In this document: positions 1-29,350 of the stretch, one piece after another
How the letters are laid out: the number at the start of each line of letters is the position of its first letter
Position numbering within the stretch: the first letter of the stretch is position 1
Assembly (NCBI GenBank): GCA_035299225.1
Contig: DATGXB010000239.1
Location: 1 to 29,350, forward strand
Reading direction: 5' to 3'
From: Nostocaceae cyanobacterium
GTDB taxonomy: Bacteria > Cyanobacteriota > Cyanobacteriia > Cyanobacteriales > Nostocaceae
DNA length: 29,350 nt
Notes under the pieces: model-generated
The model's database searches: none
What the model saw: the letters and a program-made list of their open reading frames with translations, nothing else
What the model was told of the DNA's origin: nothing
Program-made: the position numbers and the translations under genes

Positions 1-74
1 GCGGAATCAAGATATCTTTGACTATTTTTGGGAATGTTGGTAGAATCATGTTTATTTTTAAAATTTCGATATTT

Positions 75-108
75 AGCCCAAAGTATACTATATTTTGGGC
101 TATTTTTC
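75..108 (+). terminator. candidate intrinsic terminator hairpin
   Basis: Stem agcccaaa (75-82) pairs with tttgggct (94-101) around an 11-nt loop, followed by atttttc. The gene it would terminate lies outside the window. Confidence 0.3.
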
Positions 109-289
109 TAGTATGTTTCTTAACATTCAACACTTCTGCATGAACCCCAATTGATGATTTAGATTAATATACTCAAATGACCAGCATTACTCTATTTTGC
201 TAAGGTTAAGTGAATTAAGATAGCAAATATAGCAACTGCTTTGGCAGTTGTTATAAGTATATGGGTTTAATCATTCTTTCCTAATCACT

Positions 290-799
290 TTAGCCATAAC
301 TTAAAGAACATTGAGATATGTCCGATTTAACACTACTCCTGAGTGATTTATTCATTAAATGTACAACTTGAATTCTGAAGGGACGTTTATAACTTAATCC
401 AATATAAATACCATTCTCAGCAGAAGGAACATAGAGAAGTGAACCCGCCTCAGATTTAAAAGAACGACTAAAACGATTTGCTAAATTAGTATTGTCTGCA
501 TCTGGTGCATCACTCAACCAATCTCCTAACTTTTCTTGATAATACAAGTATTTTTCTTGGCCATTACGTTCTCTCCGCACAATTCTAATAAATAATTCAT
601 TAGTTTTTTGCAATGTACCATCATCATTCAACGTAATTTGTCCAGAGATATCATAGATTAATCTTACCCCATTTTTTAAAGATGAAGTCGTTTGACAAGA
701 TATGGAAACATTTTCGTCAGCGTGGGCTGGAGTTGCTAGTAAACAACTGAGTAAAGCCAAAGGCAGGAATAATTTTTTCATCATCATTATGTACCTCAA
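290..799 (-). CDS. small exported protein, unknown function
   Basis: 169-codon ORF. The N-terminus ...MKKLFLPLALLSCLLATPAHA/DEN resembles a Sec signal peptide, and the true start is probably one of the internal Met codons near 781-787. Cys residues sit near both ends of the mature part. No family recognised. Confidence 0.5.
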   Translation of the reverse strand: MRYIMMMKKLFLPLALLSCLLATPAHADENVSISCQTTSSLKNGVRLIYDISGQITLNDDGTLQKTNELFIRIVRRERNGQEKYLYYQEKLGDWLSDAPDADNTNLANRFSRSFKSEAGSLLYVPSAENGIYIGLSYKRPFRIQVVHLMNKSLRSSVKSDISQCSLSYG

Positions 800-845
800 T
801 GTAATTATCTGGTTTCATCTTGTTCTCATATCAGATAGTTATTCT

Positions 846-1214
846 CTAATATGGTATTGGTCTAATAAAACTTTGATTAGCTCGGACATAACAAGAAGTT
901 TCATATTGATAGCCATTAGGTGAAACTGCTAACCAAGGCTTACCTCGTCTATCTCGTCTAATTAATGGTTCTCCACTTTGAGTGGGGGCTAAAAGTTTAT
1001 CATTATTATCAAACTTTTGGACAATACGATAGTTTGAACCAGGTCCACTACGACAGTTTAAACCTGTAGTATCAATCACTATCCAATATCGTGAGTTATA
1101 ATCATAGTAATCACCTTGGCGATTTGCTCTTGGCATTCCACTTTGAGCTAATACCACACTAGAAACTGTAGAAATTGAAGCAGTAATTAACGCCAAAGTT
1201 AAATATCTAAACAT
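846..1214 (-). CDS. exported bacterial SH3 (SH3b/SH3_3-like) domain protein
   Basis: Signal-peptide-like N-terminus MFRYLTLALITASISTVSSVVLA/QSG. The segment GLNCRSGPGSNYRIVQKFDNNDKL...GKPWLAV...GYQYETSCYV matches the LNxRSGPxxxYxV...W pattern of bacterial SH3 domains. Confidence 0.6.
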   Translation of the reverse strand: MFRYLTLALITASISTVSSVVLAQSGMPRANRQGDYYDYNSRYWIVIDTTGLNCRSGPGSNYRIVQKFDNNDKLLAPTQSGEPLIRRDRRGKPWLAVSPNGYQYETSCYVRANQSFIRPIPY

Positions 1215-1254
1215 ATAATCATCTCCGCAAAATTTGTCTTCATGATTTAAAATT

Positions 1255-1353
1255 AGTATGTGTAGGGTGGGCAGAGTAAAATTCTGAATACAAGAGGAAA
1301 ATTCTAGTAAATGCCCACCGACCTATTTTTCAATAATCAAATCGGAGTCCTAT
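1255..1353. repeat. dispersed inverted-repeat element (GGGTGGGCA ... TGCCCACC), copy 1
   Basis: The sequence agtatgtgtagGGTGGGCA...TGCCCACCgacctatttttcaataatcaaat has a second copy at 11102-11206 with the same flanks and a different loop. Confidence 0.6.
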
Positions 1354-1369
1354 AGTAAATACTTTGCAT

Positions 1370-1828
1370 TTATTGTGTTACTTCAAATGTATGCAGATAA
1401 TAACATTGTTGGTTAATAATAGTCTGACGACCACGTTTGACAATATACCTTCCTGAGTAGGGATCATTGAGAACAATTTTTTTATTAGGAGCACCGGAAA
1501 GAATTAACTGATGAACATCACCTTCCGAATCTTTCCATTGCATAACTACTCTATTTTTGCTTTGAAAATAAGCGCGTCCATTACCCAAAACTATATCTGG
1601 TTGTTTATCAGGTGTAGATTCGTGTAGGTTCTCAACCCCGCTATAAACAATATATTGTAGTTTTCCGCTTCGAGAACCATCTGTTTCTATCCGAAAATGT
1701 CTTGTAGTGCAAGCATAACGAACATCAAAAGTTATATTTGCTTTAGCTGGACTCTGAAGCCCAAAACTATAGATTGAAGAAACAGCTAAAAATAACAAGC
1801 CGGTACAAAGTTTTTGCAAGTTTTTCAT
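1370..1828 (-). CDS. small exported protein, tandem paralogue A (Cys...QQC family)
   Basis: I prefer the ATG at 1828 (MKNLQKLCTGLLFLAVSSIYSFGLQSPAKA/NIT, signal-peptide-like) over the longer ORF to 1912, which would overlap the upstream gene. It shares C-x3-[RH][FY]xIE, P-x-[IL][VI]L-x-NG and the C-terminal QQC with the ORF at 1836-2204. Confidence 0.55.
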   Translation of the reverse strand: MKNLQKLCTGLLFLAVSSIYSFGLQSPAKANITFDVRYACTTRHFRIETDGSRSGKLQYIVYSGVENLHESTPDKQPDIVLGNGRAYFQSKNRVVMQWKDSEGDVHQLILSGAPNKKIVLNDPYSGRYIVKRGRQTIINQQCYYLHTFEVTQ

Positions 1829-1835
1829 GGTGATT

Positions 1836-2204
1836 TTATTGACACTGTTGATAAAAAATTTGCTGCTTAGATTTGTAAATAGATAAATAAACTTCTCCTC
1901 CCCGTCCCTCAAATTTTTTAGCGACTACATAAGAATATTTGCCATTTTGAAAAGTAAAAAACTCGGCAATACGTCCATCTCTCCTGCTACCATTTCTTAA
2001 TATCAGACTAGGACTACTAGTAGAACCATCATAGGCAGTATAAGTATAATTATTTCTGACTGAGTTATGTTGAACTTCAATATAATAGCGGCCTGCTTTA
2101 CAACTAACTATTGTTTCCGATGCTTTGGCTTTAAGAGGGAAAAAGCTTAAACATAAACTAGCTGCTAAAAGTAGGGATGTTTGGAAAAATATCAGTTTTT
2201 TCAT
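1836..2204 (-). CDS. small exported protein, tandem paralogue B (Cys...QQC family)
   Basis: Signal-peptide-like N-terminus MKKLIFFQTSLLLAASLCLSFFPLKAKA/SET. The mature part has the same Cys-start and QQC-end layout as 1370-1828. Only 7 nt separate the two genes. Confidence 0.55.
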   Translation of the reverse strand: MKKLIFFQTSLLLAASLCLSFFPLKAKASETIVSCKAGRYYIEVQHNSVRNNYTYTAYDGSTSSPSLILRNGSRRDGRIAEFFTFQNGKYSYVVAKKFEGRGGEVYLSIYKSKQQIFYQQCQ

Positions 2205-2298
2205 ATTGGGAATTTCTTACTAAGTATTGCACTCTCATTAATAGTTGAAATTTTGTTGGGTCAATCTACAACTGACCCAATCTACTAAAACTATATTT

Positions 2299-2883
2299 TT
2301 ACAAACCATTAGTGTCGTTAAGTAGCCATCGTTGATCTGTACGTGAACCATTGTTGGCATTACGTCCAGAACGTTCACAATCCCAAAGTTGTAATTGTGC
2401 ACGATTATCCTGACCAGGTGCACCAGCTACATCAACACATTTTCCTGATAATGTATTAACAATAAATCCCCCGTGTAATTTCCATTGTTGGTCTGTACGT
2501 GAACCATTATCAGCATTACGTCCCGAACGTTCACAGTCCCAAAGTTGTAATTTTGCACCATTACTAATGCCAGGTGCACCGGATACATCAATACATTTTC
2601 CTGACAGAGAATTTATAATAAATCCGTCATTTGTTAAGATCCAAGTTTGGTCTGTACGTGAACCATTGCTAGTATTAACTCCAGAACGTTCACAATCCCA
2701 AAGTTGTAATTTTGCACCATTACCGTTGCCAGGTGCGCCAGCTACATCAATACATTTTCCTGATAGTGAATTGACTATAAAGGAATCTTCAGATCCGACT
2801 AAGCTTGCCTGACTAGTTCCTTGAAAAACAAGAGCAAGAACACTAAAACCAAATAACACAAAAAATTGATGTTGACGTTTCAT
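2299..2883 (-). CDS. exported ricin-type beta-trefoil lectin (three QxW subdomains)
   Basis: Signal peptide MKRQHQFFVLFGFSVLALVFQGTSQA, followed by three repeats of about 50 aa: SGKC[IV]DV[AS]GAPG...[AK][QK]LQLWDCERSG.N..NGSRTDQ[TQR]W. The QxW motif occurs once per repeat, as in ricin B / CBM13 lectins. Confidence 0.85.
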   Translation of the reverse strand: MKRQHQFFVLFGFSVLALVFQGTSQASLVGSEDSFIVNSLSGKCIDVAGAPGNGNGAKLQLWDCERSGVNTSNGSRTDQTWILTNDGFIINSLSGKCIDVSGAPGISNGAKLQLWDCERSGRNADNGSRTDQQWKLHGGFIVNTLSGKCVDVAGAPGQDNRAQLQLWDCERSGRNANNGSRTDQRWLLNDTNGL

Positions 2884-3043
2884 AGCTTACATCCTTTAAA
2901 AGCAACTGATATTCTGTAGAAATTACATTCTATCTGCAATAGCTTTACAAAAAAACATTAACTGAAATTTTGCTGGGTCAAGTCTAGTGCGACTCAACCT
3001 AGCAAAAATAAAACCGTGATTGGTAAAATCATGAGACTTATTT

Positions 3044-3529
3044 TTATCGGGGATACAATCCAATTCTTGCACCATTATTATAAGGACCAAAATAGTATTC
3101 TCTATTCTCAGGAATAGAGAATTTTGCTGATTGATATCCTGGCGCAAGATCATCATCAAAAGATACTACAGGATTACCATAATTCGTCCCTCCACAATCT
3201 CCCCCGGATGTTATTTGCGCTGTAAACCGCCAGCGTTCACCAGCAGGAATTGTGTAAGCATCATTATTAACTTGAAGTTTCACAGCAAAATTCATTGTAT
3301 TTTTAATATGAAACACTCTTTCTACTGGTTTTTCAAAAAAACAAGCTGTTGAGCCTCCATCTGAGTTATCTTCATCAGCAACGGGTACCCAAATACAGCG
3401 CTTACCTATGCCGGGTACTTTTGTGCAAACTTCTTTAGCGAAAGATTCACTCTGTGAGCCAAGAATAGCAACTAATGTTGAGCCAGCAATTATGGAAGCT
3501 AAAAGCAAGGGGGAAAAACGTGTAGTCAT
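3044..3529 (-). CDS. small exported protein, unknown function
   Basis: 161-codon ORF with N-terminus MTTRFSPLLLASIIAGSTLVAILGSQSESFA/KEV (signal-peptide-like). The mature part has four Cys. No family recognised. Confidence 0.5.
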   Translation of the reverse strand: MTTRFSPLLLASIIAGSTLVAILGSQSESFAKEVCTKVPGIGKRCIWVPVADEDNSDGGSTACFFEKPVERVFHIKNTMNFAVKLQVNNDAYTIPAGERWRFTAQITSGGDCGGTNYGNPVVSFDDDLAPGYQSAKFSIPENREYYFGPYNNGARIGLYPR

Positions 3530-3634
3530 AATTATTAATGCCCTTGAGAGTCAAAATTTAAGAATGTTGATTTGGTACTATCATCATCCAAAAAATTACT
3601 GAGAATGTATTGCTGAAAACTGTAATCTTGATTT

Positions 3635-3672
3635 CCGAAAAGTGAAATGTTTCCTTTACAAAACTATATACT
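3635..3672. repeat. 38-nt intergenic repeat, copy 1
   Basis: The sequence ccgaaaagtgaaatgtttcctttacaaaactatatact matches 4384-4421 at 37 of 38 positions. Confidence 0.8.
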
Positions 3673-3807
3673 TATATGTATTCAGTTTGCAGTACAAAAG
3701 CTACTTGATGATCAAGCGATCGCTATTTTGGCAAAAATTCAGCAAAGTGAGCGATCGCAAAATCAAATACCTTCTAGCAGTGGCCAGAGTGACCCATCCG
3801 GGTTTTA

Positions 3808-4158
3808 CTACTTTTTACAAAGCACGTAATCAAAAGTTAAACCACAAGTAGAGCAATACCACCATTTTCTATTAGCTACATCCCACTGCCAGGCACCAGT
3901 TTCAGACCCAAGGCTTCTAATTTCAAAATCTAGTGCATATCTATAGCCAACATATTTACAGTATGCATTTGCTCCTCTTTGTTGTGCATCAGCATCACCA
4001 CCATTTTCTCCTTTTCTAGCAACTTCTACTGGACCTCCTCTGACAAGAGGCTGTGAAAACGTCCGTTCTTCAGCTAAACCGATTTTAGCTGTTCCGATGA
4101 TGAAAGTAGTTGTTAAACCCACAACAGATAATAAGAAACCGGCTTTTTTTCTAATCAT
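3808..4158 (-). CDS. small exported Cys-containing protein, unknown function
   Basis: 116-codon ORF with N-terminus MIRKKAGFLLSVVGLTTTFIIGTAKIGLA/EER (signal-peptide-like). The mature part is Trp- and Cys-rich (WQWDVANRKWWYCSTCGLTFDYVLC). Confidence 0.5.
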   Translation of the reverse strand: MIRKKAGFLLSVVGLTTTFIIGTAKIGLAEERTFSQPLVRGGPVEVARKGENGGDADAQQRGANAYCKYVGYRYALDFEIRSLGSETGAWQWDVANRKWWYCSTCGLTFDYVLCKK

Positions 4159-4383
4159 TATAACCCCTCTAAATAGCTTAATTTTTGAGCCATGCTACAG
4201 CAGATTTCATCTAAAAGATGTACATAAATGCGGACAAGATGCCCACCACGTAAAAGTTTAATTACTCATGCGTGTAATTCATTCATTTATGCAAAATGCT
4301 ATAGGATGTTTGCTACATTTACTTGCAAAATGCTGTATGTAGGGTGTATTAAAACTACTATCAATAGCGGTAATCAATCATTA

Positions 4384-4421
4384 CCGAAAAGTGAAATGTT
4401 TCCTTTACAAAACTACATACT
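4384..4421. repeat. 38-nt intergenic repeat, copy 2
   Basis: The sequence ccgaaaagtgaaatgtttcctttacaaaactacatact abuts the stop codon of the CHAT gene. Its partner is at 3635-3672. Confidence 0.8.
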
Positions 4422-7258
4422 CACCGCCACTCACCCTGAAGCACAAAAGCTGCCCAATAATAAGGAGAACTCCATTCTGGTATCTGGGACATCTCCACTT
4501 GTGCTTGTCTCAAAGCTGCCGCAGGTGTTAACTTTTCCTGCAACAAACCACGATAAAATCGCTTCATTAATTCTGCTGTTGCTTGGTCGTCAACTTTCCA
4601 CAAACTCACTAGCACTCGTGTTGCACCTGCATACATAAACCCCCGTGTTAGTCCTATAATTCCTTCTCCTTTCACGTCCTGACCTTGGCCTGTTTGACAC
4701 GCACTTAAAACAACTAATTCTGCTGGTAAATGCAAATTAAAAATATCACGCAGTCGCAAAAAACCATTTTGGGGTATTCCTTGTTCATCTACTAAGGACA
4801 TGACAACCCCTGATAATTCTGGACGTACAGTATTTAGGATGCCATGAGTTGCAAAATGAATAATACGATATTGGGCTAAATTTGGATTAGTTGCACTGGT
4901 TTTATTGGCTTGGAAATCAAAAAAGTGAATCCTTTCTGTATCAGGAACTAAAGCTATAATTGCCTCTGCTTCCTTGCGTGTTCCCAAAAGCCGTGTTAAG
5001 TTTATCCGTGCATCTCGAAGAGAATCTGTTAATTCTACTTCTGTAATTGGCACATTTTCTAAATTGGGTATAATGCTATTATTAGTATTACCTGTATTAT
5101 TTTTTAGTCGTCTATCATTTTTCCCAAATACTGGGTCTGCTAGTACAGCGATAGTTTTCGGTGCAATTTGTCTTCCTTTGATTTGATTTCTTAATACAGC
5201 TAATGTTGATGCTGAAGGTAAATTAATAATCTCATGGTGTGTAATTAATGGTAAAAAACCTTTTTGATGTTTTGTTTCGGGAATTACCAAGGCACTAAAA
5301 GGTATTGTTTGTAAGCTGCCATCAGCAATAATCACTAATCTTTTGTTTTCTAATTGTTTAGCGACAGGTTTAAGTAAAATTTGGCTGAGAGTCTCTACCG
5401 CTAAAATATCTTTTTCTGGGCGGATTCTAATGGGTACTAATTCTTGTTGGTGAAAGCGTTGTACAAGTTTGTCAATATCTATTTGTTTTGGTAATTCATA
5501 ACTATGAATACTGGTTTTTGTCACTGCCCAAAGATAACTATTTTCTTCTCCTAATGAATATTCTAAAAGTAGTGTATTGTCATCTAGTAAAGTTGATTGA
5601 ATTTCGGATAAAGTGAGGGGTTGAGGTTGAGTAATAGCAGCATAGCTAGGATTGTTTTGTTTAATCTCTGCTGTGATTTCTTCATATTGTTGATAAAGTT
5701 GGAAAAGTTCCATTTCTGAAGCCATGACTTGTTCTGATGTAGCCTGGCTATTTAGTAGTTCTACTTGACGTTTTTCTAGTGCATCAATTTGTTTACTAAT
5801 TATATTTTCTTGTTGTAATAATTCTTTGTTAACACTATTGCGAATATCTACTTTAGCTTCTGCGAGTAATTCTAAAAGACTGCGGGCGCGGGAACGTTCG
5901 CTGGAGTGAAATGCTTTTGCGTCATATCCGGCGGATGGATAATTTTGATGCAATCTCATTAATAAGTCTATATAAAACTTGTATTTATTCTGGGTTGTAG
6001 AAAAAACCGCAGTGCGAAGATTTGAGCTATAAATACTATTTCGTAAGTCCTCAGTGAGTTTAATAGAAACTTCCATTTTTATTAGGGCTGCGGTCAGATT
6101 GTTTTGCTGACTTTCGATTTGAGCAATGTTATAAAGGTTATTAGCTTGGGCGAGGCGATCGCCTGTGGTTTGGGTAATGGATAATGATTGATTTAAAGCG
6201 CGTAATGCCTGCTGGTGTTGATTGATGGAGTTGTATAATAAACCCATCTCTCCTAATACAATAGCTTCATCAACTTTGTCACCTAATTCTTGATAGATTG
6301 ATACTGATTGATGATAAAAATTTAAGGCTTTTTGTGGCTCATTAAATGATGAATAAATTTCACCAAAATGGCGATAAACTCTAGCTAATTCTGAGCGATT
6401 ACCTAATTCTTGATAGATATTCTGCGCTGTAATTAATGCGTTGATTGCTAGTTCTTTTTTGCCTAAATTCTTATATACTTGACTAATATAAATATAAGCT
6501 CTTGCTTCTCCAGATTTGTAACCTGCTTGCTTGGCAACTTCTATGGCTTGTTGGTAATAATTAAGGGCTTGTTCATTATTGCCTAAACCGTAATAACCCC
6601 AAGCTATTTGGACTAAAATATTAGATTCTCCAGTGGAGTTGCCTGCTTTTTGATAAACTTGCAAAGCTTGTTGATAGAACTCCATGCCTTTTTCTTTAGC
6701 ACCTAAAAAGAAATAGTGAATCCAGCCCATATCAGAATAAGTTGAAGCAACTCCAGCTAAATCACCAAGTTGCTGATAAAGTCGCTGTGCAGCCTCTAAA
6801 GAATCTAAAACTTTTTGCCTTTCTCCAAACAAGTTATGAAGCATACCTAAATCTTGTAAAGTTCTAGCTTGTAAGGGAACTTCACCTAATTCTGTAAAAA
6901 TTGTTAATGCTTGGTTATAGGATGATAATGCTGGTTCTACCTCTCCTAAGAATTGATAAATCTTACCAATTTTTCTCAAAATTATTGCTGATTGTAACCG
7001 GGCTTGTTTGCTAGAATTTTCACTAACTATTAAAATTTTCAAATACTTAAGTGCTTCTAAATATTTTTCAATTGCCTGTCGTTTTGATACTGCTGTTCCT
7101 TGCTGGAAAAGTTTTTCGGCTTCTGCCACAGCTTTTTCAACTGGATGATAATTAGTATTAGCTTGAGTAATTACTAGTTGTTGAGGAGTGGCAAATACTG
7201 ACGCAGGTAATAAGAAAATCGTAATAAATAAGGTTAGCCCCAAGTGTAAGGTTTTCAT
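4421..7258 (-). CDS. exported TPR-repeat protein with C-terminal CHAT (caspase-fold peptidase) domain
   Basis: The ATG at 7258 gives MKTLHLGLTLFITIFLLPASVFA/TPQ (signal peptide); the ORF extends to a TTG at 7282. About 400 aa of TPR-like repeats (Y..ALxxxxxxG) are followed by a coiled-coil region. The C-terminus carries the IIHFATHG and VVLSACQTG His/Cys motifs typical of CHAT domains. Confidence 0.9.
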   Translation of the reverse strand: MKTLHLGLTLFITIFLLPASVFATPQQLVITQANTNYHPVEKAVAEAEKLFQQGTAVSKRQAIEKYLEALKYLKILIVSENSSKQARLQSAIILRKIGKIYQFLGEVEPALSSYNQALTIFTELGEVPLQARTLQDLGMLHNLFGERQKVLDSLEAAQRLYQQLGDLAGVASTYSDMGWIHYFFLGAKEKGMEFYQQALQVYQKAGNSTGESNILVQIAWGYYGLGNNEQALNYYQQAIEVAKQAGYKSGEARAYIYISQVYKNLGKKELAINALITAQNIYQELGNRSELARVYRHFGEIYSSFNEPQKALNFYHQSVSIYQELGDKVDEAIVLGEMGLLYNSINQHQQALRALNQSLSITQTTGDRLAQANNLYNIAQIESQQNNLTAALIKMEVSIKLTEDLRNSIYSSNLRTAVFSTTQNKYKFYIDLLMRLHQNYPSAGYDAKAFHSSERSRARSLLELLAEAKVDIRNSVNKELLQQENIISKQIDALEKRQVELLNSQATSEQVMASEMELFQLYQQYEEITAEIKQNNPSYAAITQPQPLTLSEIQSTLLDDNTLLLEYSLGEENSYLWAVTKTSIHSYELPKQIDIDKLVQRFHQQELVPIRIRPEKDILAVETLSQILLKPVAKQLENKRLVIIADGSLQTIPFSALVIPETKHQKGFLPLITHHEIINLPSASTLAVLRNQIKGRQIAPKTIAVLADPVFGKNDRRLKNNTGNTNNSIIPNLENVPITEVELTDSLRDARINLTRLLGTRKEAEAIIALVPDTERIHFFDFQANKTSATNPNLAQYRIIHFATHGILNTVRPELSGVVMSLVDEQGIPQNGFLRLRDIFNLHLPAELVVLSACQTGQGQDVKGEGIIGLTRGFMYAGATRVLVSLWKVDDQATAELMKRFYRGLLQEKLTPAAALRQAQVEMSQIPEWSSPYYWAAFVLQGEWR

Positions 7259-7432
7259 ATTAAGAAATATTGAATAAAGCAATCTTGGTAAAAATTATCT
7301 CTTCAGTTTTAATTAACCACAGATAAGCACAGATAAATAATAAGTTTTTGCAAAGAATATAACATGACAATATTTAGGTGAGGGAAGGGGGTATTACTTC
7401 CGTAGTCACAGGGTGAGAATGGCAGAATGATG

Positions 7433-8131
7433 TTATCTGTGCGGGGGTATTGTTGATGAAGGGGTTGATGTAGTTGGGGGTTCTACTGTTTCTAAGGCAG
7501 CTAAATCATTTAACAAGCTATAAATAACATCTTTTTGTCCTAATCGTAGAGCTTCACCTAGTGCGTCATACCATAAGCCAGCAGCCGCTAAAATATTGAT
7601 ATTAGTACGACTATTACGGACAAGAAACACCCGTTTAGGCATTTTCACTACCTCTATTTCTGCCATTGCAAATAAATCATTAGCTGGTTGATTAGGGTTA
7701 CACAAAATGATGACTTGCCATAGATATCTTTTACCCACCTCCAAACCAGGTTTATTTTTAGGTAAGGTTAAAGTCATGATGCCATATTGACTTTGCATTT
7801 GCACCTGTTGTTGTATTTGAGGTTCACGGTTAAGATTGTATTTATACAGCCTAAATTCCATTGGTAAGGGTTTGGAGTCGGGAACAAACCAAGCAAAAGT
7901 AGGATGAGTAGAAGTAGTTTGCCCAACATGATTTTGAGGTGCTAGAAGTTGTAAAGATATTTCTCCGTTTGTTTCACATCCTCCCCTACCACCTGTAGTT
8001 GTTGTGCGAGTGGTGGGTGGACGTTGACCGCGTGGGGGTTTATATTCGGCTCTCGCAACAGTGGTTGAAGCTAAGATTAAGCTAGTAATACCAATAGTGA
8101 CTAGCTGGCAAAATTTATAGTTTTTTATCAT
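7433..8131 (-). CDS. exported DUF928-like protein
   Basis: Signal peptide MIKNYKFCQLVTIGITSLILASTTVARA/EYKPP. It has an Arg/Thr/Gly-rich segment (PPRGQRPPTTRTTTTGGRGGCE) and then HPTFAWFVP...EFRLY. This matches my memory of the DUF928 family found next to CHAT/CHASE2 genes in cyanobacteria, but I could not verify it by search. Confidence 0.65.
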   Translation of the reverse strand: MIKNYKFCQLVTIGITSLILASTTVARAEYKPPRGQRPPTTRTTTTGGRGGCETNGEISLQLLAPQNHVGQTTSTHPTFAWFVPDSKPLPMEFRLYKYNLNREPQIQQQVQMQSQYGIMTLTLPKNKPGLEVGKRYLWQVIILCNPNQPANDLFAMAEIEVVKMPKRVFLVRNSRTNINILAAAGLWYDALGEALRLGQKDVIYSLLNDLAALETVEPPTTSTPSSTIPPHR

Positions 8132-8290
8132 AATCTGGTTAAATTTTTAATTTCTAGATCAAGGGACGGACTTATATACAAATAAGTTCAGGCTTTTTTT
8201 GGGTATTTAATGGGTAAGTTAGGTAAGCGATCGCACTATCAGAATTTGGCAGTTTAATATTAAGCTAGAATTGGTTGTTATGTTGATTTT

Positions 8291-10162
8291 TTACTTTTGG
8301 CCAAACTTTGGTACAGGCCAGGTTAATTCACAAATTGTACCTTGAGTGGGTAAAGGCGATCGCCTAAATTTTCCTTTCAACTGTCGAGCTAAATTTTGAG
8401 CTTGTTGTGTTCCTCTCCCTTCTAACCCAAAGTCTACACTTTGCCCATTATCTGTAATTCTCAATGTATACCAGTCTTTTTGACAGGTACAGATAACATT
8501 TAAGCGAGTGACACCAATAGCATATTTCCCGACATTACACAAAGCTTCTTCTAAAAATCGGCATAATCCCCGCTTTTGCTCAATTGTTAAGTGCTGGGGT
8601 TCAATAGGTTCAAAACTGCGGACTTTGATTTTGAGGGTTTTAAAACAGGGAAAATCTCGCTCTAAGGTTTTAGTATAAACTTCATAAAGAAGCTCATGAA
8701 TTGGTGTTTTTAAATCAAATTCTATACTTTTTCCTAAATAAATACTCTCATTTTGAGTTAAGGTTTCCCACTTCATATACTCATAAACCGCCCGTAATTC
8801 TTGATTGAGGTGTTCCAATTGGGAAACGAGTTCAGAAGCTGGTAAATCCTCTTCTCTAGCGTTTCTGATCAGGTGGGAAAGAGTTTGTAATGGTCCGTTG
8901 TGAACGGTATCAAATGTATGTTCAATAATTTGTTGTCGTTCTTGAATTTGTAACTTCAAATTGCGGTCATATTGATAAAAAGCCGCTAAACCAATACCAT
9001 TAAAAACTAAACCGAATAAGGCTGGTATTACTGGTATCCACCAACCCCAAAATATGGATAAATAGCTAACTATAATCAGTCCAACACTAGCAACACTAAT
9101 GAGCAAAACATTCTTGCCAGGAGAGGAAATCAAGCGACTACAAATAATCCCGACTATGCCCCAAGTAAATATCCATAAATATTCCCAGCTATCTGCCCAA
9201 GTTTGCAAAAGGGGTCGTTTTTCTTGTACTGCACTGATAATCTGACTCACGGCATGAGCTTGAATTTCTACTCCATAAATTTGCCCAGGGCTAGGATTTT
9301 CAGAGGGAACAGCAGATGTATTAATAATATCTTTTGCACTAGGGGCAGTCATGCCAATAATCACAATGCGATCGCGCAACCAACTAGAATCAAATTCACC
9401 GCTTTTAATCTGCTTCAATGACAGGGTGCGAAATCGTGAGCGACCACTGCGGAAATTAATTAATGTTTGTAATCCGCCTGCATCAGCATTTACATATCCC
9501 CCAGAATTTGGTACAAAGCGGGGTAATTCAGTATTACCAAATCTCATTGTATCTAAATCTTTAATTCCATTATCCAGATTAATACCTTCCGGTGCTAAAT
9601 AAGCTTTAGCTAAAAGTATAGACAAAGAAAATCTGTATCCTTTATCAGTTTGTGTTGACAACAAACTGCGCCTTAAATGACTGTCTGCATCCAATATCCC
9701 ATCAGCAAAACCAACTTGTTCTGATGGTAATCCTGCTGGTGGTTCAATGGTATCTATGACAACTTTATCAATAGCAATTAGGTTTTTAAAACTGCCAAAT
9801 ACAGATAATAATTCATAATAACCAGGCTCAACAGGTAAATTTCTGATAATATCCAGACCAATAACTCTAGGTTTATGTGCTTGCAATTTAATCAACAATT
9901 CTGCTAAATCTATATCTGGTACTGGATGCCTACCTATACTTTCGAGGTCTTCTTCATTAATCCCAACAATTGTAATTCGTTCATCAATAGATTCTTCAGG
10001 ACGTAACCGCAGAAAGTTATCTAAAGCTTGCCATTCTAAGTATTGTAAATATCCAGTTAAACGGGTTAAGATGACCAAGCCAATCACGATAATTCCTGGT
10101 AGTATTTCTACTAGCCAATTAGCCATTACCGCTTTTATTTTTACCCCAGTTTTAGTTTTCAA
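8291..10162 (-). CDS. CHASE2-domain sensor histidine kinase (HisKA_3-type, NarL-partner class)
   Basis: An N-terminal TM helix precedes a CHASE2-like extracytoplasmic region (ITIVGINEEDL...HPVPDIDLAELLIKLQAHKPRVIGLDI). Three to four TM helices follow, then the H-box region HTFDTVHNGPLQTL and an ATPase-like C-terminus (ITDNGQS...GRGTQQ). The start is uncertain: TTG at 10162 or ATG at 10126. Confidence 0.85.
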   Translation of the reverse strand: MKTKTGVKIKAVMANWLVEILPGIIVIGLVILTRLTGYLQYLEWQALDNFLRLRPEESIDERITIVGINEEDLESIGRHPVPDIDLAELLIKLQAHKPRVIGLDIIRNLPVEPGYYELLSVFGSFKNLIAIDKVVIDTIEPPAGLPSEQVGFADGILDADSHLRRSLLSTQTDKGYRFSLSILLAKAYLAPEGINLDNGIKDLDTMRFGNTELPRFVPNSGGYVNADAGGLQTLINFRSGRSRFRTLSLKQIKSGEFDSSWLRDRIVIIGMTAPSAKDIINTSAVPSENPSPGQIYGVEIQAHAVSQIISAVQEKRPLLQTWADSWEYLWIFTWGIVGIICSRLISSPGKNVLLISVASVGLIIVSYLSIFWGWWIPVIPALFGLVFNGIGLAAFYQYDRNLKLQIQERQQIIEHTFDTVHNGPLQTLSHLIRNAREEDLPASELVSQLEHLNQELRAVYEYMKWETLTQNESIYLGKSIEFDLKTPIHELLYEVYTKTLERDFPCFKTLKIKVRSFEPIEPQHLTIEQKRGLCRFLEEALCNVGKYAIGVTRLNVICTCQKDWYTLRITDNGQSVDFGLEGRGTQQAQNLARQLKGKFRRSPLPTQGTICELTWPVPKFGQK

Positions 10163-10166
10163 CTTC

Positions 10167-10844
10167 TTAATCTATTAATCCTTCTTCTCTAGCTCTTTTT
10201 TCAGTTTGAATGCGAATATTTTTCCCTTCTTCGGGATAAACCCATAATACATCCTGTACTTTAGTCCAGTAGTGCCTTACCATCCGTTCAGATACGTGCA
10301 TCCGTTCAGCGATCGCTTTATCTTGTAATCCTTCTTCAAATGCTAAACTTAGTAGAGTCAGCCATTCTGGTTTTACTTCTAATCCAGCTTGTACAGCTTT
10401 AATGTCTCTTGTATAAGTCAGTCCCCGTAATGCCCAGTCAAGCCGGATTAATATTTCTTTACGAGCCAGACTTTTATCAGCAACAACAAATCCCCCTTTA
10501 TGAGAATCAATATTAGGTATAGTTCTAGCTAAAGCTTTAATGTAGGTACTTTGCACCATGAGATTAAGAGTAGGATAATTTTTCATTATGTTTTTTAACA
10601 ATTGAATACCTATTTCAGCTTTTGCAAATTCTCCAGCCTTTTCTGGGATAGAAAGATCCATAACCACAAGATCCGGTTTGACATTTTCTATTTGTTCAAT
10701 AGCTATCTGTGCCGTTTGTGCGGTAAAAATTGCACTTTCTGGATACTGCTGTTTTAATAAATTCAGTGTTCCATCTAGCAATAATTCATGATCATCAATT
10801 ACAACAAATCTTAGTTTAACTGGTTTTGGTAAATCTTGGTTCAT
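10167..10844 (-). CDS. response regulator, receiver + LuxR/NarL-type HTH
   Basis: Receiver motifs VVIDDHELL and DLVVMDLSIPE are present. The C-terminus has the HTH LQDKAIAERMHVSERMVRHYWTKV. I prefer the ATG at 10844 (MNQDLPKPVKLRF) over the TTG at 10877. The stop lies 4 nt upstream of the kinase ORF. Confidence 0.85.
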   Translation of the reverse strand: MNQDLPKPVKLRFVVIDDHELLLDGTLNLLKQQYPESAIFTAQTAQIAIEQIENVKPDLVVMDLSIPEKAGEFAKAEIGIQLLKNIMKNYPTLNLMVQSTYIKALARTIPNIDSHKGGFVVADKSLARKEILIRLDWALRGLTYTRDIKAVQAGLEVKPEWLTLLSLAFEEGLQDKAIAERMHVSERMVRHYWTKVQDVLWVYPEEGKNIRIQTEKRAREEGLID

Positions 10845-10895
10845 TGTCGGTTTATAAATAAATATTAAGGGGGACAAGTTGAAGCATTACAAATA

Positions 10896-10998
10896 CAGCA
10901 GGGAACAGGGAACAGGGAACAGGGAACAGGATTGAAAGTCTCTTTGTATAAAGGTTTGTTCCCAAAATTTGTACCTCATTTACCTGAAACGGGCTGTA
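10896..10998 (-). repeat. 103-nt dispersed element ending in (CTGTTCC)x4, copy 1
   Basis: The reverse complement matches 27544-27646 at 98 of 103 positions by manual alignment. The element ends 51 nt upstream of the response-regulator ATG, in the same orientation as that gene. Confidence 0.85.
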
Positions 10999-11101
10999 TT
11001 TACAAATTTTGACATTTAGATAGAATAAACTATTATTATCAAGTATAATAAAACATACAAAATAAAAAACGTCAAGATACAAATCAATAATAACTAACGT
11101 C

Positions 11102-11206
11102 AGTATGTATAGGGTGGGCATTTTTCGCTAAAACACTGATCAGCAGCAGAAAATTTGAGGAAATGCCCACCTCAGTATTTTTCAAAAATCAAATATGAAT
11201 CCTATT
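11102..11206. repeat. dispersed inverted-repeat element (GGGTGGGCATTT ... AAATGCCCACC), copy 2
   Basis: An 11-bp stem (11112-11123 with 11161-11171) has the flanks agtatgtatag and tatttttcaaaaatcaaat, which are shared with 1255-1353. Confidence 0.6.
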
Positions 11207-11232
11207 ATCTCGCAAATATGCAATACAAAAAT

Positions 11233-11874
11233 TTACTTCAATTGTTGCCATCGCACAATATAAACCGGAACTCGTACCCAAAGATTATTTTGATCAGGTG
11301 CTTTAACTGTAATTACTTTTTTCTCCCCTGGATCAGCTTCAATCCAAATATTATTACCAATATATCCTAAAGTATGAATACCATCTTGAGTCACAGCAAT
11401 ATCTCCTGTTTTAATCTGAGAATGGTCTAACTCATTAATACTATTAGCCGCTAAAATTCTTTGAGTTTTATTGCGATAACCTGCCCCTAAAGTTTCAGCA
11501 GAAGCATCAAACCACCAAATAGAAAAACCCTCTCTAATTAACTTTGGATTCAGAGAAATTAACCCATATTTAAAATTAGCATTTACTAATGCTTGTCTCA
11601 CCAAACCTGAACAGTCAATCCCAACCCTATTTTCTCCACCCCAAACGTATTGAGTGCCGGTAAAAGCTTGCATTTCGGCAATATAATAATTTCTGAGTGT
11701 TATTGTGTCGGGTGTATGACCTGGTAAAATGATAATTAAACCCAGAATCAAAGTAATAAATAAAGTAAAAAAACGGGCGTTGCTGATTTTGGGGATGAAA
11801 ACAATTTTGCATACATTGAAAACCCTTGTAGAGACGTTCCATGGAACGTCTCTACACTCAAAAACATCCCGCAC
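11233..11874 (-). CDS. NlpC/P60 (C40) family cell-wall peptidase
   Basis: The motif YVWGGENRVGIDCSGLVRQAL (catalytic Cys) is present, with a downstream His (DGIHTLGYIG). The N-terminus has a TM-like helix FFTLFITLILGLIIILPG. The only start in frame is a GTG at 11874, inside or adjacent to a palindromic repeat, so the true N-terminus is doubtful. Confidence 0.75.
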   Translation of the reverse strand: MRDVFECRDVPWNVSTRVFNVCKIVFIPKISNARFFTLFITLILGLIIILPGHTPDTITLRNYYIAEMQAFTGTQYVWGGENRVGIDCSGLVRQALVNANFKYGLISLNPKLIREGFSIWWFDASAETLGAGYRNKTQRILAANSINELDHSQIKTGDIAVTQDGIHTLGYIGNNIWIEADPGEKKVITVKAPDQNNLWVRVPVYIVRWQQLK

Positions 11875-12074
11875 TTATGCAACACCAAAAAACGAATAAT
11901 CTGATATGACCAAAATAAAAATAATGCTCCAAATAATAACCAGAGAAATAATCCCACTGTCGCTAAACGCAAAATTCCATAACTAATGGGATAAAACAGC
12001 AAAATAATTAGAAAGAACCAAGACCAACACCATAAATATACTAAATAACGACGTTTAACATTTTTGAAAATCAT
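11748..12074 (-). CDS. membrane ORF, possibly the displaced N-terminal part of the NlpC/P60 gene
   Basis: 108 codons. The first ~70 residues form two or three hydrophobic helices. The last ~35 residues run through the palindrome at 11827-11856 and overlap the NlpC/P60 ORF in another frame. Confidence 0.35.
   Translation of the reverse strand: MIFKNVKRRYLVYLWCWSWFFLIILLFYPISYGILRLATVGLFLWLLFGALFLFWSYQIIRFLVLHKCGMFLSVETFHGTSLQGFSMYAKLFSSPKSATPVFLLYLLL
11827..11856. repeat. perfect 30-bp palindrome (tgtagagacgttccatggaacgtctctaca)
   Basis: The sequence is perfectly self-complementary around a central CCATGG. Palindromes of this kind, translating as ...VETFHGTSL / ...DVPWNVST, are common small repeats in Nostocales genomes as far as I recall. 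Confidence 0.8.
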
Positions 12075-12226
12075 GTAATCATCCGCTAATTTTGATAAAA
12101 TCTTATTATCCCTCTGCGCCTTTGCGCCTTTGCGTGATACTTCATCAGTAAATACTAAAATTTGGGAAATCTATCAATTTTTGCCAAGTCGTTGTATCCT
12201 CAAAATAAGAGTTAAACTTTTATTTT

Positions 12227-13114
12227 ATGTCTGCGTCTCAAAAGTTACGAGAATTATTAGCACGTCCAGAAATTATCATTGTTCCTGGTGTTTATGACTG
12301 TCTGAGTGCCAAACTAGCCGAACAAGCAGGATTTGAAGTTGCTGCTACTAGTGGTTTTGCGATCAGCTACGCTGGGCGTTTCGCCATCGCTGCTTCAACT
12401 TTGGGTTTACCAGATTATGGTTTTCTCACCGCTACGGAAACCTTCTACAGTGTAGGGCACATCGTTCAATCAATCAATATACCCTTAATTGCAGACTTAG
12501 ATACAGGTTACGGTAACGCTTTAAACGTGATGCGAACCGTGAAAGATGCGGTTAGATTAGGACTAGCTGGGGTAATTTTAGAGGATCAGGAATGGCCGAA
12601 AAAGTGCGGACATTTTGAAGGTAAACGGGTAATTTCCAGCACCGAACACGCAGGAAAAATTCGTGCGGCTGTAGAAGCCAGGGGTGATAATGAGTTAGTG
12701 ATTATTGCGCGGACTGATGCCAGAGGGGTGTTAGGATTAGAAGAAGCCATTACTCGCGGACAATTGTACATCAATTCTGGTGCTGATGTGTTGTTTGTAG
12801 AAGCACCCCAATCTTTAGCAGAATTACAAACCATCATCTCTGCATTCCCCAACACCCCCCTAGTGGCTAACATCGTCGAAGGTGGGAAAACTCCCGAAAT
12901 TTCCACCGCAGACTTGCAAAAATTAGGTTTTAAAATCGTCTTTTTCCCCTTAACTGCTTTGATGGCTGCAACTCAGGTAATGAGTGCTTGTTTTCAGCAT
13001 CTCAAACAACAGGGAACAACCGCTAATTTTCCCGGCTTGATGGAATTTCGAGACTTTCAAGAATTAATGGGAGTTCCCCAATATTTGCAACTTGAGAAAA
13101 AATACCGAGAATAG
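12227..13114 (+). CDS. isocitrate lyase / PEP mutase superfamily enzyme (PrpB / carboxyvinyl-carboxyphosphonate phosphorylmutase-like)
   Basis: Family motifs are PGVYDCLSAKLAEQAGF, TSGF, DTGYGN, ILEDQEWPKKCGH and IIARTDA. Substrate specificity cannot be determined from sequence alone. Confidence 0.85.
   Translation: MSASQKLRELLARPEIIIVPGVYDCLSAKLAEQAGFEVAATSGFAISYAGRFAIAASTLGLPDYGFLTATETFYSVGHIVQSINIPLIADLDTGYGNALNVMRTVKDAVRLGLAGVILEDQEWPKKCGHFEGKRVISSTEHAGKIRAAVEARGDNELVIIARTDARGVLGLEEAITRGQLYINSGADVLFVEAPQSLAELQTIISAFPNTPLVANIVEGGKTPEISTADLQKLGFKIVFFPLTALMAATQVMSACFQHLKQQGTTANFPGLMEFRDFQELMGVPQYLQLEKKYRE
12359..12390 (-). repeat. HIP1-flanked 24-nt mini-repeat inserted in frame inside the CDS
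   Basis: The reverse complement gcgatggcgaaacgcccagcgtagctgatcgc matches the intergenic unit at 19059-19090 at 28 of 32 positions. It encodes the extra residues in TSGFAI-SYAGRFAI-AAS. Confidence 0.75.
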
Positions 13115-13230
13115 TTTTAAAGTAATCCTAAAGAATACCACACAAAAAAGATAATATCCATTAAAATTTAAGGTGATTAAATCTCGGCTAAATTCAACCG
13201 ACAATATAAATCATCATTTAAACCAAAATC

Positions 13231-13878
13231 ATGGTTAACTCTCCACCGATTATAGAAACAGTCCTTACCGATGAATGGGTGAAAGTAACTTGGGAAGACT
13301 TTCTGACTTTTGCCGACGATCCAAGTTTAAGTAATGGTAAATTTTATTTTGATGAAGGCTATATGATGATTGAAATATCTCCCCTTGGTTCAGCACATGG
13401 ACAAGTTCATTCAATAATTGCCAATTTAATTATTTTGTATGCTGCTATTAAAAACATTCCCATTAAAAGTTTAATTAATACCAGTTTTAGAAAATTTGGA
13501 ATTAGGGGATGTCAGCCAGATATCGCCTTTTATATTGGAGATAATTGCACTTTACCACCTTGGAATAATGCACCTGTAGATTTAGATCGGATAGATGCAC
13601 CCAGTTTAGTCATAGAAATTGCCTCCTATTCCTTAGAAGATGATTGTAGTCGTAAACAAAAACTTTATCAACGTTTGGGGGTGAAAGAATATTGGGTAAT
13701 TGATGTGAATAAAATGCGAGTTATAGCTAATAATTTTATGATTAAAGAAGGTAGTTTAATTACTGAATCCAAGGTTTTACCAGGATTAGAAATGAAGTTA
13801 ATAGAGTTAGTTTTACAAAAGTCACAAACTGAAGATGATAGTACAATCAATAGATGGTTGTTAGCAAAATTTAGTTAG
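13231..13878 (+). CDS. Uma2-family (DUF820) restriction-endonuclease-fold protein
   Basis: The motifs CQPDIAFY and PSLVIEIASYSLEDDCSRKQKLYQRLGVKEYWVIDV fit the D...E.K plus Y..GV.EYW.[IV]D signature of Uma2 proteins, which are abundant in cyanobacteria. Confidence 0.8.
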   Translation: MVNSPPIIETVLTDEWVKVTWEDFLTFADDPSLSNGKFYFDEGYMMIEISPLGSAHGQVHSIIANLIILYAAIKNIPIKSLINTSFRKFGIRGCQPDIAFYIGDNCTLPPWNNAPVDLDRIDAPSLVIEIASYSLEDDCSRKQKLYQRLGVKEYWVIDVNKMRVIANNFMIKEGSLITESKVLPGLEMKLIELVLQKSQTEDDSTINRWLLAKFS

Positions 13879-13887
13879 GGTTTATTC

Positions 13888-14487
13888 ATGTCAACTTTAA
13901 CAAATGCTTTAGATAGGATTTTCAATTGGTTGCAAAACCACAAACCGGAATTTTCAACCAGTTTTTTACCAGGGTTAACTTTAGCAGAAATAGAAGAAAA
14001 ATTACAAGCTTTACCGTTTCGTCTACCTCAAGAAGTTTATGATTTATATCAGTGGCGAAATGGAATGCAAAATGATGAAATGATTTTTGTTTATCACTAT
14101 TTTTTAACTTTAGATCAAGCGATAGAGTTGGCGTTAATGTATCCTGATAATTATGGTTTAAATAGTGATTTCTTTAAACAACATCGCCAAGCAGAAGGCT
14201 ATCCAAGTTATGTTTTTCCTTTATTTGAATTTGAAGGAGAATATTTTGCTGTTGGTGCAAATACCACAGAGTTAGAAACTTATCCTGTATTTCATATTCA
14301 TCACGGTGAAACTTTCGCTTTTACCAGTTTAACTAATATGATTTTGACTATCGCCGAATGTTATGAAACAGGAGTTTATACAACTACACCTGATGGTGAT
14401 TTTGAATTAGATTATCAACAGTTTGGTGCTATTCGGCGTAAATATAATCCAGGTGCAGCAGAATTGATTTATGCTGATGAGAAATAG
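13888..14487 (+). CDS. SMI1/KNR4 (SUKH-1) family protein
   Basis: The N-terminal pattern LPGLTLAEIEEKLQALPFRLPQEVYDLYQWRNGM is typical of SMI1/KNR4 domains. The gene starts 9 nt after the Uma2 gene. Confidence 0.6.
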   Translation: MSTLTNALDRIFNWLQNHKPEFSTSFLPGLTLAEIEEKLQALPFRLPQEVYDLYQWRNGMQNDEMIFVYHYFLTLDQAIELALMYPDNYGLNSDFFKQHRQAEGYPSYVFPLFEFEGEYFAVGANTTELETYPVFHIHHGETFAFTSLTNMILTIAECYETGVYTTTPDGDFELDYQQFGAIRRKYNPGAAELIYADEK

Positions 14488-14523
14488 AGTAAAATTTGAT
14501 TTGCTCAATTTCCACCAACTTTT

Positions 14524-14581
14524 AACCTTTAAGGTAGAAGTTCCGAGCTTTAGGGTAGATCGTTCAACCTTTAAGGTAGAA
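14524..14581 (+). promoter_or_regulatory. three direct repeats CTTTARGGTAGA phased at exactly 21 bp
   Basis: The repeats are aacctttaaggtagaa (14524-14539), agctttagggtagat (14546-14560) and aacctttaaggtagaa (14566-14581). They lie 35-90 nt upstream of the predicted -35 box. Confidence 0.4.
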
Positions 14582-14614
14582 CAATATACCTTATCCCCCT
14601 CATCTCCTCAAGCT

Positions 14615-14643
14615 TTGACGACGGGAATAATTTACAGTATAAA
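14615..14643 (+). promoter_or_regulatory. sigma70-type promoter candidate TTGACG-N17-TATAAA
   Basis: TTGACG at 14615-14620, a 17-nt spacer and TATAAA at 14638-14643. A GGTGGGAG Shine-Dalgarno-like run lies just before the ATG at 14684. Confidence 0.5.
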
Positions 14644-14683
14644 GATATGCATCAAGCAAAATCAGATCGGGTGAGGTGGGAGC

Positions 14684-15082
14684 ATGGACCCTTTGAGTGC
14701 TGGAGCAGTAGCATTTTCAGCCTGGTTATTTAATAAAATCATTGACTGGACAGCCGAAAAAGCCTTAGATGCTGGTGCATCAGGTGTATTACAGTTAATC
14801 AAAAGCAAGTTACCGACGGCTAAAGTGGTGGAAATGGCTGCATTACCACCCAGTCAGCGAGAGGACATTGGGGAAGCGGTTTTAATTGAAGAGGTGAAAC
14901 AAGCAGCAGCGCAAGATGAAGAAGTGCGAAAAGCTGTAGAAGATTTAGGGAATGATGTTCAAGAAGCGGCAAAAACCAACCCTCAACTACAGGGAAGCTT
15001 CAACACTTATTATCAAAACTGTAAAGGCATTGTTGGCAGCAATACTTTTAACAACTCCACTATAAATATTACTAACAATTGA
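14684..15082 (+). CDS. helical N-terminal module of the downstream STAND NTPase (Bell/effector-like), ending at an in-frame TGA
   Basis: A good promoter and SD precede the ATG. The first helix is hydrophobic/amphipathic (MDPLSAGAVAFSAWLFNKIIDW), followed by an acidic helical region and an N/Q/G/S-rich tail. The frame is the same as that of the NB-ARC ORF. Confidence 0.6.
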   Translation: MDPLSAGAVAFSAWLFNKIIDWTAEKALDAGASGVLQLIKSKLPTAKVVEMAALPPSQREDIGEAVLIEEVKQAAAQDEEVRKAVEDLGNDVQEAAKTNPQLQGSFNTYYQNCKGIVGSNTFNNSTINITNN

Positions 15083-15181
15083 CTGGACTCGTCTGGACGG
15101 GGTACGGACAAAGTTAACACCCCCAGTAATTTTAGTTTTCCCGGTACTCCTCACTTTGTCGGTCGAGAGAGGGAGTTAGAA

Positions 15182-17488
15182 TTGCTGCATGAAAAATTAC
15201 AGACACCTGGCTCTGTGGCTATTTCCGCAGTCGCGGGGATGGGTGGAGTCGGGAAAACTGAGTTAGCAATCAAATACATTAAACTGCATCAAGACCAATA
15301 TCCAGGGGGGGTGTGTTGGTTTAATGCCAGAGAACAGAGTTTAGGGGTTGAAGTGGTGCAGTTTGCCCAGTTATACATGAATTTGCAAGTCCCGCAGCAG
15401 AACTTCCGAGGAGAACAGTTAAGTTTAACGGAACAGGTGGCTTGGTGTTGGCAACATTGGCAACCACCGCAAGGACTGGTATTAGTAATTTTAGATGATG
15501 TCACCGATCTAGAATATTGTCGAGATTTACTACCCCAAACCAACCGCTTTCGGGTGGTGATGACTACCAGACTACGCCATCTCGACACCAACATTGAGGA
15601 AATACCTCTAAATGTGCTATCTGAGGGAGAAGCATTACAGTTATTGACGGCTTTAGTGGGTGAGAAAGTCCAACGGGAAGCGGAAACAGCGAAAGAGTTG
15701 TGTAATTGGTTGGGATATTTGCCATTAGGTTTAGAATTGGTGGGACGGTATTTAGCCAAGAAACCCCGATGGACATTAGCCAAAATGTTAGAACGGCTAA
15801 AAGCCCAAACAGTAGAAGATGAAGCGCTGAACCCGGAACTGTTCAAGACTTTGAGTACAGCCCAAAGGGGAGTAAAAGCGGCTTTTGAGTTAAGTTGGCT
15901 AGAACTTGCACCCATAACCCAGCGAGTAGGGGAGTTATTGAGCCTGTTTGCTTTAAGTGTCTTTGCTTGGGAGTGGGTAGAAGCAGCGAGTAATTTACTG
16001 AGTTGGGCTGCTGAGGATGTGGAAACAGCCAACGAGCAACTTTATGAGCGCCATTTAATTAATCTTGGGGATGAGATAGGAGAGTATTGGCAAATACATC
16101 CTTTAATTCGGGAGTTTTTCGGGTTAAAGTTGCGGGAAAGAGAACAAGCGCAGGAAGTGAAAAAGGCTTTTGCTGCCGTGTTTGTGGAGATTGCTGAAAC
16201 TATTCCTGAGTCAATAACTCTAGAGGTTGTGAAGTCGGTAGAAAGGGCGATTCCCCATTTAGAAAGAGTGGCGGAAAATTTAATTGATGTTGTGAGTGAT
16301 GATAATTTAATTTGGGTATTTTCAGGTTTAGGTAAATTTTATCAAGGACAAGGATTTTATACGTCGGCAAAAACTTGGCTTGAGCAATTTGTGCCAGTTG
16401 TAGAAAAGCGTTTGGGACATGAACATCTTCATGTTTCTGTAAGTTATAGCAATTTAGCATCACTCTACAGAGATTATGGCAAGTATACGGAAGCTGAACT
16501 GTTCTCAGTTAAGGCATTACAACTAATTGAAAACCTACTAGGAAAAGAGAATCTCATTGCTGCTACCAGTTATAATAATTTAGCAGAAATCTACAAATCT
16601 CAAGGTAAATATAAGGAAGCTGAACCACTTTATATCAAAGCATTACAACTAAGAGAACACCTGCTGGGGCAAAAACATCATCATGTTGCTTTAAGTTACA
16701 ATAATTTGGCGGCGCTTTACGAATCCCAAGGTAAATACAAGGAAGCTGAACCACTTTATATCAAAGCATTACAAATGTTTGAATGCTTGCTAGGACAGAA
16801 ACATCCTGATGTTGCTACTGGTTACAATAATTTAGGACTACTCTATTATTTTCAAGGTAAATACAAAGAAGCTGAACAACTCTGTCTCAAAGCATTGCAA
16901 CTGAGAGAACTTTTATTAGGTCATGAACATCCTGATGTTGCTGACAGTTACGATAATTTAGCAGAACTTTACAAATACCAAGGTAAATACAAAGAAGCTG
17001 AACAATTCTGTTTCAAAGCATTGCAACTGAGAGAACTTTTATTGGGTCAGGAACATCCTAATATTGCTTTAAGTTACAACAATTTGGCATTAATCTACAA
17101 GCTACAAAACAAGTACAAGGAAGCTGAACCACTATATCTCCGAGCATTGCAACTGAAGGAACGCCTACTAGGAAATCAACATCCTGATGTTGCTTTAAGT
17201 TACAACAACTTGGCAGGGCTTTACGAATCTCAAGGCAGGTACAGGGAAGCTGAATCATTTTATCTTCAAGCATTGCAATTAAAGGAAAACTCTCTTGAAC
17301 AAGGACATCCTTCTATTGCTGCTAGTTACAGCAATTTGGCATTTCTCTACTCATTACAAGGCAGGTACACGGAAGCAGAACCACTTTTTGTCAAAGCTTT
17401 AGAAATTGCTGAACGCAGTTTAGGGGTAAATCATCCCAATACAAATGCTGTCCGTAACAATCTCCAACGGGTGCGCGAGATGTTGTAG
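15182..17488 (+). CDS. NB-ARC (AP-ATPase/STAND) NTPase with C-terminal TPR array
   Basis: Motifs present are Walker A GMGGVGKT, Walker B LVLVILDDV, MTTR and the GLPLA-like GYLPLGLELVG. About nine 42-aa TPR units follow (YNNLAxLYxSQGKYKEAEPLYxKALQL). The frame is open upstream to 15083 and there encodes the conserved PHFVGRERELELL, so the TTG at 15182 is not the ancestral start. Confidence 0.85.
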   Translation: MLHEKLQTPGSVAISAVAGMGGVGKTELAIKYIKLHQDQYPGGVCWFNAREQSLGVEVVQFAQLYMNLQVPQQNFRGEQLSLTEQVAWCWQHWQPPQGLVLVILDDVTDLEYCRDLLPQTNRFRVVMTTRLRHLDTNIEEIPLNVLSEGEALQLLTALVGEKVQREAETAKELCNWLGYLPLGLELVGRYLAKKPRWTLAKMLERLKAQTVEDEALNPELFKTLSTAQRGVKAAFELSWLELAPITQRVGELLSLFALSVFAWEWVEAASNLLSWAAEDVETANEQLYERHLINLGDEIGEYWQIHPLIREFFGLKLREREQAQEVKKAFAAVFVEIAETIPESITLEVVKSVERAIPHLERVAENLIDVVSDDNLIWVFSGLGKFYQGQGFYTSAKTWLEQFVPVVEKRLGHEHLHVSVSYSNLASLYRDYGKYTEAELFSVKALQLIENLLGKENLIAATSYNNLAEIYKSQGKYKEAEPLYIKALQLREHLLGQKHHHVALSYNNLAALYESQGKYKEAEPLYIKALQMFECLLGQKHPDVATGYNNLGLLYYFQGKYKEAEQLCLKALQLRELLLGHEHPDVADSYDNLAELYKYQGKYKEAEQFCFKALQLRELLLGQEHPNIALSYNNLALIYKLQNKYKEAEPLYLRALQLKERLLGNQHPDVALSYNNLAGLYESQGRYREAESFYLQALQLKENSLEQGHPSIAASYSNLAFLYSLQGRYTEAEPLFVKALEIAERSLGVNHPNTNAVRNNLQRVREML

Positions 17489-17500
17489 GAATGAGGGGTA

Positions 17501-17537
17501 GAATCAGGATTTACAGGATTTAAGGATTTTCAGGATG
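17501..17537. repeat. CAGGATTT-type short tandem repeat block, copy A
   Basis: The sequence gaatcaggatttacaggatttaaggattttcaggatg begins 12 nt after the NB-ARC/TPR stop. Near-identical blocks occur at 18341-18380 and 19019-19059. Confidence 0.8.
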
Positions 17538-17597
17538 TTGGCTTTACACAACTAGACAAGAGCCGCTACCATAAAGCTAAATACCTATTGTGTACTG

Positions 17598-18014
17598 ATG
17601 TCAGCAAGAGATTTATTTCATCAAGCAGTAAGGATAGCTTTGGAAAAGGAAGGATGGTTAATTACTGATGATCCTTTAGAAATAGAATTAGATGATATTA
17701 CCCTAAAAATTAATTTGGGTGCAGAAAGATTAATTGCTGCGGAAAAGGCTGGAGAAAAAATTGCTGTAGAAATCAAAAGTTTTGCGAGTACCTCAGCAGT
17801 TAGTGAATTTCACACAGCGTTAGGTCAATTTCTCAACTATCAGATTGCATTAGAAGAAAATGAATCAGACCGCACATTATATCTAGCAGTACCAATTGAG
17901 CCTTATCGAGATTTTTTTCAGACTCGATTGGCTAAAATTGCTATACAAAGGCATAAAATAAAATTAATCACATACAATCCATTTACAGAGGTGATTGTAC
18001 AATGGCTGACATAG
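17598..18014 (+). CDS. xisH: XisH family protein
   Basis: The N-terminus MSARDLFHQAVRIALEKEGWLITDDPL...LGAERLIAAEK..KIAVEIKSF is characteristic of XisH. The gene overlaps the following xisI-like gene by 13 nt. Confidence 0.85.
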   Translation: MSARDLFHQAVRIALEKEGWLITDDPLEIELDDITLKINLGAERLIAAEKAGEKIAVEIKSFASTSAVSEFHTALGQFLNYQIALEENESDRTLYLAVPIEPYRDFFQTRLAKIAIQRHKIKLITYNPFTEVIVQWLT

Positions 18015-18337
18015 AATATTATCGCCAATGTATTGAAAGCATTTTAACTGAAAATAGTAGCTATAAACCCAAATATGAAGAGTTAGAAAAAGAATTGATT
18101 TTTGATCGTATACATGACCATTATCTATTAATGCGTGTAGGCTGGAATGGTTCAAACCGGATTTATCATACTGTGATGCACTTTGATATTAAAGACGGTA
18201 AAATCTGGATTCAAGAAAATAGGACTGATACAGATGTAGGTGAAGAGCTTGTAAAGATGGGAATACCAAAGGAGGATATTATCTTGGGTTTGCATCCACC
18301 ATACAAGCGCCCTTACACTGATTATGGTGTAGCGTAA
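18002..18337 (+). CDS. xisI: XisI family protein
   Basis: The sequence YRQCIESILTE...LIFDRIHDHYLLMRVGW...YHTVMHFDIKDGKIWIQENRTD is characteristic of XisI. The gene is paired with xisH. Confidence 0.85.
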   Translation: MADIEYYRQCIESILTENSSYKPKYEELEKELIFDRIHDHYLLMRVGWNGSNRIYHTVMHFDIKDGKIWIQENRTDTDVGEELVKMGIPKEDIILGLHPPYKRPYTDYGVA

Positions 18338-18340
18338 CTG

Positions 18341-18459
18341 TCAGGCTCAGGATTTCCAGGATTTGAGGATTTTCAGGATGCGATCGCAAAACACCCACCG
18401 CAGGCGATCGCAAAACACCCACCACAGGCGATGGCGAAACGCCCGCTTTCAGCGATCGC
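18341..18459. repeat. composite repeat: CAGGATTT block (copy B) followed by 3.3 units of the 24-nt GCGATCGC-N16 mini-repeat
   Basis: The CAGGATTT block occupies 18341-18380. The 24-nt units gcgatcgcaaaacacccaccgcag, gcgatcgcaaaacacccaccacag and gcgatggcgaaacgcccgctttca plus a closing gcgatcgc occupy 18380-18459. Confidence 0.85.
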
Positions 18460-18469
18460 TACTAATTTT

Positions 18470-18763
18470 TTACTCTTCCTCTATAGATTTAATTTGCTGA
18501 GAACCATGAAGCACAGCAATAATATCAATTTGGTCAGTTTTGAGATAATAAATAATGCGGTAAGAGCCTTCAATAACTTCTCGAATTTCCTTACTTTCAA
18601 ATTCTGGAACAATCCGCCCCGATAGAGGAAACTGTGCAATCTGTTCAGAACGATTCGTTAATCTTTCTACCAGTATTTGTGCATACTGGGGAGAATTTTG
18701 AGCAATATAACTGTAAATCGAAGATAAATGATTAACGGCGGTTTCCGTCCAAAATACTTTCAC
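18470..18763 (-). CDS. type II toxin, RelE/ParE superfamily
   Basis: 97 aa of the right size with a matching pattern (FWTETAVNHLSSIYSYIAQNSPQYA...FPLSGRIVPEF...IREVIEGSYRIIYYL..DQIDIIAVLHG). Its GTG start overlaps the stop of the upstream small ORF (GTGA). Confidence 0.7.
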   Translation of the reverse strand: MKVFWTETAVNHLSSIYSYIAQNSPQYAQILVERLTNRSEQIAQFPLSGRIVPEFESKEIREVIEGSYRIIYYLKTDQIDIIAVLHGSQQIKSIEEE

Positions 18764-18948
18764 TTCTCTAATCCAAATTTAGCTTTAACTTCTTCTATAG
18801 AAAAAACTTTCCCTGCTTTACTATCATTTAATCCTGCTTCTATGGCTTGTCTGACATATATTTCATAGATTAAATCATCCCAAGTAAAGTTATCAGGTAA
18901 GTTGTCAATTAATCTTCGTGCTTCTTCTTTCAGATTTTTTGTTTCCAT
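18760..18948 (-). CDS. putative cognate antitoxin
   Basis: A 62-aa ORF from the ATG at 18948 (METKNLKEEARRLIDNLPDNFTWDDLIYEIYVRQAIEAG...). It is translationally coupled to the ParE/RelE-like toxin. The family is not firmly recognised. Confidence 0.5.
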   Translation of the reverse strand: METKNLKEEARRLIDNLPDNFTWDDLIYEIYVRQAIEAGLNDSKAGKVFSIEEVKAKFGLEK

Positions 18949-19018
18949 AAAATGTAATCCTATCAAATCCTTTTAATGATTATAGCGGTTCTAGTAATGA
19001 AATGTCATGCACTAAATT

Positions 19019-19090
19019 GTCAGAATCAGGATTTCCAGGATTTAAGGATTTTCAGGATGCGATGGCGAAACGCCCGCCGTAGGCGATCGC
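19019..19090. repeat. composite repeat: CAGGATTT block (copy C) plus one 24-nt mini-repeat unit
   Basis: The sequence is gtcagaatcaggatttccaggatttaaggattttcaggatg followed by gcgatggcgaaacgcccgccgtaggcgatcgc. Confidence 0.85.
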
Positions 19091-19120
19091 TTGGGGAAAA
19101 TCTCAAAATAAATAAGGGAA

Positions 19121-19232
19121 GCCCTGAAATCAATTTCGGGCTAAAAGCTCAAGTCATCTAAAGATGACTAACAATCTATTTCTAACCCGTTTGAACGGGT
19201 TTTGGCTTTAAGCCGGAAATTTATTTCACGGC
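19121..19232. mobile_element. hairpin-rich MITE-like element (112 nt)
   Basis: The terminal inverted repeats gccctgaaatcaatttcgggct and agccggaaatttatttcacggc match at 19 of 22 positions when reverse-complemented, and each is itself a hairpin. Internal hairpins are agtcatc-taaa-gatgact and aacccg-tttgaa-cgggtt. There is no coding capacity. Confidence 0.55.
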
Positions 19233-19255
19233 GTTTTCGTCGCAATCACAAAAGA

Positions 19256-19310
19256 GCGATCGCACCACACCCACCGCAGGCGATCGCAAAACGCCCGCGT
19301 AGTTAATCGC
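19256..19310. repeat. two units of the 24-nt GCGATCGC-N16 mini-repeat
   Basis: The units are gcgatcgcaccacacccaccgcag and gcgatcgcaaaacgcccgcgtagt, closed by a degenerate taatcgc. Confidence 0.8.
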
Positions 19311-19432
19311 TACTCTCGTAGATTGGGCAACTAGTAGGTTAATTAACGGAATGCCTTCTCAGCATTAATGCAGCTATACTATAAGGTACAATTCTTTTTG
19401 CCTAAACCAATAGCCCCAAGCACTCAACAGAT

Positions 19433-19723
19433 ATGCAAATCACACTCAGTTCACAGCAAAGTCAAGTTCTTGAATCCCTCGTGCAACAGGGTGGATATCA
19501 TTCTATAGATGATGCAATTGATACGGCTCTGGTGCTACTTGCTGAACAGATTAACCAGCAAACTGCGGAGGCTACGCCAGAATATCTAGCTTGGGTGGAA
19601 CAAACACGCCTCAAGATTGAACAAGGCATACAGGCAGCAGAACGAGGTGATGTTGTAGATGCAACTGTGGTGCTGGCTCGATTACGCAGTAAGGTGGAAG
19701 CAAAAAGAAAAGCCTCAGCATGA
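19433..19723 (+). CDS. type II antitoxin, ParD/ribbon-helix-helix-like
   Basis: A 96-aa ORF (MQITLSSQQSQVLESLVQQGGYHSIDDAIDTALVLL...). It overlaps the downstream ParE-like gene by 4 nt (ATGA). Confidence 0.6.
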   Translation: MQITLSSQQSQVLESLVQQGGYHSIDDAIDTALVLLAEQINQQTAEATPEYLAWVEQTRLKIEQGIQAAERGDVVDATVVLARLRSKVEAKRKASA

Positions 19724-20016
19724 AGTCTCTAAGGATTACTCTACCTGCCAGCCAAGATTTAGACGCAATTTCTGAGTATTTTTTAGAACAGAGTGTAGAG
19801 GCAGGCGATCGCTTTGTACAAACATTCAACCAAAAGTGCCAACATCTTGAACTTTTCCCCTATATCGGCAAGTCTTACGCTCATATCAGACCTGGCTTAC
19901 GTGGTCTTTTGCTGATGAATTACATCATTTTTTATCAAGTTGTTGAAGATAATGTCGAAATTCTCCGAGTTGTCAGTGGATATCGGGATTTACGGAGCAT
20001 ATTTACCGATAACTGA
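19720..20016 (+). CDS. type II toxin, ParE family
   Basis: A 98-aa ORF with the pattern A..DL..I..Y....S.....RF.......C..L..FP..G......RPGLR......Y.IFY......VEILRV..G.RDL, which is typical of ParE. Confidence 0.75.
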   Translation: MKSLRITLPASQDLDAISEYFLEQSVEAGDRFVQTFNQKCQHLELFPYIGKSYAHIRPGLRGLLLMNYIIFYQVVEDNVEILRVVSGYRDLRSIFTDN

Positions 20017-20018
20017 GT

Positions 20019-20194
20019 GCGATCGCAAAACGCCCACCGTAGGCGATCGCACCACACCCACCAAAAGCGATCGCACCACACCCACCAAAAGCGATCGCAA
20101 AACACCCACCGCAGGCGATCGCACCACACCCACCAAAAGCGATCGCAAAACACCCACCACAGGCGATCGCAAAACACCCACCAAAAGCGATCGC
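20019..20194. repeat. tandem array of 7 units of a 24-nt repeat (GCGATCGC + 16 nt) plus a closing GCGATCGC
   Basis: Two unit types alternate: gcgatcgcaaaacRcccaccRYag and gcgatcgcaccacacccaccaaaa. The array is 176 nt (7 x 24 + 8) and starts 2 nt after the parE stop. Confidence 0.95.
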
Positions 20195-20241
20195 TTGTTG
20201 ATTTACCAAAAATAAACCGCCTCACACATAAAGCAAAACGG

Positions 20242-20670
20242 TTACTCTAATAAATTATCTGTACCTTGATTTTCTGCTGATAATTCACCATCACTAGCTA
20301 CTTGGTTGTCATACTGGGACAGTCCGAGAATTTCTTGTTCTAATTGTTGAATTTCTCTATAAAATCTCTGTTCAACCTCTTTACTATTTTCAAGTCGCGC
20401 CTCTAGCGTCTGCTGATGAGTGTGCAAGTATGACAAAAACTCATGTTCTAACTGCTTGAGGCGCTCTAGGATTTTCCCAGTATTTGGTTTTGTGTCAATG
20501 ACATTTGTCCTAGAGGTATTTTGCCCTGAACTATCAGCCGGAGCAGATCCGATCTGTTGTAACCCAATGACTTGGCTGTTATGTCGAAGTTCTCCCAGTC
20601 TCTTCGATTGATGCGGACAGACGCTATCATCGAGTCGTCTTCCAGCTTTTTCGGTCTTCCCATCATTCAT
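20242..20670 (-). CDS. ORF whose C-terminal 76 codons encode a coiled-coil segment; the N-terminal half is probably not translated in this frame
   Basis: The C-terminal ILERLKQLEHEFLSYLHTHQQTLEARLENSKEVEQRFYREIQQLEQEILGL is heptad-like. The N-terminal 66 codons overlap the better-looking RHH frame. See the frameshift finding. Confidence 0.4.
   Translation of the reverse strand: MNDGKTEKAGRRLDDSVCPHQSKRLGELRHNSQVIGLQQIGSAPADSSGQNTSRTNVIDTKPNTGKILERLKQLEHEFLSYLHTHQQTLEARLENSKEVEQRFYREIQQLEQEILGLSQYDNQVASDGELSAENQGTDNLLE
20466..20666 (-). CDS. ribbon-helix-helix (CopG/Arc/MetJ-like) DNA-binding protein
   Basis: The sequence MMGRPKKLEDDSMIASVRINRRDWENFDITAKSLGYNRSDLLRLIVQG fits a beta-strand / helix / helix RHH pattern. 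The ORF lies wholly inside the 142-codon ORF in another frame. Confidence 0.5.
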   Translation of the reverse strand: MMGRPKKLEDDSMIASVRINRRDWENFDITAKSLGYNRSDLLRLIVQGKIPLGQMSLTQNQILGKS

Positions 20671-20713
20671 ACCCAGAATAACACCTCCATTTTATTGTAA
20701 GTACGATATTTTT

Positions 20714-20785
20714 TGTTTTACAAAACACTTGACGGTTTTGTACTAACAATATAACATCTTAAATTAGAGTTTTGTCTTACAAAAC
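20714..20785. promoter_or_regulatory. palindromic operator candidates built from GTTTTGT/ACAAAAC half-sites
   Basis: The sites are TGTTTT-ac-AAAACA (20714-20727), the half-site GGTTTTGTA (20734-20742) and GTTTTGT-ctt-ACAAAAC (20769-20785). They lie 45-120 nt upstream of the RHH gene start. Confidence 0.45.
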
Positions 20786-21033
20786 TAATTCCTTCCTTAT
20801 CCCTTGGTGTCGTGTCGGTGAAACACATCAAAATCAGGCGGGAAAGTTTTCATGTAGATGAATAATTTCTGATTCAGTCCGCAGCTTGACCTCCTGCGGG
20901 CTACTTCCTCAACTTATCTCTGCATTTATTTAGCGAATGCAAACAAATTGTAATGCTCAAAAACCAGGGATTTACCAATGTTCAAAACATCAATGTTCAA
21001 AACCCACAATTTAGAAAAAACAGGAGTTAAGCC

Positions 21034-21258
21034 ATGTTGCAAGAAATCCTATTAACTCCTGAACAAATAAATCAACTGATTCAGTTTATCAAAGATGGTA
21101 AATATTCTTATGCTTGCGTTTTACTGTTGCGCTTTTTCGGAGAAAACCCACTGCACTATATCCCCCAGCGCACCTACAGCCGATTGATGAAAGAAAATCA
21201 ACCAGATTCAGGTGTCACCGCTTCAAATACATCTAAAAGTATGTCTTTCAAGAGGTAA
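21034..21258 (+). CDS. HetP-family-like small protein
   Basis: An AGGAG lies 7 nt before the ATG. The core GKYSYACVLLLRFFGENPLHYIPQRTYSRLMKEN matches my recollection of the conserved N-terminal domain of Anabaena HetP and its short homologues. This was not verified by search. Confidence 0.55.
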   Translation: MLQEILLTPEQINQLIQFIKDGKYSYACVLLLRFFGENPLHYIPQRTYSRLMKENQPDSGVTASNTSKSMSFKR

Positions 21259-21268
21259 TTACGAAATT

Positions 21269-21475
21269 ATGGCTAATCCAATCTATCAAACAAAACTCGC
21301 ACCTTGGGCAGTATTCCAAATTTCATTTCCCGGATCACCCAACAAACTCGTTAACCGATACCGCAACCGCAACGACGCTGAGGCTTATGCTAAACTTCTC
21401 ACCCGTTCCACCGGTCACAATTATCAAGTAATTTTTGACCGAGGTGAAACTCTACCAACTTCACCAAATTTATGA
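21269..21475 (+). CDS. small conserved-looking hypothetical protein
   Basis: I prefer the ATG at 21269 (MANPIYQTKLAPWAVFQISF...RYRNRNDAEAYAKLL...YQVIFD), giving 68 aa. It starts 10 nt after the HetP-like stop. Confidence 0.45.
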   Translation: MANPIYQTKLAPWAVFQISFPGSPNKLVNRYRNRNDAEAYAKLLTRSTGHNYQVIFDRGETLPTSPNL

Positions 21476-21504
21476 TTTTTTACTAATTCCATTTGTTCAC
21501 CATC

Positions 21505-21642
21505 CCACCTGAGAATAAATTCTCAGGCTAATAGCAGAAGTCGGCTCAAGCCGACTCAATCAACTGATTTAAACTATGCTTGATTGAACTAGTAAGCTTT
21601 AGCTTACTTAATCTATGAGCCTCAGAATTCATTCTGAGGTGG
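21505..21642. mobile_element. hairpin-rich MITE-like element (138 nt)
   Basis: The terminal inverted repeats ccacctgagaataaattctcaggct and agcctcagaattcattctgaggtgg match at 22 of 25 positions, and each is a hairpin. Internal hairpins are agtcggc-tca-agccgact and gtaagc-ttt-agcttac. The architecture is the same as the element at 19121-19232. Confidence 0.6.
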
Positions 21643-21845
21643 TTTTGTTTTGATAAGACAATCTTTTTATCAAGCAAAAGCATAGACTTTTGAACTTTAC
21701 CACAAAATGGCAAGAATCTCTAAATTGAGATTCCCTGAGCAAGCCTAGAAGGTTGATTCCAAAATATATAACGGTTTACCCTCCCTATTTTGTGATGTTG
21801 CACTAGACTAAATCTTATAGTGGTTCTTCATATTTCTATAAACTG

Positions 21846-24182
21846 GTGCAAGAGGATTTTCGCTTAATTGTTGACTTAGTTTGCGTTTTTGCTGTCGCCG
21901 CCTGCGGTGGACTGTTGGCAGCACTCGTAAAACAACCTGTATTACTGGGTTATTTGATTGGTGGGATGATAGTCGGCCCCACTGGACTGGGATTAATTAA
22001 AGAAGTTGTGCAGGTGGAAACCTTAGCGCAATTTGGCGTGGCTTTTTTGCTGTTCGCTTTAGGTGTGGAATTTTCCTTGGCGGAACTCAAGAAAGTAAGA
22101 GCGATCGCTCTCGGTGGTGGTATCCTGCAAATAACTCTCACAATCCTAATTACTGTCATCGTTTGCGGCGTTACAGGCTTTTGGGGAGCTTTACCCGCTA
22201 AAGGTGTGTTTTTAGGATCAATCCTTTCCCTCTCTTCTACGGCGGTTGTCCTCAAGTGCTTGATGGAACGCAACGAAACCGAAACCCCACACGGTCAGGT
22301 GATGTTGGGGATTTTGGTTGTTCAAGATTTAGCACTGGGTTTAATGTTGGCGGTTTTACCAGCACTACACCAACCACCAGAATTAATTGGTTTAGCAGTG
22401 CTCAAAGCTATAGCGAGTATTGCTTTATTCGGTGCTGGGGCTGTAGTAGCAGGGATTTGGTTAATACCTCCTTTGCTGCGTTTGTTAGCTAAAACCGAAA
22501 GCCGAGAATTATTTTTATTAGGTGTAGTAGCCCTGTGTTTAGGTATTGCCTTACTCACCGAACATTTAGGTTTATCTATTGAAATGGGGGCGTTTGTCGC
22601 CGGGTTAATGATTTCAGAAGTAGAATATGCTGATGAAACTTTAACTTATGTCGAACCATTACGAGATATTTTCGCCAGTTTGTTCTTCGCTTCTATTGGA
22701 ATGTTAATTGATCCAGTTTTTCTATTGAAAAATATAGAATTAATCTTGGGTTTAGTTGCTCTAGTTTTTGTGGGTAAATTTTTAATTATTACCCCCTTAG
22801 TGAAATTATTCCGTTATCCATTAAAAACAGCTTTAATTGCTGGTTTGGGATTATCCCAAATAGGGGAATTTTCCTTTGTTTTGGCTAGTGAAGGTCAAGT
22901 TTTAGGGTTAGTTTCCCGGAGAATATATTTACTGATTTTGGGAACAACCGCAGTAACTTTAATCATTACGCCGTTTATCCTGCGATTAGTCCCATTTTTA
23001 TTTAACTTTGCGGAAACTATGCCCTGGTTAAAGCCATTTTTAACTGATGATCAAGCGCGAGATTTTTCTGAGGATTTACCGTTCAAGGATCATATAGTTG
23101 TTTGTGGTTATGGGCGAGTTGGCAAAAATTTAGTTAAACTTTTACAGCAATATCAATTACCTGTAATTGTCATAGACCAATCAGAAAGCCGGATTCAACA
23201 AGTACGAGATGCGGGAATCCCTTATGTTTACGGTAATGCGGTTAGTTTTCATGTTCTGGAAACGGCTGGGGTAAATAGTGCTAAAGCAATGGCGATCGCT
23301 CTTCCTGATCCTGCTAGTATTCGTTTATGCTTAAAACGGGCTTTGGAATTATCCCCAGAGTTAGATTTAGTTGTCCGTGCGACCCAAGACCGCAATATTG
23401 AGGTTTTATACCAATTAGGTGCGAAGGAAGTCGTACAGCCGGAATTTGAAGCAAGTTTAGAAATGGCTACCCATGTTCTAACAGCTGTGGGTTTTTCCCT
23501 GGAGGTTGTACAGGACAAAATGGCGCAAATCCGTACCGATCATTATTTATACTTACGTCCAGAACAAACCCCAGCCCAGGTTTCCCAACATTTAAACCAA
23601 GTTACCCGTGACTTAAATCGGCGTTGGTATGATTTACCGATTAATTCTCCTTTAGTTGGTATGACTTTAGAAGAAGCCGATATGCGCTATTTAACGGGAG
23701 TGAGTTTAATGGCCATTCGTCGCGCCAATGGAGAGGAGATAGACTATCCTAATCAACAGACTAAACTGGAAATGGGCGATCGCCTTTTAGTAGTTGGAGA
23801 AGCCGACGAACTAGCCGCATTAGCAGAATTTGCCAAAGGACAAATAGCCATTCCTCATCAAGATTCTGCTTGTCAGTGGGTAACAGTCCAAGCTTATTCT
23901 CCCATTTTAGGCAAAACTTTAGCAGATTTAATAGAAAGCGAACAGCAACTAATTACAATTCAAGCCATCCGTCGAGATGGCCGCTTTATCCGTTCTCCTC
24001 AAAGTAATATGGACTTCCGCACAGGTGATCAAGTTCTAATTTGTGGTAGCTTGCCAAATGTCAATCAACTGCAACAATTATTTACTACCTCCTGTACTTT
24101 GCCTGTAGCGATTCCTGTAGTTAAATCGGAAGAAGTGGAAAAATTAGAACAACTTTTCCCCCTGGAAGAAACCCAAAACTAA
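21846..24182 (+). CDS. CPA2-family monovalent cation:proton antiporter (Kef/YbaL-like) with one RCK-N (TrkA-N) and two RCK-C (TrkA-C) domains
   Basis: The first ~390 aa are polytopic membrane sequence with the LGYLIGGMIVGP start typical of Kef/CPA2. A Rossmann motif VVCGYGRVG follows, then two repeats of ...L.G.TL.E......G....AI.R....I..P......GD.L...G. The start is a GTG. Confidence 0.9.
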   Translation: MQEDFRLIVDLVCVFAVAACGGLLAALVKQPVLLGYLIGGMIVGPTGLGLIKEVVQVETLAQFGVAFLLFALGVEFSLAELKKVRAIALGGGILQITLTILITVIVCGVTGFWGALPAKGVFLGSILSLSSTAVVLKCLMERNETETPHGQVMLGILVVQDLALGLMLAVLPALHQPPELIGLAVLKAIASIALFGAGAVVAGIWLIPPLLRLLAKTESRELFLLGVVALCLGIALLTEHLGLSIEMGAFVAGLMISEVEYADETLTYVEPLRDIFASLFFASIGMLIDPVFLLKNIELILGLVALVFVGKFLIITPLVKLFRYPLKTALIAGLGLSQIGEFSFVLASEGQVLGLVSRRIYLLILGTTAVTLIITPFILRLVPFLFNFAETMPWLKPFLTDDQARDFSEDLPFKDHIVVCGYGRVGKNLVKLLQQYQLPVIVIDQSESRIQQVRDAGIPYVYGNAVSFHVLETAGVNSAKAMAIALPDPASIRLCLKRALELSPELDLVVRATQDRNIEVLYQLGAKEVVQPEFEASLEMATHVLTAVGFSLEVVQDKMAQIRTDHYLYLRPEQTPAQVSQHLNQVTRDLNRRWYDLPINSPLVGMTLEEADMRYLTGVSLMAIRRANGEEIDYPNQQTKLEMGDRLLVVGEADELAALAEFAKGQIAIPHQDSACQWVTVQAYSPILGKTLADLIESEQQLITIQAIRRDGRFIRSPQSNMDFRTGDQVLICGSLPNVNQLQQLFTTSCTLPVAIPVVKSEEVEKLEQLFPLEETQN

Positions 24183-24187
24183 AAAGA

Positions 24188-24226
24188 ATGTAGAGATATA
24201 CGCACAATCTCTACATCTTCCATTTT
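24188..24226 (+). terminator. intrinsic terminator candidate after the antiporter gene
   Basis: A perfect 10-bp stem (atgtagagat at 24188-24197 with atctctacat at 24207-24216) encloses a 9-nt loop and is followed by cttccatttt. Confidence 0.5.
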
Positions 24227-24440
24227 GAACTTTCAATTTATTTCCCCTAACCCACCCTCACCAATACAATAGATCAACATACGGTAGTGACATTAACAAT
24301 TCCCTGTTACTTCTAACAATGCTGGGCATAACTTGTAATATTTTGTGTTGCCCCACACTATCTTGAGAGAAAGATCAGGATACAACTTTCCCAGTTGCCG
24401 GGCTATGTTCGCTCCTACTGTCTTGGCTACCAACTGGAAT

Positions 24441-24899
24441 TTAATCCAGCAATTCTGTTAACCAGTTTAATTCCTGAATTTTAGTATCTAATTCCCTTCC
24501 TTGTCTAGCTAAATCATCCATTTGGGTTTGCAGTTCAGCAATATTAACAGTGCTAAAAGTCTTGATTTCTGAGGAACTATAACGGTCTTGATAGACAACA
24601 CCCGCATTAATTAAAGAATTGTAAACACCCCGTTTTAGTAAAATTGTATCCCTCTGCGCTAAAGCATCGGATATCGTTAAACCTGGTTCTACACTGGTAG
24701 TAGAATTAGTTTTATTGATTCTTTTAATTAGATTGGTTAATTCATTAATAGCATTATCTAATTCCGTCAAAAGTGTTTGGGGGTTTTCTGGTGGTGTGTC
24801 TCCCTCTTGCACTTTAGCACTTCTAGTCAGTCTTTCCCGCAATTGTTCAATTCTTTTTTGACAATCAGCCCTTAAAATTAAAGCCTCTGCTAATTTCAT
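24441..24899 (-). CDS. DIP1984-family (septicolysin-like) protein
   Basis: The N-terminus MKLAEALILRADCQKRIEQLRERL...VQEGDTPPENP and the overall ~150-aa helical layout match this family as I remember it. Confidence 0.65.
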   Translation of the reverse strand: MKLAEALILRADCQKRIEQLRERLTRSAKVQEGDTPPENPQTLLTELDNAINELTNLIKRINKTNSTTSVEPGLTISDALAQRDTILLKRGVYNSLINAGVVYQDRYSSSEIKTFSTVNIAELQTQMDDLARQGRELDTKIQELNWLTELLD

Positions 24900-24974
24900 A
24901 ACTTTAATAACCGTCTAGTTTTTAGCAATACTTTTCACCATTTCAAATACATCAAGGTTTCTTTTGTCCTGCCT

Positions 24975-25193
24975 CTAGTTTTGCGCTTTCATGTAAACAA
25001 TAGCTTGTTTCCAGACTGTAGTTTGCTGCTCATTAGCATCTAAAATACTGACACAGTTGTGATCTTGCCAAAAAACCTTACCGATGATTAAGTCACCAGT
25101 GACAAGTTTAAATTCTACAGTTGGTTTTTCCTTAATCCAAATTTGGATTTGGCGGATGCTAGGAAGCGTAACATCAAATTCTGTGGCTGTCAT
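24975..25193 (-). CDS. hfq: cyanobacterial-type Hfq (Sm-like) protein
   Basis: The sequence LPSIRQIQIWIKEKPTVEFKLVTGDLIIGKVFWQD...VWKQAIVYMK follows the LPSVRQVQ..IK...PVE.KL.TGD..-G...WQD pattern of the Synechocystis and Anabaena Hfq proteins. The gene is divergent from dapF, as in other cyanobacteria. Confidence 0.75.
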   Translation of the reverse strand: MTATEFDVTLPSIRQIQIWIKEKPTVEFKLVTGDLIIGKVFWQDHNCVSILDANEQQTTVWKQAIVYMKAQN

Positions 25194-25270
25194 GTCTGGA
25201 AATTCTTAATGTAGGATGGAGAATATTACGTTAAAAGCTAACTACTCTTTGATAATCTATCCTGAAAAAA

Positions 25271-26110
25271 ATGGCAATCGAATTTACTAAGTATCACGGC
25301 TTGGGTAATGATTTCATTTTAATTGATAATCGCTCTTCATCTACACCCATCATTAAACCAGAGCAAGCTGTAGAATTGTGCGATCGCCATTTTGGGGTCG
25401 GTGCAGATGGTGTAATTTTTGCCTTACCTGGTGAAAAAGGTGCTGATTACACCATGCGGATTTTCAATTCTGATGGTTCAGAACCGGAAATGTGTGGTAA
25501 CGGGATTCGCTGTTTAGCAGCGTTTTTAACCGAGTTGGAAGGTGTCAACCGCACAAAAGACTATTATCGCATTCATACCTTAGCCGGTGAGATGATTCCG
25601 CAACTTACCTCCGACGGTCAAATTAAAGTAGATATGGGTTTACCTCGCTTATTAGCTGGAGAAATCCCCACCACTTTAGTGCCTGCTGACTCCAAAGTAA
25701 TTAATCAACCTTTAGAAGTTGCGGGTAAAACTTGGGATGTCACCTGTGTCAGTATGGGCAACCCTCACTGTATCACGTTTGTCGAAGATGTGGCGGCTAT
25801 TGCTTTAGAAAATTTGGGTCCTCAATTTGAAACTCATTCTGCTTTCCCCCAAAAAACCAACACTGAATTTATTCAAGTAGTGAACCGTAATTATTTAAAA
25901 ATGCGGGTGTGGGAACGGGGGGCAGGTATTACCCTCGCTTGTGGTACTGGTGCTTGTGCGTCCTTAGTTGCGGGAGTTTTGACCGAAAAATGCGATCGCA
26001 CTGCCACAATAGAATTACCCGGAGGAAACTTAGAAATTGAATGGTCAGAAGTAGACCAAAAGGTTTACATGACCGGACCCGCAGAACGAGTATTTACAGG
26101 TCAATATTAA
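25271..26110 (+). CDS. dapF: diaminopimelate epimerase
   Basis: Both catalytic-Cys regions are present (MCGNGIRC and ACGTGACA). The motifs [13 protein letters not shown] and [10 protein letters not shown] are also present, and the length of 279 aa is typical. Confidence 0.95.
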
Positions 26111-26154
26111 GGGAACAGGGAACAGGGAACAGGGAACAGGGAACAGGGAACAGG
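26111..26154. repeat. (GGGAACA)x6 heptamer array
   Basis: The array starts at the base after the dapF stop codon. Confidence 0.95.
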
Positions 26155-26178
26155 CAATAAGCTAATTAATTCTTCTTT

Positions 26179-26217
26179 CCCCTCTGCCCCTCTGCCCCCC
26201 TGCCCCCCTGCCTCCTG
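26179..26217. repeat. C-rich octamer/heptamer array (CCCCTCTG x2, CCCCCCTG x2, CCTCCTG)
   Basis: The array ends 5 nt before the stop of the convergent hydrolase gene. Confidence 0.9.
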
Positions 26218-26222
26218 CTTTA

Positions 26223-27176
26223 TCAAACCGTTTGCACCCCTGATTCCTGGCTTCTGAGTCCTGATTCTTGAATTTTGCGGTAATCTTCCAACAACGGCAT
26301 AAATTTCCGAATTAACCCAATTGTCACCGCAGGTAATTCCAAATGTGGAGTTAATCCCACATCATCCACTTGTTGGAAAAAGCGAATAGCTACCGGATTC
26401 ATTTGTGCTAAACGTCGTCCAATTTCAGGTCCAGTAAATTGTGATTTTTGTCCCCAAATAATTGCCGTAGGAGTGGTTAATTTTTGAATATAACGGGATA
26501 AATCAAAACACAAATCACCCCGGACAAAAGATAATGCCGCATATTCACCGTTAGGCTGTTGAGCCGATTGTAAATAAGCTTCGACTATTTCTTGATAAAC
26601 TCGATTAGCTTTTGCAAATTGCCTTTGTTCCAAAAAGCTGCGAATCCCTGCTTCTGTAGCAATTCCCGCATTATACAACAACTTATCAACAATTGGAAAG
26701 CTCACAAATTGAGCGAAAAAACTGCTAGTGTAATTTTGACCAAAATCAGACAGACCTGCGGGAGTAGTGAGAATTAGGGACTTAAATAAATCTGGGCGAT
26801 CGCCTGCCATCCTAATTGTAAATGCTGCCGTTAAAGAAGAGGCAATCACCGTCACAGGATTTTCACAAGTCTGCTCAATAAATTCTCGAATTGTGGTTAA
26901 ATAATCCTCAATTTTGTAATTCCGTTCCGGGTGTTCCGACCTTCCCCAGCCAATCAAATCCGGGGCAATAACTCGATATTCCGCCGCAAAAGCCGGATAG
27001 ACCTTTGACCATTCATAAGCAGAAGACCCACCCCCAAAACCATGTAAAAACACCAACGTTTCCCGTTCGGGTTTTTCCTGTTCCTCCGGCCAAGGTACAC
27101 CAACCCCAGCGTAGTATACCATTCTACCTAAAGAGGTAGCGATTGATCGTTGCTCAAATCCCAAGGGTTGTAACAT
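26223..27176 (-). CDS. alpha/beta-fold hydrolase
   Basis: The oxyanion-region motif LVFLHGFGGGSSAYEW is present, the IASSLTA nucleophile-elbow position is degenerate, and the C-terminus has GLTPHLE (His). The protein is 317 aa. The substrate is unknown. Confidence 0.8.
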   Translation of the reverse strand: MLQPLGFEQRSIATSLGRMVYYAGVGVPWPEEQEKPERETLVFLHGFGGGSSAYEWSKVYPAFAAEYRVIAPDLIGWGRSEHPERNYKIEDYLTTIREFIEQTCENPVTVIASSLTAAFTIRMAGDRPDLFKSLILTTPAGLSDFGQNYTSSFFAQFVSFPIVDKLLYNAGIATEAGIRSFLEQRQFAKANRVYQEIVEAYLQSAQQPNGEYAALSFVRGDLCFDLSRYIQKLTTPTAIIWGQKSQFTGPEIGRRLAQMNPVAIRFFQQVDDVGLTPHLELPAVTIGLIRKFMPLLEDYRKIQESGLRSQESGVQTV

Positions 27177-27246
27177 AAGCTTTTGCTAAACTTGGTAATT
27201 ACTGCTGCTGATTAGCACTAAGACTGTGAGCAAGAGACAACGACGG

Positions 27247-27287
27247 AATTTCAAAACCTGTAATTTCAAAACCTGTAATCTCAAACC
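27247..27287. repeat. 15-nt tandem repeat (aatttcaaaacctgt) x2.7
   Basis: Read directly from the divergent intergenic region between the hydrolase gene and the 27695 gene. Confidence 0.85.
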
Positions 27288-27543
27288 ATCATCAAGACTT
27301 TCTCAGAAACCTATCTACAATTCTTGTCCACCGGATGTCTAAGTGCTAACCTGATTGAGTGTTAATTTTTCTCACCTCTTTCATTATTAACCAAGATTTA
27401 ACTCTAATGCTTCTAACTATCGCTAGATAAGCAGTTTTTCATGAGATTTTTGATTTGAGAAATTCTGCTCAATACTTTCAATTTTGCTTTTAAAGGGGTA
27501 TCTTGTTGGGATATGGTGGAGAAAATCATTTTTCCCCTATACT

Positions 27544-27646
27544 TACAGCCCGTTTCAGGTAAATAAGGTACAAATTTTGGGGACGAACCCTTATACAAAG
27601 AGACTTTCAACCCTGTTCCCTGTTCCCTGTTCCCTGTTCCCTGCTG
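27544..27646 (+). repeat. 103-nt dispersed element ending in (CTGTTCC)x4, copy 2
   Basis: It matches the reverse complement of 10896-10998 at 98 of 103 positions. It ends 48 nt upstream of the GTG at 27695, in the same orientation as that gene. Confidence 0.85.
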
Positions 27647-27694
27647 TAAGTCCAAATCAAATTTTGTAACTTCGTGATTAAGTAGGTAGACACT

Positions 27695-28453
27695 GTGATC
27701 AAGGCTTCGTCTTCTTGGCTGCAATTTCTTAACCAGCTTCCAGAGATTAAAGCAGGAAGTCCAAAGCGGCAATATTTAAAGCGTTTTTCTGAACCAGGAA
27801 CGCTTTTAGGATTGCTTACCCTAATTGTAGGAATGCTAATTTGGAATTGGCGATTATTATTAGCCCTAACCGTAGGTATTGGAGTCATGTTAGGGGCATA
27901 CTCAATACAGAAAAGAAACTGGCATTTAGTTTGGACAGAAATTAGTAAGTTTTTACAAGGTGCTAATAGTCAGTTAGTTTTAGCTGTGTTTAGTGGTGGT
28001 TTTGCTACAGTTATTACTTATATAGCAGCAGTTATTTGGGTAGATGGCCATAGTCCTGAAATTGCTATTTTGGCGATCGCTCAAACTCTGCTCACATTGC
28101 TAACCTTAACTGTATTAGTCTGGCAAATCCTCAACCTCAACGGACAACAAGAACAAAACCAAATTGACCAATTATTAAATAACTTCACAGCCTCCGATCC
28201 TTTAACACGTTTGCTTGCTGTGCGTCAACTCCATAAATTAATCATCCGTCAACAGATTGACCAACATACACAGCACGATGTCATCACCTGCTTGCAAATG
28301 TTACTCCGTCGAGAAGAAGAAACCGCCATCCGTGAAGTAGCGATTGACAGCTTACAAACTTTAGATAATCTGTATAATTTATCATCTTTATCAGCCCCAA
28401 CAGCAAAACCCCTTCAACCCATCATCGCTAAAGTTAAACAAAAAGTTTATTAG
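27695..28453 (+). CDS. integral membrane protein, unknown function
   Basis: A 252-codon ORF from a GTG. It has about four hydrophobic helices (LLGLLTLIVGMLIWNWRLLLALTVGIGVML, LVLAVFSGGFATVITYIAAVIWV, IAILAIAQTLLTLLTLTVLVWQIL). The C-terminal soluble part contains a HEAT-like DPLTRLLAVRQL. The start is uncertain. Confidence 0.5.
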   Translation: MIKASSSWLQFLNQLPEIKAGSPKRQYLKRFSEPGTLLGLLTLIVGMLIWNWRLLLALTVGIGVMLGAYSIQKRNWHLVWTEISKFLQGANSQLVLAVFSGGFATVITYIAAVIWVDGHSPEIAILAIAQTLLTLLTLTVLVWQILNLNGQQEQNQIDQLLNNFTASDPLTRLLAVRQLHKLIIRQQIDQHTQHDVITCLQMLLRREEETAIREVAIDSLQTLDNLYNLSSLSAPTAKPLQPIIAKVKQKVY

Positions 28454-28459
28454 TCATTA

Positions 28460-28498
28460 GGGAACAGGGAACAGGGAACAGGGAACAGGGAACAGGGG
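28460..28498. repeat. (GGGAACA)x5 heptamer array
   Basis: The array begins 6 nt after the stop of the 27695-28453 gene. Confidence 0.95.
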
Positions 28499-28502
28499 AA
28501 AG

Positions 28503-28537
28503 TCTAAATTCAAAATTCTAAATTCTAAATTCAAAAA
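28503..28537. repeat. (TCTAAAT/TCAAAAT)x5 heptamer array
   Basis: Read directly: tctaaat tcaaaat tctaaat tctaaat tcaaaaa. Confidence 0.9.
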
Positions 28538-28547
28538 CAATAAATTA

Positions 28548-28603
28548 CTCCTGCCTCCTACCTCCTGCCTCCTGCCTCCTGCCTCCTGCCTCCTGCCTCC
28601 TAC
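28548..28603. repeat. (CTCCTGC/CTCCTAC)x8 heptamer array
   Basis: The array abuts the ftsE stop codon (cta at 28604-28606 on the plus strand). Confidence 0.95.
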
Positions 28604-29350
28604 CTAATGATTCCTGTACAACTTACCATTTTTCACCTGTATCACTGGCTGATTACACCTTCTGACTAATTGTTCATCATGGGTAGTTACAATTACCGTT
28701 GCACCAAAAGAATTTAACCGTTGTAAAATTTGGATGACTTGCCAGGAATTATCAGGATCTAAATTTCCCGTTGGTTCATCAGCTAACAGTAGTGGGGGAG
28801 TGCCAACAATTGCTCTAGCAATACTAACCCGTTGCTGTTCTCCTCCAGAAAGTTGGTCTGGGAAACGGTCAGCTTTCGATAATAAACCGACTAATTTTAA
28901 AGTTGGTTCTAAACGTCTTTGAATTTCCTTGCGTGTATACCCTTGGGCTTGTAAAACAAAAGTGACATTTTCTGCTACGGTGCGCTGGGGAATTAGTTTA
29001 TAGTCTTGAAAAACAATGCCAATACGCCGACGAAATAAGGATAAGCGATCGCCCCGCAATTTTGCCACATTCAAATCATCAACAATCACTTCTCCCTGAC
29101 TGGCTAACTCTTCACCGTATAACAGCTTTAAAAAAGTAGACTTACCAGAACCACTGGCCCCAGTAATAAATAAAAATTCTCCTTTTTTAATCTCTAAATT
29201 TACGTCTGATAATACACAAAAACCATTTTCATAAATTTTGCTAACAGACCGTAATTCTACTATTGACTTAAATTGATAATTATGATTTTCGCTATCTTGT
29301 GTTTCCTGCTCAACTGATTGAACAGTTTTTACCTGAGTTGTTAAAGGCAT
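28604..29350 (-). CDS. ftsE: cell-division ABC transporter ATP-binding protein FtsE
   Basis: Motifs present are Walker A GASGSGKST, the signature LSGGEQQRVSIARA and Walker B LLLADEPTGNLD. The overall sequence has FtsE-like features (FLKLLYGEE, RRRIGIVFQDYKLIP). The Met codon lies exactly at the window edge, so the true start could lie beyond it. Confidence 0.9.
   Translation of the reverse strand: MPLTTQVKTVQSVEQETQDSENHNYQFKSIVELRSVSKIYENGFCVLSDVNLEIKKGEFLFITGASGSGKSTFLKLLYGEELASQGEVIVDDLNVAKLRGDRLSLFRRRIGIVFQDYKLIPQRTVAENVTFVLQAQGYTRKEIQRRLEPTLKLVGLLSKADRFPDQLSGGEQQRVSIARAIVGTPPLLLADEPTGNLDPDNSWQVIQILQRLNSFGATVIVTTHDEQLVRRCNQPVIQVKNGKLYRNH

Follow-up and report, generated by a model that had tools for sequence, protein, structure and literature searches.

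A NarL/DevR-class response regulator, a CHASE2 sensor histidine kinase, a secreted DUF928 protein, and an exported TPR-CHAT protease form a real and widely conserved envelope module of cyanobacteria. This conclusion follows from two observations: the kinase and the TPR-CHAT gene are both present in 47 of 59 DUF928 loci with both flanks, and 50 of the 51 module CHAT proteins have a hydrophobic N terminus. The four genes head a run of eleven in the 29,350-nucleotide stretch of a Nostocaceae genome analysed here (the window; contig DATGXB010000239.1). The seven small genes that follow are strain-specific cargo.

All eleven ORFs lie on the minus strand at the coordinates given by the first-pass annotation (290-10877), with short gaps between them, and an NlpC/P60 gene (11233-11874) prolongs the run. 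NB-ARC-TPR, ParE, Uma2, and SUKH-1 genes also are nearby in the window. Pfam matches at these ORFs bear out the earlier assignments of TPR plus CHAT, DUF928, CHASE2, receiver, and ricin-type lectin domains. Corrected start sites shorten several ORFs, giving a CHAT protein of 945 residues, a regulator of 225, and a small protein, earlier listed as 180 residues from TTG 1912, of 153. Nine of the eleven products had been credited with Sec-type signal peptides, and all nine indeed have signal peptide-like N termini: a K/R n-region, a hydrophobic core, and AXA-like sites. These were called by our own heuristic (not SignalP), with a 10-residue Kyte-Doolittle mean of at least 2.18 in the hydrophobic core. 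The mature parts of the nine have even cysteine counts, from 2 to 6.

The regulator (10167..10844) comprises 225 residues from its ATG (MNQDLPK), within an ORF that reaches TTG 10877. The ORF matches Pfam Response_reg (E=4.7e-9), and the whole protein, LuxR-type helix-turn-helix included, can be aligned with DevR/DosR (3c3w; E=3.6e-8); no Pfam GerE match passed E<0.01. The kinase (8291..10126) comprises 611 residues from the ATG chosen by public gene callers, and its ORF reaches TTG 10162. Its order is TM1, periplasmic CHASE2 domain, three TMs, HisKA_3-like H-box, and ATPase. The ORF (8291-10162) matches Pfam CHASE2 at E=1.8e-61 and HATPase_c weakly; VraS, DevS, and DosT are the best matches of the ATPase. 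CHASE2 is flanked by one hydrophobic segment on its N-terminal side (17-36) and three on its C-terminal side (327-345, 352-372, and 376-396), which predicts that this domain is outside and the kinase core inside, in agreement with the extracytoplasmic sensor proposed earlier. The phosphotransfer residues are invariant: D28, D29, D74, and K135 in 58 regulator orthologues, and H421 (IHNGPLQTL), N543, D571, G573, and G584 in 60 kinase orthologues. By class, this intact two-component pair is NarL/HisKA_3. The reported 4-nt spacing between the two genes applies to the TTG start at 10162, whereas the ATG at 10126 leaves about 40 nt.

The secreted DUF928 protein (7433..8131; Pfam DUF928, E=1.2e-34) has 319 homologues, and the named ones are all cyanobacterial. 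It consists, in order, of a signal peptide, a conserved proline-rich N-tail, a flexible loop, C52, a β-sandwich (residues 60-165), and a three-helix C-terminal bundle (174-215). Among orthologues, R49-G50 in the flexible loop is invariant and two cysteines nearly so. In the AF2 model (mean pLDDT 83), the N-tail is anchored (pLDDT 85 at residues 31-40), the loop that bears R49-G50 (41-50) is of low confidence, and the β-sandwich after C52 is confident. A Foldseek search with this model returned only generic Ig/macroglobulin-like matches (E~1e-3), and no sequence relative was found in the PDB; the modelled fold offers no clue to function.

A near-perfect palindrome, GAACTTAT-N6-ATAAGTCC in the minus-strand reading (8168..8189), precedes the DUF928 ATG by about 35 nt and is a candidate operator or promoter element. 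It is unique within the window at 0-1 mismatches; at up to 3 mismatches, the number of matches there is not above chance. The palindrome sits in a block conserved in loci L002 and L003, and partly in L007, and it was not found outside the subclade that these form with the window.

The exported TPR-CHAT caspase-fold cysteine protease (4421..7258; 945 residues) begins with the signal peptide MKTLHLGLTLFITIFLLPASVFA/TPQQ. Its ORF (4421-7282) matches Pfam TPR_12 four times and CHAT across profile positions 5-289 of 289 (E=3.7e-71). The His/Cys dyad recognized previously is sound: both motifs (IIHFATHG and LSACQTG) are present, all 51 module orthologues retain H809, H813, and C862, and the sole cysteine of the protein is the catalytic one. 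The placement of CHAT outside the cytoplasm also agrees with prediction, since the hydrophobic N termini of the 50 orthologues would serve as export or outward anchor segments; where CHAT is convergent to DUF928, this terminus may be an uncleaved anchor. Predictions thus place three parts of the module outside the cytoplasmic membrane (DUF928, CHAT, and the CHASE2 domain), and the catalytic and phosphotransfer residues of the module are all intact across orthologues.

Conservation was evaluated within 10 kb on either side of the 80 best of 441 DUF928 matches, which represent about 30 cyanobacterial genera; many of these loci are from related Nostocales and hence are not independent. Distant DUF928 paralogues beyond the best 80 may have other contexts. 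The neighbourhood of CHAT, DUF928, and CHASE2 genes, mentioned in the first-pass annotation, proves real and strong. Upstream of DUF928 are the kinase in 60 of 67 loci and the regulator in 56, and downstream CHAT adjoins in 54 (median gap, 106 bp). Adjacency persists despite inversion of CHAT and despite insertions of up to 9.7 kb between kinase and DUF928, while the flanks are otherwise unrelated. The quartet nevertheless is separable, as CHAT is missing beside kinase and DUF928 in seven loci, and the kinase beside DUF928 and CHAT in four. DUF928 and CHAT converge in 49 of 54 loci and are co-directional in 5, so the two are not co-transcribed in most loci. Only a small subclade has the co-directional eleven-gene layout.

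Synteny and predicted location suggest an envelope signalling module of four genes, in which periplasmic interplay between DUF928 and CHAT feeds the CHASE2 kinase. We adopt this reading tentatively, judging its probability somewhat short of even. DUF928 would be the periplasmic partner of the protease. The likeliest contact would involve its conserved extended N-tail and its exposed loop with the invariant Arg-Gly, both recognized by the TPR array and offered to the active site of CHAT. Whether DUF928 in this pair is intact, bound, or cleaved would then modulate the kinase and, through it, the regulator.

Parallels are known in which proteolysis controls a periplasmic accessory protein: CpxP/DegP/CpxA in Escherichia coli and ExoR/ExoS-ChvI in Sinorhizobium, where ExoR is a periplasmic TPR/Sel1-repeat protein regulated by proteolysis. 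The analogy is one of mechanism: a membrane histidine kinase and its regulator are accompanied by an accessory protein that is secreted and by a protease of the periplasm. However, there is no sequence relationship; the module has a CHASE2 sensor, a TPR-fused caspase-fold CHAT, and a DUF928 accessory, proposed here as partners from synteny and predicted location. Cyanobacterial orthocaspases and metacaspases provide an independent link between the domain types, as caspase-fold peptidases fused to CHASE2 have been reported (PMC2853523; PMC8195603). In those fusions the p20 domain is joined to the receptor and presumably is intracellular, whereas here CHAT is separate and predicted to be exported.

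The genes that adjoin the quartet usually encode secretion cargo that is interchangeable between lineages: TpsA/TpsB, CTB bacteriocins with C39-ABC/HlyD, or runs of small Sec-secreted proteins of lectin-like or cysteine-containing type. TpsA exoproteins (Pfam TPS) are the most frequent extra neighbour, in 33 loci, and TpsB is found in 10. TpsA is divergent from CHAT in 25 of the 33, suggesting a shared control region. In 22 Nostocales loci, the regulator and kinase genes are immediately preceded, on the same strand, by GG-leader CTB bacteriocin genes together with those for a C39 ABC transporter and HlyD. TpsA or CTB cargo is present in 54 of the 80 loci. The CTB arrangement resembles peptide-bacteriocin loci of the ComAB/ComCDE and Pln (three-component) types, with a dedicated C39-ABC exporter beside a two-component regulator. 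Those loci, however, have no counterpart of DUF928 or CHAT, and their kinases have a polytopic peptide-sensing domain in place of CHASE2; the window, for its part, contains no bacteriocin exporter.

This cargo invites a different explanation, namely that DUF928 and CHAT process, release, or quality-control neighbouring secreted proteins: TpsA in most lineages, the small secreted proteins in the window. The CHASE2 pair would only set transcription, its kinase answering an unrelated external cue rather than sensing a proteolytic product. Precedent exists in the LapG/LapD/LapA system of Pseudomonas, where a periplasmic cysteine protease under transmembrane signalling control governs a giant surface adhesin. 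The parallel is loose: LapG has a different fold from CHAT (DUF920, transglutaminase-like), LapD is a c-di-GMP receptor and not a kinase, and LapA uses type I rather than two-partner secretion. The frequency of TpsA favours such maturation, as do four loci with DUF928, CHAT, and TpsA but no kinase. However, the window, L002, and L007 carry the quartet without TpsA or TpsB within reach, the 22 Nostocales loci have bacteriocin exporters instead, the seven loci lacking CHAT retain kinase and DUF928, and no cleavage motif is common to TpsA and the small proteins. We consider this explanation unlikely.

The first-pass annotation had proposed that all eleven genes form one unit, in which CHAT cuts DUF928 or the small proteins, CHASE2 senses the outcome, and the regulator controls the small-protein repertoire. 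Co-directionality and short gaps speak for this. By the uniform heuristic, the window has seven small signal peptide ORFs in 4 kb, against a background of 0.46 per ~20-kb locus. Such runs otherwise occur only in L003 (six) and L004 (two or three), both co-directional loci in which small secreted proteins, including a VOMI lectin-like protein, follow CHAT; these two loci also favour the unit, as does a DM9 protein encoded there in the sister strain. The three runs are non-homologous. Against the unit, in L002 and L007 (of the genomes that share this layout, the closest) CHAT is followed instead by NB-ARC/STAND genes and a transposase, and no homologue of any of the seven was found within 10 kb of the 80 DUF928 loci. 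The anticipated conservation of the small genes beside the core thus fails. Control by the regulator fares no better, as no further copy of the candidate operator that precedes DUF928 was found ahead of the small genes.

Examined individually, the seven proteins are strain-specific cargo that differs even among sister strains. Nearest to CHAT, p116 (3808..4158; 4 Cys) has a single homologue among 5.8 billion proteins (Scytonema, 84%), away from the module in an unrelated, mobile-element-like context (primase/HTH/RVT). An unrelated DM9 gene takes its place in a sister strain that is 95-98% identical (L083). A weak resemblance of p116 to L003:14862-15257 (E=0.008) speaks for the eleven-gene unit, but concerns one hand-picked pair. 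The 4-Cys protein p161 (3044..3529) is present in the sister strain and has no match in Pfam or NCBIfam; it belongs to a rare family (21 representatives at E<=1e-3 among 1.84 billion) that is not conserved with the module, so the "three orphans" noted earlier are not all strict orphans. The ricin-B (β-trefoil) lectin gene (2299..2883; Pfam Ricin_B_lectin, E=7.9e-21) contains three 159-bp repeats (159 bp x 2.9, 81% matches). The sole match of p122 (1836..2204; 2 Cys) is its sister-strain copy, 96% identical. The following 2-Cys protein, p153 (1370..1831), is possibly its paralogue, but the tandem pair claimed previously lacks statistical support (BLASTP E=0.5; shuffle z=2.3). The product of 846..1214, earlier termed an SH3b protein, does match Pfam SH3_3 (E=2.3e-4), but partially and below the cut-off (21.7 versus 27 bits). 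The last protein (290..787; ~165 residues) matches no Pfam or NCBIfam family. The RGG motif that DUF928 has in common with some of the small proteins reaches only a post hoc P=0.03. The seven genes are neither conserved components nor demonstrable substrates of the module, and we regard the eleven-gene unit as improbable.

The two-part architecture of the TPR-CHAT protein in the window, a TPR array and then a CHAT protease that has the His/Cys dyad, recalls that of Csx29 (type III-E CRISPR Craspase), in which the TPR part serves partner recognition. Csx29, however, acts in the cytoplasm, where gRAMP/Cas7-11 together with target RNA activates it. The TPR-CHAT protein instead begins with a Sec signal peptide, cas genes are absent from the window, and no sequence match was detectable between the CHAT part and any PDB chain. 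It is very improbable that the protein is a caspase-like effector of cell death or defence (compare Craspase or Aravind-type conflict systems), or that the four genes are neighbours through inherited synteny without function. Conflict systems of cyanobacteria often contain CHAT and caspase domains (PMC8195603), and the NB-ARC-TPR, ParE, Uma2, and SUKH-1 genes lie near the module, but a PADLOC search gave no specific match, the module CHAT, unlike a cytoplasmic effector, is predicted to be exported while a non-module CHAT (L061) lacks the hydrophobic N terminus, and the association outlasts rearrangement across orders while the flanks change.

The conserved quartet apparently has not been described so far. 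If periplasmic DUF928 and CHAT do feed the CHASE2 kinase, the regulon probably would include the module itself and the adjoining secretion cargo.

Four adjacent minus-strand genes stand at the center of the run: a response regulator (10167-10877; Pfam receiver domain), a CHASE2 histidine kinase (8291-10162; CHASE2 at E=1.8e-61 and a weak HATPase_c match), a secreted DUF928 protein (7433-8131; PF06051, E=1.2e-34), and an exported TPR-CHAT protein (4421-7282; four TPR_12 matches and full-length CHAT, E=3.7e-71). The first-pass annotation had joined this quartet with seven small secreted genes in one proteolysis-coupled two-component module. The unbroken minus-strand series that it drew from 290 to 10877 is borne out by the ORF list, and extends past 10877 to an NlpC/P60 gene (11233-11874). 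Pfam also agrees with its main domain calls: CHAT, DUF928, CHASE2, receiver, and the ricin lectin (2299-2883, minus strand; Ricin-B). Export was judged heuristically throughout. By a simple heuristic, the nine products taken to be exported do show a hydrophobic core behind a basic n-region, with an AXA-like site; their mature parts contain even numbers of Cys. Other details held in part. The 4-nt gap between regulator and kinase requires a TTG start, and public gene calls start at later ATGs. The SH3_3 match behind the "SH3b" protein is present but sub-threshold; p161, listed as an orphan, is no strict orphan; and the resemblance of the supposed tandem paralogues p153 and p122 is non-significant (BLASTP E=0.5, shuffle z=2.3).

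Is the quartet conserved? DUF928 homologue alignment provided 80 loci, each with 10 kb on either side; these are the best 80 of 441 matches, and many are interrelated. They sample about 30 genera: heterocystous Nostocales, Calothrix/Rivularia, and Scytonema/Fischerella types; Coleofasciculaceae, Microcoleus, Moorena, Symploca, Floridaenema, and Leptolyngbyaceae; and Chroococcidiopsidales, Xenococcaceae, Microcystaceae, and Acaryochloris. Locus ORFs were searched with twelve window proteins, then clustered all-against-all. Where at least 4 kb of upstream sequence is available, a same-strand CHASE2 kinase orthologue precedes DUF928 in 60 of 67 loci, and the regulator lies upstream of DUF928 in 56 of 67. 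Where at least 3.5 kb is available downstream, a CHAT orthologue follows in 54 of 67 loci, at a median gap of 106 bp. Kinase and CHAT are both present in 47 of the 59 loci having both flanks, which bears out the CHAT/DUF928/CHASE2 neighbourhood that the first-pass annotation had named. The remaining two-flank loci contain the kinase only (seven), CHAT only (four), or neither (one). These partial sets show that DUF928 is able to work with either partner.

The arrangement itself is variable. CHAT is convergent with DUF928 in 49 loci and co-directional in five (L002, L003, L004, L007, and L066), as it is in the window. Insertions between kinase and DUF928 reach 9.7 kb, and the flanks vary widely. 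The linkage is therefore upheld through rearrangement, and is not frozen synteny. A variant layout occurs in Floridaenema and Phormidium (L025, L046, L054, and L058): two tandem DUF928 genes between two genes for TpsA, the exoprotein of two-partner secretion, along with a pentapeptide-repeat protein and a co-directional CHAT gene, and with no CHASE2 kinase within 10 kb.

The quartet is conserved with its catalytic and phosphotransfer residues intact. Across 60 orthologues the kinase keeps H421 (IHNGPLQTL), N543, D571/G573, and G584 without exception; these correspond to the H-box and the N, G1, and G2 boxes. The best matches to its ATPase are VraS, DevS, and DosT (E=0.005), all HisKA_3-class kinases; HisKA_3 itself is not among the Pfam matches of the kinase. 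The CHASE2 match (PF05226) covers profile positions 2-257 of 257, and is surrounded by one N-terminal hydrophobic segment (17-36) and three C-terminal segments (327-345, 352-372, and 376-396). This suggests that CHASE2 faces outward and the kinase core inward. In the regulator, D28, D29, D74, and K135 are invariant, and S110 is conserved, in 58 orthologues. An alignment with DevR/DosR (3c3w, E=3.6e-8) spans the whole protein, including the LuxR-type helix-turn-helix, and the best NCBIfam matches are NarL-class regulators; Pfam finds no GerE match at E<0.01. Judged from sequence, then, kinase and regulator constitute a predicted two-component system of the HisKA_3/NarL-LuxR class.

A further protein of about 236 residues, here termed c5, is encoded immediately before the regulator in 38 of 80 loci (including L014:5452-6162) and is absent from the window. 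It has neither a Pfam nor an NCBIfam match. It is collinear with the kinase catalytic core, with Arg at the position of the H-box His (IRDGLLQ vs. IHNGPLQ). The match to the core is non-significant (hhalign E=0.34), so descent from a degenerate kinase core was not accepted; c5 may nonetheless be a pseudo-kinase partner.

The TPR-CHAT protein has the hallmarks of a CHAT caspase-fold peptidase, and proteolysis is predicted accordingly from its sequence. The CHAT match (PF12770) covers profile positions 5-289 of 289. The His/Cys dyad is kept, as the first-pass annotation had read it: H809, H813, and C862 are invariant in 51 module orthologues, and the catalytic Cys is the sole Cys of the window protein. 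In almost all of these orthologues (50 of 51), the N-terminus consists of a basic stretch and then a strongly hydrophobic segment, which is a clean signal peptide in the window subclade (...SVFA/TPQQ) and a signal peptide or anchor in the convergent class; a CHAT protein of L061 that does not belong to the module has no N-terminal hydrophobic segment. A solved-structure counterpart for the dyad was not found: phmmer returned TPR proteins only, a 29-sequence CHAT-domain profile matched zero PDB chains, and a single-sequence AlphaFold model of the domain was unusable (pLDDT 36). The Csx29 protease of the type III-E CRISPR Craspase was considered and rejected as a counterpart. Csx29 is cytoplasmic and lies beside gRAMP/Cas7-11, a CRISPR array, and Csx30/Csx31, whereas the window protein carries a signal peptide and no window ORF has a cas-type Pfam match.

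The third component, DUF928, has 319 homologues at E<=1e-5. Its conserved features are a signal peptide, two near-invariant Cys, and, right after the predicted cleavage site, a Pro-rich tail with the consensus Y-x-P-P-x-D-Q-x-P-P...T-x-S-T-G-x-R-G-G-C. An AlphaFold model (96-sequence alignment, mean pLDDT 83) includes a tail segment at residues 31-40 (pLDDT 85); a low-confidence loop at 41-50, bearing the invariant R49-G50; a confident beta-sandwich at 60-165; and a three-helix bundle at 174-215. The fold does not disclose a function, as all Foldseek matches are generic (Ig/macroglobulin/CBM-like, E~1e-3, TM~0.3), and no sequence relative was found in the PDB. The RGG tripeptide of this loop (R49-G50-G51) recurs in two of the small secreted proteins of the window, p116 (residue 40) and p122 (residue 101), and in proteins encoded at L003:15429-15797 and L004:14667-15293. 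It is present in 4 of 16 small secreted proteins encoded after co-directional CHAT genes, against 1.16 expected (P=0.03, post hoc). RGG is a possible common cleavage motif of DUF928 and the small proteins.

Just upstream of DUF928, a block conserved in the closest relatives contains the near-perfect palindrome GAACTTAT-N6-ATAAGTCC (8168-8189). It was rejected as a common operator: it is unique in the window, and absent both before the small genes and beyond this subclade. Counts of promoter-like and terminator-like matches do not exceed chance, and only a weak hairpin lies between CHAT and p116; a search of the window for RNA elements found neither an Rfam match nor a tRNA. At 10899-10930, just ahead of the regulator gene, the heptamer CAGGGAA (TTCCCTG on the minus strand) is repeated perfectly in tandem, 4.6 times. 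Heterocystous cyanobacteria have short heptamers in tandem arrays (STRR), which this repeat resembles.

What lies around the quartet changes by lineage. TpsA (Pfam TPS domain) occurs in 33 of 80 loci, divergent from CHAT in 25 of the 33, and its transporter TpsB (ShlB/POTRA_2) in 10 of 80. In 22 Nostocales loci, the regulator is preceded by co-directional genes for GG-leader bacteriocin-family (CTB) peptides (NCBIfam), a C39-peptidase ABC transporter, and HlyD. Such arrays lie about 1-5.5 kb upstream of the regulator in, for example, L008-L010, L017-L020, L023, L026, L028-L032, L035, L039, L047, L048, L050, and L075. The arrangement is like that of a bacteriocin locus equipped with a two-component regulator of its own. 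TpsA or the CTB/exporter system is present in 54 of 80 loci; therefore, the module habitually adjoins secretion cargo whose type changes by lineage. The window has no bacteriocin exporter system, and Pfam searches of its ORFs found neither TpsA nor TpsB (type Vb secretion).

The first-pass annotation had staked its inclusion of the seven small genes on their conservation next to the core, and no homologue of any of them occurs in the 80 loci. A search with phmmer, then with --max to E=50, across 4070 ORFs of 81 loci returned noise only. Among 5.8 billion proteins, the only homologue of p116 is one of Scytonema sp. UIC 10036 (84% identity). There it adjoins a D5_N/DUF3854 primase, an HTH protein, and an RVT_3 gene, on a contig without module genes, and DNA similarity to the window is confined to the p116 gene itself (3769-4221, 85% identical). 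This suggests single-gene mobility. The p122 protein matches one other protein only, its 96% identical counterpart in a sister strain, whose contig (L083) is 98% identical to the window over the CHAT 3' end and 95% over p161-ricin-p122-p153. In that strain the position of p116 (window 3725-4387) is held by an unrelated secreted DM9-domain gene (L083:1403-2148). This replacement, along with the lack of homologues in the 80 loci, marks the array as a hot spot of strain-level turnover. The seven-gene run is fast-turnover, strain-specific cargo outside the machine.

The array is still not meaningless. When one signal-peptide heuristic is applied uniformly, small secreted ORFs number 0.46 per locus on average across the 80 loci, against seven in the window, six in L003, and two to three in L004. 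In L003 and L004, co-directional like the window, small secreted ORFs run on after CHAT, and the sets of all three are mutually non-homologous. Lectin-type folds recur among this cargo: ricin-B in the window, DM9 in the sister strain, and VOMI in L004. The ricin-B gene contains three 159-bp repeats (2317-2781) that are still 81% identical in DNA, which points either to a recent internal triplication as the origin of the beta-trefoil or to its ongoing homogenisation.

On the other side of the quartet, the NlpC/P60 cell-wall peptidase with its N-terminal membrane anchor adjoins the module in no other locus (homologue in 0 of 80, all HMMER filters off). Farther on, plus-strand genes at 13231-20016 form an accessory, conflict-type cluster: a Uma2 endonuclease, a SUKH-1 (SMI1_KNR4) immunity-type protein, XisH/XisI, a ParE toxin with a small ORF upstream, and an NB-ARC-TPR STAND protein (15182-17488). 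NB-ARC/NACHT proteins likewise come after CHAT in L002 and L007.

How might the quartet work? Three of its parts (CHASE2, DUF928, and TPR-CHAT) would, by prediction, come together on the outer side of the cytoplasmic membrane. There, DUF928 would be the partner of the CHAT protease: TPR arrays bind extended peptides, and DUF928 offers both a conserved extended tail and an exposed Arg-Gly loop. Caspase-fold relatives, including metacaspases, separase, and gingipains, cleave after basic residues. The state of the DUF928/CHAT pair would in turn modulate the CHASE2 kinase, for which CpxP/DegP/CpxA and ExoR/ExoS provide analogues, and the regulator would act on the module together with adjoining cargo. 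Joined and made specific, these steps would describe a cyanobacteria-wide form of protease-gated extracytoplasmic sensing, hitherto undescribed. TPR-CHAT would bind the DUF928 N-tail and cut the Arg-Gly loop; intact or cleaved DUF928 would be the CHASE2 ligand; and the regulator would switch on interchangeable "social" cargo (TpsA, CTB bacteriocins, and small lectins). We give this full scheme a slim chance of being right in every step.

The main rival likens the protease to LapG: CHAT and DUF928 would mature or release the adjoining exoproteins, and the two-component system would merely set transcription. A defence or cell-death system is disfavoured, as the module proteins carry export signals, the window has no cas genes, and PADLOC 2.0 gives only generic TPR and receiver-domain matches, none specific.

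To our knowledge, CHASE2 has been a widespread sensor domain of unknown ligand since 2003, and DUF928 is uncharacterised; we know of no study of an exported CHAT (caspase-fold) protease, nor did the searchable literature yield one. That literature holds no description of the quartet, nor any paper that brings "CHAT domain" together with CHASE2, or two-partner secretion together with CHAT. Only one paper mentions DUF928, with incidental remarks on a CHASE2-DUF928 neighbourhood in Nostoc punctiforme and on an acid-stress response of sll1891. Catalogues of cyanobacterial caspase-fold peptidases include fusions to CHASE2 (PMC2853523, PMC8195603), and these provide an independent link between the two domain types.

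Protease-gated sensing by the quartet would introduce no new principle; on this analysis it would be a two-component system controlled by a periplasmic accessory protein and by proteolysis, assembled from families of open function. The scope of the earlier finding is corrected, in that the seven small secreted proteins stand outside the machine. The module is found in cultured strains, including Chlorogloeopsis fritschii PCC 6912, Calothrix sp. PCC 7716, Dulcicalothrix desertica PCC 7102, and Moorena producens 3L, and the hypothesis is therefore directly testable. By tying CHASE2, DUF928, and exported CHAT together in about 30 genera, the quartet provides a concrete candidate for the CHASE2 signal, a handle on an exported caspase-like protease, and possibly a point at which cyanobacteria control their exoproteins and bacteriocins.

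What the first reader, a model, noticed from the sequence alone, without database searches (positions are those of the whole stretch)
14684..17488. NB-ARC/TPR STAND NTPase severed from its N-terminal module by a single in-frame TGA in a TGA-C context
Seen: the ORFs 14684-15082 and 15182-17488 share one frame. The 33 intervening codons (15083-15181) have no stop and no ATG. They encode ...NFSFPGTPHFVGRERELELL, the conserved segment that normally leads into the P-loop (GMGGVGKT from 15236). So 14684-17488 is one 934-codon frame broken only by the TGA at 15080-15082, which is followed by C. A strong promoter (TTGACG-N17-TATAAA, 14615-14643) and an SD precede 14684. The NB-ARC part has only a GGGAG 6 nt before the TTG at 15182. 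Established: bacterial STAND/NLR-like NTPases with an N-terminal effector, central NB-ARC and C-terminal TPR sensor act in antiphage or programmed-death pathways. UGA-C is reported as the weakest termination context in E. coli. Inference: there are three options. It may be a very recent pseudogene. It may be a functional split into a free N-terminal module plus an NTPase restarted at TTG. Or stop-codon read-through may give abundant free module plus a little full-length NLR.
Basis: partly seen in the sequence, partly recalled or inferred. Interest (0 to 1): 0.72.

Follow-up and report, generated by a model that had tools for sequence, protein, structure and literature searches.

The report
Conserved stop-codon readthrough cassette, cyanobacterial NLRs
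The in-frame TGA that splits this cyanobacterial death-effector/NLR gene is not damage: it is always TGA, is followed by a conserved RNA hairpin, recurs in about 100 cyanobacterial genomes, and most likely lets ribosomes occasionally read through to make both a free effector and an effector-sensor fusion from one gene.

Summary
14684-17488 is one frame broken only by TGA 15080-82. It is not a recent pseudogene or an assembly error.

A genome scan used a pattern that left the stop codon unspecified. It found 92 cyanobacterial copies. Every one has TGA (never TAA, TAG or a sense codon) exactly 6 nt before the pattern. Upstream lies a ~130-160 aa Bell-like ORF; downstream, frame 0 is open into a STAND NTPase.

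Eight nt after the TGA lies a 5-bp hairpin supported by compensatory changes, also in loci retrieved by protein homology alone. A pseudoknot is possible but unproven. The window's own copy carries a +1/-1 indel pair, so the same nucleotides are read in another frame; the constraint is therefore on the nucleotides.

The NLR part has no conserved start. The commonest codon after TGA is CTA. The first ATG is usually the P-loop Met.

Relatives with their own ATG lack the hairpin and carry their own copy of the short C-terminal motif.

Best explanation: programmed UGA readthrough gives abundant free effector-motif protein plus rare effector-motif-NLR fusion. This would be a one-gene version of the Bell/BASS/NLR amyloid-signalling pair.

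No product has been seen. I found no Rfam family or paper describing it.

The parts
14615..14643 (+). Promoter-like TTGACG-N17-TATAAA upstream of the small ORF
   Evidence: Sequence. Both hexamers and the 17-nt spacing are conserved in syntenic L001 while the spacer sequence differs. The consensus scan does not call it because the -10 lacks T6. Inferred, not shown.
14670..14686 (+). Shine-Dalgarno-like GGTGAGGTGGGAG and the ATG start of the recoded gene
   Evidence: Sequence. The same GGGTGAGGTGGG(G/A) precedes the ATG in L001.
14684..15013 (+). Bell-like N-terminal module (residues 1-110): hydrophobic N-terminal helix MDPLSAGAVAFSAWLF with an acidic residue at position 2, then a predicted helical domain
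   Evidence: Profile family of 373 (word-indexed) or 985 (exhaustive) clusters, nearly all 125-160 aa. The AF2 model is all-helical but of low confidence (pLDDT 57). The features match the published description of Bell domains. No Pfam, PDB or Foldseek match.
15014..15079 (+). Short N/Q/G-rich C-terminal tail QNCKGIVGSNTFNNSTINITNN (BASS-like motif, predicted disordered in the monomer)
   Evidence: Resembles the tail class ENWQGINIKGGTNTISGNTFNF. That class occurs before the TGA in other loci, and at the N-terminus of ATG-type NLR relatives. AF2 gives pLDDT ~31 for this stretch.
15080..15082 (+). In-frame TGA, the proposed recoding (readthrough) site, followed by CTG
   Evidence: TGA in 92/92 genuine pattern hits and 10/10 TGA-type metagenomic loci. 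Zero changes on a 76-tip tree. The following codon is CTA 47, CTG 24, others 9.
15083..15090 (+). 8-nt spacer CTGGACTC between the stop codon and stem 1
   Evidence: The spacer length is invariant in alignments A1 and A5.
15091..15109 (+). Hairpin: stem 1 GTCTG (15091-95) / CGGAC (15105-09) with the 9-nt loop GACGGGGTA
   Evidence: RNAalifold predicts it. Pair 19:35 is CG 60, UA 30, UG 3, CA 0. In the protein-retrieved set 98.8% of cells are paired, two pairs show full compensatory changes, and 0/500 shuffles reach the observed score. At least 16 state changes on a tree.
15099..15123 (+). Tentative pseudoknot helix: loop GGGGT (15099-15103) with ACCCC (15119-15123), across the A-rich AAAGTTAAC (15110-18)
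   Evidence: The 3' strand was outside the search pattern, yet 97% of cells are paired and vary only GC<->GU. A:U becomes U:A in the window and L054. A register-free shuffle test is not significant, and the C-run also encodes Pro. Tentative.
15083..15166 (+). Linker codons between the TGA and the NOD, ending in the conserved FVGR (15155-66); no canonical start codon
   Evidence: Frame 0 is open in 87/90 loci, whereas frames +1 and +2 carry stops in 89 and 83. The window and L001 carry a +1 insertion (GGGGTACGG) compensated by a -1 deletion 17 nt later.
15167..15820 (+). NB-ARC nucleotide-binding domain (P-loop GMGGVGKT 15236-15259)
   Evidence: Pfam PF00931, E=2.9e-14, residues 29-246 after the TGA.
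15182..15184 (+).
   Evidence: It lies inside the NB-ARC match. It is not conserved in L001 or L003, and no conserved start exists family-wide.
16430..17488 (+). TPR sensor array (8 TPR_10 repeats) and the terminal TAA
   Evidence: Pfam TPR_10 E=1e-102, TPR_12 E=5e-89.

Best explanation
14684-17488 is one recoded gene.

Most ribosomes terminate at UGA 15080-82 and release a 132-aa protein. This protein is a Bell-like, probably membrane-targeting helical module carrying a short amyloid-type (BASS-like) tail.

A minority decode the UGA, most simply with near-cognate tRNA-Trp, because termination is weakened. The weakening would come from the UGA-C context and from a conserved hairpin, possibly an H-type pseudoknot, that starts 8 nt after the stop, at the ribosome's mRNA entry channel. 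Those ribosomes continue through the start-less linker into the NB-ARC/TPR part and make a rare Bell-tail-NLR fusion.

Inferred function, by analogy with the two-gene Bell/BASS/NLR systems: when the TPR sensor is triggered, the NLR oligomerises. This clusters the tails of the fusion and nucleates a fold that templates the abundant free effector, which kills or arrests the cell. Both proteins use the same DNA for the motif, so the pair cannot drift apart. Readthrough efficiency would set the effector:sensor ratio.

Shown: the architecture, its conservation, the hairpin covariation, and the absence of an independent start. Inferred: readthrough itself, the amino acid inserted, amyloid templating, and the death or defence role.
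For: (1) TGA invariance. 92/92 genuine hits of a pattern that did not specify the stop. 10/10 TGA-type loci in a sample retrieved by NOD protein homology only. 0 changes on a 76-tip tree, against at least 40 and at least 23 at the flanking codons. Background stop usage is TAA 142, TGA 80, TAG 69.

(2) The downstream frame is coding and in frame. Frame 0 is open in 87/90; the other frames are closed in 89 and 83. A +1/-1 indel pair in the window lineage restores the frame.

(3) No independent start. The codon after TGA is CTA in 47/80 loci. 31/67 loci have no ATG/GTG/TTG before FVGR. The first ATG is usually the P-loop Met. Public gene models start at scattered positions.

(4) RNA element. Conservation peaks from the TGA to +45. 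Stem 1 is found by RNAalifold and supported by compensatory changes, also in sequences retrieved without reference to it. The model R1 hits every TGA-type locus and no ATG-type locus.

(5) Complementary architecture. ATG-type relatives (L116, L191) have a TAA stop, another frame, their own ATG and their own copy of the tail motif, and they lack the hairpin.

(6) Modularity. The same cassette joins Bell, CHAT or hydrolase-like modules to NB-ARC-TPR, NACHT-TM, NB-ARC-APAF1_C or kinase modules.

(7) Geometry. It matches verified viral signals: the UGA CUA context, and the 8-nt spacer with stem 1 starting at nucleotide 9 as in MoMLV (PMC13517186).
Against: No readthrough product, ribosome profile or reporter result exists; everything is comparative.

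The hairpin is short (5 bp). The window's own copy does not fold better than shuffles (z=0.58).

The pseudoknot helix is not statistically established.

Structure-stimulated readthrough of a chromosomal bacterial gene has, to my knowledge, no precedent, and bacterial RF2 differs from eRF1.

The Bell assignment rests on descriptive features only, with no profile or structure match.

Covariation was partly measured on sequences retrieved with a pattern that forced most stem positions. This is mitigated by pair 19:35, which the pattern left free, and by the protein-retrieved set.
Confidence: 0.62

Rival explanations
1. Two separate proteins. The small protein terminates at TGA, and the NLR is initiated independently at a downstream TTG/GTG/ATG (in the window, TTG 15182 with its GGGAG) or by termination-reinitiation next to the stop. 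The conserved hairpin would then act as a coupling or regulatory element.
For: The window has a GGGAG 6 nt before TTG 15182. 36/67 loci have a TTG or GTG 3-8 codons before FVGR. Close or overlapping Bell/NLR gene pairs are the published norm.
Against: Candidate starts are not conserved in position or presence. 31/67 loci have none before FVGR, and the first ATG is the P-loop Met. The codon next to the stop is mostly CTA, which is not an initiator. TTG 15182 truncates the Pfam NB-ARC match and the conserved FVGR. This model does not explain why the stop must be TGA, or why frame 0 is preserved through a +1/-1 indel pair. NLRs of this type lack their own tail motif, which the two-gene systems need.
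Confidence: 0.12
2. Dedicated recoding of UGA rather than leaky near-cognate decoding. The candidates are selenocysteine insertion with the hairpin as a SECIS-like element, or a specialised opal-suppressor tRNA, for example from the accessory tRNA arrays of heterocystous cyanobacteria.
For: UGA followed closely by a conserved hairpin with a conserved G-rich loop is also the bacterial Sec signature. Exclusive use of UGA fits. Readthrough in Anabaena rises when the accessory tRNA operon is de-repressed (PMC10272220).
Against: No Cys (or any sense) codon ever replaces the UGA in more than 100 copies. The one apparent Trp is a code-4 gene-calling artefact. The site is an inter-domain linker, not a redox centre. 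The loop starts only 13 nt after the UGA. Published surveys describe the cyanobacteria they examined as lacking the Sec-decoding trait (PMC1273633). PMC5029168 mentions cyanobacteria only as orphan-SelD carriers. There is no tRNA gene in the window. I could not scan carrier genomes for selA/selB/selC or tRNA(UCA).
Confidence: 0.1
3. The conserved ~45-nt block works at the DNA level. It would be a recombination or cassette-exchange site, or a protein-binding site, that shuffles effector modules between sensor genes. The TGA would be incidental to that site, and the NLR part silent until rearranged.
For: The block is far more conserved than the coding sequence on either side. It joins many different upstream and downstream module types. 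Copies occur on a plasmid (L046) and next to a relaxase (L008).
Against: Compensatory base changes keep a stem rather than a sequence. Frame 0 and protein-level conservation continue through the block into FVGR. No flanking repeat or recombinase is consistently present. Homology-driven shuffling may be a by-product of the conserved RNA element rather than its function.
Confidence: 0.06
4. Recent pseudogene or sequencing/assembly error: an intact Bell-NLR fusion gene hit by a nonsense change.
For: A single stop in an otherwise open 934-codon frame is what a fresh nonsense mutation looks like. The window comes from a metagenome-assembled genome.
Against: The same TGA at the same position occurs in about 100 independent assemblies, including complete genomes of cultured strains. 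No uninterrupted version was found among 373/985 Bell-family clusters with this junction.
Confidence: 0.01

Closest known systems
Gammaretroviral gag-pol readthrough signal (MoMLV: stop codon, 8-nt spacer, H-type pseudoknot)
   Same: An in-frame stop separates an abundant N-terminal product from a rare fusion. There is an 8-nt spacer, with stem 1 starting at nucleotide 9 after the stop. The structure is compact and GC-rich, with a possible second helix and an A-rich connecting loop. The RNA element is itself translated (PMC13517186).
   Different: The stop here is UGA, not UAG. The host is a bacterium (RF2, 70S). The stem is only 5 bp and the pseudoknot is unproven. The gene is chromosomal cellular, not viral. 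There is no experimental support.
Type II viral and mammalian readthrough context UGA-CUA(G) (Sindbis, ONNV, PSIV; OPRL1 and others)
   Same: UGA followed by CUA (47/80 loci) or CUG (24/80); in the window, UGA CUG.
   Different: The eukaryotic context effect works through eRF1 and 18S rRNA. Whether CUA matters for bacterial RF2 is unknown. From my own knowledge, UGA-C is reported as a weak termination context in E. coli.
Two-gene Bell / BASS / NLR amyloid-signalling pairs of filamentous bacteria (Dyrka et al., bioRxiv 10.1101/2020.01.06.895854), and the E. coli Bab/Agp antiphage system (bioRxiv 10.1101/2024.11.07.622273)
   Same: A ~130-aa Bell-like protein with a hydrophobic N-terminal helix and a short C-terminal motif, immediately upstream of and colinear with an NB-ARC/TPR gene, in Nostocaceae. 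The same tail class occurs in both architectures.
   Different: The defining shared motif at the N-terminus of the NLR is absent here. Instead the NLR part has no start, is in frame, and is separated only by TGA plus a hairpin. The published screen required motif pairs in annotated proteins and so would not detect this form.
Phage Q-beta A1 (coat readthrough) protein
   Same: UGA readthrough in a bacterial translation system gives a minor C-terminally extended product needed alongside the major one (listed in PMC13517186).
   Different: The Q-beta context is UGA-A, with no defined 3' structure of this kind. It is a phage gene, not a cellular gene family.
Bacterial selenoprotein genes (UGA + SECIS hairpin)
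   Same: UGA followed closely by a conserved hairpin within the coding sequence.
   Different: There are no Cys homologues, the position is a non-catalytic linker, the geometry differs, and the Sec trait is not reported for the cyanobacteria surveyed.

Membership tests
Programmed stop-codon readthrough (recoding) signal | A conserved in-frame stop between two coding regions, kept as a stop across relatives | tested here: met
   TGA in 92/92 and 10/10 loci; 0 changes on the tree.
Programmed stop-codon readthrough (recoding) signal | The downstream region is under coding constraint in frame 0 and has no initiation site of its own | tested here: met
   Frame 0 open in 87/90 loci; the other frames closed. 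No conserved start. CTA follows the stop. A +1/-1 compensating indel pair.
Programmed stop-codon readthrough (recoding) signal | A conserved 3' RNA structure at fixed spacing, supported by covariation | tested here: met
   Stem 1 lies 8 nt after the stop. Compensatory changes occur at two pairs, 0/500 shuffles reach the observed score, and slid controls give 52% or less.
Programmed stop-codon readthrough (recoding) signal | The structure is an H-type pseudoknot (for the MoMLV-like subclass) | tested here: inconclusive
   82-97% paired in a fixed register, with one A:U to U:A switch. The register-free shuffle test is not significant.
Programmed stop-codon readthrough (recoding) signal | A readthrough product is demonstrated | not testable with these tools
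   Needs a reporter assay, Ribo-seq or mass spectrometry.
Bell-domain effector of Bell/BASS/NLR systems | A ~120-140 aa protein with an N-terminal hydrophobic helix and an acidic residue at position 2-3 | tested here: met
   132 aa, MDPLSAGAVAFSAWLF; family consensus MEPxxLTAxAIA; description.
Bell-domain effector of Bell/BASS/NLR systems | Helical-bundle fold, or homology to described Bell/Bab domains | tested here: inconclusive
   The AF2 model is all-helical but has pLDDT 57. No PDB sequence or fold match. No Pfam model.
Bell-domain effector of Bell/BASS/NLR systems | Adjacent to and colinear with an NB-ARC or NACHT gene carrying TPR or WD repeats | tested here: met
Bell-domain effector of Bell/BASS/NLR systems | The same short motif at the effector C-terminus and at the N-terminus of the separately translated NLR | tested here: not met
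   The window's NLR segment has no second copy of the tail and no start. ATG-type relatives L116 and L191 do have it. The window is therefore not a member of the two-gene class as defined, though it may work like one through the fusion.
Bell-domain effector of Bell/BASS/NLR systems | The tail forms amyloid and templates the effector | not testable with these tools
   Needs ThT, EM or ssNMR and in-vivo assays.
NB-ARC/TPR STAND NTPase (bacterial NLR-like) | An NB-ARC domain with a P-loop, followed by a repeat sensor | tested here: met
   PF00931 E=2.9e-14; GMGGVGKT; 8 TPR_10; 1837 relatives with E<1e-20.
Bacterial selenoprotein gene | Cys-containing homologues at the UGA position; redox context | tested here: not met
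   No sense codon in more than 100 copies; the position is a linker.
Bacterial selenoprotein gene | The host has selA/selB/selC | not tested
   Whole carrier genomes could not be scanned. Surveys describe the cyanobacteria they examined as non-Sec-decoding.
Pseudogene | Sporadic, lineage-specific disruption with relaxed constraint downstream | tested here: not met

The most novel reading that the evidence does not exclude
Filamentous (and some other) cyanobacteria possess a dedicated, modular translational recoding cassette: UGA, an 8-nt spacer, and a hairpin or pseudoknot. It fuses death or effector modules (Bell-like, CHAT, hydrolase-like) to STAND/NLR or kinase sensors at a set low frequency. 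This would be the first structure-stimulated programmed stop-codon readthrough signal in cellular bacterial genes. It would turn the two-gene amyloid-signalling immune pair into a single gene that encodes both executioner and sensor with an identical templating motif.
Probability: 0.55. Interest if true: 0.92.

Novelty: new variant of a known kind. Interest (0 to 1): 0.86.

Why it matters
Four reasons.

1. **A new example of recoding in bacteria.** Programmed stop-codon readthrough with a 3' stimulatory structure is textbook for retroviruses and other viruses. To my knowledge it is essentially undescribed for chromosomal bacterial genes apart from selenocysteine. Here there is a family of about 100 or more natural examples. 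It has built-in covariation and natural negative controls, namely the ATG-type paralogues without a hairpin. That makes the question directly testable.

2. **A revised picture of bacterial NLR-like systems.** A large share of the closest relatives (10 of 25 in an unbiased sample) would be effector-NLR fusions whose expression is throttled at the ribosome. This is a simple way to keep a dangerous sensor rare and its executioner abundant. It also guarantees that the amyloid-type motif is identical in both.

3. **A systematic annotation error.** Public gene models for these NLRs start at arbitrary internal codons, at CTG right after the stop, or are labelled 'partial'. One database entry even reads the TGA as Trp.

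4. **A possible tool.** The cassette is a compact, portable candidate tool for setting protein ratios in cyanobacteria.

Tried and rejected
- **Rfam** (E-value threshold) over 14600-15400: only noise.
- **Pfam, PADLOC and NCBIfam** for the 132-aa protein: nothing.
- **PDB profile search and Foldseek** with the AF2 model: no credible match, and the model is low-confidence. The Bell assignment therefore stays descriptive.
- **Single-sequence folding** of window 15080-15135: no better than shuffles (z=0.58). The MFE structure prefers the GGGG/CCCC helix over stem 1, so the evidence is comparative, not thermodynamic.
- **Register-free test of the pseudoknot helix:** not significant. I downgraded it to tentative.
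- **P0253** looked like a natural TGG (Trp) sense variant. Its DNA has TGA, and the W comes from a code-4 gene call.
- **Long Bell-family proteins** (P0251, P0285, P0296, P0298, P0386, P0257, P0304) are fusions to TIR, GUN4-like or CHAT domains, or deletion forms. None is an uninterrupted version of this junction.
- **Rejected ideas:** an intrinsic terminator (no U-tract, none found); TadA-type A-to-I editing of UGA (no UACG loop context); an SD-like role for the G-rich loop (no start codon at a suitable distance).
- **Literature searches** for readthrough with cyanobacteria, Nostoc, NB-ARC or NLR found nothing relevant.


Full report
**1. The observation**

The window (a Nostocaceae MAG contig) has an ATG at 14684 and a TGA at 15080-82. 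The same frame then runs open from 15083 to a TAA at 17486-88. No ATG, GTG or TTG lies between the TGA and TTG 15182.

The part after the TGA has an NB-ARC domain (PF00931, E=2.9e-14, residues 29-246 counted from the TGA) and eight TPR_10 repeats. The 132-aa part before the TGA matches nothing in Pfam, PADLOC or NCBIfam.

The NB-ARC match and the conserved FVGR motif (15155-66) both begin upstream of TTG 15182. The promoter-like TTGACG-N17-TATAAA is present and conserved in the closest relative, but the consensus scan does not call it.

**2. First relatives**

The small protein has only three relatives in the word-indexed search, all short. Their contigs were decisive.

- In syntenic L001 (PEP-mutase, Uma2, small gene, NLR) and in L003, the NLR is again in the same frame. 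It is separated by a single TGA followed by CTG/CTA GAG TCG.
- No canonical start lies before FVGR.
- The internal start candidates move: one codon later in L001, and an ATG 14 aa before the P-loop in L003.

The NLR part has 1837 strong relatives in heterocystous cyanobacteria. Their annotated N-termini scatter widely, and many start at the Met of GMGGVGKT.

Five of them start M[QEH]S[SP][ED]RER. Their DNA shows that these are gene calls from CTG or GTG directly after a TGA that ends a 139-146-aa ORF with no Pfam hit, in the same frame.

**3. A nucleotide-level element**

Downstream of the TGA the seven loci share TGA CTG SAG TCG YCY GRW SGG GAA CGG RYA AAG TTA AAT CCC CCA.

The window and L001 have one extra base (GGGGTACGG) and one base fewer 17 nt later. 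So the block CGGACAAAGTTAA is read as G-T-D-K-V-N there and as E-R-T-K-L-T elsewhere. The constraint is therefore on the nucleotides. The compensating indel shows that the reading frame across the block also matters.

**4. An unbiased test of the stop codon**

I scanned one genome per species (185,579 species) with the reverse complement of TCGYCYGRWSGGR-N(1-2)-ACGGRYAAAG. This pattern does not include the stop codon. About 2-4 chance hits were expected.

It returned 99 stretches holding 100 matches, almost all cyanobacteria:

- Heterocystous genera: Nostoc, Scytonema, Brasilonema, Tolypothrix, Calothrix, Fischerella, Komarekiella and others.
- Other lineages: Microcystaceae, Prochloron, Xenococcaceae, Pseudanabaena, Phormidesmis, Leptolyngbyaceae, Oculatellaceae.
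- One copy lies on a plasmid.

In 92 matches, TGA lies exactly 6 nt upstream. The other eight are six non-cyanobacterial chance hits, one locus edge and one remnant.

- Upstream of the TGA is an ORF of about 125-160 aa.
- Downstream, frame 0 is open in 87 of 90 loci, while frames +1 and +2 contain stops in 89 and 83.
- The P-loop follows 47-60 codons after the TGA.

On a neighbour-joining tree of 76 NOD sequences, the TGA never changes. The preceding codon changes at least 40 times and the following codon at least 23 times. Long ORFs in the same loci end in TAA 142, TGA 80 and TAG 69 times. A single G-to-A transition would turn TGA into TAA, so its complete absence indicates selection for UGA specifically.

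**5. No independent start for the NLR**

- The codon after the TGA is CTA in 47 of 80 loci and CTG in 24. The remaining nine are CTC, CTT, ATA, ATC, AAG, GAA or CCG. CTA is not an initiator.
- In 31 of 67 loci with FVGR there is no ATG, GTG or TTG before that motif.
- In the other 36 loci there is only a Leu or Val codon within a conserved peptide.
- The first ATG is usually the P-loop Met.

**6. The RNA structure**

In the 93-sequence alignment A1 (TGA at columns 7-9), conservation is nearly complete from the TGA to +45 and falls on both sides. RNAalifold predicts a 5-bp stem (columns 18-22 with 32-36) that starts 8 nt after the stop.

The only stem pair that my search pattern left free (19:35) is C:G 60, U:A 30, U·G 3 and C·A 0. 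About 19 C·A would be expected under independence. There are at least 16 state changes on the tree.

Because the pattern constrained the other pairs, I repeated the test on 17 loci retrieved only by protein homology (alignment A5):

- 98.8% of stem-1 cells pair.
- Pair 19:35 is UA 11, CG 6.
- Pair 21:33 is CG 9, GC 3, UA 3, UG 2.
- None of 500 shuffles reaches the observed covariation.
- Sliding the 3' partner drops pairing to 52% or less.

Divergent metagenomic copies keep the 8-nt spacer and the 5+8+5 layout with different stems: GUCGG/CCGAC, GUCUG/CAGAC, GCCUG/CAGGU.

A second helix between the loop GGGA and a downstream UCCC would make a compact H-type pseudoknot with an A-rich 9-nt connecting loop.

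- For it: its 3' strand was outside the search pattern, yet 97% of cells pair. Variation there is only C<->U. The window lineage shows an A:U to U:A switch.
- Against it: the helix is only 82% paired in the unbiased set, its register shifts, the C-run also encodes Pro, and a register-free shuffle test is not significant.

I therefore call the pseudoknot tentative. The window's own copy is not thermodynamically remarkable.

**7. The hairpin goes with the TGA**

I retrieved NLR relatives from metagenomes using the NOD region alone. Of the 25 closest:

- Ten are TGA-type. They have an in-frame TGA 26-31 codons before FVGR, a Bell-like ORF upstream and no ATG between. All ten have the hairpin.
- Fifteen have their own ATG and an N-terminal extension. 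None of them has the hairpin.

The covariance model built from A1 hits every TGA-type locus and no ATG-type locus at E<1.

**8. What the upstream module is**

The upstream proteins form one broad family: 373 clusters in the word-indexed search and 985 in the exhaustive profile search, nearly all 125-160 aa. Their consensus is MEPxxLTAxAIA... followed by a predicted helical domain.

This fits the published description of Bell domains: 120-140 aa, an N-terminal hydrophobic helix, an acidic residue at position 2-3, a helical bundle, enrichment in Nostocaceae, and a position next to NLR genes. There is no profile or structure match to confirm homology.

Their C-terminal tails fall into several N/Q/G-rich classes. 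One class, ENWQGINIKGGTNTISGNTFNF, is also found at the N-terminus of ATG-type NLRs. The window's tail QNCKGIVGSNTFNNSTINITNN resembles it.

L191 is the canonical two-gene version with this class. The Bell gene ends ...ENWKGINIKGGNSTINNPNFNF followed by TAA. The NLR starts with its own ATG in another frame and has its own ENWNGINIKGGNPVINI. Its linker keeps CAGTCTGAACGGGCAAAGTTAAATCC, a remnant lacking the 5' half of the stem. L116 is another two-gene example.

So the TGA-plus-hairpin architecture replaces the duplicated motif. This makes sense only if some ribosomes continue and give the NLR the upstream tail.

No uninterrupted version of the junction was found. The one candidate (P0253, with W at the junction) has TGA in its DNA and was translated with code 4.

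**9. Modularity**

The same cassette joins different modules.

- Upstream: a CHAT domain (L012) or a hydrolase-like module (L067).
- Downstream: NACHT proteins with transmembrane segments (L027, L066, L092), an NB-ARC/APAF1_C protein (L046; L089 looks similar by sequence but was not scanned) or a protein kinase (L036).

**10. Mechanism and comparison**

The most economical reading is programmed UGA readthrough.

- The spacing (8 nt, with stem 1 from nucleotide 9) is that of the MoMLV gag-pol signal.
- UGA CUA is the type II viral context (PMC13517186).
- UGA is the leakiest bacterial stop and UGA-C a weak context.

Selenocysteine is unlikely. There are no Cys homologues, the position is a linker, and the Sec trait was not found in the cyanobacteria surveyed. 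I could not scan carrier genomes, however.

A dedicated suppressor tRNA cannot be excluded. In Anabaena, stop readthrough rises when the accessory tRNA operon is de-repressed, which suggests a possible stress link.

Independent initiation, a DNA-level recombination role and a pseudogene are each weighed in the rival explanations.

**11. Verdict**

It is a member of a widespread, conserved, apparently undescribed recoding-type cassette in cyanobacterial NLR-like genes. No Rfam family and no paper describing it were found.

The architecture and the hairpin are shown. Readthrough and the amyloid-signalling logic are inferred and need the experiments listed under next steps.

Noticed in passing
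window 14521-14539 and 14563-14581 (plus a degenerate copy near 14547-14559): Two copies of a 19-nt direct repeat TT(T/C)AACCTTTAAGGTAGAA, 42 nt apart, lie just upstream of the promoter-like site of the recoded gene. They fall inside the small ORF 14471-14674. They are absent from the corresponding region of syntenic L001. They could be an operator or the scar of an insertion.
   Followed up: partly
window 13888-14487: A SUKH-1 (SMI1_KNR4) immunity-type protein gene sits between the Uma2 gene and the Bell-like gene. The syntenic locus L001 goes directly from Uma2 to the Bell-like gene, so this gene and the repeat region look like an insertion.
   Followed up: partly
window 4421-10877, minus strand: A cluster of CHAT-TPR protein (952 aa), DUF928, CHASE2 sensor and a response-regulator-like protein. 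It is another conflict or signalling-type module in the same neighbourhood. DUF928 also neighbours the two-gene Bell/NLR locus L191.
   Followed up: no
window 17598-18337: A XisH/XisI gene pair lies directly downstream of the NLR stop. The two genes overlap by 13 nt.
   Followed up: no
L190 (protein P0253): A public protein record reads the junction TGA as Trp because the contig was gene-called with a TGA=Trp code. The ORF continuity is strong enough to mislead an automatic code choice.
   Followed up: yes
L001 5814; L007, L008 and L010 at 3001; L009 at 284; proteins P0005-P0124: Public gene models for these NLRs are inconsistent. Starts are called at CTG or GTG right after the TGA, at internal Leu/Val/Met codons, or at the Met of GMGGVGKT. 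Many are labelled 'partial' although they are not at contig ends.
   Followed up: partly
L099 (TGA CTG TAG), L097, L018, L071, L108: A few copies look degenerate. They show a second stop right after the TGA, the element without a recognisable upstream ORF, or a short or ATG-less upstream ORF. These are probably decaying copies, and useful as natural controls.
   Followed up: no
proteins P0251, P0285, P0296, P0298 (Bell-family hits): In these proteins a Bell-like module with a tail is fused, without a stop, to a TIR, GUN4-like or CHAT+TIR domain. P0296 keeps a linker (LKSSGGVPTKKSTPQ) resembling the post-TGA peptide of L117.
   Followed up: no
L036 (Fischerella sp. PCC 9431): Here the TGA + hairpin cassette is followed by a protein kinase domain rather than a STAND NTPase.
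   Followed up: partly
L008 (Nostoc flagelliforme, relaxase gene upstream) and L046 (plasmid pHT582-1): Some copies of the cassette sit on or next to mobile DNA.
   Followed up: no
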